DNA from: an uncultured Gammaproteobacteria bacterium
GTDB taxonomy: Bacteria; Patescibacteriota; Microgenomatia; Levybacterales; GWA1-39-11
Length of the DNA: 64,000 bases
Direction: 5' to 3'
Assembly (NCBI GenBank): GCA_964651815.1
Contig: CAZYWG010000004.1
Location: forward strand, 36,977-100,976
Shown piece after piece: positions 1 through 64,000 of the stretch. The notes under the pieces are model-generated. The model was not told the origin of the DNA and did not search any database. It was given only the letters and a program-made list of their open reading frames with translations. The stretch's first letter is position 1, and each line of letters begins with the position of its first letter. The translations under genes and the position numbers were made by a program.

Positions 1-375
1 ATTCTTCAAGATGAATTTGTGAAGCCAGTGGATGAAGCAATTATTGACCACGCAAAGAAATATAAGGGGAGAATTATTACGTGTGATTATAATCTTGCTA
101 AAAAAGCAAAAATTTCAGGAGTTGTTGCAATCGATCTTTATGAAATGACAAATATTTTAAAAACCCAAGCGCTTCCCGGGGAAGAATTTTTTGTCAAAAT
201 AGTCCAAGAGGGTAAAGGAATCGGGCAGGGAGTTGGATATTTGCCTGATGGGACAATGCTTGTTGTAGAACAGGGGAAAACCTTCGTTGGAAAAACGATA
301 AAAGTTGAGGTTTCACGCATCATTCAAACCGACGCAGGAAAAATCCTCTTCTCAAAAATAAAAGCGGGGGATTAA
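1..375 (+). CDS. PIN-TRAM domain protein, C-terminal fragment (5' end outside window)
   Basis: The reading frame is open from base 1. The C-terminus has a TRAM-like beta-rich segment (GEEFFVKIVQEGKGIGQGVGYLPDGTMLVVEQG...GKTIKVEVSRIIQ). The preceding segment (IITCDYNLAKKAKISGVVAIDL) resembles the end of a PIN domain, as in YacL-like proteins. Confidence 0.5.
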   Translation: MLQDEFVKPVDEAIIDHAKKYKGRIITCDYNLAKKAKISGVVAIDLYEMTNILKTQALPGEEFFVKIVQEGKGIGQGVGYLPDGTMLVVEQGKTFVGKTIKVEVSRIIQTDAGKILFSKIKAGD

Positions 376-448
376 CATTTGGACAATCGGGATTTCTTGA
401 AACTTACCTTCAAATCCTCTACAATTAAATTTCCTCTTTTTATTAAAC

Positions 449-1930
449 ATGAAAAAATTAACAAAAATTATTGCAACGGTTGGACCATCAACTGATTCGG
501 AAGAGAAAATTTCAAAGCTTATTGATCTTGGGGTTAATATTTTCCGATTCAATGTAAAACATAATGATCTACCCTGGCATAAAGAGAAGATTGGGCTTGT
601 CAAAAAATTAGCCTCTGAAAAAGATATTGCAGTTGGCACACTTCTTGATTTACAAGGGCCTGAGATCAGAACAGTTGTGCCACATTCGTCGGATAATTCT
701 CCAGAAGAAGAGGGTTGTATTGAAATTGAAAAAGACGAGCACGTATTTGTTGGTGAAACACAAGATCCTGAGTTCAAAGACAAAAAATTTACAATTAGTC
801 ATCTCGAAGTTCTAAAGCATTTAACAGGTGGGCAGAGAATTGTTGTTGAAGACGGGCGGGCAACGTTTCGGGTAGAAAGAGTAACAAATGCCGGAGCAAT
901 TCTTGTTTCGGAAGGCAAACAAGAACTTAAAAACAAGAAGACGTTTAATCTACCGGGGGCTACTTATCCAATGCCTACATTGACAGATAAAGACCGCGAA
1001 GCAATTAAAATGGCTGCTGAAATTAGGGTGGATTTCGTGGCTTTGTCTTTTGTCAGGACAGATCAAGATGTTTTGGACCTCAAAGACTTGATGAAAAAAG
1101 AGGGCCTTCCGGCAAGGGTTATATCTAAAATTGAGACGAGGATTGCAATCGAAAATCTGGATGCTATAGTTGCCGCATCAGAAGGAATAATGGTGGCGAG
1201 AGGTGATCTTGGAATTGAAATTCCAATTGAACAAGTACCTTTTTACCAAAAACTCATGATTAAAAAATGCCTTGAGCGTGGGATACCTGTGATAACGGCT
1301 ACTCAAATGCTTATTTCCATGACAAATGCTTCCTATCCAACACGTGCAGAAGTTTCTGATGTTGCAAATGCTGCCTATGATTTGACCGATGCCGTTATGT
1401 TATCAGAAGAAACTGCAGTTGGGCATTATCCCGAGGAAACAGTTAAAACTATGTCTGGCACGGTTGAGTTTTCAGAAAAACAAAATATTTTGCGTGATAC
1501 TCGAAACATTTTTGATTACGACATACTAGATTCGGAAGAAATGCTTTGTGACACCGCTTACAACCTTTATCTCAAGTTTGAAGAAGAAAAAGAGCCAATT
1601 GGGGGTTTTATTGTGTTCTCTGAAACTGGCAGAACAGGCCGAAAGCTCTCCCGTTATAGAGCAAAAGCTCCCATTTACGTTTTTACTCCCAGTTCAAAAG
1701 TGCGCGACGGATTGACTATGAGTTTTGGAGTCATGCCTTTTATACAACCGAGTAAAATGCCTGGTACTAATGCAATCAGGATAGAGGATATGAAAGAAAC
1801 TTTTGCATTTTTAATTAAAAAAGAGCATGTAAATCCTGACAAACGCTATATTCTGCTGTATGGAGATAACTGGAATGTAGCAGGAGGAATTTCGACAATT
1901 AAAATAGTTTACCCCAAAAATCTTGACTAG
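449..1930 (+). CDS. pyk: pyruvate kinase
   Basis: Pyruvate kinase signatures are present: IIATVGPS, LDLQGPEIRT, MVARGDLGIEIP. The length (493 aa) fits PK with a C-terminal regulatory domain. Confidence 0.9.
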   Translation: MKKLTKIIATVGPSTDSEEKISKLIDLGVNIFRFNVKHNDLPWHKEKIGLVKKLASEKDIAVGTLLDLQGPEIRTVVPHSSDNSPEEEGCIEIEKDEHVFVGETQDPEFKDKKFTISHLEVLKHLTGGQRIVVEDGRATFRVERVTNAGAILVSEGKQELKNKKTFNLPGATYPMPTLTDKDREAIKMAAEIRVDFVALSFVRTDQDVLDLKDLMKKEGLPARVISKIETRIAIENLDAIVAASEGIMVARGDLGIEIPIEQVPFYQKLMIKKCLERGIPVITATQMLISMTNASYPTRAEVSDVANAAYDLTDAVMLSEETAVGHYPEETVKTMSGTVEFSEKQNILRDTRNIFDYDILDSEEMLCDTAYNLYLKFEEEKEPIGGFIVFSETGRTGRKLSRYRAKAPIYVFTPSSKVRDGLTMSFGVMPFIQPSKMPGTNAIRIEDMKETFAFLIKKEHVNPDKRYILLYGDNWNVAGGISTIKIVYPKNLD

Positions 1931-2179
1931 AAAATAGTTTTCACGGTACTTATAAATCCTGTGAAAATTGCGTCGTAACGGGGTCAATTTTATTTTTTTA
2001 ACTCAAAGAGGTACAAAGTACTATTCTCTGTTTCATAACCGCAGTTTTTGTGTCAAACAGTTCCCCAAATAAAAAGGAGTAAAAAAAGTCTAGTGTGCTA
2101 TTTGTTTATTTGGCCTGAAATCATTTCCTTAGGTGGGAATAAGAAAGTTTACACTGAAAAATTTTTTGCTTGCAAATTT

Positions 2180-2400
2180 AGGTAGAGGTAAGAAAGCCTG
2201 CCCAACTCTCCTACCTCAATTAAATCTGAAAGCTAAAAAAAATTTTTAAGTGCCTGCACCTCAGAATCCTTTTCGTTTTCTGAGTCTAGCGACAACTCTC
2301 CTATCCCCATTAAAAAAACAATTTACAGACCCTTCACCTCAGAAAACTTTTGTTTCTGGGTCTAACTATACCTTTTCTACCCCTATTTAATTCTCCAAAA
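2180..2400. repeat. imperfect tandem repeats of about 75 bp, each with a conserved hairpin, in a convergent intergenic region
   Basis: Unit 2 (~2245-2315) and unit 3 (~2320-2395) share the pattern cacctcagaaNNcttttNgtttctgNgtctaNc...tcctaNccccatt(t)aa. Each unit contains a stem: ctcagaa/ttctgag in one and cagaaa/tttctg in the other. A partial third copy (ctctcctacctcaattaaa) lies at ~2205-2225. A related pair of repeats, gcctaaag(ac/tt)taaagc, lies at 2557-2580 and 2648-2675. Confidence 0.4.
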
Positions 2401-3093
2401 GTTTGGCAGGCACACTTTTCAAGACATGAAAAATGTTTCTCTGACAGTCCAAATTAATTGTTTTTGCTTCGTCAACTTTTCTTGACAAAACTTTTCACAT
2501 TTGTTAATTTTACTTTCAATAGCATAGTCTTTTCCTGCCTAAAGACTAAAGCTTACTTTTTAAAAGAGCATTGCTTTTCGTACTTAAGGTTTTATTTCAC
2601 AGTAGCGAAAGTGATGCTCTTTTTCTTTTGTCGGAAGGTTTTCACCTGCCTGTTTGCCTAAAGTTTAAAGCCTGCTTGATCAAAGTAACGTAACTCTAAA
2701 ACTCAATCCTTTTTCAACCAATTTTAAAATTTCGTCGCGTCCTGCACGTTCAACAGATTCTTGGTAAAAATCCACATTTTTTCGGGGTTTCATTTTGTTT
2801 CGTTTTTTAAGGAGTTTTAAAATATTCATGGCTATTTATTAAGTATAGCACAATTCACTAAGTGGTGCAACCTATAGCAAAAAATCATTCAAAAAGTAGT
2901 AGGCCTAGAATAAATTACATGTCAATTTAGATTGATTTATCAACCAATTTTGTTTAAGCATATAAAAATGTGGATAACCCAGGGAAAACTATTTTGCTCC
3001 TTGACAAAGCGTAATTTTGCCACTTTTTTAGTGAGATTAGGAAAGTTCAAAAGAAAGTAAATTTATTTTAGTTGTAACAACAATCGCGGGGTA

Positions 3094-6000
3094 TTAATTA
3101 ATTCTTTTGATTTTAATATTAAGCGCTTTTATAACAATAGTAATTATGACTATAAAAAGTAGTCCGAAGCCAATATATTCAAGATATTGAGGGAGATAGG
3201 CTATGACAATTGATTGTTCGTTTGAAATAAGCCAGCCGTTTTCCCAGGAATTTACTTCAAAATGTTGTTTGACTTCTTTTCCGAAGATAAAAGGAAAGAA
3301 TTGGTTTAAAAAGTTTGAGTTAGTAACGTAGTAAGCCTTCCAGCCGTGGTCATAACTTTGAGAAAGAACTAGATTAGCTTGTAGCTTGGAGCTGTTAGCT
3401 TTTAGGTTTACGATATACAGGCTTTCGTTTGGGTGCGAGACATTCTTAATTTGAGCTATCGTAGAACCAGAATTATTATTGTTTCCAGATTGGAAAGATA
3501 TATTTTCTATAAATTTTGACGGAATAGGGTAAACTTCAAGGGAAGAAAACTCGTTTTGGACAAGATCATTTCCAATTGCGCTGTTATCTAAGTGAAAAGA
3601 GTATCCTAGACCCCCACTTTCCATAGTCGGAACGCTAAGCGCTTGTGCCCCATGACCGTCAAGGTAAATATCAACTGGCGCCACTTTTTCATCCTCATTC
3701 AAGACCCAAAAATGAAGTGGACGGCCTGATAAATTTTGAGAGTTTACAAAAAGAGCGTAGCCTTGATCGTGCGACAATGTTGCAGAATAGAATGACAAAC
3801 ATTTACTTGAGTTTTTATCTGAAATATTAGCAACACCATTTACAAACGATGTGTTTGCCGCGCCGCTTCTGAAAGAATTACAGTTTTCAAATCTACCATC
3901 CACGCCTTTTGCTTTATATGAAAGGTAAGAATCATCAATCTTTGGGATAATAACAGAAATTACATGCGTTCCAGCACCAATCTTAATCTCTGATCCTTGT
4001 GTAAAAAGGTTTTCATAATCTGAGGAAGAAATTGTTGCTTGGCTAGCGACATCTTCACCCGACAAAACAATTTGATTATCAAGTGACATAAGAAGAAAGG
4101 TTGTGCCGATGGTCTTTGAACTTGGTAAGTTATCTGAAATTGTAATATTTGTTGTCCCGTTGATATTTATTACAGCTGGAAATGTAGCGGTGTTTGAAAT
4201 TGAGAAAAGTGGGATAGTAGTTTCATTTCCCCATACTTTTTTGCCATCTATTAATATTTGTGGAGTTTGAATTCTTGCATTGATTTGAATATTTCCATTT
4301 TCATCAACGTTCTTATAGAAGGAAGCAGAAACAATTTTTTCAACCTCTTGAAAATTTGGAACGACAAGATTTGAATCTTTTTGCAAGTTGATATTTGTTT
4401 GTAACGCAATATTAGTAGGGTTATTTTTAAGACTATACTGTGTTCGGTCGAGCATTTTTTGAGAAAAAAGCGAGAAAGGGTAGAGATAGTTATTAGTTAA
4501 TAGGGAATAGTTATTAGGTTTTGAAACGTAGTTACCCATTGTTGAGTAGGCAGGGTCATTTGTTTTCCAAGTAGGTGAATTAACGTTTGAAATATTTGCC
4601 GGAGCAGTAAATACAAATGAATTGGGTTTATCTTTGAGCGCAATTTTATAGATCTTTATCTTGCCGAATGTCGCGTCTAGTTTTGCTCCCGGTATTCTCG
4701 AGAGCAAATTTTCAGTTTCCGGATAAAAAAGGGAGTGCGGCGCCGGCGGATAAATAACATTTTCATCGAGCATAACAAATGAAATCTGGTACTTATTTAT
4801 TACATCTTCAAGCGCTTTGTAATTGTTGGAATAAAGTGCTGCAGAAAGCTGGTAATAATAACTTTCAGAGTCTTGTGACCAGACGTCAAAAGCCCTATCC
4901 AGAACTGGTTGATTCAAGCCATACCAGATAAATCCCGAGCCGCCCGACCCTTGGTCACCCCATCTATAAAATGTCCATCCCCAAAAAGTGTTTTGAGGTA
5001 AATTTGCAATTCGAGCATTTTGGTTTTGGTGTTTAAAATAGTCAAAAGTCTCAAAATATTCGTTTGGTATTTTTACCGTTACTTTATTGTAGAAAAGATT
5101 ACCGTTGAAGGCAGGGAGTGCAATCAAAAGAATCAAAAGGCAGGGAATAGATAATAGAAAATAGTTAATAGTTTTTTTAAGCTTTGAGTTATGAGTCTTA
5201 ATAATACTTATTAAAAAATCAAGAATAAATGATGTTCCAAGAGAAAGCATAATAGAATATGCTAATGCTGCAAGGAGCGAGAATTTTGTAAATGGGAAAC
5301 GGAATGCTTCACCTAAGAGAGGTAGAAATCTAAATGCCTGGTCAAAAAGAGCAAAAGGTTGGGTGCCGGTTGCAAGCATAGTGAAGGCAAAAAGGAAAAT
5401 TGCGGCATATGCTATCTTTGTTCTTTGCTCGTAGTTTTTAGTTCGCATCTTTAGCAAAGAGTGAATAAAACCTACAAGAATTATTCCAAAAAGTAGGAAA
5501 CCCGCGGCTGGGATAATGGGATTTGAAAAATGCGCTTTCCAAGGGGCAAGCATAAAAGTGTTGTTTCCGTTTATGTTAGGATCCACATTGTTAAACCAAA
5601 AGCCCTTGAGTAAAGCAGTATCTGGAAGAGTACCAAACTCCTTGTTTTGTGCAAAAATTACGCCAGACGACATTTGATTTATTTTGGCCGTTAGTGCCAC
5701 GCCTGAATTTGTAACAGTAAAATAAAAGAAAGGTAAAAGCCAAAAGGCATTGACAAGAAAAATTATCAAATAAAGTTTGGCGGCACGTGTCAGAAAAGAA
5801 ACGCGATTAGATTCAAATAGAAAATTCACAAATACGTAAATTGAAAGCGCAATCATCAAAACAACAAATAAGGTGGGGATATAGGCGCTCGGCGCGGCGA
5901 GTAAAAGAATAACTACCAAAAAAGCTAGCCGTTTTCTGCTTGGCTTCTCAAGGTAAAGTATGGATGACAGCAAGAACCATGGAAGCGCAGCAAAATGAGC

Positions 6001-6495
6001 TGTAAACGCCTCAAATGGCGCATAAAATGTTTGTAGTGTGCCAATGTTGAGCGTATAAAAAAGTGCACCAATAAATGAAATCCATTGACCCCGTGCCCCT
6101 TGGGCAAATCGGGGTTGACCATTTTTGAAAAGATGTTTGATCAGAAAGTAAGCCCCAACTCCTCCCAAAAAAAGCATAGTGAAAGTGGAAATGTACCTTG
6201 CTAAATTCATTGGGAAAACAAACATCAGGACCAATACGTAAATTTGTCTGACTAAATCAGAGGCGTGTCCCATGCCACCAAGGAGGCCAAGTGACTGATA
6301 TTCTTGCCATACGGCAAATAGAGACCTTTGGATATTCGTCCAAATAGAAAGTTCCGGCATCAGGTTATCCCAACCGATTAGAAATGTTCCTGGTTTGAAG
6401 TTGAGCGCAAACAAGACTACGTTTAGGGCAAGAAGGCCCAAGACAGGCCAATATTTGATAATTTCCAATTTTAAATTTCCAATTTTAAATTTCAT
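3094..6495 (-). CDS. large polytopic membrane protein, putative GT-C/YfhO-like glycosyltransferase with a large extracytoplasmic C-terminal region
   Basis: The N-terminal ~450 aa contain more than 10 hydrophobic helices. A GWDNLMPE motif sits in the first loop, paralogous to the GDGWDNYEY of the downstream gene. It lies in an operon with GT2 and GT4 genes. Confidence 0.5.
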   Translation of the reverse strand: MKFKIGNLKLEIIKYWPVLGLLALNVVLFALNFKPGTFLIGWDNLMPELSIWTNIQRSLFAVWQEYQSLGLLGGMGHASDLVRQIYVLVLMFVFPMNLARYISTFTMLFLGGVGAYFLIKHLFKNGQPRFAQGARGQWISFIGALFYTLNIGTLQTFYAPFEAFTAHFAALPWFLLSSILYLEKPSRKRLAFLVVILLLAAPSAYIPTLFVVLMIALSIYVFVNFLFESNRVSFLTRAAKLYLIIFLVNAFWLLPFFYFTVTNSGVALTAKINQMSSGVIFAQNKEFGTLPDTALLKGFWFNNVDPNINGNNTFMLAPWKAHFSNPIIPAAGFLLFGIILVGFIHSLLKMRTKNYEQRTKIAYAAIFLFAFTMLATGTQPFALFDQAFRFLPLLGEAFRFPFTKFSLLAALAYSIMLSLGTSFILDFLISIIKTHNSKLKKTINYFLLSIPCLLILLIALPAFNGNLFYNKVTVKIPNEYFETFDYFKHQNQNARIANLPQNTFWGWTFYRWGDQGSGGSGFIWYGLNQPVLDRAFDVWSQDSESYYYQLSAALYSNNYKALEDVINKYQISFVMLDENVIYPPAPHSLFYPETENLLSRIPGAKLDATFGKIKIYKIALKDKPNSFVFTAPANISNVNSPTWKTNDPAYSTMGNYVSKPNNYSLLTNNYLYPFSLFSQKMLDRTQYSLKNNPTNIALQTNINLQKDSNLVVPNFQEVEKIVSASFYKNVDENGNIQINARIQTPQILIDGKKVWGNETTIPLFSISNTATFPAVININGTTNITISDNLPSSKTIGTTFLLMSLDNQIVLSGEDVASQATISSSDYENLFTQGSEIKIGAGTHVISVIIPKIDDSYLSYKAKGVDGRFENCNSFRSGAANTSFVNGVANISDKNSSKCLSFYSATLSHDQGYALFVNSQNLSGRPLHFWVLNEDEKVAPVDIYLDGHGAQALSVPTMESGGLGYSFHLDNSAIGNDLVQNEFSSLEVYPIPSKFIENISFQSGNNNNSGSTIAQIKNVSHPNESLYIVNLKANSSKLQANLVLSQSYDHGWKAYYVTNSNFLNQFFPFIFGKEVKQHFEVNSWENGWLISNEQSIVIAYLPQYLEYIGFGLLFIVIITIVIKALNIKIKRIN

Positions 6496-6512
6496 TTTAG
6501 TTTATTTTGTCT

Positions 6513-8600
6513 TTAATTAAGTTTATATACGGTAGCTGCGCTATCATCATAAATTTGACTGATGGCAGGCAAATTAGGAACGTAATTTGCGTCCGACTCA
6601 ACATATCTATACCAAATGGAAAAAGCAGCATCATGAACCTGTTTTTTTGAAACAAAACTTAGCGTAGAGCCCCCGGCAACCGGAAAATTAATTGTATTTT
6701 TTGGTGAAAGCTCAATGGCGTATTTTTGATAAGTACTATTCCATGAATAGTTATTTGAAATGGGTACACCATTTATAGTAATTGAAAAGTCTGACTTAAT
6801 TGATGGGTCAAGGAATACACCATCAACATAAAAAATTCCGTCATATGGTAAATAAACATTAAATCTTGAATATCCGTCCAAAGATTTACCTGTAATTTGT
6901 TTTTCCTCAGAATCAGAAGTTAGAGCCGCGCTCTTTGTAAAAGGGACGAGATTAGTCAATTCAGTTCTGACGTTTGTGCAGACAGAATGGTAAAATTTGT
7001 CATCTTTGTGAACAACTAGCGTGTTAATCCCGTAGCTTTTAAGAGAGCTTATCATTTGCCTATTTTTAATGTCCTCTTCAACCGAGTCAATCGTATTTGG
7101 TAAAAGACGTTGTTCGTCACAAATAAAACGGGTTAATAACGTCTGAATCACAAAGGATTTTTGGAGACTTCCATCAGCAGACCAGTGGAAATATCCGTTG
7201 ACAATAGGCTTGTCATAATACAGGGAGAGCATGTTGTACCTCGAATAATAAAGATTGACCGGAATATCAACAACGGCTGAAGTTTTGCTTTGTTTTACAA
7301 CATCTATATATTTTGCCCCGGAAAGCGTGTCGGTGGAATAAAAAGTTGCAGGTAGTCGTTCTAAAATACAGAAAATTAAGACAGCCGCAATTATTAAGTT
7401 TTTCTTTTTTGTGAGAGAGTTTAAAAATAGCAAAATGGCCGCTGTTTCAAAAAAGTAAAAGAGCACTACAAATCTTCCGGTTTCAATTATTGATGAGAAA
7501 GGCGGAACTTTTATAAGGAAATTATAAATGTATAGAGGGGAAGCGCTTGGGGCTCCAAAAGAAAGAAGCAAAAAGATAGAAAAAATACTCACCAAAAATA
7601 GTTTAATTTTTGTGTTCGACTTAACAATAAATGCTAGGAAAATAAGTATTTCTATGAATCCTGAAAAGACCGCTTTTTCTATAGAGAAGGGTGTAGGGCT
7701 CGCAACAATTTTTGAGACAAGTAATTTAAGGTATGAGTTGGGAAGAATGTAATCAAAAAACGAAGGACTTATATCTTTTAAAAATATTGATCTATCCAAA
7801 AAAACAAATGAACCTGTCATCAATGCAAAAATGTAAGGGAAATATAAAACGCTAAAAACCAATACGAAAACAATAATTGGAAGTTTGAGGTTATTTTTAG
7901 AATCAATTATTTTCTTAACAAGTCCAAATAGAATGCTCTTATCAATAAAAAATGTTGCAACTATTACTGCGACAAGAGATAAGAAAAGCATTATTAAGTA
8001 TTGAAGAGAAGAGAGAGCGATAAGAATAATTGCCCCAAAAAACAAAAAGAAATCCCTTTTTTGGATACTTTGAGTCCTGAGCATATTAAGAACGGCATAA
8101 GCAAACAATGGAAAACCACCCACAAAAAGAAGATTAGGATGAGAAGCAGCTTTGGCAATTGTATAAAAAGAGAATCCATAAATTATGGCTCCCGCTGCCC
8201 CGAGGATTCTGGATTTCGTGAGGGAGGCGAAAAACAAATAGCTTAATGCGCCATTAAGTGTCATAAGAATTAATATTGTCAGGTTATATCCTAACGGCAT
8301 ACTAAAAATGAGGGTCAGTAGAGCCCCTGTTACAACTGTTAGGTACGAGTCAAAACCGCGTGAGAAATCAAACCCCACAGGGTAACGCCATAAATGTTGA
8401 TAGACAAAAGGGTAATGCAGCTCTTTTATCTGATTTGCGGCAAGCATTTGATATGAAGCATATTCATAATTATCCCAGCCGTCACCAATAAAACTTTTAT
8501 TTAGTTTTAAGATAGAAGGAAAGGTAAACATGACGCTTAAAAGAAGCGAAATACCAATTACAGCGAAAATGATTTTAAATTTTAAACTCAAAATTTTCAT
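6513..8600 (-). CDS. polytopic membrane protein, putative GT-C-like (ArnT/PMT/YfhO-type) glycosyltransferase
   Basis: Multiple TM helices are present. An acidic GDGWDNYEY motif after TM1 fits the GT-C first-loop pattern. It lies in an operon with GT2 and GT4 genes. Confidence 0.5.
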   Translation of the reverse strand: MKILSLKFKIIFAVIGISLLLSVMFTFPSILKLNKSFIGDGWDNYEYASYQMLAANQIKELHYPFVYQHLWRYPVGFDFSRGFDSYLTVVTGALLTLIFSMPLGYNLTILILMTLNGALSYLFFASLTKSRILGAAGAIIYGFSFYTIAKAASHPNLLFVGGFPLFAYAVLNMLRTQSIQKRDFFLFFGAIILIALSSLQYLIMLFLSLVAVIVATFFIDKSILFGLVKKIIDSKNNLKLPIIVFVLVFSVLYFPYIFALMTGSFVFLDRSIFLKDISPSFFDYILPNSYLKLLVSKIVASPTPFSIEKAVFSGFIEILIFLAFIVKSNTKIKLFLVSIFSIFLLLSFGAPSASPLYIYNFLIKVPPFSSIIETGRFVVLFYFFETAAILLFLNSLTKKKNLIIAAVLIFCILERLPATFYSTDTLSGAKYIDVVKQSKTSAVVDIPVNLYYSRYNMLSLYYDKPIVNGYFHWSADGSLQKSFVIQTLLTRFICDEQRLLPNTIDSVEEDIKNRQMISSLKSYGINTLVVHKDDKFYHSVCTNVRTELTNLVPFTKSAALTSDSEEKQITGKSLDGYSRFNVYLPYDGIFYVDGVFLDPSIKSDFSITINGVPISNNYSWNSTYQKYAIELSPKNTINFPVAGGSTLSFVSKKQVHDAAFSIWYRYVESDANYVPNLPAISQIYDDSAATVYKLN

Positions 8601-8608
8601 ATATGTTT

Positions 8609-9925
8609 TTAATTAACGATTTCCTCGTAATATTTTTTTCCAATTTTTTCCCATGCGCGCGCCCGCCTTGCGAACGCCGCAAACTTAACAATTTTTCCCA
8701 TCAGTTTTGAATTAGTCCTAATTTTTGAAAGTTTATTGGCAAAGTCACCATTAAAATCTTCAAAAACAAGGTTGTCTATTTTAAGGTGTGCTTCGTTCAG
8801 CATCTCCTTCATGTCGTCAGCCATTAGTACGTCACGGAGCTTTGGAGAAAGTAAGAACGGTTTTTTGAATGAGAGAGCAATTGAAAGAGGCCCACTTGAT
8901 GACATAAATGTTCTGTATGGAAAAACCACCAAATCTGCAGCTTTAAAATACATTGGAATATCGCGTTCCTTAACAAAACCGGTTACCATAAAACCATTCT
9001 TTTTAGATTCATTCATAATTCCTTTAATATATCTTTGGTAATAATTTTTGTCCGTGTGATTTGGATTTGGTCCACCGGCCAAAACAAGAGCAATATCGCG
9101 CCCTTTATTTTTTTTCTTAATGTCATTTATTGCATGTACCAACCAATCAGTCCCTTTGTACCAAGCAAGAAAACCAAATGACAAAATGACAAAAGAATTG
9201 TTTTTAACCCCAAGCTTCTTCCTGGCTTCTATTCTTCCCGGGATATTTTTAAACTCTTCAACACCGTGAGGAATAACAACGATTTTTCTTGTTTCCCCCC
9301 GTGCAGATAAAGATTCTTTAAGCCCTTCCTCAAATACAATAACTTTAGTGGCTATGAATAATATGTAAGAATAAAACAACTTCAAAACCACGTCCATTAA
9401 ATCTGTTGTAAAAGATCTTTGAGAAAGATTTATATGTGGAGCAATATCTTCAAGATCATCAATTACCTGATGCATGACAAAAATAATCCTTTTGCCCATG
9501 AGTTTTAATACAGCAAGAAAGATTGGGAAGGGCAGAATATATAAAAGATTACCAAACATTGCAAGCTCAAATTCTATAAGGACTGTTTTTGAGTCGTTGT
9601 TTGTAGTTTTTAGTATTTCCCGGAGAAGAGTGGGAAACGCCGTGAAAGAATTCCTTTTCCATAATCTTTTGACTTGAATTCCCCTTTCAGTATAGTCATT
9701 TTCCGCGTCAAGCTTTTCCGCCAAAACCTCAATTGATAGCTTGTTTTTTTCAACGCCGGCCCGCCTAGACTCGCCATCGATTTCTGAGTCGAGGCTGGCA
9801 GCGCCTAAAATAGCACGGAAAGTATTTTTGGCATATGACGCGATTCCCACAACTTGTTCTCCGTGGGTTTTGCCGCGTGCCGGATAAGATGTAATAGCAA
9901 TAATTTTGTTTTTCATATTATGCAA
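8609..9925 (-). CDS. glycosyltransferase family 4 (GT-B, 'group 1')
   Basis: The C-terminal domain has the GT4 pattern (ILSFGFLAWYKGTDWLVHAIN...ALVLAGGP...FMVTGFVKERDIPMYFKAADLVVFPY). Confidence 0.8.
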   Translation of the reverse strand: MHNMKNKIIAITSYPARGKTHGEQVVGIASYAKNTFRAILGAASLDSEIDGESRRAGVEKNKLSIEVLAEKLDAENDYTERGIQVKRLWKRNSFTAFPTLLREILKTTNNDSKTVLIEFELAMFGNLLYILPFPIFLAVLKLMGKRIIFVMHQVIDDLEDIAPHINLSQRSFTTDLMDVVLKLFYSYILFIATKVIVFEEGLKESLSARGETRKIVVIPHGVEEFKNIPGRIEARKKLGVKNNSFVILSFGFLAWYKGTDWLVHAINDIKKKNKGRDIALVLAGGPNPNHTDKNYYQRYIKGIMNESKKNGFMVTGFVKERDIPMYFKAADLVVFPYRTFMSSSGPLSIALSFKKPFLLSPKLRDVLMADDMKEMLNEAHLKIDNLVFEDFNGDFANKLSKIRTNSKLMGKIVKFAAFARRARAWEKIGKKYYEEIVN

Positions 9926-10781
9926 ATAAATTAGTTATACTAGCCCATTTGATTTTCTTGATAAGGCGCTTATGGCTGGGTTTTATCTCAATAACCTTAA
10001 TAATCGATTTTAGGGCATTATTTAATGGTAGCACGCTATGTACCACGTTGTGTACCGCTCCGTGGTACCAGCGGACCTGCGCAAGTTCAAAAAGAGTTTT
10101 TAATACTGCTACTTTAAGGTCTACTTTTGTTCTTTCATCATTTGCCCATGTGACGGCTACTTCCTGGACAAAGAAACCGTTTTGCAGGGCGAGAAATAAA
10201 ATCTCGGCATCATATCCCCATCCATTAATTCTTGCTTCTGTAAAAATTTTTCTTGTTGCATTTTTTGAAAAAGCTTTAAATCCGCAGGTAAAATCAGTAA
10301 CATCAACCTGTAAAACAAATTGAGTAAGACTGGTAAATACTCTTCCCATAAGCTCACGATACAAAGGTTGATGGCGCGTTACAGTTGAGTGACCATTTTT
10401 TCTTGTTCCAATAATAACGCTTACCCCTTTTGCCATGAAAGGCGAAAGCTTTCTTAGTTCTGAAAGTGGCGTTGACATATCAGCATCAAAGAATAGAGTA
10501 TAGTCAGAATTTGACGCTAACATCCCAAGTTTTATTGCGTTTCCTTTTCCGCGGTTTTTCTTATAACTTATGACTGATAACTTTTGGCTCATAACTTCTG
10601 GCAAATTGAATATCCAAGTCCTGATGAGTTCAAAAGTTCTATCTGTTGATCCATCATCAACAAAAATAATTTGACTAAGTTTTAATCCACGCGGCAACCT
10701 TACCCGCTTTAAGGCTTCAAATGTCTTATCAATTCGCTTTTCCTCGTTATAAACGGGAATGACAAAAGATATTGTTTTCAT
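9918..10781 (-). CDS. GT2 polyprenol-phosphate glycosyltransferase (GtrB/CsbB/DPM1-like)
   Basis: GT2 signatures: ISFVIPVYNEE, FVDDGSTD, NRGKGNAIKLGM, DADMSTP. The longest ORF starts at 10847, but the internal ATG at 10781 (MKTISFVIPVYNEE) is the conventional GT2 N-terminus. The 3' end overlaps the GT4 start by 8 bp. Confidence 0.8.
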   Translation of the reverse strand: MKTISFVIPVYNEEKRIDKTFEALKRVRLPRGLKLSQIIFVDDGSTDRTFELIRTWIFNLPEVMSQKLSVISYKKNRGKGNAIKLGMLASNSDYTLFFDADMSTPLSELRKLSPFMAKGVSVIIGTRKNGHSTVTRHQPLYRELMGRVFTSLTQFVLQVDVTDFTCGFKAFSKNATRKIFTEARINGWGYDAEILFLALQNGFFVQEVAVTWANDERTKVDLKVAVLKTLFELAQVRWYHGAVHNVVHSVLPLNNALKSIIKVIEIKPSHKRLIKKIKWASITNLFA

Positions 10782-10849
10782 ATTTTTGTTCTTATTAAGA
10801 ACTCCTAAACCAGCAAATCTCTTTGTGAGCTTAGGAATAAGGTACACAG

Positions 10850-11200
10850 TTTGTGGGTTCTCGGAGCGAGGGGCTTGTCAAAGTGACAAACTTTTTCTCG
10901 TTTTGAGACCTTATTCTTTTGGCAAGAAGCTAATCGGTCACGATCGTTCTTTGTTCGCATGCAATACGCGAGTTTTAGAACATTCGGTTCCTTTCGTTCT
11001 TGTCTAATAGGTTCGTTGCCGAACATGCTTGTCTCCTTTCTGAGACTGCACGGTGCTTACCGATAAATCCGTCCCCACAAGGGAAGGAGCCAGTCTTTGC
11101 CTGGTTTGGCAAAGTAGGCGTCCAATCCCTGTGAGGCGTGAGCTCACATTACGTCAGACGTAATCCAGTGAGTGAACTCACAAGTAACCCCCGGACGGAG
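10850..11200. other. intermediate-GC structured noncoding segment at the left junction of the GC-rich island
   Basis: There are no convincing ORFs here. The segment has dense palindromes and hairpins: gtgagctcac, attacgtc-a-gacgtaat, and gttcg-ttgc-cgaac. Confidence 0.3.
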
Positions 11201-12880
11201 CTAGCCACGCTGCGCAGTCGCCTCGCAGGTCTTGTTCCCAGAGCCTGAAACGGTCTTGTTAGTCGCACCGTCCCAGTTGTTGAAAACATACCCTGCGGGG
11301 ATGTCGAAATACGCACACGTTCCACCGCCATGGATCTTGACCTTGCCGTCGTCGAGCTGATCGTAACCGGTCACAGTGTTGCAACCAGTCTTGCACCAAC
11401 CCTTAACGACCTCGGGCGTAAGTCCAGAAGCGGCAGGAGCTGCGGTCTGCTGAGCGGGCGGAGCGGAACCCTGGGCCGGAGCCTGGGGCTGAGCCGTCTG
11501 CTGAGCGGGAACCGACTGCTGAGTACCGGTCATGGCTGATACCGGGCTGATAGGCATCGGAGCTGAAGCGGGAGCCGCAACACCGGAAGCCGAAGCCAAG
11601 TGACAGTCGTGGGCAGACGTGATGACCGGAGGGACAGTCCCAACAGCCACGTAGTCGCCACACCGGTACTCGTCGTCCATGCGTGCCCACTTGCCCGCCA
11701 ACCCAGGAACAAAGTCCACGGGGGCGTCGTAGAGCGTGGCTTCCGCGACACGGAATCCAGCGTTCACGTTGGCAGGACCCCAGATGCGGACTGATGACTT
11801 GCGGTTGTTGAGAGCCGCGTTGTCAAGCCACACGTCCAGGACCTTGCCGGCTGGCACGTTCATCTCGTAGCCTGGCAAAAACACGTCGTTCTGACGCATC
11901 CCAACCATCTTGTACGAGTCGTGCACGAAATCACCGTTGGCGCGCTGCAAAGGCCACCACTGCTCAGCAGGGCCTCCGATAACGTTGCCGTTGACGGTGA
12001 AGGGCGTGAACCCGGCCTGAGTCGCCTGCGCCTTGATGCAGGGGATATTGGGCGAGTTCGTCGCGCAGCTGTTGCTGTTGGCCTGCTGGTTTGCGGGCGT
12101 GGGCGAAAGCTGCGGTGCCGTCTGCGTGGGTACTACCGTGGCAGGGACCTGCGTCGCCTGAGGGGCGGGCGGGTTGCCGGCGGGTACCGTAGGCAGAGTG
12201 GCGGGCGTCGACGAGGGTGCGGGCGTGCTAGCCGGCTTGACAGGCGTAGGCGTAGGAGCCGTAACCTGACCGGGCTTAGCTTCGTCGAGAGCCGAAACGA
12301 TGTCGCGAGCCTTGACGTCAGCGTCGAGGTTCTTGATAGTCGTCACAGCTTCGTCCTGAGACAATCCACGATCGCGGGCACTGGCATAAGCGCCTGAGAT
12401 CTTCTTGGCGTCCGGGACGTCTACGTCGTGGCTCTCCAGAGCGGTCTCGGCCTTGCCGGCGTCCTTGTTGTCGGGCGCGAGGCTATGCAAAGCGCTCGTA
12501 GAGTCGTCCCGCAGATGCGAGCCGCCGCCATTGTTGTCGTTACCACCACCGTTGAAGAACGGGATGATGACAAACCAGGCGAGCACGGCCAGCACGGCGA
12601 GTCCAGCAACAGGCATCCAGTTGCGACGGAAAAAGTCCACCAGGCCGTTGCCACGAGGCGGAGCCTCCCAATCAATCTCTTCAGCGAGACCAACGGGTAC
12701 GTTCGCGTTGAGAGCGAACTGGTTCAGGTAGTTACGCAGAATCTGGCGAGCCTGAGCCGCGGTGGCGTCATCAGGTACATTCAGACCAGCGTTCGTCAGA
12801 AGGTTGATGGCTGCAATGATCCGCAGGAGGACATCCAACGGAGCCTGATCCACCAACCGGTTAAGATCGCGATAACGCAT
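11201..12880 (-). CDS. single-pass membrane protein with an anti-sigma-factor-like architecture
   Basis: A cytoplasmic N-terminus of about 90 aa precedes one TM helix (WMPVAGLAVLAVLAWFVIIPFF). A Pro/Thr/Ala-rich linker (TAPTPTPVKPASTPAPSSTPATLP...) follows, then a Cys-containing extracytoplasmic domain. The DNA is high-GC with Actinobacteria-like protein composition. An ECF sigma gene lies upstream on the same strand. Confidence 0.5.
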   Translation of the reverse strand: MRYRDLNRLVDQAPLDVLLRIIAAINLLTNAGLNVPDDATAAQARQILRNYLNQFALNANVPVGLAEEIDWEAPPRGNGLVDFFRRNWMPVAGLAVLAVLAWFVIIPFFNGGGNDNNGGGSHLRDDSTSALHSLAPDNKDAGKAETALESHDVDVPDAKKISGAYASARDRGLSQDEAVTTIKNLDADVKARDIVSALDEAKPGQVTAPTPTPVKPASTPAPSSTPATLPTVPAGNPPAPQATQVPATVVPTQTAPQLSPTPANQQANSNSCATNSPNIPCIKAQATQAGFTPFTVNGNVIGGPAEQWWPLQRANGDFVHDSYKMVGMRQNDVFLPGYEMNVPAGKVLDVWLDNAALNNRKSSVRIWGPANVNAGFRVAEATLYDAPVDFVPGLAGKWARMDDEYRCGDYVAVGTVPPVITSAHDCHLASASGVAAPASAPMPISPVSAMTGTQQSVPAQQTAQPQAPAQGSAPPAQQTAAPAASGLTPEVVKGWCKTGCNTVTGYDQLDDGKVKIHGGGTCAYFDIPAGYVFNNWDGATNKTVSGSGNKTCEATAQRG

Positions 12881-13212
12881 TGTAGCGTCCCTTCTCTACG
12901 AGCTTTCAGCTCATAGGTGTGCGGGAGGGGTTCTTCCTCTGACATTCGTCAAAGATTCCTCCTATTAACCTCATTCCGATGTTATCGGGACGGGCTCGCT
13001 GCCGATTCTACCGTTCAAGACGGAGTACTTATACGGCACGCTATTTAGCATCTAACGGTTTTGTTCATCGCATCTCCTTGATACGTGCTAGCCGTTGCGC
13101 TTGCTACCTTCCCGCGTGTGCTTACTCTGGTGCTTCTTGCTCAGCCACTTGCTGCGCTTATGCGTTCTCAGAGCATTGTCCACGTGGGCGGTCCGAGGCT
13201 TTTTGTTGGCCA

Positions 13213-13563
13213 TCAGAATCCTCCCAGGGAGTTGACTTCTACACGAACAGTGCGTTTCCGCGTGTGAATCGTGCGACCCACGAACGTGCGTCTCGAGCGT
13301 GAAGCTCCCAGAAATGCCAACTCGTCATCGTCGTCTTCGTCCTCGAAGAACAACATGTCGGGCGGGCTGCTTGCCTCAGGTTCGGCGGTGTCTTCAGAAG
13401 CTTGAGCCTCGTCATCGAGAACTCCTCCGATGCCGTTCTTGCGAAGGGCTTCGAGTGCTTCTGCTAACCTTGCCTGTTCTGCGGCGTTTCGTTTCTGGCG
13501 AACGTTCTGGTCGCGGGCGCTGCGCTTGGCCATCTTATGATTTCCCTTTGCGTTGTCGTCCAC
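13213..13563 (-). CDS. small highly charged protein (hypothetical)
   Basis: The ORF lies in the GC-rich block between the ECF sigma gene and the anti-sigma-like gene. It has a basic N-terminus (MAKRSARDQNVRQKRN) and an acidic stretch (FFEDEDDDDE). The start may be the internal Met at 13533. I recognise no family motif. Confidence 0.3.
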   Translation of the reverse strand: MDDNAKGNHKMAKRSARDQNVRQKRNAAEQARLAEALEALRKNGIGGVLDDEAQASEDTAEPEASSPPDMLFFEDEDDDDELAFLGASRSRRTFVGRTIHTRKRTVRVEVNSLGGF

Positions 13564-13752
13564 CGTGGGTGGGCATTACGCGTGGGGGCGGCGCAGACGT
13601 TCGGCGAGGCGGAGGCTTATCACTCGCTGACTGGTTTGCACCGGTCAGTTGATTAGCTTGTCGCCTGCCTTTTTTCGGTTCCTTAGACACTCTCTATCCT
13701 CCTGCGGGGCTGAAAGACTTCCAGTAGTCAATCGATGCTCCCTCGGGGGACT

Positions 13753-14298
13753 TCAGGCAAGAAGCTTGCGGAGATCCGCTAGCGTTCTGAACTGAAGCAC
13801 ACGTGTCACGGGGACAGTCATACCGAGCGCGGTAGCCGCCTCTTCGTAATCTTTGTCCTCGTAGAACCGCAACCTGACCAGCTTTCGCTTGTCACTAGGA
13901 AGCTTACCAACAGCGTCGCGAACGAGTTGCTCGTCCTCTAGCTGAAGAATAACAGCTTCAGGGTTGTGGTTCTGTTTCTCCTCCATGATGTCATCATCAA
14001 GCCGGTCGTTATCCCGCTTGCGCATGTGACTGATTGTCACGTTGTGCGCTATACGAAGTAACCAGCCTGCGAAAGCGTGACGATCCCTGCAACAGCCGAC
14101 TGCCTGCCAAGCCTTGAGAAAGGTCTCGGAGGTAAGGTCGTCTGCAACGTGGTTGTCACATACCATGAAGTAGATGTGTCGGTAGACACGCGTAGAGTAA
14201 CGACCGTAGAGTTCTCCGAACGCATCTGCGTCGCCTGCCGTAGCACGCAACACAAGATTTTGTTCTTCGTTCTCTCCGGTAAGAGCCAGAGTGGTCAT
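13753..14298 (-). CDS. ECF-type RNA polymerase sigma factor (sigma-70 regions 2 and 4)
   Basis: Region 2-like segment: FGELYGRYSTRVYRHIYFMV...SETFLKAWQAV. Region 4-like segment: KRKLVRLRFYEDKDYEEAATALGMTVPVTRVLQFRTLADLRKLL. A GAGG motif precedes the ATG. Confidence 0.85.
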   Translation of the reverse strand: MTTLALTGENEEQNLVLRATAGDADAFGELYGRYSTRVYRHIYFMVCDNHVADDLTSETFLKAWQAVGCCRDRHAFAGWLLRIAHNVTISHMRKRDNDRLDDDIMEEKQNHNPEAVILQLEDEQLVRDAVGKLPSDKRKLVRLRFYEDKDYEEAATALGMTVPVTRVLQFRTLADLRKLLA

Positions 14299-14645
14299 GC
14301 CACCGCCTCGCTTTCGCGAGAGTGTACCTGACTACTGGCTCGTAAGAATTCGGGCACTTCGTCCAGACTGCTTTTCGGCAGAGGCGTCTTGAAGACGTTG
14401 CCATTGGCGGTCGGGATGAGGAGAGAGTCGCGGGACTGTTCAAGCGGGCAGAGTGCCAACTGTAAGACAGCGTCCGTGAAGCTCCTCAAGTGCTCCGAGT
14501 CAGACCTGATGTCTGCCACACGATACTCGAACTTAATCGGGTATGTATCAAGTAAACTCAGGATGAGCTTCTTGACCCCGTGGGCAATCAGTTCAGGCGG
14601 CAACTCGCAAGCGAGAGCCTTGGGGGCGGGGTTGTTGCGGGGCAT
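14295..14645 (-). CDS. hypothetical protein translationally coupled to the ECF sigma gene
   Basis: Its stop overlaps the sigma start by 4 bp (ATGA). It is high-GC. No motif recognised. Confidence 0.4.
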   Translation of the reverse strand: MPRNNPAPKALACELPPELIAHGVKKLILSLLDTYPIKFEYRVADIRSDSEHLRSFTDAVLQLALCPLEQSRDSLLIPTANGNVFKTPLPKSSLDEVPEFLRASSQVHSRESEAVA

Positions 14646-14953
14646 GGAACCTATCCTTTTGGATTTCAGAATCGAGCTTGCCGTTTATACACCGTCCCTT
14701 ATTTTTCTATACCTTCCTCTCTTTCTTTGCTAATCAATGGCCGAATAAAACGCACCTTTTTCAAGTGTCAAACACCACGCACCATGCGCAGTTTCATGAC
14801 ATGGTACGCTGGGTTTAACACCTTATTTCATCTCGCTTATCGCGGGATTAAAGATGCGCTATATTCGGCCACCGAAGTCTTATATATGTATATATAAGGA
14901 AAGGGAGGATTAATAAATTCATTTGTACTCCAAATGAGTACTATTATCGGTTA

Positions 14954-14974
14954 GTTCCAATTTTAAATTGGAAC
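14954..14974 (+). terminator. near-perfect 21-bp palindrome followed by a T-run
   Basis: The sequence is gttccaattt-t-aaattggaac, followed by ctctttt. It sits at the switch from GC-rich to AT-rich sequence. Confidence 0.3.
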
Positions 14975-15443
14975 TCTTTTACACTAATGAAATTTTTCAT
15001 CAGTGTTTCGAAATGTGTTTGAATAACACATTTCTCAACCTATTAGAATATATCTACTTTTCATCACAATGATACGACTCCTCGTTTTTAACTCGGAGTG
15101 ACAAAATATGTTTAAATAACACATTTTGTCAAGCGTGATTACGCAAATAGATATTCTGTGTACCTTTTGTTAAAGAACAACTAATAACTTGTAACTTAAA
15201 ACTTAAACTAGCTATGCTTTTAAGCCAGATAAGTCCAGTTACTCACTACTAGAATATACCGTCCTAAAAAAGGCACTTCTGTCGTTCCAATAGAACAACA
15301 GTCTGTGACCTTGTAAGGTCGGAGTAAGTGGTTTCAAGCGAAGTTTATTTTGAAGGTTTGTTTTTTGGGTCTTCTGCGGGCGCTGAACTGAAAGTGAAGT
15401 TGAAACTGCTTGAAACTGCTCCCTCCTGCCTTAAGGTAGGGTT

Positions 15444-16142
15444 TTAATTAATTTTCTTTTTAAGAAAGAATCCGAGTGCTCCGGACGAAATTAGTCCGAA
15501 TAATATGTCTGTTTCAGGCCCAGTAGATGGTACTTGATTAACAGTTGGTTTTTGAAAGATTTGTGGTGTGTTAGGCGTTGTTACACCAAGAATATTTTTT
15601 TCAATACAAACCTGAGAATTATCAGTTGCTTGCTGACCATCGGTTGAAGTTGCAGTTACATTGTTTATGACACAAGTGACAGCTTGGTTGTTTGGTAATT
15701 GTGCGCCGTCTGCTGTTTTTGCAGTTATAATGAATTCTGCTTTTTGACCTTTTGGAAGTGAGTTAACTACAAAGTTTATTTGAGATGCACCTGCATTGGA
15801 ATTTCCAACACCAGATACAAAGGTTAAGAATTGTGGGAAGGTATCAACAACATTAAGGTTTGAAATGTCAGTATCTCCTGTGTTTTCTACAACTATTTTA
15901 AAGTTTACGTTTTGGTTTGGAGCAAAGCGAGGATCATTAACAGTAAGGTTGTCAACAAAATCTCCGCCGCCTTTTCCAGGCTTTTGGACTAATTTGTTGA
16001 TTGTGAATTTAATTTGTGATTGACAGACTTGTCCACCACCATAAACTATTTGACAGTTAGACTGTCCACCAGAAGCGAGTGCGTTTCCTGCAACAGAAAA
16101 CAAAAGAGTTGCGGCAAAGACAAAAGTTAAAAGTTTTTTCAT
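15444..16142 (-). CDS. DUF11-like repeat-domain surface protein with a C-terminal sortase-type sorting signal
   Basis: Signal peptide MKKLLTFVFAATLLFSVAGNALA. A DUF11-like segment (NFKIVVENTGDTDISNLNVVDTFPQFL) is present. The C-terminus is VPSTG + hydrophobic stretch + KKKIN. The start was chosen at the Met preceding the signal peptide (16142) rather than the longest ORF (16190). Composition is host-like (AT-rich) even though the gene is embedded in the GC-rich island. Confidence 0.6.
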   Translation of the reverse strand: MKKLLTFVFAATLLFSVAGNALASGGQSNCQIVYGGGQVCQSQIKFTINKLVQKPGKGGGDFVDNLTVNDPRFAPNQNVNFKIVVENTGDTDISNLNVVDTFPQFLTFVSGVGNSNAGASQINFVVNSLPKGQKAEFIITAKTADGAQLPNNQAVTCVINNVTATSTDGQQATDNSQVCIEKNILGVTTPNTPQIFQKPTVNQVPSTGPETDILFGLISSGALGFFLKKKIN

Positions 16143-16689
16143 AAATTCAAACGATTTGTGAATTGTAGCATAACAAAAAGCATTTGTCAAGTGCTATAGG
16201 ACGTGATGTGTAGTTAATAGTTTATAGTGAATAGCTAATAGGTGAAAATTAATAAGATGGGGCCTTGATATATATAATAGGTAGAGTGGGTTGGTAATAA
16301 AGAGCAACTGTATTATAGGACTCTTTGTAAGAGTTGGGTAAAAAGAGACGGGTAGCGGGACTTAGCAGAAAGCTGTCTACGAGTTATATAAACCTCGGGC
16401 CTGTCCTCCTCCGGTCAATAAATTCATCCGCCTTAGTAAAAACTTCGGCGAGATAGATCGTAAACAGCTTCCTGCTCACTACGCTTCTACGTGGTAAAAA
16501 TGTAAAACGGGGGGCCCTGAAGGGATATACTGGTGTGAACCAGGGCAGAGAAGCAGTGCTATCTCAACCATCCCCCCAGGGCCTTGTCCCCATGACAAAG
16601 TCAATGAATTACGTTCATCACGCGTGTGGGTTGTACCTCATCGGTACTTTATGAAGGATCCCACAAGAACCCCGATTTAAGGTTTTCTC

Positions 16690-17694
16690 CTATCCGTTTT
16701 TGAGGCAGGGTATGCCCCACAGGCTTTCGCCGGCTGCAATCCACGTTGCCTTGCTAGGGTTGTCAGTCCTGCCTACGGTTCCACAAGTCCATTCGCCATG
16801 ATAGGCGTTTAGCCACGTGTCAAAGTAGACAGTTGCCTCAGCGAAGTTCATCTTGAAGGCCGGGCCGACCACAGTGATGCTAGGAGCATGCGTGACAGTA
16901 TCAGCAGGAAGGTTGAGAAACTCGTTGCTTTTAGAGCTGAGTTTGCATCCCTGCGTCAAGAAACCAAACTGGTCTCGAGCCTGCTTCCACGAGTCCGACG
17001 GGCCCCCTATCACAGCTGACATGGTCTGACAGAAATAGTCGCCATTGGCATACTTGTGTCCGTTGGCATCTACGGTTCCGTCAGAGTTGAATATGGGGTG
17101 TAGGACCTGACCACTGCCTCCCTTGATGGGGGGTAGAGGCTGGGAGTCCTTTTGTGTTTTCCCAACAGTGCCCGCAGGTGTACCAGCAGGAAGCCTGTTG
17201 AGATAGAACATGCCCCATTCAACATCAGGTAACGACAGAGTGTTGCCGCTCTCGACCTCTCCGGTGACGCGCTTGCCATGCGTGTCGACGGTGTACGACA
17301 GGACATAGATGCGTCCGTCGTTGTTGTAGCTGAAGTTCGCGGGAATTTCTAGTGTCACAGTCTCGCCGTAGTCCATTGTAGCCTGGTTGGCCGCGTCATG
17401 GAAACGAGAATCAGTGTTGCACGTTGCACACCAGCTTTTGACCGTGAGGCCAAAGAGGCTGGGGGCGCACTCCTGCTTACCGCACATAGGAAACGTGGCC
17501 GAAGCCGCGCTAGCGGAAGTGGGAGTGTTTGCCGGGCTGTTGGCAGTGACTTTCGTGTTGGTTGGCTTTGTGTTGTTGATGGGCGCACTCGTCTCGTTGT
17601 CGGTTGTCGTTGACTTGGACGTGTGCGAACCGCCGCAGGCCACTGCGAGAAGCAGCAGAGCCCCGAGAGCCAGAGAACCAATTCGAGTTGTCAT
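16690..17694 (-). CDS. lipoprotein (hypothetical), high-GC
   Basis: Signal peptide with a lipobox (LLLAVAC|GG). It is Thr/Asn/Pro-rich after the Cys and has multiple Cys residues. A strong SD (taGGAGGacac) lies upstream of the ATG. Confidence 0.6.
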   Translation of the reverse strand: MTTRIGSLALGALLLLAVACGGSHTSKSTTTDNETSAPINNTKPTNTKVTANSPANTPTSASAASATFPMCGKQECAPSLFGLTVKSWCATCNTDSRFHDAANQATMDYGETVTLEIPANFSYNNDGRIYVLSYTVDTHGKRVTGEVESGNTLSLPDVEWGMFYLNRLPAGTPAGTVGKTQKDSQPLPPIKGGSGQVLHPIFNSDGTVDANGHKYANGDYFCQTMSAVIGGPSDSWKQARDQFGFLTQGCKLSSKSNEFLNLPADTVTHAPSITVVGPAFKMNFAEATVYFDTWLNAYHGEWTCGTVGRTDNPSKATWIAAGESLWGIPCLKNG

Positions 17695-17710
17695 TTCGTG
17701 TCCTCCTAGA

Positions 17711-17965
17711 CTAACGTGAATTCGTGCTTGCCGATTTGTAAATCACCTCGTAGTGAGGTGTGTGGGTAGGCTCCTTGTGTGGGAGTATGTTCTCCAGGTT
17801 GATGAACCCGATGACCATTACCACTGTGAGCATCCCAGCTACTGTCCATACGCCTGCGCGCAGAACTTTGTCTTCATTAGCCGTTTTCTGGCGCTGGTGC
17901 TCGATCATCATGACCAAGACACAAACCAGAGCCAAGCCGATCCAAACCGCGGGGTGTTCGAACAT
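17711..17965 (-). CDS. small two-TM membrane protein (hypothetical), high-GC
   Basis: Two hydrophobic helices (VWIGLALVCVLVMMI and VWTVAGMLTVVMVIGFI). An SD (aaaGGAGAcac) lies 8 nt upstream. Confidence 0.4.
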   Translation of the reverse strand: MFEHPAVWIGLALVCVLVMMIEHQRQKTANEDKVLRAGVWTVAGMLTVVMVIGFINLENILPHKEPTHTPHYEVIYKSASTNSR

Positions 17966-18170
17966 TTGTGCGTGTCTCCTTTAAGACTACGAATGTGTCT
18001 GTCTCAACGAGTGTTGAGCGTAGACTGTGCCTGCCGATGTGTTTTTAGCGGGGTTTATGTCAGATTTTTGATTCGATCAACTCCTTATGCTATCCGCTAT
18101 AACTTCTCCATACCCAAAGTGGGTACATGGCTAACTTCTCATGAAGCGCAATCTGAATGTTAAATTATAC

Positions 18171-18192
18171 TGGATTCCCGCGTTCGCGGGAA
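18171..18192. repeat. GC-rich perfect hairpin at the right edge of the island
   Basis: attcccgcg-ttc-gcgggaat, a 9-bp stem. Confidence 0.4.
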
Positions 18193-19112
18193 TGACAGTG
18201 TAACATCCACAGTGCGCCTCACAAAAAATGCCTAAAAAACCTTAAATCTTACTTTCTATTGTCAAAGAGCTTTGTCATGGCTCGCTTACCACAAGCTTCG
18301 TCATACATGCCTATATAGGCACAAGATCTAGCTTGTCTGGGCGAGCAGCAATTACCTCTTGCAGCCATAAATTCAGCTATTGAATTGAGGCTACTTGAAA
18401 TAAAGCTCCGCTGAACAGTTTTGAGTCTAATCAGCGAAAGAGTGCAGAGGATAGAGATTCTGAAATAAATTCAGAATGACAATTAATCCTGCGCACACTC
18501 TTTCGGCGATTAAGTTCTGGTTTAATTTTGCTATATCCTTCAGGCACTTAACGTGCCTTGTAGGATGTTGGCTCTGGCGCACTTGAAAAACAAAGTTTTC
18601 ATCGTACTTTTTGCTTAGCGCGAACTCTCATAGGATCAGACATATCTATTAATCCTTCGCTAACGCTCAGGATGATGGTTTAACACCATCAAAAAACCAG
18701 CCTCTGTCTTGGTGGCCACAAGTCTTGCGAAAAAACGCAAGTCTTGTGAATTCCAAATACGGACAGGTGTATAGGAAAACCAAGCTATTAGCTGGTAATT
18801 AACTTACAGGCTCTTTTTTTAAAGTACGCTCGTGCCTACAATAGGCACAAAGTGAGTAAGTATATCAAGAACTATAGGATTTGTCAATATACCTACGCAC
18901 GAAATTTTATTGAGTAATTTCGTGCCTAAAATCTTACCCAAGATTGGGAGCAGCTTTTAGCTATAAGCTGTTAACTTTTAGATCGAACAATCAGGCGATC
19001 TATTACTTAACCCTAAATCATATTACGGGATATTAAATCATAGTCTAAATATATATAAATATGGCTAAATATGTCTTTAGCCTCGATTCCTAAATCGGTG
19101 TTAGAAAACTCT

Positions 19113-19140
19113 TGACAATTGGGGTGGGGCATGTGATAAT
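19113..19140 (+). promoter_or_regulatory. sigma-70-like promoter upstream of rho
   Basis: TTGACA, a 16-nt spacer, then TGtGATAAT (extended -10). A ~120-nt leader with a cttcga...tcgaag hairpin follows before the rho ATG. Confidence 0.4.
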
Positions 19141-19266
19141 AGTCTTGCTTCGAGATCTTCTTCGAAGATGTTCTCCGGATTCAAGTTTTAAGTAAAATTT
19201 TGCCAAAGAGCCGGTCGGAACATTTAAATTTTCATATTTACATTTGATTTTTTATACCTAAATTCT

Positions 19267-20718
19267 ATGCCAGTACGAAGTACTAAATCTGCAAAGATTG
19301 TTAAAGCAAAAACCCTAGAGCCCAAGGAATTGGAAGATGTTAAGGTGACTGAGCCTCAGAGTGAGGCTAATATCGAGTCTATCGAAACTCCTACCACAGT
19401 TCCTTCGGAAGAGGCTACAGTCATGCCTCCTGAGCCTATGAGGTCGGAAGAATCTGGTAATTCAGATAACAGAATGAATGTGGACATGGATTCGCAGGCG
19501 CAAGACAGGTCAGATCGTGGCCAATCGTCATCTTATCAGCCTCGTGGAAGATATTCAAGAGATAGTTATAATGACAGACCGGACCGTGAGGTAGACGTGC
19601 GTGCTGACGAAGTCACCGTGCCTGTTTCAGGAATTCTTGATATCCAGCATGAGGGACACGGATTTCTCCGTCCCAAATTCCGTGCCTCCGACCGTGATAT
19701 TTATATTTCAGCCTCACAAATTAGACGTTTTTGGCTAAGAGGCGGAGATTTAGTTGAAGGGGTTGGGCGTCCTCCAAAAGATAATGAGCGGTATTTTGGC
19801 CTTTTAAAAATAGAAAAAGTAAATGGAGATGAGCCTGATAAATCGCTTCGCAGGCCCCATTTTGATGATTTAACGCCTATTTACCCAAAAGAGCAAATTA
19901 TGCTCTCAACCGGAAAAACGCCTCTTTCAACCAGAATTATAGATATAGTATCTCCAATTGGATTTGGGCAGCGTGGAATGATAGTCTCGCCCCCAAAAGC
20001 CGGTAAAACAACCATTATTAAAGAGGTGGCAGCAGGTATTTCAGCCAATTACCCTGACGTTCACTTAATGGCTGTTTTGATAGGTGAGAGGCCTGAAGAG
20101 GTAACAGACATCTCAAGAAGCGTAAGGGGTGAGGTTGTAGCCTCAAATTTTGATGAATCTCCTGAAACACAGACTAGAATTGCCGAGATTGCCATGGAAC
20201 GTGCTAAGCGCCTGGTTGAGCGTGGAGTACGCGTGATAATATTACTTGATTCTATTACGAGGCTGGCTCGTGCCTATAATTTGTCCATTGATCCTTCCGG
20301 TCGTACGCTCACGGGTGGATTTGACCCTGCGGCTTTATATCCTGCAAAGCGTTTCTTTGGAGCTGCTAGAAATTGTGAAGAAGGCGGCTCGCTTACTATA
20401 ATTGGAACAGCCTTGGTTGATACAGGATCACGCATGGATGACTTGATATTCGAGGAATTTAAGGGTACTGGGAACATGGAAGTACACTTGGATCGTCGTC
20501 TTGCGGAAAGAAGAATTTGGCCGGCAATTAATGTAGAGCGCTCCGGAACCCGTGCTGAGGAATTGATACTTGACGAAGAAACCCTCAAAAAAGTAACAAC
20601 TTTGAGGCGAATGATTGATGTATTAGGGCAGGATGAAAGAACAGAGGTATTGATGGAAAGAATTGCAAAGACAGAAAATAATAAAGAATTCCTCGAAGCC
20701 CTCGGAAAAGGCGAATAA
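19267..20718 (+). CDS. rho: transcription termination factor Rho, with a ~110-aa charged N-terminal insertion
   Basis: Rho OB-fold segment (ILDIQHEGHGFLRPKF...YISASQIRRFWLRGGDLVEG). P-loop GQRGMIVSPPKAGKTT. The C-terminal RecA-like region is conserved. The N-terminus is acidic and Arg/Ser-rich. Confidence 0.9.
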   Translation: MPVRSTKSAKIVKAKTLEPKELEDVKVTEPQSEANIESIETPTTVPSEEATVMPPEPMRSEESGNSDNRMNVDMDSQAQDRSDRGQSSSYQPRGRYSRDSYNDRPDREVDVRADEVTVPVSGILDIQHEGHGFLRPKFRASDRDIYISASQIRRFWLRGGDLVEGVGRPPKDNERYFGLLKIEKVNGDEPDKSLRRPHFDDLTPIYPKEQIMLSTGKTPLSTRIIDIVSPIGFGQRGMIVSPPKAGKTTIIKEVAAGISANYPDVHLMAVLIGERPEEVTDISRSVRGEVVASNFDESPETQTRIAEIAMERAKRLVERGVRVIILLDSITRLARAYNLSIDPSGRTLTGGFDPAALYPAKRFFGAARNCEEGGSLTIIGTALVDTGSRMDDLIFEEFKGTGNMEVHLDRRLAERRIWPAINVERSGTRAEELILDEETLKKVTTLRRMIDVLGQDERTEVLMERIAKTENNKEFLEALGKGE

Positions 20719-20788
20719 AAACCTAATTTAGCTCCGGATTCTCTTGCATCTCCCTTGACATATAAAAATTTAGAGTTAGAATCTAGGC

Positions 20789-21358
20789 ATGACTCAAATA
20801 GAAAGCGACTCCCTACTTGCAGCAGCATACAAGCGTGAGCATTTGGAAAGTGGACTTGCTGTTTCAGCAAGGGCATTGCAAGAGAAACGTAATAATGTAC
20901 CCCTGGTTTGGCCTGAATGGTTCAAGGAAGACGGCCAATTTTTAAGTGAGACAGGAGCACTCGATGCATTAAGGAGAGCTCGCAACCGTCTTTTGGTGGA
21001 ATACAAAGACGCAAGAATAATTGTATCTCCAACCGATGAGCTTGGAATGGAATCGACTCCGAGACTTTTTTTAATTTGGGGGAATCAGGAAAGGCCGAGA
21101 AAATGGAGCGTCCATTGGATGTTTAATGCTGTAGGTGTATATCCAAAAAAAGATGAAAACGGGAAAAGGCTAGGGGTTGTATTTGACGGTAGTCGCGGAT
21201 ACGTAGCAACATTAGGGGAGTCCGAATTAACTGGCGAATCATTTGACGCGTCGATAGTGAAGGCTGCTAATGGGTCAGGCTTGATATCTGGATATCCTCC
21301 TACAAGTCCGTTCAGATTTGTCAAACAAAGAAAAATTGCTGCGGCGACAATCAGATAG
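20789..21358 (+). CDS. hypothetical protein
   Basis: An intact 189-aa ORF downstream of rho. No motif recognised. Confidence 0.35.
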   Translation: MTQIESDSLLAAAYKREHLESGLAVSARALQEKRNNVPLVWPEWFKEDGQFLSETGALDALRRARNRLLVEYKDARIIVSPTDELGMESTPRLFLIWGNQERPRKWSVHWMFNAVGVYPKKDENGKRLGVVFDGSRGYVATLGESELTGESFDASIVKAANGSGLISGYPPTSPFRFVKQRKIAAATIR

Positions 21359-21366
21359 AGTTCTAT

Positions 21367-22272
21367 CTATTGTAGGAAACTGAGGGGGTTGTAGAAGCTT
21401 CCGCCGCCTCTTACTTCAAAGTGAACGTGAGGACCTGTTGTCCTTCCTGTCAATCCAATCCAGCCAACAACACTTTTACCAGCAGCGACCGTTTGACCCA
21501 CAGAAACATTTACGCCAGACATGTGTGCATAGAGTGTTGTATAACCGTTGTCTCCATGAATTAGGACATGTGTGCCATAGCCGCCATTGTATCCGCTTGT
21601 GAAGACCTCAGAAACCGTCCCATTTGAAGATGCAACGATTGGTGAACCGTAAGGCGCTGCTATATCTGCAGCTTGGTGGTACCAAGAGAACCCTTGTGTG
21701 ACAAGGCCGTGAATTGGCCATGTAAATCCACCGGCTGATATAGATACCGGGCCGGTTGCTATATATTGCGTACGAATTACACGAGGCGCTTCCTGCGGTG
21801 GAACGCCGTCCGGGACAATTAATATCTCTCCTTCAATGAGGGAGAATGTCTGCGGATTTGCAAAGTCGTTGAAAGGGAAATCAACAATACTTTGCGCATC
21901 AATACCATATTTTTTAGCAATTGTGTATACTGTCTCGCCCCTTACAACCTTATGAGAGACACCGGTTACTGGGAGGACATCCAATTGGTCGCCTGCCGTA
22001 ATTGTGTCTGAAGTGAGGCTGTTTTGCCATTTTATAGTATCTGTTGAGACGCCAAATTTTTTGGCAACTGTTGAAATAGTATCTCCATTTTGGACGGTAT
22101 AGGTTAATATTTTGTCTCTGGGTTTTTGGCTTGTTTGAGTATTGAATACGTCAACAGAAGTAATAGATGAATCCGTAGCGCCTTGGGCAAATGAAAGATT
22201 TTTATTTTGGCCAAAAAGATTTGTGTCTGAGATAAACGGAGAGAAAATGACACCAAGAGTAAGAACCGTCAT
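21367..22272 (-). CDS. LysM-domain M23 family peptidase (peptidoglycan hydrolase)
   Basis: Two LysM repeats (YTVQNGDTISTVAKKFGVS...; HKVVRGETVYTIAKKYGID...). M23 motifs: YHQAADIAAPYGSPIVAS, HVLIHGDNGYTTLYAHMS, GRTTGPHVHFEV. The longest ORF runs to 22587, but its N-terminal ~105 aa are not protein-like. The start at the Met of MTVLTLGVIFSPF (22272) is inferred. Confidence 0.75.
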   Translation of the reverse strand: MTVLTLGVIFSPFISDTNLFGQNKNLSFAQGATDSSITSVDVFNTQTSQKPRDKILTYTVQNGDTISTVAKKFGVSTDTIKWQNSLTSDTITAGDQLDVLPVTGVSHKVVRGETVYTIAKKYGIDAQSIVDFPFNDFANPQTFSLIEGEILIVPDGVPPQEAPRVIRTQYIATGPVSISAGGFTWPIHGLVTQGFSWYHQAADIAAPYGSPIVASSNGTVSEVFTSGYNGGYGTHVLIHGDNGYTTLYAHMSGVNVSVGQTVAAGKSVVGWIGLTGRTTGPHVHFEVRGGGSFYNPLSFLQ

Positions 22273-22757
22273 AGCGCTTATATGCAAGAAAATTCTATTT
22301 CTGCGGCCACGTTTTATTAAAATGTTTCTGACTAAGCTTCCTTTTGATCCCTCAAAGCGAGCTGAAATGAAAATTATTTTATCCTTAAGATATATGTTAA
22401 GAAAGGAAACAAATCCCTTAAACTGGTGGAATAAGTAAACATATGATTGCCTTGAGAATATGGATTTGAAAGTAACTTTTGCCTCGTTTATAAGTTGCAT
22501 GTGATTGAATAGCGTTGAAAATAGGTCTTGGGCTCTAACTTCAACCGAAAGCTGAATAGGGTTCGGCCGCGGCACAAATACAAGCATCTATCTCGCTAAG
22601 CGGGATAGAAGAGCCATTAGCTTACCAGAAATGACAAGAAAAAGTCAAACCCCGAGCAGACAATAGTTATTAGTTAATAGGGAATAGTTTATAAAATCGA
22701 GCATTTGAAGATGACTTCTCAATTTCTGCTTTAACAACCAATCAGTTATTATATATT

Positions 22758-24890
22758 CTACTGCGTGGGGGAGGGTGCAGGAGATGTTGTTGGACTTGGA
22801 GTCACTGTTTCAGAAGGTGGAGGAGAGATTTTAATTGGTGGTTTTTGTGGCGGTAAATTACCAGGGGACGGTAGAGCAAGTGGAGTTTGCTCGGTTTGTG
22901 GTGTTACATTACCAGCGGAGGCCTTTTGTTGTCCGAGTTTATCTTCTATAACCTTGATTTCACCATTTATTCTTGTAAGATTAGCCTGATTCCCAACTGA
23001 CAATTGTTTTACAACATTGTATGCCGCGAGTGCATTCTGTAAGTCATTCTTCTGTTCATATACGTGGCCCAAATTGTAATAGGCGTTGGCAAAGTCACGT
23101 TTTAACTGTATGGCAATTTGGAATTGTTGTTGTGCTTGATCCCATTGTTTAAGTTGGTAATATATACCTCCAAGTTGAATGTAGAGCTGTGGGTTGTAAG
23201 GGTCTAGTGCTATTGCCTGGTTGACAGATGCAACTGAGAATTGATCGGCATTTTGGCCTACATTTATCAAATTTCTGTAGATTTCTCCAAGATTCTGCCA
23301 ATTGACTGAGTTGAGAGGGGAGAGTACAACTGCATTTCTCCCGGAGTTTATACTTTGCTGGAGAAGCGCGATTATATTTTGCTGTACCGTTGTGCTTGGA
23401 GTAGTTCCGGGTTTAACAGACGCCGCAAGAGAATTAGCAAGCGCTAAATTAACTTGAGAAAAGATTCTGTGATAATCTGATCTGTAAGGAAATTGATTAA
23501 TGGCTTGTGTTTGGAGAGTATATGTTGCCTGGCCATTATTTGCTTGGGCCGCGCGTAGAGAACTCGCAAAAGCCATATCAGAAATCATGAATTTAACACT
23601 GTAAAATCCTACAAACCCTACAACAAGAAGTACAACAACAAAGACTATAACCGGGAATATAGGGCTTTCTGCACGAGTGCTCCCTCTTTCTCCTTCTGGG
23701 GTTGCTTCAAAAGTAAGCATACCGCTCTTAGTTGAAACCAATGATAATGTAACTTCATAAACTCTTTTGTCCTGTTCTACATTAAGTTGTGCAAAATATA
23801 GCCCTATTAGTATAAATAAGGAAGCGACAGTAATAAATGAGAATGGAAGCAGGATTGAGAGCACAAATGAGACAAAAAGGGCAATAAATAAAGGTCTATT
23901 AACGCCGCGAGTCTTAATGATCGTAAAGACTATTGCAAGGAAGGAAAGGGCACCTAGTATTCCGCTTGTTGCAATAAGCTCTAAGAAGTAGGAAGAAGAA
24001 AAAGAGAAGGAAAGGTTCCAAATGTTTTGCTCGAGGTTAAAGGACGCCAACTTATATTTTGTGAAGTCGGCCAAGAAAGTTCCATATCCTGATCCAAAAA
24101 GCAGGGCATATAGGAATCTGGTAGCGTCTTGGCTTATTGCGGCAAAGGCTGTTTGGAAACCATAAGCATATGGAAGTAGAATTGGTTTGTTTGGGAGAAA
24201 GATAATCTGATCAGCGATTACCAAAATTCCAATAACTGCACATACTGCTGCAGCCGCTTGAATAAATACTCCGTAATCGTTTGCTATGGATGAGTCTCTT
24301 GCTATTTTTAATCCTATGTTAAATCTGTTTCCAATGTAAAGTGCTGCTAAGATTAAGACTGGGATGAGGTATATCAATTGCTGAATTGATGAACCAGTTG
24401 TGTTAAACAATTGGTTTTGCAACGACGCGAAAGGTAACAAATAAATTTTAAAATTGTAAAGCGCGGTTATTATAGCGGATGCTGCTGCACCCAATAAATA
24501 TGCGTAAAGTGCCATATTGAAAGCACTTTTTGTGCGGATTGTATTTATAAGAACTATAGAGAACAAAATAGCTGCAACCGTTGGGACAGTTTGAAGAAGA
24601 GAATCATATCTATTTACTGAAAGAATAGAGGACACTGTTATAACTATTGCAAATATTACGAGAGTTAAATTTACAGGAGCAACCGTCACAACAATTTTGC
24701 GGTCAATGATTATTTTAACTCCCCAGAGGACAAGCAAGATGCTGGTTGCAGCCAACACCAAAAATTGTTTTGGAATTATAAAAGAGTCAGTTGTATTGAT
24801 GAGAAAGAAAAGAGGGAGTAAAAATAATGTTATTAAAATAACAACATTAGATACACGATCAAGATACGAAATAAATTCTTTTTTGTCCAT
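22758..24890 (-). CDS. O-antigen-ligase-like (Wzy_C-type) polytopic membrane protein with C-terminal TPR repeats
   Basis: More than 10 TM helices. The segment SGYGTFLADFTKYK...SSYFLELIATSGILGALSFL resembles the Wzy_C core. The C-terminal ~200 aa form TPR-like repeats (AYYNLGHVYEQKNDLQNALAAY...). Confidence 0.55.
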   Translation of the reverse strand: MDKKEFISYLDRVSNVVILITLFLLPLFFLINTTDSFIIPKQFLVLAATSILLVLWGVKIIIDRKIVVTVAPVNLTLVIFAIVITVSSILSVNRYDSLLQTVPTVAAILFSIVLINTIRTKSAFNMALYAYLLGAAASAIITALYNFKIYLLPFASLQNQLFNTTGSSIQQLIYLIPVLILAALYIGNRFNIGLKIARDSSIANDYGVFIQAAAAVCAVIGILVIADQIIFLPNKPILLPYAYGFQTAFAAISQDATRFLYALLFGSGYGTFLADFTKYKLASFNLEQNIWNLSFSFSSSYFLELIATSGILGALSFLAIVFTIIKTRGVNRPLFIALFVSFVLSILLPFSFITVASLFILIGLYFAQLNVEQDKRVYEVTLSLVSTKSGMLTFEATPEGERGSTRAESPIFPVIVFVVVLLVVGFVGFYSVKFMISDMAFASSLRAAQANNGQATYTLQTQAINQFPYRSDYHRIFSQVNLALANSLAASVKPGTTPSTTVQQNIIALLQQSINSGRNAVVLSPLNSVNWQNLGEIYRNLINVGQNADQFSVASVNQAIALDPYNPQLYIQLGGIYYQLKQWDQAQQQFQIAIQLKRDFANAYYNLGHVYEQKNDLQNALAAYNVVKQLSVGNQANLTRINGEIKVIEDKLGQQKASAGNVTPQTEQTPLALPSPGNLPPQKPPIKISPPPSETVTPSPTTSPAPSPTQ

Positions 24891-25406
24891 TGGTAAAACT
24901 TTACAAGGATTTTAATTGTTTGTCAACCCCTTTAAAATAAAAAGCCAGACATCATGATTTTGATCAAAACATTTTGTTTAGCTTGATTAAAGGCTCTAAT
25001 TTAATTCGTCCTTAAATTTTAAAATTCAAAAAAGCTCTTATCAAAACTTACCCAAAATGATTTATCCCATCTTCCGAAAATCCTGTTCGTAAGATAAGAG
25101 TTTGAAAAAACGCGATAGTGAAACTTCTTCATTAACCTGATTATAAATTAGTATGTGAAGGATAAATTTAAAAATAGTCTCTTGTGGAACGTTTTATAAA
25201 TTATATAGATGGTCTCGATATTCCAATAGTCGCTATATATATGTAGGCCAGGCATCGCCGGTTAACAAATTGTACAAATTTGAGCGCTGCACAAAGGGCC
25301 GTAATCCTGAAAAAAGTTTTTCAGGAACGAGCCCTTAGGCACGAATGGTTTGTTGAGTGGAAAAAATGCCTTGCACGTCACAGCTTTTTTATGCTAGCAT
25401 AAAGTT

Positions 25407-28400
25407 ATGGCTGCCCAACCATCAAAATCTGGAATTAAGAAGTTAGAATTAAGAATTAAGAAATCTCTCGCACGCGCTAACAAATATTCCAAATCAAGTG
25501 GGTTTACATTAATTGAGCTTGTTGTTGTAATTGCAATAATTGGAGCACTTTCAACAGGATTATATTCGGCCGTTACTTCACCCAAAGTTAAACAACGTGC
25601 GCAAGATGCGGTACGTTTGCGAGATATAAACCAAATAAAAACAGCCGTTGAATTATACTACCAAGACCATAATTGTTATCCGGCTGCAAGTGACAATGCT
25701 TTTGCAAACTCTCTGACTAATACTGGGACTAAAGCGTGGGTTGAAGGAAGTACAAAATATATGAGCATCGTCCCGCTTGATCCAACTGATAACCCATATA
25801 TTTATAAAACCGATTCGTCAAGCTGTCCGCAATATATGACGCTTTTTGCCAAATTATCTCAGCCCGCAGCCAACTTTACCGCATGCAACATTCCTTCCTA
25901 CACCAAGACAAATGCTACTTGTATACCGAGTACGGCAACTGCACCCCTTGATACAACCTGGGGTTGTGTTTCATCCGGAAGCATTGCATGTGGAGCAGGT
26001 CCAACGCCAACGCCATTTATCTGTTCAGGCGATTCAGATTGTACAGGAGGAAAAGTATGTGTTAACGGTTCATGTGTCCAACCAGGTGCGCCACCACCAA
26101 CCAGCAACAGTTCTGTATTTATTTCTCAAGGATCACCTCCGGCATTAATGAATCTAGGGGCGACCGCAAATATTTCTTTCACATATAAAAATAATGGTGC
26201 AACAACTTGGTCACCCGCTGGCATTTATGAGCTTGGTTCTCAAAATCCGCAAGACAATACAACATGGGGAAATAGCAGAGTCCCTATGACAGCAGGATCT
26301 AGCATTATTCCCGGAAAGAGTTACACATTTTATGCCACCATAACAGCGCCTTTAGTTGGGGGTATTTATAATTACCAGTGGCAAATGTTGCAAAGCAAAA
26401 TTACTATTCCTTCAACTGGCCTTGTATCATATTGGAAAATGGATGAGACAACAGGTACTGCCGTTGCAGATTCAAAAGGGACAAGCACGGGGACTGCAAC
26501 CGGGACAACAATTGTTCCGGGAATATTTAACAATGCGAGGTCATTTAATGGAACAAGTGATTATATAAGTACTAACTATTCTAGCAACTTCGATGTAGCT
26601 CCATCTGGGCTAAGTGTAGGCATGTGGATAAAGCCTACTACTACACTCCAAGCAGGACTTCCCGGAGGGGATCCGTACAAGGTTTTTGCGAGTTCGTATG
26701 ATTGTTCGGTTAATAAGGGGTGGAATGTGGCATATGATGGGACGTCAGGGCAATTATATGTGGCTTTGGGAAATGGGACAACAGGCGCAGCAATTGTTAG
26801 AAGTACTGTTCAAACATTATCAGCCGGCAGTTGGTATCATGTAGTTTTTATTGCTTATCCAAATTCAACTTCAAGTAAAATATATCTAAATGGTGTAGAT
26901 GTAACCGGTACAACTTCTTCGTTTGGATACTCTCCACCTACGGGTTCTATGACAATAGGTAGACAAACAACGAATACCTGCACTTCAAATTACCGCTATG
27001 TAAATGCAACTCTTGACGATATCCAAATTTATAATCGCGCGTTGATTCAAACTGAGATATCGGGATTATATACATCTACTCCATTTGGGGATAAAACTAC
27101 CAATACAACAGTCCTTGTTGTGCCTAATGATCTGGTTGTAGATGCGGATCAGGACGGATATTATACATCTAGCCCGGCACCTGCAGCGTATCCTGTAATT
27201 GCTGCGCAGGTTGTTAATGGAAGGACGTATTACAAAACTGCTACATCTGGGTACCAATATGTTTCCGCTTCAGCAACAACTACTCTCGGCGGAAGTGACT
27301 GTAATGATGGGAGTGCCAATATTTTCCAAAACGTTGCAAACATAGCAACTGATGCTGACTTAGACGGTTATTATACCGGTGCGCCTTCAACACAATGCGT
27401 TGGAGCAACTTACGCAACGGAAGTATCTAGTGGACAGGTGGGGCATTGGGCGATGAATGAAAATTCAGGTAGTTCTGTGGCTGATTCATCATCCGGTAAT
27501 AATAATAGTGGGAATACTTGGGGAGCGCCAATCAGTGGGCTTCTAGCTTGGTGGAAAATGGATGAAGGGGCTAATAATAATGCATTTGATTCAAGTGGTA
27601 ACAATAACACGGCAACTTTTACAAATACTTCTTGGACAGGAGGAAAATTAAGTAGTGCGGAAAGTTTTAATGGCAGTAATGCAAACGGTTCGTCCGGGAG
27701 CATTGCTGGAATAGCAGGCGATCACGCATGGACTATTTCAACCTGGGTGAATACAACAGCGAACCCTAATTTTGCCTGGGGTACTTTGCTGGAGGTGGGA
27801 AATGCTACATGTGACAAAAACCCGGTCCTTTTAAGAAATCCGAGCCAACAATACATAGTAGGCTTCAGAAACGGAACTCAAATTTCTACAACCGGCTTGT
27901 CCATTGGTACATGGGGGCATTTAACAGCTGTTTACACGGGAAGTCTTGGTACTTTAAGTTTGTATTTTAACGGGCAGCTTGTTGCAGGCCCTACACCAGT
28001 CGCTGCAGCAGGCAACGGAGACGGTGGGAAAGTAAATTTTGGGAATGATGCGTGTGGTATGGGCCATTATTTCAATGGTAAGCTTGATGATGTCCATATC
28101 TACAACCGAGCCCTTACGTCTACAGAAGTTGGTAATCTGTATAGCAATGCAGGCGCGGGTGGACCAACAAGGTCTATTTCGGGTATCGGTTTGAATGGGT
28201 CCGGACAATACGTTCAAATTGATAATCCTAGTTCTGGATCTCTAAATCCATCAAGCGCAACAATCACCGGCTGGTTTCAGGCAAGCAATTTAGCCAAGCC
28301 GTCTGGCTGGCAGACAATATTTTTTAAAGGCAATTACGATTGCACGACGGGTTGTGAAGATAGACAGTACGCATTATTTCTTAATAATAACGGAAGTTTA

Positions 28401-30983
28401 ACATTTTCATCCACTTCAGTAAACAATATTGGGTCAACACAGTCCGCATGCTCTACGGCTGCGGGATTAATAAGCCCTGGTAAATGGTACCATGTAGCTG
28501 CTGGAATAAATAGCGCGGCGTCAAATATGTATATATATGTTAACGGGTTTTTAGCAGGAGGGGGTTGCCCATATAATACTTCCGGGATTCGGACAACAAC
28601 GGGTCCATTTTTGATTGGAGCGAATACAACATGGGATTCATCTTTAGGACTAAACGGTTCAGTTGATGAATTCAGAATTTACAACCGTTCCATTTCCGCG
28701 TCTGAAATTTCCCAGACTCATCAGTATGGTAATTATTATATGGATGCAAGCGGTAACTATACACAAATTTTGGCTTCAAAAGCGTCAGGCGGAAGTGACT
28801 GTAATGACGCTTCGCCCGGAAACTATATAAGCTTGACTGGGTATGCAGATGCGGATGGGGACGGGCACTCGGTTAATACTCCAACAGTGTTTTGTGGAGG
28901 GCCTAATTTACCAGCGGGTTACCTGACTACTCCCGGTGGCGACTGTAATGACTTTAATGCAAATGTTTTTCAAAACCTGGCGAGTGGAGTAACAGATAGT
29001 GACCATGACGGATATTACGCGGGGGGTGCAGCATCACCTGATTGTGTGGGTGATGCAGTCGCTGCTTGGGTTGGTAGCGGACAAGTAGGATTTTGGAATA
29101 TGGATTATAACGGGTCCGAGCCTGATTTTTCCCAAACTTACGGACATACTTATATAGCTAATACCGGTTCTTTACAGGGTTATGCTCTTCAGGGGACAGG
29201 GCCATACGGAGATCAACCCACTTACTTTAATGGAACTAACGGTTATATGTCTGTACCAGACTCACAAGACATGAGACTTGGCACATATACGGTTTCTGTA
29301 TGGTTATATATGCCGGTCCAGAATGAATATTTTAAGGGGGTTGTTGGAAAACCCGGGAGAAATTACAATATGTGGGTTGGGAATGCAAACAACGCTGATG
29401 GTACAGGTGCAGCGTTTGTCCACCACAGATTTTATGACACAGTTAATGGGGGTAATGACGGGTGCCCAAATACCGGATATGTTGTTCAATTTAATACATG
29501 GAATCATATAGTTATTACAAATGACGGAGTAACTTGTAAAACTTATGTCATGGTTTCGGGTCCTTCATATTTACCTGTTGTTTCCGGAAGTGTAGCAGGT
29601 TCTCTTGTTACTACTACAGGGCCTACCTATTTTGCAACAAATCTTGATTCGGGTCCGGTAGGTAATTTTCTTAACGGTTATCTCGATGATGTCCAAATTT
29701 GGAATAGAGCGCTAACAGGGGGGGAAATTTATAATCTAAGGTATAACAACTTGCCTTATTATGCATATTATAAGGATGTTTCAGGAAATTATTCACAGCT
29801 TTCATCAACGGACGCACTTGGCGGTGGGGATCCGAATGATGCAAACGTAGCGGTTTGGAAAACTGCCGCAACTTACTATGACAATGACCATGATTCGTTT
29901 GGTCAGAACACTTCTGCAGGTAATCAGTGGGTGGGTTCAACTGCTACAGTTGGATATTCTCTAGATAATACCGATTGTAATGACGGAAATGTCTCTCTTT
30001 TCAGATACCTGACTGGGTATCAGGATTCTGACAATGATGGTTATACAACAGGAGGCGCGCAAAACATTTGCTCTGGAAATTCACTGCCTGCAGGCTGGCG
30101 GGCCGCGCCGAATGGCAATGATTGTAATGATGGGACTGCGGCGCTTTACCAATGGCTAACAGGCTATCAGGATTCGGATATGGACGGATACACAACTGGT
30201 GGAGCGCAAAATATATGCTCCGGAGCTACTCTTCCGTCAGGCTGGCGGGCCGCGCCAACTGCAAATGACTGCGCTGATAATTATGCCTTTATATATCAAT
30301 TGGTCTCCGGTGTATTTTGGTACGATTACGATCATGATTTGTATACTACAGGAGGGAGTGGAACCATATGCGTAGGGCCCGCTGCCATAATTAATACCAG
30401 ATGGGGACAAGCCTGGTACTATATGGATTACTTAGGACAATATTCTATTCCAACTGTAAGCGCGGGAACAGACTGCAATGACGGTAATGCATCTTACTAC
30501 CAATGGCTTTTAAGTTACCAAGATTCAGACGCAGACGGTTATGGGAATCCTTATACAGGCCAATGGCTTTGTTCCGATTCTACTTATTTCCCGGGTTGGG
30601 TTTCAAACGCGCAGGATTGTTATGACGCCAATTGGTACGCAAAGCCCGCGTCACCATATTGGTTTTCGTCTCCAAGACAGGACGGAAGTTATGACTGGAA
30701 TTGTGACGGCGGTTATAGCTACTATTATTACGATTATTATCTTGCTTACTACACAGTTAATATCTATTCTGACGGGTATTCATGTTCTAGTGGCCAAGGT
30801 TTAGCTTGTTATTCAACATACTATCCGGCTTGCGGGGCTTATGTAAATAATGCAAATGGCGCCGGCGGTTGTGCTGGTTATGCCCAGTATCAGTGGTGCG
30901 GCGGAGGTTGTAGCGGATCAAATTATTATTGCAGTTGTCTTTACTCATGTGGTACTTATCCTGCAACTCAGCTTTGTCAGTAG
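25407..30983 (+). CDS. giant type IV pilin-like protein with four LamG-like jelly-roll domains and Cys-rich MopE-like repeats
   Basis: Class III (prepilin) signal peptide with a GFTLIELVVVIAIIGALS N-methylation motif. Four LamG_3-like signatures: LDDIQIYNRALIQTEISGLY, LDDVHIYNRALTSTEVGNLY, VDEFRIYNRSISASEISQTH, LDDVQIWNRALTGGEIYNLRYN. There are many repeats of DCNDG...(D/S)D.DGYYTGG..C.G. The C-terminus is extremely Tyr/Cys-rich. Confidence 0.8.
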   Translation: MAAQPSKSGIKKLELRIKKSLARANKYSKSSGFTLIELVVVIAIIGALSTGLYSAVTSPKVKQRAQDAVRLRDINQIKTAVELYYQDHNCYPAASDNAFANSLTNTGTKAWVEGSTKYMSIVPLDPTDNPYIYKTDSSSCPQYMTLFAKLSQPAANFTACNIPSYTKTNATCIPSTATAPLDTTWGCVSSGSIACGAGPTPTPFICSGDSDCTGGKVCVNGSCVQPGAPPPTSNSSVFISQGSPPALMNLGATANISFTYKNNGATTWSPAGIYELGSQNPQDNTTWGNSRVPMTAGSSIIPGKSYTFYATITAPLVGGIYNYQWQMLQSKITIPSTGLVSYWKMDETTGTAVADSKGTSTGTATGTTIVPGIFNNARSFNGTSDYISTNYSSNFDVAPSGLSVGMWIKPTTTLQAGLPGGDPYKVFASSYDCSVNKGWNVAYDGTSGQLYVALGNGTTGAAIVRSTVQTLSAGSWYHVVFIAYPNSTSSKIYLNGVDVTGTTSSFGYSPPTGSMTIGRQTTNTCTSNYRYVNATLDDIQIYNRALIQTEISGLYTSTPFGDKTTNTTVLVVPNDLVVDADQDGYYTSSPAPAAYPVIAAQVVNGRTYYKTATSGYQYVSASATTTLGGSDCNDGSANIFQNVANIATDADLDGYYTGAPSTQCVGATYATEVSSGQVGHWAMNENSGSSVADSSSGNNNSGNTWGAPISGLLAWWKMDEGANNNAFDSSGNNNTATFTNTSWTGGKLSSAESFNGSNANGSSGSIAGIAGDHAWTISTWVNTTANPNFAWGTLLEVGNATCDKNPVLLRNPSQQYIVGFRNGTQISTTGLSIGTWGHLTAVYTGSLGTLSLYFNGQLVAGPTPVAAAGNGDGGKVNFGNDACGMGHYFNGKLDDVHIYNRALTSTEVGNLYSNAGAGGPTRSISGIGLNGSGQYVQIDNPSSGSLNPSSATITGWFQASNLAKPSGWQTIFFKGNYDCTTGCEDRQYALFLNNNGSLTFSSTSVNNIGSTQSACSTAAGLISPGKWYHVAAGINSAASNMYIYVNGFLAGGGCPYNTSGIRTTTGPFLIGANTTWDSSLGLNGSVDEFRIYNRSISASEISQTHQYGNYYMDASGNYTQILASKASGGSDCNDASPGNYISLTGYADADGDGHSVNTPTVFCGGPNLPAGYLTTPGGDCNDFNANVFQNLASGVTDSDHDGYYAGGAASPDCVGDAVAAWVGSGQVGFWNMDYNGSEPDFSQTYGHTYIANTGSLQGYALQGTGPYGDQPTYFNGTNGYMSVPDSQDMRLGTYTVSVWLYMPVQNEYFKGVVGKPGRNYNMWVGNANNADGTGAAFVHHRFYDTVNGGNDGCPNTGYVVQFNTWNHIVITNDGVTCKTYVMVSGPSYLPVVSGSVAGSLVTTTGPTYFATNLDSGPVGNFLNGYLDDVQIWNRALTGGEIYNLRYNNLPYYAYYKDVSGNYSQLSSTDALGGGDPNDANVAVWKTAATYYDNDHDSFGQNTSAGNQWVGSTATVGYSLDNTDCNDGNVSLFRYLTGYQDSDNDGYTTGGAQNICSGNSLPAGWRAAPNGNDCNDGTAALYQWLTGYQDSDMDGYTTGGAQNICSGATLPSGWRAAPTANDCADNYAFIYQLVSGVFWYDYDHDLYTTGGSGTICVGPAAIINTRWGQAWYYMDYLGQYSIPTVSAGTDCNDGNASYYQWLLSYQDSDADGYGNPYTGQWLCSDSTYFPGWVSNAQDCYDANWYAKPASPYWFSSPRQDGSYDWNCDGGYSYYYYDYYLAYYTVNIYSDGYSCSSGQGLACYSTYYPACGAYVNNANGAGGCAGYAQYQWCGGGCSGSNYYCSCLYSCGTYPATQLCQ

Positions 30984-31000
30984 CGTAAGCAAATTCAATT

Positions 31001-31885
31001 TTATTGAAGTTCAATTCCGGAGGAAGTGGATTTTATAGGCACAAATTTTTTATTTACAGGGTCATACACATCAATTGTCATATCTATATTTGAGTCACCT
31101 ATATTTGCAATAGTTTGGCCTTGAACAATCTGCCCGGAACTAGTTGCTAAATTTGTTTCTTGGGGAAGAATATAATTTACAATCATTTTTCTTTGTGAAT
31201 CCCCTATATCAACAAATATTTTGTATTTCAAAGAGGGAATATCCCCGCGCTCGGAGGGATCAGATATTCCAATTTGTCCTGAAGCTGCAGCGGTAATCTT
31301 TGAGCCCCCTTTTAACGTATATTTGATACCTATAAAATCTTTCCTTGTAGGGGAAGAAATTGCTTCAGCGGTAGGGCAGGGATTTTCTTTTACAGGACAC
31401 CCGATTTTTTTCATCTCCTCGGCGGTTAAGGTAGGAAGAGGAGTAGGAAGCCCTACTATTATTCGTTGAGGGGCTTTAGTTATTTGATTTGTTTTGGGAT
31501 TGTTGTCGGTTTTGTTTACTACTTTATCCGATGATTTTGAAAGGAAAAAATAGTAGGCTATGGCTAAAAAGATAAAAAAGAATACAATCCCAATAATAAT
31601 AGGAATCTTCATGTTATTTTTTTTTTGAGGAGTCGGACTCATTGTCGTTTGGTTTGGTGGAGGCGGCTGAGCGGGTGGAGCCGCAGTGTTTGAGGCGGCA
31701 GGTGGGGTGTTACTAGCACTTTGAACTACGTTTGTGGGTTGAGATACTGGAGGTACACCTTGAGCTACATTTGTAGGCTGCTGCACTACAGGCGGAACAG
31801 TATTTTGAGGTACACTTGCCGGTTGCATGTTTTCGTTTTGAGGATTTTGGTCCATATACCCATAATACCATATGTCAAAACCCAC
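31001..31885 (-). CDS. membrane-anchored protein with a Pro/Gln-rich cytoplasmic N-terminus (hypothetical)
   Basis: A Pro-rich low-complexity N-terminus of about 90 aa precedes one TM helix (IPIIIGIVFFFIFLAIAYYFFL) and an extracytoplasmic domain. It ends convergently with the pilin gene. Confidence 0.4.
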   Translation of the reverse strand: MGFDIWYYGYMDQNPQNENMQPASVPQNTVPPVVQQPTNVAQGVPPVSQPTNVVQSASNTPPAASNTAAPPAQPPPPNQTTMSPTPQKKNNMKIPIIIGIVFFFIFLAIAYYFFLSKSSDKVVNKTDNNPKTNQITKAPQRIIVGLPTPLPTLTAEEMKKIGCPVKENPCPTAEAISSPTRKDFIGIKYTLKGGSKITAAASGQIGISDPSERGDIPSLKYKIFVDIGDSQRKMIVNYILPQETNLATSSGQIVQGQTIANIGDSNIDMTIDVYDPVNKKFVPIKSTSSGIELQ

Positions 31886-31936
31886 CCGTCAATAGAGGAT
31901 TTGATAAAGAGTGTTTGTGATGTTAATATAATTCGA

Positions 31937-33241
31937 ATGAAAAACCAGGAATTTAAAAAAATCAAAAAAATACTCTCATGGGCGTGGAAGAATAAATATT
32001 CAACATTTTACCGTCTCAAATATGAAAAATCAGGTCTTAAGCTTTCCCAAGTGAAATCTATAGAGGATTTTAAAAAACTTCCGTACCTTGAAAGGCAAGA
32101 AATCTCAGAATCCCACCCGTTTGAAAGACTTTTTGTTGCAGAACGGAAACTGCGGGGCGCATCAATAACCAGCGGAACAAGCGGAAAAAAGCCATTGGTT
32201 GTCCTTAAAGACTTTGCTTATTTTTTAGACGGTGTAAAAAAGAAGAGTATGGGGGATGTGTTTACGTACTCTGAAATGAAAAAGTATGGTGCAAAGCGGA
32301 TTTTGACTTTGCGGTCTACAACTGGTCTAAACGTACGTTGGCATGAAGCTCCATCCTCAGCTTTCAGGGTTTTTGCAGATTTTAACAATCTTGCTATGTG
32401 CGCCGAGATTGCCAGTCTTTGCCGCGCCGACTCAATTGAAGCAAGCCCTACAACTCTATATTTTTTAGCACCATTCCTTAAGGAAAAAGGTCTTTTGGAA
32501 AAGATTAAATACATAAAGATGTTCGGGGAATTTTGCTCAAACCAAAGATACCAAGTTCTCAGGACTACTTATAAAAACGCCTATTTTTCCTCGCATTATA
32601 TAAGTAGCGAAGACTGGATGCGGGGTTGGCAGTGCAAATATCTGGCGGAAAAAAGTGCCTCAATTTTCCATAAATTCCCAGGAATTTACATAGAGTCGCT
32701 AGATATCAAAACTGGGCAGGAAGCAACTCTTGGCACGAGCGGAGAATGCGTAACAACTAGCTTGCTTAAGATGCCGTTTGTTGTAATTCGCTATAAAACC
32801 GGGGATTTGATTACGTTTATACCGCAAAAGTGCAAGTGCGGAAGCCGGGAGCCGATTTTTGAGGTCCACGGAAAAATCGGTATAAATAATTTACCCCTTC
32901 AGGGTACAATGCTTACCACTTCTCAGTTTGAGAAAGCCCTGGACTTGCTTGGTAATAAAATAAAACGTGACTTTAAGGTGCATATTTTTGAACATATTAA
33001 TCAAGGCAGGATTGTGTACAGACTTGAAATTCATTTAGTACCTAAAGATAGTAAATTAGTTGCAAATAAGCAATTTGCAACAACAGCGGCTAGGCTCATC
33101 CAGGAAAACTTCTTTATAGGAGCAAAACTTACCCTCAATGATGCAGTTAAAAAAGGTTTATTTTTACCCGTTACCGTCAAGCTTGTTGAGAGTATCCCGT
33201 TTGAACAGAAGAGAAGAGCATTTGAAATCCACTATAAATAA
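31937..33241 (+). CDS. adenylate-forming enzyme of the PaaK/CapK (phenylacetate-CoA ligase-like) family
   Basis: P-loop-like ITSGTSGKKP (compare SSGTTGKP). LPYLERQEI... upstream is typical of PaaK-family N-termini. The start was set at ATG 31937 (MKNQEF...), because the longer ORF from 31721 overlaps the upstream gene and is not protein-like. Confidence 0.55.
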   Translation: MKNQEFKKIKKILSWAWKNKYSTFYRLKYEKSGLKLSQVKSIEDFKKLPYLERQEISESHPFERLFVAERKLRGASITSGTSGKKPLVVLKDFAYFLDGVKKKSMGDVFTYSEMKKYGAKRILTLRSTTGLNVRWHEAPSSAFRVFADFNNLAMCAEIASLCRADSIEASPTTLYFLAPFLKEKGLLEKIKYIKMFGEFCSNQRYQVLRTTYKNAYFSSHYISSEDWMRGWQCKYLAEKSASIFHKFPGIYIESLDIKTGQEATLGTSGECVTTSLLKMPFVVIRYKTGDLITFIPQKCKCGSREPIFEVHGKIGINNLPLQGTMLTTSQFEKALDLLGNKIKRDFKVHIFEHINQGRIVYRLEIHLVPKDSKLVANKQFATTAARLIQENFFIGAKLTLNDAVKKGLFLPVTVKLVESIPFEQKRRAFEIHYK

Positions 33242-33637
33242 TGTCTTATTAAAAGAAGCTGCTGCAGCTCATAAACAAGCAGTCGTTTGTAAGTTTTTGT
33301 TTGCCATCAATAATAGATGCAATCTGTGAGCGGTCTTTTTGTGCAAGTTTTTCACTACAGTCAATTTCCTGAGGGTTTTGTCCAACGTTCACATTTTTAT
33401 GAAGATTTTGCCTCAAAACTTTATTTGATATATCGCCTTCAATGAGAATAAGCGAGGATGCAAGTGATATAAATACCAAAACTGCAAACGCTCGAGGCAT
33501 AATATCAAAGATATCAATTTTTGCTCGACTTTTATTTCTTTTGCTCACTTATTTATCAAAACATAAGATATCTCTCATTGTCAAGAAAAAAATATTTGGT
33601 TATACTCATTTTACAAAGATTTTAACTTAATTTCTGA

Positions 33638-35311
33638 ATGAAAAGGAAAAATACATTTTTAATTCCCGCAACAATCATTTTTTTAATAGTTATTTGTATC
33701 ATTTTTATATATAAGTTTATATATAGTGACACTTTAAGTAACTTAAATAATGAAATATCCGGAAACGCCAAATATATATCATTGGAAAGCCAAACAGAAG
33801 GAATGAATAATTCAATCCCGGAAGGTAAGGGTATAAATTACTCATTACAAAACCTTTTAAAAACAAATAAGAGGCTTGCATCCTTCTACAAATGGAATCT
33901 TGAAGATCCTCTTTTTTGGGGGCCCGGTTTTGACCCTGTTATGCTTGAGAAAAGCGTGAATGAGATAAATTCTGAACAGGTAAAGTTTCTTAAATTGACA
34001 GGCGGGAGCGCACAGATCTATCCTATCACATTCCTTCAAAAAGTAGCCAAAACGGCCAAAATTTATACCAGTTTTTTAGCTAATCCTTCTGAAGAATCTG
34101 CAAGTACACTCATTTTTTCACAACTTGATACAGTTAAAGAGTACCAAAAAGCCTTGGAGATCCTAAAGGCACAAATATCAAAAGAAGAAGATATACCGCT
34201 TATAGGATTCAGTATGAGAGTGGATAAATACGTTACATTATCAGACCTTGATGTGTTGCTTGATAATGCAACCCTTCTTAGGAGTGAAATTGTAAAAAGA
34301 GAAGGGTGCCTTAAAGGAATAGACGCGTGTAAAATACCTTCTCTCGTCTTTAAGCAGCCGGATCCTATGGGTTTTGTGTCTAAAAAACCAGAATCCGTTG
34401 AAAAAAAAATAGTTTATTTTCCCATAAAATCCGATGAATTAATCAACGGGCCATATGCTTCAGATACACCATGCTATGGATGGGGAAGCAGTTTTACTTA
34501 CCCCAAACATTATTTCTATATTGGCCGTGAAAAGCTTCAAGACGGGAGGATTATCGCAAATATCCAACTAGCCGACAATATCTTCTTTAAAAAAATTCCT
34601 TCAAACGCCGTAAACCCGGTGGAAAAAGTTTTCCTTAATAAAGGTATTCCTTACATTATGACAGCATCTACAAATCTCTATTTATGCCCTTACAGCGGTA
34701 ACCTTTCTGAGGTAAATACCCTTGATTTTTTCTTATATACAAAAAAACCCCTGATGCAGGAAGTCTATGATGTTTCAAGGAGAAAAGAATTTAATGCTGC
34801 AAGAAAAGCGGAGGACGATTTTTTCAAAAACAAATTCCCTTCATACGCAGAAGCACTTTATCTTGCGCAAAATTATGCGTATACTTACAGGTTTGTACAA
34901 GATAACGGTCTACTTGAAGATAGACCTGATTTGAAATATGAACTACTTAACCGTTACTTGATGATTCAAAGAAAGCTGGCAGGTATAGACCAAATCTTTA
35001 ACTATTCACTGGTTTTTATAAGTGACACACGTCAGATTGCCCAAGTTTTACAAGGACGCGAGAAAACACAGCTTTTAAGCCTAATGTACGCATATAAAAA
35101 CTTTTACGGACTTTTTTTCCTCCCGTTTTCGAGCTCTTTTTACTACGAGAAGACTAATCTTTCATACTCTCAAAAAATTAACGTCAAAGGGGTAGTAGGA
35201 GAAAACGGAGCATATATTGATTATATAAGCGCGGTTAAGAAATACAATAATTCCGATATAGCCAAATGGTTTACTTCACGCCAATCCATATTCGATTCGC
35301 TCAATAAATAA
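33638..35311 (+). CDS. N-terminally membrane-anchored hypothetical protein (557 aa)
   Basis: One N-terminal TM helix (FLIPATIIFLIVICIIFIY) followed by a large, presumably extracytoplasmic, region. No motif recognised. Confidence 0.4.
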   Translation: MKRKNTFLIPATIIFLIVICIIFIYKFIYSDTLSNLNNEISGNAKYISLESQTEGMNNSIPEGKGINYSLQNLLKTNKRLASFYKWNLEDPLFWGPGFDPVMLEKSVNEINSEQVKFLKLTGGSAQIYPITFLQKVAKTAKIYTSFLANPSEESASTLIFSQLDTVKEYQKALEILKAQISKEEDIPLIGFSMRVDKYVTLSDLDVLLDNATLLRSEIVKREGCLKGIDACKIPSLVFKQPDPMGFVSKKPESVEKKIVYFPIKSDELINGPYASDTPCYGWGSSFTYPKHYFYIGREKLQDGRIIANIQLADNIFFKKIPSNAVNPVEKVFLNKGIPYIMTASTNLYLCPYSGNLSEVNTLDFFLYTKKPLMQEVYDVSRRKEFNAARKAEDDFFKNKFPSYAEALYLAQNYAYTYRFVQDNGLLEDRPDLKYELLNRYLMIQRKLAGIDQIFNYSLVFISDTRQIAQVLQGREKTQLLSLMYAYKNFYGLFFLPFSSSFYYEKTNLSYSQKINVKGVVGENGAYIDYISAVKKYNNSDIAKWFTSRQSIFDSLNK

Positions 35312-35316
35312 TACGT

Positions 35317-35982
35317 TTACTTTCTTATTGTATCTGTAGGTTTTGGTGGGGGAGGCGGTACTTTTATGGAAGAGGAACGGGAAGCCTGTGGTAATTCGGG
35401 GCTTGGAAGTGCTTTAATTTTATCAAGCTCAGATTTATTTATGGGATTACCTTTAAGAATCAAATAGGTAAGTTCTTTCATGCTTGAAATTTCCGGTGGC
35501 AAAGCCTCAAGTTTATTATTTGACATGTCAAGAAGCTGGAGCTTCTTGAGTTTTGAAATCGTAGTGGGCAAAGAAGAAATTTTGTTGCCTGATAGATTAA
35601 TTCCTATTAGGTTTTGCAATGAAAGAAGTTCTTCAGGGAAGTGCGTGAACTTATTATTGCTCAAGTCTATTTGAGTAAGCTTTGAGAGTTTTGATATTCC
35701 GGAGGGAAATGTGGATAGATTTTTGTATGATAAATCCAAGGCGCAAGCTTGTTTTACATGAGCTAATGCCGTTTCCAGGTTCGTGAATCTTGCACACTCA
35801 ACTTTGGAGTTTAAAGTGGAACCGGTATTGGAAATTGTTTCCTTTGAGGATTGATTTTGCGAGTTATTTAGCCTTAGAAACATTAAAACCCCGAGTGCTG
35901 CAATAACGACTAATGAAGTGAAACCAAATACAAGGGTTTTTACTCTTATTTTTGCAATTTTTGATATCATATTTCGGGTCAT
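35317..35982 (-). CDS. membrane-anchored leucine-rich repeat (LRR) protein
   Basis: An N-terminal TM helix followed by LRRs: LDLSYKNLSTFPSGISKLSKLTQIDLSNNKFTHFPEELLSLQNLIGINLSGNKISSLP...LDMSNNKLEALP. The tail is Pro-rich (VPPPPPKP). Confidence 0.7.
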   Translation of the reverse strand: MTRNMISKIAKIRVKTLVFGFTSLVVIAALGVLMFLRLNNSQNQSSKETISNTGSTLNSKVECARFTNLETALAHVKQACALDLSYKNLSTFPSGISKLSKLTQIDLSNNKFTHFPEELLSLQNLIGINLSGNKISSLPTTISKLKKLQLLDMSNNKLEALPPEISSMKELTYLILKGNPINKSELDKIKALPSPELPQASRSSSIKVPPPPPKPTDTIRK

Positions 35983-36053
35983 ATATGTATTCTAAATATA
36001 TCTTGGGCCAAATGTATTTTAAAGTCAAGAAGATTTCTCAAAATTTAATAACA

Positions 36054-36719
36054 CTATTTTAGCGAAGAGGTAGGGCTCGCAGGTTTATAATCTAAAGGTA
36101 GTAATTGATACACTGCGTGTACTCTGGATTTATCAGCCTTGTCTATATCATTTCCAATCAGATTGAGTGATGGAATTGAGTTAAGATATTTTGAGTCTTC
36201 AGGTAATTTAGTAATTTTATTGTTTGATAAATCAAGAACCTGAAGGCGTTTCAGATTAGAAATACCTAACGGGATCTCTTTTATTTGGTTGTTTGCAAGA
36301 TCTATTTCTACGATACTCCGAAGCGACAAAAGTTCTTCCGGAAAAACAGTAAATTTATTTTTGTTAAGAATTATTGTATTAAGGTGGGTTAAACTGGTAA
36401 TTCCGGGAGGCAGAGTTTTAAGATTTTTTCTAGATAGGTCAAGTATGCATGCCTGATCGATATATTTTAGAGCATAATTTAAGTCCGTGAATTTCGCGCA
36501 AGTAACTTTTGGATTTAGAGTTGGTTCAGCTACAGACTGAGATGTTTTGATAGATCCGGGAACAGATGGATTCTTAAAAAATGATTTAATCTGGTTAAAA
36601 AACAAAATACCACCCACAAGAGCAATGATTATAGCCATAAGCCCTATGACTGTAAATGTTTGGATTGGAACCGCACCTTTCTGACTTTCTGTTTTAGACA
36701 TAATTTTATATTCGTACAA
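36054..36719 (-). CDS. membrane-anchored LRR protein, paralog of the adjacent gene
   Basis: Same architecture and identical length (221 aa). LRRs: LDLSRKNLKTLPPGITSLTHLNTIILNKNKFTVFPEELLSLRSIVEIDLANNQIKEIP...LDLSNNKITKLP. Confidence 0.7.
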   Translation of the reverse strand: MYEYKIMSKTESQKGAVPIQTFTVIGLMAIIIALVGGILFFNQIKSFFKNPSVPGSIKTSQSVAEPTLNPKVTCAKFTDLNYALKYIDQACILDLSRKNLKTLPPGITSLTHLNTIILNKNKFTVFPEELLSLRSIVEIDLANNQIKEIPLGISNLKRLQVLDLSNNKITKLPEDSKYLNSIPSLNLIGNDIDKADKSRVHAVYQLLPLDYKPASPTSSLK

Positions 36720-36773
36720 ATGGCCGATTATGTCAAGTTCTGAAACGGCAAAGGTGCTCGGGAATCCTATATT

Positions 36774-39700
36774 TTAATTAACTATTATCCAATTAAACTT
36801 TATATCTTGCGTTGCAGGCCTATCAATCCCAACTGTAAAAGAGAGCCCCGCCTCTTGGCGAAGAAGATATAATACCTCATTGTTGCTACTTCCGGTGGGA
36901 GTAATGTAAATCAAAGATTTATCAGTGACCTGGGAATCATAAATAGTCAGTTCTCCAGAATATTGTTTTATCGCCGCCGTGCCTGCAGACCCGGTTGCTA
37001 CAACTTCAGTATCTGAGATTGCGTAGGCCGGCGCGGCAAATGAAAGGTTCAATTTATTAAACGTTCCGGATCCAGAGGCTACAACGTTTCCGATGCTGTT
37101 TATTGCTAAAATGGCCGCATCAGACGAATTTTTTATTAAAAGGTCTGAATCGGGTAGGGGAGAGATAATATTTGTCCGGATCCTTCCTTTAACGCTTAAG
37201 TCACCCGCAATTTCTGCATTTCCGGCAACTTTAAGCGTTCCGTCAGTCTCAATTCTAACGGCACCCGCAAGGAAAGAAACGGCTCCCTGCCTTAGAGGTT
37301 CAATTTCAAGATCTTGCCCAAGCGTATCAATTGAATTGGATCCAATCATAAGTGTTGTCCCAACCCAAATCCCGTCGTTTGCTGTCACTTGACCAAAAGT
37401 TGCAGGGCCAAGACTAATTAGTCCTTGACGGAATGTGCCAAAATCTGCGTTGAAGTTTGAAACGTCAACGTAATCTATGTTTGTGATTTTTGCCTGGCCA
37501 GTCATTATATTTGCCATATCGGTAAATCCGCCTGAAGTTTGGGCAACCGTTTCATGATAGTTAGAAACATATTGACCAGAAGGCGTTGAAGTATTGGTGC
37601 TTCCCAAAATATTTTGAATACGCGAATCAAGTCCTTGAATAGAATTTGCCTGGATATTATTAGCGTAAAGCGTACCTGAGATTGTAGCGTAGGACGCATT
37701 TAAGTTATCAGCTGTGAGATTTCCTGAGAGTGTTGCATTTCGAGCCGCTAAATCACCCTGCGTGTAGACATTACCTTTGTTATCAATTGAGGCTACAGTT
37801 GCAGACTCTGTTGCATTTCTTGAGCTATGAATTTCGAGTTCCGAATTATTTAGTCCGAGAGAAATGTTTGAATCAGCAGCAAGTGGGCTTATTACATTGG
37901 TTTCAACTTGATTGGCACTTGCAAGAGGAGAAACAATATTTGAATTAGGAATTATGTCGGCGAGAGAGCCTGTTGAACTAATTGTTTGTTTTACCACTTG
38001 CTGAATGTAGTCGGAGAGAGATTGCCCGGCAATTGTTACAGAGTTAGTTGCAACTGCCAATGAATTGGTAGTTAAGCTCCCGGCGACATTCACGCTTTGG
38101 GCAATGACATTCACAAAGTTTTGAGTTGTCGCAGCGGCCGCAGCGTAAAGTTCTTGAATTGCCTTAACAACCTTCCATATTGATGGTTCTTCAACCATTA
38201 AGTAACCGTTTGATCCGGTATGAACCATTTCTGGGAATACATTCTGTACTTCTTGAGCAATAACACCTGTTAATCTATTGCCCGAGGTTTTTACAGTATA
38301 TTCTCTGATTCTAAGTTTGGATAGATCGGATAATGTGTCACCTGAATCAACTATATCTGTTTTAAGCCGTTCATCAGAAGAACATGTTACTGTTTCAGAC
38401 CCTGCTTGTGGGTTGTGGTCACAAGTTCCATCAGCATCCTGAAGCCTAAGCACATTTGTATTGGCGGCTGAGTTTATTTGGAGAGCTACTTGAGGGTCGT
38501 TTGTACCTATCCCCACATTCCCACCGGCGCCATTAACGCTTTGGATTATGAGATTACCAGATATCGAAGCAGTTACGGGTCCGGAGGAATTTACATTGAA
38601 AATTGCAAATTTGGCAGAAGACGTGGATTGGCCACCAATTACAAAGTCGGCTGTCGTATTGTTGGGGTAGAGCAGGCCGTTTGTTTGATTCCAGAATAAA
38701 TCATTTGATGAAACAGCTCCCGTGCATGTTCCCCACGAAGGATTTGATGCTCCGGAGATTAAACAAAGACCTGAGGTAGAAGTTGTTGCTTGACCAAGGT
38801 CGCCCGTGGCATAGCTTCCATAAAGCGCGCCGTTTTGGCCTGTGAAGTTTGGGAGATTAATTCCCTGTGCCGCTCGCCCGATTTTTATGGTTGTTGCATT
38901 AGATGAGCCTATTGAAAGAGTACCCGTTGAAATAGTATCAATAGATACGCCCGGTGAAAGAGAAAGGTCCCCGTTATTCTGAATCAAGAATCTTAGTGTA
39001 CCACTTGATGACGCGGCAAAAATGTCCCCGCCTGAAGTATGGTTATCAACTATAAAAGCCGCAGCGGCAGAAGTTGTTGCAATTACTGCAAATTGATCGT
39101 CAACCTCAACGGCCCCTGGGATTGACCCGGCGTTTGTTGAGTTAATAATTGGTTTTTGAAGGTCAATTCTACCAAGCCCGTCAGGCGCCACTTGTATATC
39201 TGCGTTAGTGGAGGCGTTTGTTGTCAAAATTAAGGGTTGCCCCGAAATTTTAAATTGTCCGCCCGTTGCCTGAAAGGTTGGAGAAGCCTTACCGCCTATT
39301 GTTAAATTACCGGATGAGTCAAGCGCTAAGACTACATTTGAAGTTCCGGCCGTGGTGTCTGTAATTGGACGCATCCCTTGAAGTGACTCCGAATTAGCAG
39401 CATATGCTACCGTTGCGAGTTGCTGGCGAGGAGCAAGCTCATCAGTATCTTCAACGGTTATTCCAAGAAATAGCCTAGAATTATCAGTAAACAAGTTATT
39501 TGGAATAGTGCAAGGAGTTTTCTGGACAGCGAGTGGTTGATTCAAGCAAGGCGCTCCGTCTCCTAATAACTCGTTAAAAACCCCATTTTCATCAGGAATC
39601 ACTTGGTCAACCTCTTGCCACACAAGATGTCCTGCGCCGGTTGCTGTTGTGTCGTTATAAATTGTAAACCGAATGTTTGTTGGCTGAGTTATGGCCGCAT

Positions 39701-40907
39701 CGTTTTTGTCAGTAAGCCTACCCTGAAATGAGAGTATTCTAGGTGGAGCAACAGAAGAAGCCAGCGCCTTTTGGGTTTGTGGCGCAAAAAGGCCTGTATA
39801 TATAATGTAGCCCAGGACCGAAGCATATATCATAAGAACTGCAACATGTAAATAATGAGCGACTGTATACTTATGATAGCTTAAGTACCATTTAGGTCGA
39901 GAATAACTTGCGTGATGTAATATTTGTTTGTATAGCGGAAGTCCTACAAGTGATACTGTTTGAGGCGAATATTGTTGCTTTGAATAGCTTTTAACATAGG
40001 TGGCCAATACTTTCCCTGACTTCCCACTATTTGAAGAAATTTTGTCATTCAGCTTTGATAAGTTAATCCCGTTTGCAATTTTTGTGGCTACTTTTTCTTC
40101 TAAAATTAAGTATGGTAGAAAAAGTTTCTGCAAGAGTCTGAGCGGCGGGAAAGGAGAAAATTTAATGAGATCCTCAACTGGTGTTTCTACAGATTTGATT
40201 TCTTCAAGATTTACTCCAGAATTAGCCTCAGGATTTTTGATTTCTTCAAGCGTAGGATTCACAAAGCTAGGAATATCACGTAGCGGTTCCGCCTCCTGGG
40301 AGTGAGTTGTACCTCCGCTTACAAAAGAAATGTAGCGTCTAATAGAGGAGAGCTTGCGATTGATGCTACTAGGTGATAAGCCAAGAATTGATGCTAACCT
40401 TTCTTTATATATTTCAATTGTTTGAGGATCGAGGACAGGATTATTATCTTTTCCTTTTGGGGCGCTTTCAGAAAGCCATGTTGTAAAAGCATTTATATCA
40501 ACCATGTAGTTTTTCATGGTTAAAGCAGATGCACCACTTTGATATAGATGGTTCTTAAAGTTTTTTAAGTCCCAGGGATCACTCGAAATTAATTCCCGGA
40601 CTTTGGTTTTAGATATTTCATCAAAAGGATCTGCGTCAATTAAGCTCTTGTCCTTTAAGTACTTTGTAAATTTTCTTAAAGTAGATATGTATCTTTCTGT
40701 TGACCTAGGCGAATTAGAATTGCTTTGATTTTGGAAGAGAGTAATAACCTCATCATTTATATCCTCCGCAGAAAACTCATTTTCATAGTAAGTGCTGTAC
40801 CAATTTAAAAACTTATTGATGTCTGACACATAATTCTTAGCAGTAACAGCAGATACTCGTTTCTGCGAAATTAAGAAGGATTTAAAATCATTGATAAGAT
40901 CATTCAT
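36774..40907 (-). CDS. giant membrane-anchored fibre-like surface protein with two N-terminal recombinase core-binding-like domains and a tail-fibre intramolecular-chaperone-like domain
   Basis: Residues 1-40 and ~110-150 match the phage-integrase N-terminal SAM-like pattern (LINDFKSFLISQKRVSAVTAKNYVSDINKFLNWY; LKNFKNHLYQSGASALTMKNYMVDINAFTTWL). A single TM helix lies at ~aa 345-370. About 1000 aa of Ser/Thr/Gly/Asn-rich sequence follows. A segment (SDERLKTDIV...LRIREYTVKT...GVIAQEVQNVFPEMV...AIQEL) matches the peptidase S74 / endosialidase-chaperone signature. Confidence 0.6.
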   Translation of the reverse strand: MNDLINDFKSFLISQKRVSAVTAKNYVSDINKFLNWYSTYYENEFSAEDINDEVITLFQNQSNSNSPRSTERYISTLRKFTKYLKDKSLIDADPFDEISKTKVRELISSDPWDLKNFKNHLYQSGASALTMKNYMVDINAFTTWLSESAPKGKDNNPVLDPQTIEIYKERLASILGLSPSSINRKLSSIRRYISFVSGGTTHSQEAEPLRDIPSFVNPTLEEIKNPEANSGVNLEEIKSVETPVEDLIKFSPFPPLRLLQKLFLPYLILEEKVATKIANGINLSKLNDKISSNSGKSGKVLATYVKSYSKQQYSPQTVSLVGLPLYKQILHHASYSRPKWYLSYHKYTVAHYLHVAVLMIYASVLGYIIYTGLFAPQTQKALASSVAPPRILSFQGRLTDKNDAAITQPTNIRFTIYNDTTATGAGHLVWQEVDQVIPDENGVFNELLGDGAPCLNQPLAVQKTPCTIPNNLFTDNSRLFLGITVEDTDELAPRQQLATVAYAANSESLQGMRPITDTTAGTSNVVLALDSSGNLTIGGKASPTFQATGGQFKISGQPLILTTNASTNADIQVAPDGLGRIDLQKPIINSTNAGSIPGAVEVDDQFAVIATTSAAAAFIVDNHTSGGDIFAASSSGTLRFLIQNNGDLSLSPGVSIDTISTGTLSIGSSNATTIKIGRAAQGINLPNFTGQNGALYGSYATGDLGQATTSTSGLCLISGASNPSWGTCTGAVSSNDLFWNQTNGLLYPNNTTADFVIGGQSTSSAKFAIFNVNSSGPVTASISGNLIIQSVNGAGGNVGIGTNDPQVALQINSAANTNVLRLQDADGTCDHNPQAGSETVTCSSDERLKTDIVDSGDTLSDLSKLRIREYTVKTSGNRLTGVIAQEVQNVFPEMVHTGSNGYLMVEEPSIWKVVKAIQELYAAAAATTQNFVNVIAQSVNVAGSLTTNSLAVATNSVTIAGQSLSDYIQQVVKQTISSTGSLADIIPNSNIVSPLASANQVETNVISPLAADSNISLGLNNSELEIHSSRNATESATVASIDNKGNVYTQGDLAARNATLSGNLTADNLNASYATISGTLYANNIQANSIQGLDSRIQNILGSTNTSTPSGQYVSNYHETVAQTSGGFTDMANIMTGQAKITNIDYVDVSNFNADFGTFRQGLISLGPATFGQVTANDGIWVGTTLMIGSNSIDTLGQDLEIEPLRQGAVSFLAGAVRIETDGTLKVAGNAEIAGDLSVKGRIRTNIISPLPDSDLLIKNSSDAAILAINSIGNVVASGSGTFNKLNLSFAAPAYAISDTEVVATGSAGTAAIKQYSGELTIYDSQVTDKSLIYITPTGSSNNEVLYLLRQEAGLSFTVGIDRPATQDIKFNWIIVN

Positions 40908-41824
40908 AAAAACTCGAGCCTATTTTTGTAAATATTTCTAGTTTTGTGAAAACTGAGGCTATGAAATATTTAAATAAATAATATCCCCGCAAGTAGAATT
41001 GTTATCAGGTCAGCTTTGGAATTATACTGATTATACAAGTTATTTACTGCGTGAATAAAGCTTAGCTTAATATCTCGAGCGTTGTCAATAACCCAGAGTA
41101 AAGTAGAATGGTAAATTTGATATTAATTGATACACTTATTTGGGCAAAAATGTCTTGTGAAAAGGTAAATTATAGGTATGAAAAGCTTGTGAAGCGACTA
41201 TTACCGAATTTTCACGATCTATAGAATATATAATTGTAGATTAAACTATATCATTAGGTTTGTTTTTTGATCTGATATACTTTGATACGCACAGTCAAAA
41301 TATATCTGCTAATAAGATACTATTCTGTAAAAATAGAAATACTATATATAAAACAGACTAGTATGAAGATTCTTAGACAAGACTTGCTGAGATCATCTTT
41401 ATCACTTCCACTGGGTATATGATAAACAAAATACATGATAGTTTTTACCTATGCTATCAGTCTGATTTAAATTTGGGTTTCTGTGGTGAGACGAGAGATG
41501 TTCTAATCTGTTAAGGTTAGCTTCATTTTAGATTAACGAAATAAAACCGAAAGCCATATCAAGGTTATTTACTCCAAGATGTATCAATTGACTCTCTCTC
41601 TGAGTACTTGATAAAAATTAAGATTAAGCACTAAATATAATGCAACCTGTAGTTTAAGTTCATTCCCGCAGCGCTTAAAAATTAGCTTCATAGTAATTTT
41701 AAGAAGGCTGATTTCGTATTTTTTTCGTCTTTCTTGTACGTTGAGATTACCATTATTTGAAAGAATTTATAAAAAGGGACTTTGATTGCGTAGGTATTTG
41801 TAGATAATAAAGAAGTGAAAGTGT

Positions 41825-42817
41825 TTATACTTTCTTTTTCACTTTTACATATACGCCAATAATTATGAATGAGAAGAGAGTGAAAGCAAATATGAGATAT
41901 ATCGGTAAAGAGATAAAAGACACACTTCTCTGGAAAGTGGGTCCATTTTCTGATAGCTTTACATTCAAACTCGCTGTGTATATTCCGAACAAAAACTTTT
42001 TGGGTAGAATCATAACCGGATGGTCTTGGCTAAGACTTGATTGATAGTCTAATTCTGTTTTTGATGGTAGAGCTTGTAGAGTATCAATGATGTATCTTTT
42101 AGAGTGCGCCGGTACGTATTGTGGGAGTATCTCTATAAATCCTTGATCACGGCCAAACATATCTCTTATACTAACTCTGCCGCGAGGCTGGAAGTAGTTG
42201 TCTCCGTCGTTTCCAATAAGTAGAGTAAAAGGGACCGGCCCATTTGTTACAAAAAAAGGCACGTTGAATTGAGATATGCTACCTTTGAATTGTTCCCTTT
42301 CTCCAATAGATAGTATTAGATTTGTCCCTATACCGCCCAGAGTGGTAGAAGAGGATATGGCTGAAGTGTTAGTATTTGATACAAATAGCACTGAAATGTA
42401 ATAGTCACCAGAAGCAATAGATGGATCAACATATAATCTTAGAGTCAATGATTTTGACTGGAAAGGATTGAGCTTGAGGGTGTTTAGCTCCGTTTCACCG
42501 TCATAAACTTTCAGTTTTTTGAAAATTAGGTTGTATCTGTCTTCAATTTGATTATCGGGTAAATATTCAATCTGGCCATTTGCCTTGGTCGAAAGCCTAA
42601 ATGTTTTAAAGTTTAAAGCTAAGTTTTGTGTGGTCTCACTTTTATTTTGAATTGTTACTTTAGCTTCGACGTTGGCAGGTGGTTTAGCATTTACTACAAT
42701 AATAGGTGGGGAAATACCCAGAGAAAACGTGTTACTCTCAGCGTACAATCTATGAGCAAGAACAAAAAACATAAGAAGAATTAAAGATAATATTGTTACG
42801 TTTTTTTTGGTTGTCAT
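41825..42817 (-). CDS. secreted protein with a C-terminal TM anchor and basic tail (possibly DUF916/DUF3324-like)
   Basis: Signal peptide ILSLILLMFFVLAHRLYA. A C-terminal hydrophobic helix is followed by KVKKKV. The family assignment is tentative. Confidence 0.35.
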   Translation of the reverse strand: MTTKKNVTILSLILLMFFVLAHRLYAESNTFSLGISPPIIVVNAKPPANVEAKVTIQNKSETTQNLALNFKTFRLSTKANGQIEYLPDNQIEDRYNLIFKKLKVYDGETELNTLKLNPFQSKSLTLRLYVDPSIASGDYYISVLFVSNTNTSAISSSTTLGGIGTNLILSIGEREQFKGSISQFNVPFFVTNGPVPFTLLIGNDGDNYFQPRGRVSIRDMFGRDQGFIEILPQYVPAHSKRYIIDTLQALPSKTELDYQSSLSQDHPVMILPKKFLFGIYTASLNVKLSENGPTFQRSVSFISLPIYLIFAFTLFSFIIIGVYVKVKKKV

Positions 42818-43178
42818 AAACTATAGTATAGCAAAAGACCAAATATTGGGCTAATTTAAGGTTTTCACGCATAATAACGATGCGAAATTTCTTCATAGTG
42901 CGGTAATTTTAATCCCGCGCGGGGAATAATTTTGTAAAAAGTGACCATATCAAACTGAACTTATGCTTCAATATTTTTAGGTATCGAGAAATAGCAAAGA
43001 AGAGATAAAAGTGTTAACAAATTAGAATAGTACTTTGGATTGTTAAATCAAGGTAAAGTTAAAAATGAAAGTTGAGAAGGGAAAAGTGTAAGTGGAATCT
43101 ACTCAATTAAACTCGATTTTTGCCTTAATATTAAAGTTTTATTAAATTTGAAAAATTAAGATTTAAATTAAAACGATT

Positions 43179-43931
43179 TTAAATTGAAGGTGTGGCGATA
43201 TAGATAATTGTATTTTGATATATACCAGCAGGTTGGGTGCCTGCAATGTTCAATTTATAAGTGGTTTGGGATTTTGCCTTCGCTGGCGTTTTATTGTTAC
43301 TCATAATAACTACACTTTGTTGATTTTTTGATAGATTAGAAAAGTGCTTGTAATAAGTTTGATCCGTGAAGTCAATATTACAATCAAGACTCAAAAGGTT
43401 GTCGCATCTATAGCCGAAGCCGTAAGTGAGTGGTGAAGACCAGGTTGCTGATGTAGCTTCAGTGCAATTACCCTTGTCGCAAGTTGTATCTGGAATAAAC
43501 GCTCCAGAAGGAGTTGCTTTTAGCTCGTGATCTTCGCTTGCAATAACCTGATAACCAGATTGTGAGCCTGGATCAATTGTCAGAGTGTTAGTCCTAGTGA
43601 TAGGTTCTCCTGGTTTTAATTCATCAAAATTGATGGAGTTATTTGAAATAGAGAATGAGAAAGCATTGGAATTATTTAAGTATTGAAAACCTGATTGGAG
43701 AGTGTAGTTAGTCCCTTTATAAAAACCCGGTGCACTTTGACCTGAAGTGAAAGTTATATTTGTTTGACTATTAGAAGCACGGCCAGAAAAAGAATTGAGG
43801 TTTCCCTCCTCAATTTTATAAGCACCATTAGACATTGTTTGTGCGCTGGCTGAGAAGGGTAAAATATATATAAACGCTATTAAAGATATCAGAAGTAAAC
43901 AATTGACTCGTTGCCTATCACAGTTTTTCAT
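43179..43931 (-). CDS. secreted hypothetical protein (possibly WxL-like)
   Basis: Signal peptide LLLISLIAFIYILPFSASA. The start was chosen at Met 43931 to avoid overlap with the upstream gene. It is Ser/Asn/Thr-rich. Confidence 0.35.
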   Translation of the reverse strand: MKNCDRQRVNCLLLISLIAFIYILPFSASAQTMSNGAYKIEEGNLNSFSGRASNSQTNITFTSGQSAPGFYKGTNYTLQSGFQYLNNSNAFSFSISNNSINFDELKPGEPITRTNTLTIDPGSQSGYQVIASEDHELKATPSGAFIPDTTCDKGNCTEATSATWSSPLTYGFGYRCDNLLSLDCNIDFTDQTYYKHFSNLSKNQQSVVIMSNNKTPAKAKSQTTYKLNIAGTQPAGIYQNTIIYIATPSI

Positions 43932-43932
43932 T

Positions 43933-44568
43933 CTATTGGTCCTCAGTTTTTTTACGCAGGTCTTTTGCTTTTTCAACTATGTCATCAATTTCATTCAGCG
44001 CATCTTCATTTTTTGTATGACTTTTGAGTGTTTGAGCGTCTTCAAGTATTTGTCCTGTCTTGTCTTCAACCTCAGCTTCCAATTCCTCCCGCTTTTTAAA
44101 CTCTCGGCCAAAGAAATATGAAATAGGTGCAAGGAACGCAAGCGAGCCGAGCTTGATCAGGTTTGTGGTAAGGTCACCATCTGACAGTGATGGGAAAAAG
44201 ACAACCCAGAGGCCCAAAAGTAAAATAAACACTGTAGGTGGTTCAAAAAGAAAGACGAGCCCAAAAAGAAGGAAGTATAGAAGGAAGTATAGATTTGAAC
44301 CGAGACCGCCTGTCAGGAAAATGGCAATCAAAAGAATTAATGTAACAACAAAAACCTCTTTATTTGATCCTATCAAAATCTCTTCAGCCAATTGCCCGGC
44401 TTTGATTTTTGATTTACCCATGCGCTGGCGAATTATCAGAAATATTACAGATACTATAATAAGGAAGCCCAATATCGGGATCATGTAGAACGCAAGGTCA
44501 GTTGAATTTATTAAAAGCATTGTCCCAAGAGCGAGAAGGAGAGTAATTGATTGAAACAGTAGCTTCAT
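43933..44568 (-). CDS. polytopic membrane protein with a charged coiled-coil-like C-terminal tail (hypothetical)
   Basis: 4-5 hydrophobic helices, then KKREELEAEVEDKTGQILEDAQTLK.... Confidence 0.4.
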   Translation of the reverse strand: MKLLFQSITLLLALGTMLLINSTDLAFYMIPILGFLIIVSVIFLIIRQRMGKSKIKAGQLAEEILIGSNKEVFVVTLILLIAIFLTGGLGSNLYFLLYFLLFGLVFLFEPPTVFILLLGLWVVFFPSLSDGDLTTNLIKLGSLAFLAPISYFFGREFKKREELEAEVEDKTGQILEDAQTLKSHTKNEDALNEIDDIVEKAKDLRKKTEDQ

Positions 44569-44676
44569 AGAGATAGTATATAGTATGAAGTATTAAGTAT
44601 AAAGTATTAAGTATAAAACTCACCAGGTTTAACTCGAAGGATTGAGGTTTAAACCTAGAAAAGATATAATTGGGTT

Positions 44677-47313
44677 ATGGGTAAAGCAAGTTCGGCACAA
44701 GATGGAAATCAAATTGAGAAATACATTCCTTCCAAAATCGAGAAGAAGTGGCAGGATAATTGGGAAGCCAACAGAGTCTATTCTGTAAGCCTTGACCAAA
44801 TTAAGAACCCTTTCTACGTTTTAGTTGAATTCACCTATCCGTCAGGAGACCTGCACATGGGCCATTGGTTTGCTTTCTCAATTCCTGATATGTATGCGCG
44901 GATGAAGAGAATGCAAGGATTTGATGTTTTTTTCCCCAACGGCTTTGACGCATTTGGATTGCCTGCTGAGAACGCGGCTATAAAACGGAATATTCACCCA
45001 AAAGACTGGACTTTATCAAACATACAACGAATGAAAGGTCAATTTAGGCTCATGGGCGCTTCATATAATTGGGACAATGAAGTTATTACTTGTTTGCCTG
45101 AATATTACCGCTGGAACCAATGGATATTTTTGAAAATGGCAGAAAAAGGAATAGCATATCGAGCCAAAACTCTATCAAACTGGTGTCCAAATGATCAAAC
45201 TGTATTAGCGAACGAACACGTTGAGGATGGAAAGTGTTGGCGATGCGGGGCAGTGGTAATCCAAAAAGAAGTGGAGCAGTGGTTCCTAAAAATTACGGCT
45301 TATGCGGATAGGTTGCTTTGGCCTTCCGAAGCTTCAGCGAAGGAGGGTAAATCTGAAAACGTAGATTGGCCTAAATCAGTAAAGGAAGGTCAGAATTCGT
45401 GGATTGGCAAATCGGAAGGTGCACTGATAGAATTTAAAGTTGATAATTTAGACCGTCAAATCAACCTTAAATCGGCTGAGCTCAAAGTGTTTACAACCCG
45501 TCCAGACACACTTTGGGGGGCAACTTTTGTTGTTTTAGCTCCTGAACACCCTATAGTCGATTCACTTTTGAAGGGAAAAGGTAAAATTGAAAAGGGAAAA
45601 GTTAAAAAGAACGAGACAGCAAATGATATAGAAAGTATGGATTTAGATATTGATAATCGTGAAGATATAATCTCGAGCGTTAAAAAATATGTTGAGGTGT
45701 CATCTAAGAAAACAGAACTTGAAAGGAAAGAAAATAAAGAAAAGACAGGCGTTTTTACAGGCCTATATTGTACTAATCCAGCCTCAGGTGAAAAGATCCC
45801 TGTTTGGGTAGCAGATTATGTTCTGTCTGGATACGGAACCGGAGCAATTATGGCTGTACCTGCGCATGATGAGCGAGATTTTGAATTCGCAAAAAAATAT
45901 AAATTACCTATAAAACAGGTTATTGTGCCTGATGATGAATTTGCTGAGTTCGATAAAAACGTTGACAAGTCAGGGGAGCTAAAGCAGCCATATTTAGGTG
46001 AGGGTGGAATTGTTAATTCCGGGGATGACTGGAATGATTATCATGTTCCTGCGGCACTTCCAAAGATAATTGATGATGTTGAGAAAAAAGGAATAGGAAA
46101 GCGCCAGGTCCAATACCATCTACACGACTGGTCGGTATCTCGCCAGAGATATTGGGGTACGCCAGTGCCTATGATCAATTGCGGTAACTGCGGAATCGTA
46201 CCTGTTCCAGAAAAAGATTTGCCGGTTGAGCTTCCTTATGATGTTGACTACCAACCAAAGGGACGCGCGCCGCTTGCGACAAATGAGGAATGGATGCGAG
46301 TCAAATGTCCAAAATGTGAAGGAGACGCGACTCGTGACCCTGAGACTCTTGACACGTTCTTTGACTCCTCATGGTATATGTTTAGATACCTTTCACCACA
46401 CTTTGATGGGGGTTTATTCGACCAGAATATAGAAAAAAAAGTGATGCCAGTAAATATTTACTTTGGCGGAGCGGAGCATACATTAGGACACACACTTTAT
46501 TCGCGCTTCTTCACAAAATTCTTTAAAGATACGGGTTTAACTGATCTTGAAGAATACGCTAAAAGGCGGATTCAGCACGGAATAATTTTAGGTCCTGACG
46601 GGCAGAAAATGAGCAAGTCCCACGGTAATGTTATCAATCCAGATGACCAAGTGAAACAATATGGAGCAGACGCTGTAAGAATTTATTTAGCATTCTTGGG
46701 GCCTTATGACCTTGTTGCACCCTGGAATGCCGGCGGAATAGAAGGTATCCACCGTTTCTTAAAAAGAGTTTGGGGATTATATGACAAGATCCAAGATCCC
46801 CTTTCCAAAAAACAAGAATTGACACAGGATGACTTACACGAGATGCATAGGACTATTAAAAAAGTTACGGATGATATAGAAGGTGTTAAATTAAATACAG
46901 CTATAGCTAGCCTAATGGAGTGGCTGAACCATTTATCCCGTAAAGAGTTGGTTTCAATTGAGGAATACCAAACGTTCCTGAAATTACTTGCGCCTTTTGC
47001 TCCTCATATGACTGAAGAGCTATGGGAAAGGGAATTAAAGGAATCAAGTGTCTCAGAGGTATCAGGGGGGGGCTCGATTCATATTCAAAAATGGCCTATT
47101 CTTGATGAGAAATATTTACAGCAGTCAGAATTGACAATTGCCATCCAAGTGAATGGGAAAAGAAGGGGAGAGATTAGAATTCAGAACTCAGAATCTATAG
47201 TGCAGAATTTAGTTGAAGAGAAGTCAAAAGAAGTCATTCGAACCCATTTGGAAGGCCAAGAAATACGCAAAGTTATCTACGTGCCTGGCAAGATTATAAA
47301 TTTCGTAATCTAA
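44677..47313 (+). CDS. leuS: leucyl-tRNA synthetase
   Basis: HIGH-region variant PSGDLHMGH. Also DAFGLPAEN, CWRCG and the KMSKS motif (QKMSKSHGN). A Lys-rich insertion is present. Confidence 0.9.
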   Translation: MGKASSAQDGNQIEKYIPSKIEKKWQDNWEANRVYSVSLDQIKNPFYVLVEFTYPSGDLHMGHWFAFSIPDMYARMKRMQGFDVFFPNGFDAFGLPAENAAIKRNIHPKDWTLSNIQRMKGQFRLMGASYNWDNEVITCLPEYYRWNQWIFLKMAEKGIAYRAKTLSNWCPNDQTVLANEHVEDGKCWRCGAVVIQKEVEQWFLKITAYADRLLWPSEASAKEGKSENVDWPKSVKEGQNSWIGKSEGALIEFKVDNLDRQINLKSAELKVFTTRPDTLWGATFVVLAPEHPIVDSLLKGKGKIEKGKVKKNETANDIESMDLDIDNREDIISSVKKYVEVSSKKTELERKENKEKTGVFTGLYCTNPASGEKIPVWVADYVLSGYGTGAIMAVPAHDERDFEFAKKYKLPIKQVIVPDDEFAEFDKNVDKSGELKQPYLGEGGIVNSGDDWNDYHVPAALPKIIDDVEKKGIGKRQVQYHLHDWSVSRQRYWGTPVPMINCGNCGIVPVPEKDLPVELPYDVDYQPKGRAPLATNEEWMRVKCPKCEGDATRDPETLDTFFDSSWYMFRYLSPHFDGGLFDQNIEKKVMPVNIYFGGAEHTLGHTLYSRFFTKFFKDTGLTDLEEYAKRRIQHGIILGPDGQKMSKSHGNVINPDDQVKQYGADAVRIYLAFLGPYDLVAPWNAGGIEGIHRFLKRVWGLYDKIQDPLSKKQELTQDDLHEMHRTIKKVTDDIEGVKLNTAIASLMEWLNHLSRKELVSIEEYQTFLKLLAPFAPHMTEELWERELKESSVSEVSGGGSIHIQKWPILDEKYLQQSELTIAIQVNGKRRGEIRIQNSESIVQNLVEEKSKEVIRTHLEGQEIRKVIYVPGKIINFVI

Positions 47314-47334
47314 CTGTTAACCTCAATTATCCAT

Positions 47335-48045
47335 TTGCTTCTTGATTCATGTATCTTGATTTTATATTCTAATCTTATGGAAGATTCCTCAGACAATTTT
47401 CAGGAAAGGGCAATGGAATTTGCCAGGAAGAATTGGGTAGTTTTAGCTTTATTTTCAGGTGGCGTTGTTCTATTGCTTATTGGTTTGATACAGTTACTTG
47501 GACCAAAGACATCTGCTTCTAATTCTTCTTTTCAGAATGAGGCGGAGGTGGCTGGTGCTGCCAGTGAAAGTTCTAACAGCGCAAAAATAAAAATTGATGT
47601 TGAAGGAGAGGTACAAAACCCCGGAGTTTATAATTTACCTCTAAATGCGCGAGTTCAGGATGCTTTGATTGCGGCAGGAGGTTTATCTCAAGATGCAGAT
47701 AGAATATTAGTTGAGAAGACAATTAATTTGGCGCAGAAATTGATTGATGGCCAGAAAATTTATGTTCCATCAGAACAAGACGCGGGCGGTGGCGCTTCAA
47801 GCGGAGTTGGCGCAAGTTTGGGAACATCCGGCGGTAAAACCGCTTCAGATCTAAGTATAAACGGAGGGCTTGTTTCAATTAATTCCGCAAGTGAACAAGA
47901 CCTAGATAGTCTCCCGGCTGTAGGCCCTGTAACCGCGCAAAAAATAATTGACAACAGGCCTTATAGTCAGCTTGATGACCTAGTTGCCAAGAAGGCGGTG
48001 GGGAAGGCAACATTTGAAAAGATAAAGGATTTGATAAGTTTATAG
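47335..48045 (+). CDS. comEA: competence protein ComEA (SLBB + helix-hairpin-helix DNA-binding domain)
   Basis: An N-terminal TM helix, an SLBB-like segment (IDVEGEVQNPGVYNLPLNARVQDALIAAGG), and a C-terminal HhH (DLDSLPAVGPVTAQKIIDNRPYSQLDDL). Confidence 0.75.
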   Translation: MLLDSCILILYSNLMEDSSDNFQERAMEFARKNWVVLALFSGGVVLLLIGLIQLLGPKTSASNSSFQNEAEVAGAASESSNSAKIKIDVEGEVQNPGVYNLPLNARVQDALIAAGGLSQDADRILVEKTINLAQKLIDGQKIYVPSEQDAGGGASSGVGASLGTSGGKTASDLSINGGLVSINSASEQDLDSLPAVGPVTAQKIIDNRPYSQLDDLVAKKAVGKATFEKIKDLISL

Positions 48046-48080
48046 GTCTAGCTCGCGCTTTCCTATGTTGAAATGCAAAA

Positions 48081-49070
48081 TTGATGAAAAAAATTGTAAC
48101 ATTACTAATTGTTATTCTTGGAGTTCGGTTGATGTTCTTTTATTTAAATTCTCCTATTAAAACTTCCCAAAAAGCTATTCATCCTCAAGCTACCATTTTT
48201 ACCAGTATAAAGCAGAGTATAAAATCAACTTATAGTCAGAATTTAAGTGCACAAAATGCCGGACTTCTGATGGGAATAGTATTCGGAGAAAAAGATATGG
48301 ATAAACAGTCTGTGAAAATATTTCAAAAGACCGGGGTGTTACATATTATTGCCGCCTCAGGCATGAACGTTAGCATGCTAGTGAGTTTTCTGCTGGCATT
48401 TCTACTTATCTTTTTGAGGCGCCAACAAGCACTTGTTGCAACATTTGTGGCAATAATTTTTTACACGGCATTGGCTGATTTTCAGCCATCTATTGTTAGA
48501 GCTGCAATTATGGGCGGTTTCGCTATTGGCGCAGGAATTATTGGGAGACAAAACAGCGCCATATTTACATTGATTATTACAGCTTTTGTTATGATATTTT
48601 GGGATCCTGCCGTTTTAGTCTCGATAAGCTTTATTTTATCCTTTGCCGCAACTGCCGGAATTGTACTTTTTGAACCCATATTTAAAAAGTATTTTAAAAA
48701 CCCGCTCCTCGAAGATTTTAGGACAACGTTTGCCGCGCAAATTGCAACAACGCCTATAATATTATTCTTTTTTGGCACCTATTCACCTATTTCAATTCTG
48801 GTAAATCTTCTTGTTTTGTGGACAGTTCCACCACTAATGTTGTTAGGAGGGATTGCTGCCATGTTTTCTTTCGCGCCAATTCTTTCCAAACCTATCCTTT
48901 TGCTTTGTATGCCACTCTTAACATACTTTATGAACGTCACCGGATTTTTTGCACAAAGCGCACCACAGATTAGTATAAAAGAGACACCGTGGAGTCTGAT
49001 AGGTGGATATTATTTGATATTAATTGCTATATTATTTTATACTTATCGGAGAAAAAGTATAGTAGTTTGA
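48081..49070 (+). CDS. comEC: ComEC/Rec2-family competence channel, short form lacking the C-terminal metallo-beta-lactamase domain
   Basis: Competence-domain signature (NAGLLMGIVFGEKDMDKQSVKIFQKTGVLHIIAASGMNVSML) with multiple TM helices. It is only 329 aa. Confidence 0.7.
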   Translation: MMKKIVTLLIVILGVRLMFFYLNSPIKTSQKAIHPQATIFTSIKQSIKSTYSQNLSAQNAGLLMGIVFGEKDMDKQSVKIFQKTGVLHIIAASGMNVSMLVSFLLAFLLIFLRRQQALVATFVAIIFYTALADFQPSIVRAAIMGGFAIGAGIIGRQNSAIFTLIITAFVMIFWDPAVLVSISFILSFAATAGIVLFEPIFKKYFKNPLLEDFRTTFAAQIATTPIILFFFGTYSPISILVNLLVLWTVPPLMLLGGIAAMFSFAPILSKPILLLCMPLLTYFMNVTGFFAQSAPQISIKETPWSLIGGYYLILIAILFYTYRRKSIVV

Positions 49071-49248
49071 TCCATTTCTAAAAGTTTTTATAATCGTGAG
49101 TTTTCCCGTGAAATTTTTAGGGAAAAATCTGGGCTCAAATTAAAAACCACTTTTTAGTTTTAGTTGCCAAGACAAGCTATTTCTATCTGTTTAAATCTTT
49201 ATCAAATAACAAGCTTTACTGATAACAATTTTTTGGGATTTTTGCATT

Positions 49249-49815
49249 TTAAACCTTCAATTTTGAGGCGCGTTTTGTTCCGGAGTCTGTAATAGTTGGA
49301 TTGTTAGCTTGGACTATTTTGTCAAAATCACTAACAATCCGTTTGAAGCGTGGGGTCAAAGCAGAAGCATTCTGATCTAACGTAGAAAGAACGAGTGGTT
49401 TTTTTGATCCGCTTTTTTCAAATAGAAAAATACCTACATCTCCAAGTTGGGTTTGGGCAAATAACGCGAAAATCGAACCTTTAGTTAATGTAATAGGTAT
49501 TTCTGATATTGGAATTGGTACATCATATTCGAGTTTTACGTCAAATTCATATTCCTGATAGTGTTCATAAACATTTCCATCGGGCTGCAATGCAACAATT
49601 CCCCAACCGCCGCTACCTTCTCTAACTTGGTTACCTAAAATTGTGTCAGATTCTACTCTGTATATATCGCTTCTAGCTCCAGCGTCACCAATGAAGTATT
49701 TTCCAGGCCTAAAAACAGTTTCAGAATCAAGGGCACGCGCCGGTACAACTAAGAATTGGGGATTATATTGTTTTTGTGCCTCTGACTCTGACAGAAGGGC
49801 AGTTTCAACAGGCAT
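49249..49815 (-). CDS. hypothetical protein
   Basis: An intact 188-aa ORF. No motif recognised. Confidence 0.35.
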   Translation of the reverse strand: MPVETALLSESEAQKQYNPQFLVVPARALDSETVFRPGKYFIGDAGARSDIYRVESDTILGNQVREGSGGWGIVALQPDGNVYEHYQEYEFDVKLEYDVPIPISEIPITLTKGSIFALFAQTQLGDVGIFLFEKSGSKKPLVLSTLDQNASALTPRFKRIVSDFDKIVQANNPTITDSGTKRASKLKV

Positions 49816-49884
49816 GTAGAGTGTATTATTGCATTTGAAACCTCTGAGAATTGAAAGAGATTTGAAAGAAAATGAAAAGAATAC

Positions 49885-50136
49885 TTACTGCGCGTTTGAT
49901 CCAGGAGGTTTAGGTTTCCCGGGTCTTGCTTTAAGTGGTGGTTGACGAGTAGGTTCTTGAGAGCGTGGGGTTTTATTGGGAAAACGGATTTGAAACTCCT
50001 TTAAGGTTTTTAGATACGCCTGTACATTAGGATCGTCAGGTGAATCGCCTATATCCTCAAAATTTATATTAGTCTCGGGTTTTGAAGAGCGGAAGACAGG
50101 CTTTTTATGATGAGGACTTTTATCTTCCTCTTTCAT
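49885..50136 (-). CDS. small Pro/Lys-rich hypothetical protein
   Basis: An 83-aa ORF in-line with the upstream gene. It has low complexity. Confidence 0.3.
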   Translation of the reverse strand: MKEEDKSPHHKKPVFRSSKPETNINFEDIGDSPDDPNVQAYLKTLKEFQIRFPNKTPRSQEPTRQPPLKARPGKPKPPGSNAQ

Positions 50137-50278
50137 AAGTTGGATTATAATACTTTTAAAAATAAATTCCAGACTTTCTAAAAAAAAGAGCTTTAAGCAT
50201 TTGCCACTTGAATTGAATGCTATGCTGTGATAGCCTTGAATTAGGAATTAGTTTTTTTCTAATCTAGTAGTTTTTTTT

Positions 50279-50647
50279 ATGAAGACAGTACTCATTGTTG
50301 ATGATGAACCCCAAGCAGTAGGCGTTTTCCAAACCGCATTGTCGTCCTCCGGATACACGGCTCTTGTTGCAAACAGCGGAAAAAAAGCCCTAGAAACCAT
50401 AAAAGAGCAGAAGATTGATGCCATACTGTTGGATGAGATGATGCCTGATATGTCAGGAAATGATCTAATAAAAACATTAAAACAGGATAAAATGTATGAG
50501 AATATACCAATTATAATACTCACCAATTTTGGAAATGAAGAGCTTGTAAAAGAGGCAATAAGTGCCGGTGCGCGAGACTACATTTTGAAATATCAAATTT
50601 CTCCACTTGATCTGGCTGCAAAGATCAAGAGTTTGACGGGAGAGTAG
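50279..50647 (+). CDS. stand-alone response-regulator receiver (REC) domain protein
   Basis: VLIVDDEP...DAILLDEMMPDMSGNDL...ILTNFG. The conserved Asp pocket is present. There is no output domain. Confidence 0.8.
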   Translation: MKTVLIVDDEPQAVGVFQTALSSSGYTALVANSGKKALETIKEQKIDAILLDEMMPDMSGNDLIKTLKQDKMYENIPIIILTNFGNEELVKEAISAGARDYILKYQISPLDLAAKIKSLTGE

Positions 50648-50687
50648 AGATTGACAACTGACAATTGACAGTTAACAATTTGACTAT

Positions 50688-51056
50688 ATGAAGAGCATAC
50701 TAATTATTGATGACGATAAACAGGTTGCAACAGTTTTTCAGGTTGCGCTGACTTCTAGTGGTTTTAAAGTCATGACCGCGCCTGATGGCAAAACAGGAAT
50801 TAATATAGTTAAGCAACAGCCGTTTGATCTTGTACTTCTTGATGAAATGATGCCCGATATGTCCGGAAATGAAGTTCTAAGGACTTTAAAAGAGGATGAT
50901 GCAACAAAAGCAGTACCGGTTGTGATGCTTTCAAATTTTGGAAACAATGATATGGTAAAAGAGGCGCTTGATACAGGAGCTCTTGATTATATTCTGAAGT
51001 ACCAAGTTTCCCCCACAGATCTCCCCGTAAAGATAAAGGAAATAATAGGCGAGTAG
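50688..51056 (+). CDS. stand-alone REC domain protein, paralog of the upstream gene
   Basis: ILIIDDD...DLVLLDEMMPDMSGNEV...MLSNFG. It has the same 122-aa length as the upstream gene. Confidence 0.8.
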   Translation: MKSILIIDDDKQVATVFQVALTSSGFKVMTAPDGKTGINIVKQQPFDLVLLDEMMPDMSGNEVLRTLKEDDATKAVPVVMLSNFGNNDMVKEALDTGALDYILKYQVSPTDLPVKIKEIIGE

Positions 51057-51216
51057 AGTGAGCCAAGGAATAATTTTCAATTTTAAGTTTAAAATTTGAA
51101 ATCAATATTAAATATTTTAAGAATTAAATTTTAAAAATTCATTAAAAATTAAAAATTTCGAATTGAAAATTTATCTCCATCTTGCTTCTTGTCCCCCTAT
51201 TAGATATGCTTAATTC

Positions 51217-52428
51217 ATGGTTGCAATTTTTCTAACGCTAACTACCTTCTTTTTTGCCTCAATTGCAATTTATCTTTCGTATGCTGATGCAAGAAAAGAG
51301 AGGAAGATGCTTATACAAGAAGGAGAAATTGAGTCTCTTAACAAGACACTCCGGCTTGAAGAATCAAAGCTAGAATCTTTAATTTTAAGCCTCCCAGTGG
51401 GAACCATTCTTTTTACACAAAAAGATGATTTGCTCCAAGCATTTGTAGTCAACCAAGCTGCACGAGACTACTTAAGGCTAGTGAATGAGATAGGCGCAAG
51501 TGAGATATTGAATGTTTTTGATAAATCAATAAATATAGAAGATGTTATAAAAAGTGTTTTTACAACAACGCATGGGGTTTATATTCCGGATACAAAGATT
51601 TTTGACCGTGATTTCAAGCTGTTTGTAAACCCCGTTTTTGTTCAGGGAGCGCATGATCTAATTGGTGTTGCACTCATTATTCATGAAACAACGGCCGACA
51701 AAAAGCTTGAGAAGGTAAGAATGGATTTTACTGATATGATGATTCACGAACTTAGAGCCCCAACAACGGCAATTCGCGGTGCTGCAGCACTTCTTTTGTC
51801 AAACGCTCTTGGACCGGAAGAAAAAGAAAAAATGCCCCGCCTAATTTTAGATAGTGCAAATGATATGCTTGCAACTGTCTCTGATTTTCTTGATATGTCT
51901 AGAATTGATGAGGGTAAATTTAAGTTAAATACTGCGAAATCAGACCTCGTTAAAATCATTTCCGACCATGTTGATGTCTTTTGCTATGCCGCGCGGGAGA
52001 AAAATATAAACATCAATTTTGATAAAAACACCAAAATTACTCAATTTTTCTTTGACCCAATCAGAATTGGGCAAGTCATAAATAATCTTTTATCAAACAG
52101 TATCAAATTTACTGATCAGGGCGGAAAAATAGATATAAAGGTGGAGGAAAAAGATGGAAATGTGGTAATTGAAGTAGATGATACAGGAATTGGCATACCG
52201 GAAACCAAAAAACCTATGCTCTTCAAGAAATTCGGGCAAATTAACCAGCGCTTAGGCCAGGGAGCCTCCTCTGGTCTTGGTCTTTATATTTCAAAAGAGA
52301 TAGTTGAAGCGCATAACGGCAAAATTTGGCTTGAATCGGAAGAGAGTAAAGGTACAAAAGCATATTTCTCCTTACCAATAGTTACAGAAGAAAAACCTGC
52401 TGTGCCGGTTGCTTCGCTTTCGAATTAA
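51217..52428 (+). CDS. sensor histidine kinase (HisKA + HATPase_c)
   Basis: N-terminal TM helix. H-box MMIHELRAPTTAI. N/G boxes NLLSNSIKFT, DDTGIGIP, GLGLYISKEIVEAHNGKIW. Confidence 0.8.
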   Translation: MVAIFLTLTTFFFASIAIYLSYADARKERKMLIQEGEIESLNKTLRLEESKLESLILSLPVGTILFTQKDDLLQAFVVNQAARDYLRLVNEIGASEILNVFDKSINIEDVIKSVFTTTHGVYIPDTKIFDRDFKLFVNPVFVQGAHDLIGVALIIHETTADKKLEKVRMDFTDMMIHELRAPTTAIRGAAALLLSNALGPEEKEKMPRLILDSANDMLATVSDFLDMSRIDEGKFKLNTAKSDLVKIISDHVDVFCYAAREKNININFDKNTKITQFFFDPIRIGQVINNLLSNSIKFTDQGGKIDIKVEEKDGNVVIEVDDTGIGIPETKKPMLFKKFGQINQRLGQGASSGLGLYISKEIVEAHNGKIWLESEESKGTKAYFSLPIVTEEKPAVPVASLSN

Positions 52429-52437
52429 GATTAGCTT

Positions 52438-53340
52438 ATGGTCTACAGTCAAGAGACTTCAGCAAGGATTATCATTTTCTCTTTCGGATTCTTCGCATTA
52501 TTATTCTTTTCCGTTACTTTCTCGACTAAAACCTACGCTGCAGCGAATTACGTTAGCGTTGGTGCACAAGTTCCAGGACCTGTAGCAACTATCTCGGGTA
52601 TTGCTTCGCCAAATGCTTTTATAACAGCTTCATCTAGCGCGCAAGTTTTAGGATCAACCAGCTCCGATTCTCAAAGTAATTTCTCTTTTGTAAGTTTAGG
52701 ACTTTTTAATGGGATAAAAGAGTTATGTTTTGACATGACTGACTTTAAAAAGCTTGGAAATTCACTTTCATGTCTTACTTTTGCCCCACTTTACGTAAAC
52801 AAAGAGTTTCAAAACGTATTTTTACCACCAACTATTGGTCTTTCCGCAAATAAGATTACTACCGGTGGGAGTGTAACAATTCAAGGATATAGCATAGCGC
52901 TTGCCGCAATAGAAATAAGAGTAAGAGGTTCTAAAAATTTTGCTTTAAGTGCTGATAAATCAGGCCTTTATAGTTACAGCTATCAAAATGTACCGGCCGG
53001 GACTTACCATATATCAGCTGCCGCAATTTACAAAAAGCAAAAATCACTTGAGCCTAAAAATGAAGTTGAACTTATTGTGTCATCAAGCGCGGTAGGTACA
53101 ACCCGCGAAGCAGGTAAAGTTAAGACATATTTAAGCCCGTGGCTAATATTTTTTATATTTTTAATTGTACTTATTCCTGCTCTTGGATTTTTGGGAGTCA
53201 GGACTGAGCAGGGAAAGGTCCTTTGGTATAAGTTTTTAAACACAAAAATTGGGATGAAAATAAGAGGTTTTATGAGTAAGATTCGTGGCGCAATGCAAAG
53301 GAAGAAAGAAAAGAAGGTTATAAAAGTTAATGGTGAATAG
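52438..53340 (+). CDS. secreted protein with a C-terminal TM anchor (hypothetical)
   Basis: A signal-anchor-like N-terminus and a C-terminal hydrophobic helix followed by a basic tail. Confidence 0.4.
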   Translation: MVYSQETSARIIIFSFGFFALLFFSVTFSTKTYAAANYVSVGAQVPGPVATISGIASPNAFITASSSAQVLGSTSSDSQSNFSFVSLGLFNGIKELCFDMTDFKKLGNSLSCLTFAPLYVNKEFQNVFLPPTIGLSANKITTGGSVTIQGYSIALAAIEIRVRGSKNFALSADKSGLYSYSYQNVPAGTYHISAAAIYKKQKSLEPKNEVELIVSSSAVGTTREAGKVKTYLSPWLIFFIFLIVLIPALGFLGVRTEQGKVLWYKFLNTKIGMKIRGFMSKIRGAMQRKKEKKVIKVNGE

Positions 53341-53423
53341 TTAATAGTTTAATTCTCAATGCTTTCGATCTCCTATTACCTAATCTCTATTTCGATTAAA
53401 TCGTGGTTAACTATTTACCCTCC

Positions 53424-54647
53424 TTACTGCAGGCTGATGCGGTAAAGATTATATGGTACGTCGCTTGATAAACGGAAGACAAACGCAATACTTGATCCAT
53501 CCGGCCATGGGAAAACAAGAGAATCAACAAATGGTGCGTCAAATACTGTTGTTTTGTTGCCGCCGTCGTATTCCATGATTTCAATCTTTGAACCTTGTGC
53601 AAAAATGACATGTTTTGAATCTGAGTGCCATAAAAAATTAGGCGCTTCTTTTGGAGAGTTTTTTAGTCCCGTTATATCAAAGATGAGGTAATTTTTATCC
53701 TCCTTTATATCATAAATGTAAACGTTTCCTTGTTTTAGCTCTCGATTATCCGGTGTGGAGTTGAGGGATGGTACTTTTTGCTTTAAGACATACGGGAGAG
53801 TTGCTGAAACACTTGCAGTATATAAAACTTTGTCCCCTAGAGGCGATGGTGACATATTTCCAAAGTAAGCTGTGGCAACAGGACGGAGATTTCTAGGTAG
53901 TGAATCATTAAGTTTCTTGTTTATAGCCATTTTTTCCTGGTCAAAAGTGCGCTCCGTAGCCTCTATTATATTAGTAATATCCTGAGCGTTTTGATCCTGT
54001 GCCTGGGCGTTAAGAAGATATGTAGCATTTGGAAGTTTTGCCAAAACTTGCTTGCTGTCAGGGCTAAAGCTGATGTCAGCTCCTGAGAAATTATCCAAAA
54101 CATCGCTTACTATTTGTGTGCCACCAGTACCTAAGAATACAAATGGACCTGCATTCATATTCATAACATAAATCCCATTTTGTGTTGCCGAGGTAGAAGC
54201 AACGGTGTAGGCAAGATAAGTGTGGGTTGGGTCCATAATAACAGACTTTACGCCAATGGTTGTTATCCCCTCAAGTTTTGGAGCGCTAGGTAAAAGAAGG
54301 GCATCAGCCTCTGAAACAAGACCGTTTTTAATGGTTATTTTTTTATGCCAGTCTATGTAGCCGTCTTTTTGGATAGTAACCTCATATTCTCCGGGGGAAA
54401 GATTAATAGTGTTATTTGTTGCGGTGGTTAAATGACTATTTATCAGGACTCGCGCGCCGTCCGGGCGAGAAGTCGCAACAAAAAGCCCTGTCCCTTCAAT
54501 AAACTTACCTCCAGTATTGCCGCTAAAATCAAATCTATAGCCGCGTGCAAAAAGGATGGCAACAATTGTGCCTATCACAATAAACGCACCAATAAATATT
54601 CCGGAGATTAGTATTCGTTTCATGGAGCTGATTCTATTATAGTTCAA
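53424..54647 (-). CDS. membrane-anchored PEGA-domain / beta-propeller (TolB-like) protein
   Basis: N-terminal TM helix. PEGA-like segment LFVATSRPDGARVLINSHLTTATNNTINLSPGEYEVTIQKDGY. Propeller-like repeats (FSPDSKQV..., LWHSDSKHVIF...). Confidence 0.55.
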   Translation of the reverse strand: MNYNRISSMKRILISGIFIGAFIVIGTIVAILFARGYRFDFSGNTGGKFIEGTGLFVATSRPDGARVLINSHLTTATNNTINLSPGEYEVTIQKDGYIDWHKKITIKNGLVSEADALLLPSAPKLEGITTIGVKSVIMDPTHTYLAYTVASTSATQNGIYVMNMNAGPFVFLGTGGTQIVSDVLDNFSGADISFSPDSKQVLAKLPNATYLLNAQAQDQNAQDITNIIEATERTFDQEKMAINKKLNDSLPRNLRPVATAYFGNMSPSPLGDKVLYTASVSATLPYVLKQKVPSLNSTPDNRELKQGNVYIYDIKEDKNYLIFDITGLKNSPKEAPNFLWHSDSKHVIFAQGSKIEIMEYDGGNKTTVFDAPFVDSLVFPWPDGSSIAFVFRLSSDVPYNLYRISLQ

Positions 54648-54689
54648 ATCGGCTTTATTGCAAGGAAACGTGGGGGTTGCTAGTCTTAC

Positions 54690-55544
54690 CTATTTAGCAA
54701 TCACACTGATTGAGCTTTGGGAAGAGTTGCCCGCCGCATCATATGCCTTTGCTGATATAACATATGTTTTATTTTTGGGATTCGGCACTTTCCAGGCACA
54801 ACTATATGGTGAAGAAGGATCTGCGCACGTAAGTATATTGTTAATATAAAACTCAACTTTTGTTACTCCTACGTTGTCAGTTGCCGTTGCGGCAATGTTT
54901 ACAGTACTTTTAGGCGTTACCGCTACACCCACAACTGGGAATACTATAGTAACAGTAGGTGATGTACGGTCAACCGGAATTGGAGTGGGAGTCGGTGTTG
55001 ACGTTGGGGTGGGGGTAAGCGTTGGAGTGGGAGTCGGTGCGGGAGTGGATGTGGGAGTTGGAGTAGGCGCGATTCCCGTGAGCGTCACAAAAACCGGAAT
55101 TGAGGACGTAAAATTTTGTGATGAAGTCCTGGCTGTTACAAAAATATCTCCACTGCCCAAGGCCAAAGGATAAAATGAAGCAATTGAGCCTTGCCCCACA
55201 ATGCTTCCAACGCCGCCAACAGAGCTTATTCCCCATTCATAAGTCACTCCAGAATATATAGGATTATTACTTGAGTCATATGCCAAGACAGACAGATTGA
55301 CCTGTTTTGTAGTTGGTTTAGTTGCAAAACCGGAAGGATTGAAGTCAAGACGCGCAATAGTAGAATCAGATGCTCTTATTTGCACAGTTTGGTGGCTTTT
55401 ATAACTGTTAGGCAAAAGAAATACTAGTGCCGCCACCAGGAAAAAGAATACCAGAGTCACTCCAATAATTGGAAAATCCTGCCTGGAATAAGGGGGGTTG
55501 ATGGTTTTTCTATAATGAGCAATTAAGTCGTTAGTTTTTTTCAC
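54690..55544 (-). CDS. membrane-anchored surface protein with a Pro-Thr linker and C-terminal Ig-like domain
   Basis: One TM helix. A (TPTP)n linker precedes a C-terminal beta-rich domain (TVNIAATATDNVGVTKVEFYIN). Confidence 0.45.
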   Translation of the reverse strand: MKKTNDLIAHYRKTINPPYSRQDFPIIGVTLVFFFLVAALVFLLPNSYKSHQTVQIRASDSTIARLDFNPSGFATKPTTKQVNLSVLAYDSSNNPIYSGVTYEWGISSVGGVGSIVGQGSIASFYPLALGSGDIFVTARTSSQNFTSSIPVFVTLTGIAPTPTPTSTPAPTPTPTLTPTPTSTPTPTPIPVDRTSPTVTIVFPVVGVAVTPKSTVNIAATATDNVGVTKVEFYINNILTCADPSSPYSCAWKVPNPKNKTYVISAKAYDAAGNSSQSSISVIAK

Positions 55545-55831
55545 GAGAACTTATATATTATTGTGCCCATATCTCATACCAATTGTCAATGAGAGGTATT
55601 TTATTCTTTTGACATATTGAATCTTTTTTACATGCGTGCTATAAAAAACATATCCCTGCCATACTGGCAATGGGTTCGTTTTGGTGAAAAATGATAGGGA
55701 AAAGATAGGGTTTGAATACTTCTAGCAAAACCCGATTGGCTAAAGGGTACGTAGCCAGACTCAAGCTTTAAAATTTAAAAGATCAAAAATTGAATGAATA
55801 TTACAAATTTCAAGTTAAAAATTAGTTAAGT

Positions 55832-56842
55832 ATGTTCGGAAACAAACGCGTTGGAATTGATCTAGGCACAGCAAATATTCTAGTTTACTTGGCGGGCGAG
55901 GGTGTGGTTTTAAATGAACCAACAGTTGTTGCAGTCCGTGCCGATGATAACAAAGTTGTTGCCGTTGGAGTAGAGGCAAAAGAGATGCTTGGTAGGACTC
56001 CGGGAAATATTGTCGCTACGCGTCCCCTCAAAGACGGAGTAATTGCCGATTACGTCATAACTCAATCCATGCTCTCATATTTTATAGATAAAGTCTGCGG
56101 GCGTTCAAGGTTTGCAAAGCCCGAGGTTATGGTTTGTATACCGTCAGGTGTTACCCAAGTTGAAAAACGTGCAGTTTTAGACGCTACGGCTGCAGCTGGG
56201 GCAGGGAACGTTTACTTGATAGAAGAGCCGCTTGCGGCAGCAATTGGTGCAAAAATCCCCATTGCGCAGGCCGCAGGGCATATGATTCTTGATAGCGGCG
56301 GTGGAACAACAGATATAGCGGTTATTTCACTCGGTGGAGTAGTAGTGCATAAGTCAATTAGGGTTGCAGGAAATAAAACTGAAGAAGCCATTGCCAACTA
56401 TATTCGGAAGCGTTTTAATCTGCTTGTTGGGGAGCGTTCCGCAGAAGATATAAAAATGAAGATGGCAAACGCTATTGTAGATAAAGCGGACATCCAGACC
56501 ATGGAAGTAAAAGGAAGAGACAGTGTGACCGGGCTACCGAGGGCGATAGTGATATCTGAAGTTGAAGTAAACGAAGCTATACAGCCAATTCTTAAAGCTA
56601 TGATTTCTGCAATTAAGGAAGTATTTGAAATAACACCTCCAGAACTTGCCTCTGATATTATCGAGAAGGGGATAGTACTATCGGGTGGTACATCACTCCT
56701 TAAAAATCTTGATAATTACATAGCTCGTGAGACCGGCGTTCCGGCCTATGTTGCTGAAGATCCACTTTATTGCGTTGTTAGAGGAGTGGGAGTTGCCCTA
56801 GAGAATTTGGAGTTGTATAAGAGAAGCATTAATAAGGACTAA
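55832..56842 (+). CDS. mreB: rod-shape-determining actin homolog MreB
   Basis: GIDLGTANILVY... and LDSGGGTTDIAVISLGG. The length (336 aa) is typical. Confidence 0.9.
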   Translation: MFGNKRVGIDLGTANILVYLAGEGVVLNEPTVVAVRADDNKVVAVGVEAKEMLGRTPGNIVATRPLKDGVIADYVITQSMLSYFIDKVCGRSRFAKPEVMVCIPSGVTQVEKRAVLDATAAAGAGNVYLIEEPLAAAIGAKIPIAQAAGHMILDSGGGTTDIAVISLGGVVVHKSIRVAGNKTEEAIANYIRKRFNLLVGERSAEDIKMKMANAIVDKADIQTMEVKGRDSVTGLPRAIVISEVEVNEAIQPILKAMISAIKEVFEITPPELASDIIEKGIVLSGGTSLLKNLDNYIARETGVPAYVAEDPLYCVVRGVGVALENLELYKRSINKD

Positions 56843-57127
56843 AGTTCGAATCACGAATAAAGATTTAGAAATTATGAATGTGAACTGATAGCTTATAGTT
56901 TAAACTCGAATATAAATAAGCGTACGAGATTTTTCAATTAAAAAAGCCTTGTTTTAAATAACTAGAATCTTATATTATGATGAATTATGAATACAAAATA
57001 ATAAATCATGAATGATAGATTACCCCAGGTTTTAACCTCGAATTCAGTGAATAAAAAAAATACACGCAAACTAAAAATCTAACAATTAATAAATTGATAT
57101 AATTTAGACTTGTAGTATAATATTCCC

Positions 57128-57868
57128 ATGCTCAAAACAATTGAAATCCTAGGGGTAAAAATAACAGCAGAAAATGAGGGTAAGATCCTAGAGTTATTAA
57201 GATCGGAACTTAACAAGCCTAAGAAAGATCGCCGGAAGTTAGTGATTTTTACACCCAACCCAGAACAGATTTCCTCAGCAGCAGGAAATGCTAGCCTCAA
57301 AGAGATGTTGAACAGTGCAGATATCAATTTGCCCGACGGAATAGGTGTAATTGGGGGTGCGAGTTTACTTGGAAGGAAGCTCGAGGCTAGAATTGCAGGG
57401 GTAGACTTCATGGAAAGTCTTGTGAAAAGTGATTCAAAACAGCCCGTCGTAACAGGCTTTTTTGGAGGCCAACCTGGGGTAGCAATCGAAGCTGCCAATT
57501 GCTTACAAAAAATTGCGCCAAAAATGGCTATAGGATATGCCTCAGACACTTTCGATAAGGATAGAATGATCCATTCTGATATAGATATCCTATTTGTAGG
57601 TCTTGGTTTTCCGAAACAAGAAAAATGGATACTCGCCCATAAAAATGAAGTTCCGGCGAGCATAATAATGGCGGTTGGTGGGTCATTAGACTTTTTGTCA
57701 GGAAGAGTTCCACGGGCCCCAAAGTTTGTTCGTAAGCTCGGTGCGGAGTGGTTATTTAGATTAACAATTCAGCCATGGAGGATAATTCGCCAGGCACGAC
57801 TTTTGCATTTTGGGGGGCTAATTTTGAAAGAAGCAGTAAGTAATCGGTTGAAAAACGATAAAAAATAA
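57128..57868 (+). CDS. WecB/TagA/CpsF-family (GT26) glycosyltransferase
   Basis: LFVGLGFPKQEKW and GGSLDFLSGRVPRAPKFVRKLGAEWLFRL match the GT26 signature. Confidence 0.8.
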   Translation: MLKTIEILGVKITAENEGKILELLRSELNKPKKDRRKLVIFTPNPEQISSAAGNASLKEMLNSADINLPDGIGVIGGASLLGRKLEARIAGVDFMESLVKSDSKQPVVTGFFGGQPGVAIEAANCLQKIAPKMAIGYASDTFDKDRMIHSDIDILFVGLGFPKQEKWILAHKNEVPASIIMAVGGSLDFLSGRVPRAPKFVRKLGAEWLFRLTIQPWRIIRQARLLHFGGLILKEAVSNRLKNDKK

Positions 57869-57939
57869 GTATTTAACTTCCAGAGCAAACTTTTTTTATT
57901 TTTCTTTTGTACAAACAAGATCAGCTTTTTTATACGTTC

Positions 57940-58150
57940 TTTTCGACAGCGAAAAGAACCAAAAGCTGCTCGACCCACAAGTCGAGCTAATTTTTCTTCA
58001 CTAGCGGGGGAAACCTTCCCACCTCCACGATCTTGATCGTTGTCAAGACGTGGGGCTCCCCCCTGTACGCTCGGTCGAAAAATTACTCTCACATTCGTTT
58101 GGGTCGTTCTTGTTGTAAAGGTCGAGTTAGACACATTGATCAATCTTAAA
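57940..58150. other. GC-rich hairpin-dense noncoding patch (candidate structured RNA or integration-site remnant)
   Basis: Hairpins include cttttcg-acag-cgaaaag, gctcgac-ccacaa-gtcgagc, and cttga-tcgttg-tcaag. The GCTCGACC/GGTCGAGC complement recurs three times. The only overlapping ORF (57769-58311, minus) is not protein-like. Confidence 0.25.
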
Positions 58151-58408
58151 CAAAGTACGCTTCTCAAAATTCTTAGATTAGTTGTAAAAGCGCTCTTACA
58201 TATAAATTTACACTGCTTGGGTGCTTTCCAAAAATAATCCCAAAGTAATTTTGGTCTATTGAACCTCCAAAAAGTTCTGGACAAACTGTCGAGAATTTGA
58301 ACTTTTATCAAAGAAAATAACTTAGAGTATTTTTACTGCTTGACACCATTGATGTCATTTGCTAGTCTAGGTGCATATAATATATAGAGTTAATTCCTTT
58401 TATATAGT

Positions 58409-58621
58409 ATGCCACACCAAAATATATCAATCGACAACCTACCAGATCTACTCACAGTTCGTGAGGTAGCTGAAATTTTAAGAGTTTCTCCATTAACTAT
58501 CAAAAGATGGGGGAAACGGGGAAAACTTCCGGCAATTAGAATCAATTCGCGCGGCGACCGCAGGTACAAAAAAGAAGCAGTCCTCTATCTACTCGGAATC
58601 CAGGCTAAAACCGAAGTTTAG
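58409..58621 (+). CDS. excisionase/AlpA-family helix-turn-helix DNA-binding protein
   Basis: LLTVREVAEILRVSPLTIKRWGKRGKLPAIRI matches the Xis/HTH_17-type wing-HTH. Confidence 0.55.
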   Translation: MPHQNISIDNLPDLLTVREVAEILRVSPLTIKRWGKRGKLPAIRINSRGDRRYKKEAVLYLLGIQAKTEV

Positions 58622-58669
58622 TAACAATTAACAATTGACAATTAACAATTGACGACTAATACTTAAATA

Positions 58670-59548
58670 ATGTCTTCAGCTTCAAATCAACTCAAAGCAA
58701 TTCAAAAGTTCGAATCAAAGTGGAAAGAGAATAAGTTTGTTTGCGTGGGTTTAGATGTGGAGTATGACAAGCTCCCCGAAGTTTTTCGAAATTCTAAAAA
58801 TAGGGCAGAAGCAACCCTCGAATTTAACAAAAAGATAATCGATTCAACGTACGATTTAGCCCTTTGTTACAAGCCAAATTCTGCTTTTTATGAAGGAGAA
58901 GGCGCAGACGGCTTGGTCGTTCTCAAAAAAACGGTCGAATATATTAAAGAAAAGGATAATTCGATCCCAATAATTTTAGACGCAAAGCGTGCCGATATTG
59001 GTAACACAAACAAGGGTTATGTCAAAATGGCATTTGATGACTTTGAATTTGACGCAATTACGGTCAACCCATATCTTGGGACAGACTCACTCCAACCATT
59101 TCTGGACCAGAGTGACAAACTAATTATAATTTTATGTAAAACTTCAAATCCAGGGGCCGGCGAAATTCAAGATTTACAAATTTTGGGAAAAGAATTTGGT
59201 GAGCTTGGAGAGGAAGCGATCAAACTCTATCAAATCATAGCGTTTTTTGCAAAAACGAAGTGGAATTCAAATGGAAACGTTGGTTTGGTAGTGGGCGCCA
59301 CATATCCTGAGGAATTGAGCTCAGTCAGAAAAATAGTAGGGGATATGCCAATCCTTATGCCGGGCATAGGAAGTCAGGGTGGAGATATCGAAAAATCTGT
59401 CAAAGCCGGTCTTGATTCGAATAAGCAGGGGATAATAGTCAACTCATCCCGTGGAATAATTTATGCCTCTAATGGCCCGGATTTTGCAGAGGCTGCGCGC
59501 GAAGCGACAAAGAAGCTTAATGAGGAGATTATTGGATCTATAGTTTAA
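58670..59548 (+). CDS. pyrF: orotidine 5'-phosphate decarboxylase, type 2
   Basis: VCVGLDVEYDKLP..., ILDAKRADIGNTNKGY, and a C-terminal Gly-rich loop (MPGIGSQGGD). Confidence 0.8.
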   Translation: MSSASNQLKAIQKFESKWKENKFVCVGLDVEYDKLPEVFRNSKNRAEATLEFNKKIIDSTYDLALCYKPNSAFYEGEGADGLVVLKKTVEYIKEKDNSIPIILDAKRADIGNTNKGYVKMAFDDFEFDAITVNPYLGTDSLQPFLDQSDKLIIILCKTSNPGAGEIQDLQILGKEFGELGEEAIKLYQIIAFFAKTKWNSNGNVGLVVGATYPEELSSVRKIVGDMPILMPGIGSQGGDIEKSVKAGLDSNKQGIIVNSSRGIIYASNGPDFAEAAREATKKLNEEIIGSIV

Positions 59549-60210
59549 TAAGTCTGTGGCTGCGGATTTTCTGAAGAGGCTTGATCAATTATATCCGCTA
59601 GAGTTTTGATAGCTAACTCATCTGGTGGTACGAGATCTGTAGCGAGGGGTTGGAGCATTTCATGCCCAGGTTCCGCATATATAGCTTTGAATACAGAGGC
59701 TACTGCTGTAACGTGTGTATCGGCACTTTGAGGAACGAGATTTCCATCTTTCATAATCATCTTCTGGATAGAAATAGGCTTAGGTTTTTTGACCCTTCTA
59801 AGAGTTTTCAGATTTTCGGGTGTTGGAACTACATCTTCTTTGTAAGCAAGTCTTAAGGCGGTTTTAGTACCGCGACCAACATTGATTCTTATTCCGCTTC
59901 CATTAATATTTCTTCCATCATATGGTTTAACCTTCCCATCGAGGGTGATAATCCCTCCGGTTTCAAGATAGAGGTTGGTGACTTGTTCAACACCTGTTCT
60001 AATTCTTTCAGCAATTTGGCCAAAGATCTCGTTGTCAAAGATAACCTCTTGATGCTCAAGCCAATTAATAACTCTTCCGGTTCTTGTCGCAGGCTGTAAA
60101 GCCTTTTGTTCTCCCGACTGATGCATCTGACCATCTCCTTGACCGGGTGTTTCGGGTATTCTTCCCATAGGAGTCACGATTATACCAAGTAAAAAAAGAT
60201 TTTTAAACAC
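59545..60210 (-). CDS. hypothetical secreted protein
   Basis: Hydrophobic N-terminus (FLLGIIVTPMG). No motif recognised. Its stop overlaps the pyrF stop region by 4 bp. Confidence 0.35.
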   Translation of the reverse strand: MFKNLFLLGIIVTPMGRIPETPGQGDGQMHQSGEQKALQPATRTGRVINWLEHQEVIFDNEIFGQIAERIRTGVEQVTNLYLETGGIITLDGKVKPYDGRNINGSGIRINVGRGTKTALRLAYKEDVVPTPENLKTLRRVKKPKPISIQKMIMKDGNLVPQSADTHVTAVASVFKAIYAEPGHEMLQPLATDLVPPDELAIKTLADIIDQASSENPQPQTY

Positions 60211-60247
60211 CTAATTTATGATTTGGTTTTATGCGTTTGGTTTCAGC

Positions 60248-61021
60248 TCACCTGAGGATTAACAGGAAATAAACAATCGAAAGAACAATTCTATATATTC
60301 CAAAGCCGATGAAGTTGTTAGATTTAACATAACCCACGAGCCATTTAATTGCAAATATTGCAACAACAAATGAGACTATAAATCCTACTAAAAGTAACAT
60401 CCATTCGTTGGTATTAAAATGAAAACTTGAACTTTTTAAGTCAAGTAGGGTTGCAGCAAGCATTGTTGGGACCGCGAGTAAAAATGAAAATTCCGTTGCG
60501 TTTTCTCGTGATATTCCAAGAAGCATTCCGCCAATAATTGTTGATGCCGAGCGTGATACACCAGGGATGACAGCAATTGACTGAAATAGGCCTATTACAG
60601 CGGCTTTTTCATAGGTAATTTCTTTGTCTTCCGTCTGTTTTTTGCCGCGGCGTTTAAATAATAATTCAACCCCAATTAATGCAATACCACCAATGAGAAG
60701 TGAGAGCAAGACAATACTAGGATTACCGATTAAATAATGTTTTATAAATTTATAGAGAATGAATCCAACAACCGCGGTTGGAATAAAAGCTACCAAGACG
60801 CGCTTTCCTAGTTCAAAATCTTTCTTCATTTTCCCCGAATACAAAACAATTACAGCAAGTATTGCGCCAGATTGAATTACAATTTCAAACGTTTTCACAA
60901 AGTCAGTTTGCGCGATTTGAAGAAGGTTCGAAACCAAAATAAGGTGGCCGGTAGAAGAGACTGGAAGGAATTCGGTAATTCCCTCAACTATTCCTAGAAT
61001 GATGGCATGGAAGAAGTTCAT
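60248..61021 (-). CDS. uppP: undecaprenyl-diphosphatase (BacA/UppP)
   Basis: GIVEGITEFLPVSSTGHLIL, and PGVSRSASTIIGGMLLG. Confidence 0.9.
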   Translation of the reverse strand: MNFFHAIILGIVEGITEFLPVSSTGHLILVSNLLQIAQTDFVKTFEIVIQSGAILAVIVLYSGKMKKDFELGKRVLVAFIPTAVVGFILYKFIKHYLIGNPSIVLLSLLIGGIALIGVELLFKRRGKKQTEDKEITYEKAAVIGLFQSIAVIPGVSRSASTIIGGMLLGISRENATEFSFLLAVPTMLAATLLDLKSSSFHFNTNEWMLLLVGFIVSFVVAIFAIKWLVGYVKSNNFIGFGIYRIVLSIVYFLLILR

Positions 61022-61067
61022 GCGAATAGTGTATCAAAAGTATCAAGGGTACCACAAGTATCATGGG

Positions 61068-62414
61068 TTAGTCGCCGATGCGGCTAGTCCCAATGGATCT
61101 AAAGAAAATGTTAAGGTCGCGTTCATCAACTTTTCCGTCAAAATTTAAATCTGCAAGTGCTTTTTGTGGGCAGTTACCAAGGCCGTAACATGAAAGTATG
61201 ACGTTGTAGTCTGACAAGTCTAGAGCGTTATCTTGTATACCATCCAAACCCGTAAAGTCTCCGGCTGCAACTAGTGTTGGTACGATTTTAGAAGTGGTAC
61301 CTGTTGTAATTTGCACTATCCCTAGATCTTTCCACAAGCTGTTGTTAAGCCGCGCCTTTACGTGCAGTTGATAGGTTCCGGCAGACACGGGAATACTGGC
61401 AACAAAAGTAGCGTTTATTGCATGAAAATTGAAGTTTGCCTTGGCACTCGTTGTTGCGCTATCTGCGGCCGCGGGATTGAAAAATTGGACCTCGCCGCTT
61501 ACGGAGTTTTGCTCTAAGAGAGGGTGCGGATTTTCTCCTAAAGCCGTATTTAATCCAACTCCTGGGGCAATCAAAGAGATTGAAAGGAGAGTTGGCCCCG
61601 GCGTTGGCGAAGCAGTGGGAGTTGGAGTGGCGGATGGCGTTCCAATTAATATAGAGGTAGGCGTCGGTGTCGGAGTTGCAGAAGTAGTTGCGGTGGGAGT
61701 AGGTGTTGGTGTTGCAGTGGCGGCTGGAAGAGTAGGGGTAGGTGTAGAAGTTGGGCTTGGTGCAACAGTTGGAACCGTACCACCGTCGTTTACCTCTCCA
61801 AATGTTACAACCCACCGTTCAGATAATCCTCCTGATCCGATTGTTGATTTACCCACACCTATTGCCTGCCAATTCCTTGGTAAAGTACCTCCTGACGTAT
61901 TACTGATTTGATTTAAGAGTACAACGTTATGCTCAGGTGAATTTTCCCAAGATGACAAGGCAACCTGTGGCGGAACAAGAGAAGATGCAGCAACAACGCC
62001 AGATGAAGTTGTGGCATTCGGATAACCGCAATCGCCGTTTCTTTGCGGGTCTAGGCGTCCCAAGGAATCAGTATGAGAATTTATATTGCCATGTGTTGCC
62101 ATATCTGTTGCCATCCACTGCGCCGCACGCGTAAGAGTAGCAGAGATTGGCAGAACTGATAAATTATGCTGTTGCCTGTATTGGTTTAAGATTGTTGCGA
62201 GTGTTTGTTCATCTTGATCCATGGCAAAGTCCGCGTCGTTCACAGTGCAATTAGTAGCAGTACTAGACGTTCTAAACAAAATCCTGTTGTGTTTATTTTT
62301 GCTCCTCGCAATTATTGAAATAGTAAAGGGAATAGAGAGAATTAGCGTTGCAACAAATAGAAAAAGCACAACGCGAGAATAAGAGTGGAAAAATTTTTCA
62401 AATAAATTAAGCAC
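61068..62414 (-). CDS. secreted CAP/SCP-domain protein with a Pro-Thr linker and dockerin-like C-terminal repeat
   Basis: CAP-like segments (LNQYRQQHNLSVL..., LSSWENSPEHNVVLL). (PTPT)n linker. C-terminal DLNFDGKVDERDLNIF resembles a dockerin/EF-hand Ca-binding repeat. Confidence 0.55.
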   Translation of the reverse strand: MLNLFEKFFHSYSRVVLFLFVATLILSIPFTISIIARSKNKHNRILFRTSSTATNCTVNDADFAMDQDEQTLATILNQYRQQHNLSVLPISATLTRAAQWMATDMATHGNINSHTDSLGRLDPQRNGDCGYPNATTSSGVVAASSLVPPQVALSSWENSPEHNVVLLNQISNTSGGTLPRNWQAIGVGKSTIGSGGLSERWVVTFGEVNDGGTVPTVAPSPTSTPTPTLPAATATPTPTPTATTSATPTPTPTSILIGTPSATPTPTASPTPGPTLLSISLIAPGVGLNTALGENPHPLLEQNSVSGEVQFFNPAAADSATTSAKANFNFHAINATFVASIPVSAGTYQLHVKARLNNSLWKDLGIVQITTGTTSKIVPTLVAAGDFTGLDGIQDNALDLSDYNVILSCYGLGNCPQKALADLNFDGKVDERDLNIFFRSIGTSRIGD

Positions 62415-62510
62415 AATTTAATAATAGTGGCTTGACGCTTTGAATGTCAACGATGTTAGATTGAATTTGGAATTAGGAATTATGGAAAAGAACCGATTTT
62501 AACTCGTTAA

Positions 62511-63968
62511 TTAATAAGAATTGGTGGGAATTTTTTGGGGAGCCTGTGTTGGAATCACAAATCCCTCTGCGCTTTTAATCATGTCAAAATATTTTCCTGT
62601 GCAGCCGCCTTTTTGAACATCTATTGGCGAGAAAACGCTTGTTCCATTTCGATTTAAGATATTTGCTAGGTCGCTGTTTATAAATACACAGCTTCCTGTA
62701 GACCCAAGATATTGTTGAACAAGGTTTGATGTCTCCTGTGAAATTTTCTCGCTTTTAGCATTTGTCACGTTTCTTGGAAGTATAAAATATTGAGAAACAA
62801 GGTTTGCGTTAAGAACGCATTTAGATTGATCTAGAGGTTGGATCTCGTAATTAGTAGTTATTTTAGAAGTAGTAGTTAATCCGTTTACGTTAAAATCCAA
62901 TGCCTGTTTGACCTGGACTTTTGTTGGGATACATGTCTCGGCATTTTTTTCAAAGCAGGAAAGTCCAGGGTTCATTGCCGCAGCACCTTCCGCTGTTAGG
63001 TCGTCACTCATACAATCAACCGGCTTGCTTATAGTCCCCATTTTATTTGAAGTCGCGAGATTTTTATAAACGTTTGCCAAATTTAAAAGTGTTGGGCCAA
63101 CAAATATCGCAAAAACAATAATAAGTGTAATCGGAAGCACAGTCAAAATATAAAAGAAAGTTTTGAGCTTGGTACTTGGATTAAATACAAAATTACCCTT
63201 GATGGCTTTCAAATTATCATATATTAAGAAAGTATAAATTATAGCAATTGGGCCTATCACAAATCCAAACGGTATAAAAATGAGTGAAGAAATTGATGGC
63301 AATTTAAGGAAAGCAAATGCAAAACCCGCGGACGCAAAAACTATTTCTACAACTATAAAAAGAAAAACCAGAAAAAGGTATCTTAGGAAAACGGCCCAAA
63401 AATAACCTCTTACATACTCACGGCTTTTGAGAAGAGCATTCATGCCGCCCGTTCCTTCACCAATTAATACAAACACAGCCGGAGCAAACCAAATTGCAAA
63501 AATAATCCCCGGAATAACAAAAAAGATGTAACCGCAAAATACTATTAAAGCTGAAAGTACAGAGACCCAAAAGTAGGGGAGGACCTTTTTGAAAGACGCC
63601 TGAATTAATTCTTTTAGGGAGCGATCCTCACGATAATAAACAATTGACGCAATAAGTGCAATGTTCATGAGTGTTTGGACAAATATTGACACAAAGAAAA
63701 ATATTATGGCCAAAATGATTAATACTCCAATAAGAATGGGGGACTTTGATACCAATCCAATAATGACACCAATAACCCCTACAAATATAAAGACACTTGT
63801 AAGTGCCCATGAGATGGCAAGGGATAAGACAAGTAAAATAATTATTGTCCTGAGCCTTAATTTATAGATGAGCCAGGCGTCCTGCAATAATTTAATTGGG
63901 CCCGGTAAACTTTGTGTTGTTTTAGTTGCCATATTAGTTAGTGTGTCATAAAAATTCTTTCGGTGCAA
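62511..63968 (-). CDS. polytopic membrane protein with a C-terminal extracytoplasmic domain (hypothetical)
   Basis: About 8 hydrophobic helices in the first ~300 aa, then a Cys-containing soluble domain. Confidence 0.4.
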   Translation of the reverse strand: MHRKNFYDTLTNMATKTTQSLPGPIKLLQDAWLIYKLRLRTIIILLVLSLAISWALTSVFIFVGVIGVIIGLVSKSPILIGVLIILAIIFFFVSIFVQTLMNIALIASIVYYREDRSLKELIQASFKKVLPYFWVSVLSALIVFCGYIFFVIPGIIFAIWFAPAVFVLIGEGTGGMNALLKSREYVRGYFWAVFLRYLFLVFLFIVVEIVFASAGFAFAFLKLPSISSLIFIPFGFVIGPIAIIYTFLIYDNLKAIKGNFVFNPSTKLKTFFYILTVLPITLIIVFAIFVGPTLLNLANVYKNLATSNKMGTISKPVDCMSDDLTAEGAAAMNPGLSCFEKNAETCIPTKVQVKQALDFNVNGLTTTSKITTNYEIQPLDQSKCVLNANLVSQYFILPRNVTNAKSEKISQETSNLVQQYLGSTGSCVFINSDLANILNRNGTSVFSPIDVQKGGCTGKYFDMIKSAEGFVIPTQAPQKIPTNSY

Positions 63969-64000
63969 TTTTTATCTACACATAGGTGTAGTTGAACCTC

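Follow-up and report, generated by a model that had tools for sequence, protein, structure and literature searches.

A predicted membrane-anchored fibre protein of Levybacteria-type CPR bacteria joins a tandem recombinase core-binding pair to a fibre-like ectodomain with an internal S74 module

The 1377-aa ORF studied here lies in a 64,000-nucleotide stretch of DNA (the window) and raises the question of what a protein does that begins like a tyrosine recombinase and continues like a phage tail fibre. Its relatives carry the labels 'site-specific integrase' or 'recombinase XerD' (PGAP, JGI), and PHROG tail-fibre and integrase families match parts of the protein. The order of its parts is a tandem core-binding pair, one TM helix and a 1002-aa fibre-like ectodomain with an internal S74 module (Table 1). 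The ORF starts with ATG. Identical copies of the protein were found in an NCBI record and in two independent SRA assemblies, and an assembly artefact was therefore dismissed.

Taken at its labels, the protein would be a true site-specific integrase or XerD, or a prophage tail-fibre gene joined to an integrase fragment by chance or mis-assembly. This was judged very improbable. A Pfam search of the 1377-aa protein gave no match to the catalytic domain of tyrosine recombinases (PF00589), and XerC/XerD models aligned over only the first ~100 of their ~290 positions, scoring 68-78 bits against cut-offs of ~330. The protein has 103 full-length relatives. Approximately 644 protein clusters (50% identity) share the architecture at E<=1e-30, and it occurs in at least 152 species genomes, mostly of Levybacteria/Microgenomatia (Levyibacteriota). 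The gene has a constant chromosomal setting: LeuRS lies divergently in 46/50 loci, ComEA/ComEC, Rho, LysM-M23 and TPR genes lie close by, and no phage genes were found in the neighbourhood. 'Integrase' is a wrong database label for this family. The domain architecture and the absence of the catalytic domain are regarded as established from sequence and predicted structure, and the fibre is a novel variant assembled from known modules. The initial annotation, which could not assign the architecture to any described family, was essentially right: databases say integrase, and the literature trace found was a single, unanalysed mention of a 'tail fibre-like protein' beside pam pilus operons.

Table 1. 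Coordinates of the fibre ORF, its predicted parts and the partner genes upstream
Feature	Residues	Position in window	Strand	Basis
Whole ORF, 1377 aa + stop codon	1-1377	36774..40907	-	ATG start; identical protein (P0019) in NCBI and Logan assemblies
Core-binding (SAM-like) domain 1, predicted cytoplasmic	1-100	40608..40907	-	PF02899, AF2, Foldseek, conservation
Core-binding (SAM-like) domain 2, predicted cytoplasmic	110-198	40314..40580	-	second PF02899 stretch, internal repeat
Acidic linker, predicted disordered	199-250	40158..40313	-	AF2 pLDDT <50 for ~200-242
Basic helical juxtamembrane region	251-352	39852..40157	-	AF2 helix 254-293 and shorter helices; charge
Single TM helix, signal-anchor, predicted N-in/C-out	353-375	39783..39851	-	Kyte-Doolittle, AF2
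Proximal ectodomain/stalk	376-843	38379..39782	-	shared by long relatives; phrog_5668
Peptidase_S74 intramolecular-chaperone module, predicted auto-processing	844-944	38076..38378	-	PF13884 on 844-895
Putative catalytic Ser844 codon	844	38376-38378	-	Peptidase_S74 module
Lys849 codon	849	38361-38363	-	Peptidase_S74 module
Conserved distal fragment	945-1377	36777..38075	-	common to ~65-75/91 long relatives
C-terminal beta-sandwich, predicted	~1294-1377	36777-37028	-	AF2 pLDDT 83-93 over last ~80 residues
Upstream partner, 330 aa, signal-peptide-like N-terminus and C-terminal TM helix		41825..42817	-	homolog on same strand in 49/50 loci
Upstream partner, secreted Pam-pilin-like protein, 265-aa ORF (gene callers: 250 aa)		43179..43976	-	same strand in 49/50 loci
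Upstream partner, polytopic membrane protein with charged C-terminal tail, 211 aa		43933..44568	-	same strand in 37/50 loci

To the initial account of the gene a context can be added: it is the final gene of a conserved cluster with three partners, one of them Pam-pilin-like. Partners were counted over 50 loci, each with at least 8 kb upstream of the fibre gene. The 330-aa partner has hydrophobic segments at 3-27 and 297-327; its sole match was WxLIP_PGBD, below threshold (E=1.1e-3), and it matched no NCBIfam or Pam-family model. The 265-aa partner has an N-terminal hydrophobic segment (22-47) and matched the NCBIfam models CPR_pilus_PamT (E=3e-10, 39.9 bits against a cut-off of 240) and CPR_Pam_pilin_C (E=5e-6, 26.7 bits against 55). 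Several hydrophobic segments and no significant Pfam or NCBIfam family match were found in the 211-aa partner. These sub-threshold matches suggest a link to Pam pili. A preprint on CPR Pam pili reports a co-localised 'tail fibre-like protein', unanalysed, consistently beside pam operons (Troman et al. 2026, bioRxiv 10.64898/2026.03.03.709456), and describes the chaperones PamC/D as membrane-anchored, with a signal peptide and a C-terminal TM helix.

At the N-terminus, two recombinase core-binding-like segments of ~40 aa had been proposed. Their likeness was borne out by Pfam, fold and conservation; their size was not, and the motif residues sit in the opening helices of two domains of ~85-100 aa each. 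Phage_int_SAM_1 (PF02899) matched in two stretches (E=4.8e-20, 72 bits against a cut-off of 22.3), the best being residues 5-86 in domain 1. Phage_int_SAM_4 and Phage_int_SAM_5 also passed their curated cut-offs, as did Peptidase_S74, the other family that the initial annotation had named. AF2 returned a core-binding fold for both domains at pLDDT >90, with domain 1 helices at 2-14, 20-41, 52-64, 67-86 and 94-109 (pLDDT 88-97). For both domains the best Foldseek matches were IntI4, XerA, Brujita Int and lambda Int (probability ~1); superposition on recombinase core-binding domains gave an rmsd of 2.3-3.0 Å over 84-96 columns, with all E-values >0.001. The AlphaFold prediction thus agreed with a genuine core-binding fold. 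A generic coiled coil as the source of the N-terminal similarity was excluded by this fold.

The two domains form a true internal repeat (their local alignment scored 94, shuffled sequences 28.6 +/- 5.8), and the pair is conserved in relatives. The motif F.L...T...Y...F..W falls on F8/L12/T22/Y26/F33/W36 in domain 1 and on F117/L121/T130/Y134/F141/W144 in domain 2, all of them invariant or almost invariant in relatives. Conserved residues of domain 1 are T22, K24, N25, Y26, D29, F33 and W36; in domain 2, Y134, D137, W144, Y167, L171, R184, K185, S187 and R190 do not vary across 51 sequences.

By analogy with recombinases and FliZ, the pair probably binds DNA. The documented, characterised uses of the fold in these proteins are all DNA binding, and the NCBIfam FliZ model matched the protein weakly (E=2.3e-5). 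The same fibre could instead carry the pair as an exapted helical scaffold that does not bind DNA and either docks a cytoplasmic protein (an assembly, secretion or cytoskeletal factor) or merely holds the trimer base together. Domain 1 of the studied protein is net acidic (-2), and family means are mildly positive (+3.6 and +3.9) with a wide range (-4 to +11); such low charge is weak for a DNA binder. A search for a DNA target gave no candidate, the upstream intergenic region showing only short, weak conservation, and the best-conserved residues (T.KNY..D...F..W; NRKLSS.R.Y) belong partly to the structural core of the fold. The scaffold reading was nevertheless held to be unlikely, if worth serious weight: besides the precedent of the fold, the invariant basic and polar residues K24/N25, K132/N133 and R184/K185/R190 persist across >50 diverged sequences, and the adjoining 100 residues are strongly basic.

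The linker that follows the pair carries a net charge of -7 in the studied protein (family mean -3.2). In the juxtamembrane region, the motif R337-P-x-W-Y-x-x-Y-H has P338 and Y341 invariant and R337, W340, Y344 and H345 nearly so. The sole hydrophobic segment spans ~351-375 (Kyte-Doolittle peak 1.94; AF2 helix 348-374), and no N-terminal signal peptide was found in the 1377-aa protein. A single-pass, N-in/C-out topology is likely, since the net charge of the ~100 residues ahead of the TM helix, ~+13 as a summed family mean, fits the positive-inside rule. This is in line with the cell-anchored protein with a cytoplasmic head proposed initially.

Approximately 8 residues past the TM helix, small residues are conserved (A381-L-A383-S). 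Ala/Thr/Ser/Val occupies position 381 in 37/51 family sequences, 383 is Ala in 38/51 and Ala/Gly/Ser in 46/51, and 384 is Ala/Gly/Ser in 41/51. These residues (A/T-L/V-A-A) could form a signal-peptidase site, in which case cleavage would separate the fibre from its cytoplasmic part. The TM helix would then be an internal cleavable export signal; the freed fibre would join or cap a Pam-like pilus, for example through the stalk strand L392-S-F-Q-G-R-L-T-D400 as a donor-like strand, and the core-binding/TM stub would stay behind, perhaps to be processed further. The strand is conserved, with L392, F394, G396, L398 and D400 nearly invariant, and we take it to resemble the phi-x-F-x-G-x-phi pattern of chaperone-usher N-terminal extensions. 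Clustering with pilin-like and chaperone-like genes also fits. However, it would be very unusual for a cleavable signal to follow a folded cytoplasmic domain of 350 residues, only 25/50 sequences have a strict A-x-A, and the strand more likely opens a folded beta-domain; similar motifs presumably start Bacteroidota 'tail fiber domain' proteins. Export by cleavage was therefore considered improbable, and the TM helix is read below as a retained anchor.

The ectodomain had been described as ~1000 aa rich in Ser/Thr/Gly/Asn. S+T+G+N make up 37.8% of its 1002 aa and charged residues 13.1%; the corresponding values for the cytoplasmic part are 27.8% and 23.3%. As far as about residue 650, the stalk is common to ~85-91 of the 91 long relatives, and by residue 800 the number has dropped to ~63; the PHROG tail-fibre family phrog_5668 aligns to residues 667-920.

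Peptidase_S74 (PF13884) matched residues 844-895 (E=1.1e-10, 42 bits against a cut-off of 22), ending 482 aa short of the C-terminus, where the initial annotation had seen an internal signature ~500 aa from the end. None of 20 full-length relatives departs from the Ser844-x4-Lys849 dyad. The family profile matched the phage S16 fibre (6f45), 8jov, the MyRF ICA (7dc3, E=1e-7) and GA-1 (3gud), with Ser844/Lys849 in register with MyRF S587/K592. In MyRF, experiments showed that this dyad cleaves just N-terminal of the Ser, and in the trimer only (PMC8326128). Trimer-dependent self-cleavage between S843 and S844 is predicted because the dyad is invariant; the self-processing trimer proposed at the outset gains support from this alignment. 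A long helix at model residues 91-125 (protein 910-944) trails the module in AF2, and 229 viral-structure fold matches included ICA-domain proteins. The AF2 model of residues 820-1377 was only moderate (mean pLDDT 66, pTM 0.25), and Foldseek PDB E-values were all >0.001.

The distal fragment is kept by ~65-75 of 91 long relatives even where the chaperone module differs, and its C-terminus, ...FNWIIVN, is invariant. Its fold matched tailspike and K1-lyase C-termini weakly, and Pfam K1-lyase_C was found in the distant relative P0268. In some relatives a Peptidase_G2 chaperone module replaces S74 at the same internal position, with residues 1-800 and 930-1377 conserved around the site. By sequence comparison, the chaperone module behaves as a cassette, S74 or G2, that is exchanged while the halves on either side are conserved, and its internal position is likewise conserved in the family. 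Sequence and structure prediction are regarded as establishing that the family is conserved, that its dyad is intact, that cassettes are swapped and that the gene order is kept.

On balance, and with modest confidence, we favour a trimeric, self-processing fibre for host contact, anchored in the membrane, with a cytoplasmic pair that probably binds DNA. An ultrasmall CPR (Patescibacteria) bacterium of the Levybacteria type would carry it in its envelope as a single-pass protein (N-in, C-out), made together with the Pam-pilin-like, membrane-anchored chaperone-like and small polytopic membrane proteins of one conserved cluster. Outside, ~1000 residues would form a phage-tail-fibre-like homotrimer, with the internal S74 module driving folding and trimerisation. 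Once trimeric, the module would cut its own chain between S843 and S844 through Ser844/Lys849. One product, residues 1-843, would be the stalk, still anchored in the membrane; the other, the conserved distal 534 residues (844-1377), would close with a tailspike-like beta-sandwich. Surface or host contact, and so adhesion, would be the most likely role. Inside, two catalysis-free core-binding domains per chain would make six per trimer. By binding DNA, they would hold the base of the fibre at the nucleoid or link fibre state to gene expression in the manner of ToxR/MYRF; DNA binding and any signalling are the least certain steps.

Compared with phage fibres and tailspikes (endoNF, T5 pb1, S16 gp37, and the phi29/GA-1 neck appendage with Peptidase_G2), the CPR ectodomain shares matches to tail-fibre PHROGs, S74/ICA structures and tailspike-like C-terminal folds, and some relatives bear the phi29/GA-1-type G2 module in place of S74. 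In classical phage fibres the intramolecular chaperone is a disposable C-terminal cap, whereas here it is internal, with ~430 conserved residues after it. The CPR gene is also cellular and chromosomally fixed, lies outside any phage context, and its product has a cytoplasmic domain of 350 residues as well as a TM anchor.

The lineage range of the Pam pilus system (Microgenomatia/Saccharimonadia) agrees with that of the fibre family. The 265-aa partner resembles PamT and Pam-pilin-C, far under the NCBIfam cut-offs, and the 330-aa partner has the PamC/D layout. The fibre cluster, by contrast, has one pilin-like gene rather than PamA/B/E/T/R, and no ATP-synthase genes were detected by Pfam scan among window ORFs of at least 150 aa, which differs from the Pam context. 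The preprint leaves the core-binding domains, TM helix and S74 module of its 'tail fibre-like protein' undescribed.

Tyrosine recombinases (XerC/D, lambda Int, IntI, XerA) share the Phage_int_SAM signature and fold with both CPR domains, and FliZ, a purely DNA-binding regulator with a catalysis-free core-binding-like domain, is a precedent for the pair. Unlike these, the CPR domain is tandemly duplicated, lacks a catalytic domain and continues into a membrane anchor and an extracellular fibre, a combination for which no published description was found.

MYRF, a eukaryotic membrane-bound transcription factor, is likewise single-pass, with an N-terminal DNA-binding-type domain and a phage-derived S74/ICA whose Ser-x4-Lys dyad cleaves on trimer formation, as predicted for the CPR bacterial fibre. 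Its DNA-binding domain is Ndt80-type rather than a tandem core-binding pair. In the CPR fibre, ~470 residues separate the TM helix from the ICA, which is predicted to be outside, so that cleavage would split the fibre rather than free the head. ToxR/CadC/TcpP-type regulators have the same predicted layout of cytoplasmic N-terminal DNA-binding domain, single TM helix and extracytoplasmic C-terminal domain. Their DNA-binding domain is a winged helix of the OmpR type and their periplasmic sensor domains are small, whereas the CPR protein has a core-binding pair as its head and a 1000-residue fibre, predicted to be self-cleaving, as its ectodomain.

The giant fibre gene is real. Its 1377-aa product has an identical recorded copy (P0019) in NCBI and in two independent SRA assemblies, so the open reading frame is not a local assembly artefact. 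The best-supported reading of the protein is a membrane-anchored, trimeric, self-cleaving surface fibre. The architecture is built from known modules and is widespread, conserved and undescribed; a literature search returned no description of the domain combination or of giant fibres in CPR bacteria. Coordinates of the gene and of other features of the window are collected in the table.

Positions of the fibre gene and of other features in the window, with homolog counts at related loci
Feature	Position (nt)	Strand	Content	Loci with homolog
G+C-rich island	10000-14300		GC 0.49-0.58 vs ~0.36 in surroundings	
559-aa protein gene	11201-12880	-	Pro/Ala/Thr/Gln-rich; one TM helix, 87-114; no Pfam family	
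Sigma factor gene	13753-14298	-	ECF type (Sigma70_r2/r4)	
Rho, LysM-Peptidase_M23 and TPR genes	19267-24890			
1858-aa protein gene	25407-30983	+	type IV pilin-like N-terminus (N_methyl + T2SSG), then four Laminin_G_3 domains	
Tandem LRR-TM genes	35317-35982; 36054-36719	-	221 aa each; N-terminal TM helix, leucine-rich repeats	0/80
Giant fibre gene	36774-40907	-	1377 aa	
Fibre residues 381-400	~39708-39767	-	motif past TM helix	
Gap upstream of fibre gene	40908-41824		AT-rich, non-coding, ~917 bp	
330-aa protein gene	41825-42817	-	envelope protein, unannotated	49/50
265-aa protein gene	43179-43976	-	envelope protein, unannotated	49/50
211-aa protein gene	43933-44568	-	envelope protein, unannotated	37/50
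LeuRS, ComEA and ComEC-type genes	44677-49070	+	ComEA: SLBB + HHH_3; ComEC type: Competence domain	LeuRS 46/50; ComEA 33/50

The core-binding (SAM-like) domains proposed for the N-terminus were recovered with Pfam. Phage_int_SAM_1 (PF02899) matched two stretches at E=4.8e-20, and Phage_int_SAM_4 and Phage_int_SAM_5 also matched above their curated cut-offs. The initial annotation had described two segments of ~40 aa; the core-binding pattern was correct but the length was not, the motifs being the first helices of two domains of ~85-100 aa. These domains form a genuine internal repeat (alignment score 94 vs 28.6 +/- 5.8 for shuffles). Residues 1-400 were modelled with AlphaFold2 from a 51-sequence alignment (mean pLDDT 80.6). 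The model contained helical bundles at 2-109 and 114-198, with pLDDT roughly >=90. Residues 200-350 were predicted as a disordered linker, acidic at ~200-245, and helices running into the TM helix, with a long helix at 254-293. The top Foldseek matches in the PDB were tyrosine-recombinase core-binding domains: IntI4 2a3v, XerA 5hxy, Brujita Int 5vfz, lambda Int 1z19 and 3nrw. Match probability was ~1, with rmsd 2.3-3.0 A over 84-96 columns; every E-value exceeded 0.001 because the query was multi-domain.

Relatives of the protein are named 'site-specific integrase' or 'recombinase XerD' in the databases. No match to the catalytic domain (Phage_integrase PF00589, active site R-K-H-R-H/W-Y) was obtained with Pfam in the giant protein, even at E<=1. 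NCBIfam XerC and XerD models aligned over only the first ~100 of 295 and 290 positions, respectively, scoring 77.7 bits against a cut-off of 335 and 68.4 bits against 330. The name tyrosine recombinase or integrase was rejected on this pattern of an N-terminal core-binding domain present and a C-terminal catalytic domain absent, and a recombinase or prophage remnant is effectively excluded.

The core-binding pair, which would lie in the cytoplasm, probably binds DNA, with six domains per trimer. DNA binding is the only documented activity found for the fold, both in recombinases and in the catalysis-free regulator FliZ, and conserved K/N/R residues persist in the head across the family. Counter-evidence comes from the charges of the head, which are modest, with domain 1 of the giant protein at net -2. 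Such charges would suit a head that acts as a non-DNA scaffold, a reading that is somewhat unlikely given the activities documented for the fold. A profile search against the PDB also matched core-binding domain 1 to 9i5v_14 ('RaiA', 401 aa; E=7e-9). The 9i5v paper deals with a P. gingivalis fusion protein of ~400 aa, of which 34 residues, all from its HPF-like portion, were modelled on the ribosome. Because only these residues were modelled, the match is uninformative on head function and was rejected as a hint of ribosome binding. The P. gingivalis protein (9i5v chain 14) has an N-terminal integrase SAM-like region and appears to be a recombinase-like/HPF fusion.

As initially annotated, a single TM helix follows the head (hydrophobic segment ~351-375; AlphaFold2 helix 348-374). 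The ~1000-aa Ser/Thr/Gly/Asn-rich region expected beyond it comprises 1002 residues, 37.8% of them S/T/G/N, and is poor in charged residues. No N-terminal signal peptide was found in the giant protein. Mean net charge is ~+13 over residues 251-352 and ~+1.7 over the 25 residues past the helix, and this asymmetry supports a predicted N-in/C-out topology.

Residues 381-400 contain a conserved A/T-L/V-A-A motif ~8 residues past the TM helix, followed directly by a near-invariant strand, L-S-F-Q-G-R-L-T-D. Of 51 sequences, 38 have Ala at position 383 and 41 have Ala, Gly or Ser at position 384. Small residues at these positions are compatible with a signal-peptidase site, and a cleavable internal signal would release the fibre to the pilus. 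That reading is very doubtful; the strict A-x-A form occurs in only 25 of 50 sequences. The strand resembles the phi-x-F-x-G-x-phi donor strand of chaperone-usher pilins. Residues 381-400 of the membrane-anchored fibre could serve in signal-peptidase processing, in strand complementation with the neighbouring pilin-like protein, or in both.

The proposed intramolecular chaperone (ICA) module was confirmed as Peptidase_S74 (PF13884) at residues 844-895 (Pfam, E=1.1e-10, 42.1 bits vs cut-off 22), and PHROGs tail-fibre families covered residues 667-920. A single-sequence phmmer search gave no match in the PDB; structures were found only with a family profile built from 20 full-length relatives. 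The profile matched the long tail fibre of phage S16 (6f45, 6e-12), tail fibre 8jov, the MyRF ICA 7dc3 (1e-7) and the GA-1 neck appendage 3gud. All 20 full-length relatives keep Ser844 and Lys849, and this S-x4-K is in register with MyRF S587/K592 (equivalent to endoNF S911/K916). The MyRF Ser-Lys dyad cuts just N-terminal of the Ser, and in the trimer only (PMC8326128). From this register and mechanism, cleavage is predicted between S843 and S844.

The AlphaFold2 model of residues 820-1377 was moderate overall (mean pLDDT 66). Confidence was higher over the S74 module and its trailing long helix (~844-944, pLDDT ~80-87) and over the last ~85 residues, a beta-sandwich (pLDDT ~83-93). In this monomer model the long helix (~910-944, pLDDT ~80) is a candidate for the C-terminal helix that forms the trimerising coiled coil. 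Fold searches with the model returned phage tailspikes and ICA-domain proteins, including Pam1 tailspike, GA-1 3gud and endoNF 3gw6, and BFVD contributed 229 matches at E<=0.001, many under the name 'intramolecular chaperone auto-processing domain'. Apart from CPR fragments, a single K1-lyase_C relative was the sole match to the distal fragment, which gained no independent functional annotation in this way.

A full-length search collected 103 relatives, 1200-2400 aa long, nearly all of which have the SAM-like N-terminus. S74 is present in ~25 of them, and in ~20 its place is taken by Peptidase_G2, the auto-cleaving chaperone of phi29 and GA-1; a few have an intein fragment or collagen triple-helix repeats. 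Searched exhaustively as an HMM, a profile of the N-terminus gave 644 cluster representatives at E<=1e-30, the longest of 6048 aa. At least 152 relatives were found among species-representative genomes, mostly Levyibacteriota. Conservation was mapped by BLAST over 91 long relatives. Residues 1 to ~650 are common to 79-91 of the 91, falling to ~63 by residue 800; the S74 region (~800-930) is common to 24-41 and residues ~950-1377 to 65-75. The S74 region is variable between conserved halves, and the G2-type relative P0067 has its G2 domain at the equivalent internal position (residues 939-1021), which makes the self-cleaving chaperone an exchangeable cassette. The design principle looks to be a conserved cut within the chain and not the loss of a cap at its end. 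Ectodomains are diverse in P0119, P0137 and P0122, and family lengths reach 4036-6048 aa; in P0119 (1235 aa) a C-terminal Intein_splicing match is sub-threshold (31.5 bits vs cut-off 35.8). The head-plus-TM module thus carries very diverse ectodomains.

Many of the related loci (L006-L085) come from MAGs titled 'uncultured Gammaproteobacteria bacterium', and the labels Sulfotelmatobacter, Methylomirabilota and Eisenbacteria occur on other relatives. Since their genes and gene order match Levybacteria-type CPR genomes, such titles look like placeholders or the result of mis-binning.

Gene order was compared gene by gene in this genome and three relatives. ComEC, ComEA and LeuRS are followed divergently by two or three small unannotated envelope-protein genes and then by the giant gene. 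Homologs were counted at the 50 of 80 reference loci with >=8 kb of upstream sequence. The 330-, 265- and 211-aa protein genes lie on the same strand as the giant gene; LeuRS and ComEA lie on the opposite strand. A DNA-uptake link through ComEA/ComEC was set aside, as both genes lie past LeuRS on the other strand and occur at 33 of 50 loci; their proximity is treated as lineage synteny and not as evidence of function.

The 265-aa neighbour gave significant matches to the NCBIfam models CPR_pilus_PamT (NF058579; E=3e-10, 39.9 bits, below the curated cut-off of 240) and CPR_Pam_pilin_C (NF058581; E=5e-6, 26.7 bits, below the cut-off of 55). The 330-aa neighbour had no NCBIfam match and a sub-threshold match to WxLIP_PGBD; its hydrophobic segments indicate a signal-peptide-like N-terminus and a C-terminal TM helix, the layout of PamC/D. 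Pam pili occur mainly in Saccharimonadia and Microgenomatia and comprise donor-strand-exchange pilins with PapD-like chaperones that have a C-terminal TM helix (10.64898/2026.03.03.709456). In a single sentence, with neither accession nor description, that preprint places a 'tail fibre-like protein' consistently beside pam operons; its text contains none of the words integrase, recombinase or tail fiber. The giant protein is plausibly this protein or a relative of it. A Pam-like pilin, a chaperone-like protein and a small polytopic membrane protein would be made along with the fibre, which probably serves in surface or host contact.

At ~917 bp the gap preceding the fibre gene is unusually long, and its counterparts in relatives measure 279-6519 bp (median 1167). 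The search of the gap for a conserved regulatory element or repeated binding sites gave promoter-like matches at background (15 vs 14.8 +/- 3.9). No DNA target of the head was found, a further point against DNA binding. Similarity between genomes was limited to short, weak blastn matches ~100-220 nt upstream of the start codon. Rfam gave no RNA family at threshold anywhere in the window.

A further reading is an unrecognised transmembrane signalling or tethering device, which we consider unlikely. The fibre would sense host contact, for instance when force strips off the non-covalently held distal fragment, much as adhesion GPCRs and Notch do, and would signal across the membrane to six recombinase-derived DNA-binding domains. 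These would alter gene expression or keep the chromosome where contact is made. Such a device, if real, would be a counterpart of MYRF in prokaryotes, with inverted topology, used by ultrasmall epibiotic bacteria with few conventional regulators.

The tandem LRR-TM genes lie immediately downstream of the fibre gene. The LRR-TM protein PAN-1 is reported to partner MYRF in C. elegans. An echo of that pairing, with the LRR-TM genes as conserved partners, was rejected on their absence from the related loci, and their position is probably incidental. In loci L003-L005 the genes directly downstream of the fibre homolog are those for Rho, LysM-Peptidase_M23 and TPR proteins. Here they are displaced by ~12 kb of inserted surface-protein genes, comprising the 1858-aa pilin-LamG gene, several unannotated ORFs and the LRR pair. 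By its domains the 1858-aa protein is a giant pseudopilin-like surface protein; locus L003 has a similar gene immediately after its giant-fibre homolog. In the G+C-rich island, the sigma factor gene is upstream of the 559-aa protein gene on the same strand. This layout looks like a sigma/anti-sigma pair, possibly acquired horizontally.

Hundreds of CPR proteins named 'site-specific integrase/XerD' are not recombinases. The mislabel inflates mobile-element counts in Patescibacteria and conceals a major component of the envelope. CPR bacteria rely on contact with other cells; to our knowledge, very little has been established about their adhesins and contact sensing. A chromosomally fixed, conserved fibre beside Pam-pilin-like genes is a concrete candidate for the 'tail fibre-like protein' near pam operons. 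No earlier case was found of a surface structure that has two tandem core-binding domains without catalytic function at its cytoplasmic end, and if the head binds DNA, a surface appendage would be linked directly to the nucleoid.

After eukaryotic MYRF, this is a second independent case in which a cell has recruited the phage S74 self-cleaving chaperone into a membrane protein with a DNA-binding-type domain. The layout is not that of MYRF. The order is core-binding 1, core-binding 2, TM helix (353-375), fibre and ICA (844-944), which would put the ICA and the head on opposite sides of the membrane, in contrast to MYRF. The Ndt80/PhoG-type DNA-binding domain of MYRF had no Pfam match in the giant protein, the head consisting of Phage_int_SAM domains instead. 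Pfam likewise gave no Trans_reg_C or wHTH match corresponding to the OmpR-type winged helix of ToxR. With the tyrosine recombinases (XerC, XerD and integrases) the protein shares the core-binding domain, without the catalytic domain. It works most like a hybrid of an ICA phage tail fibre and a ToxR-like or MYRF-like membrane-tethered DNA binder.
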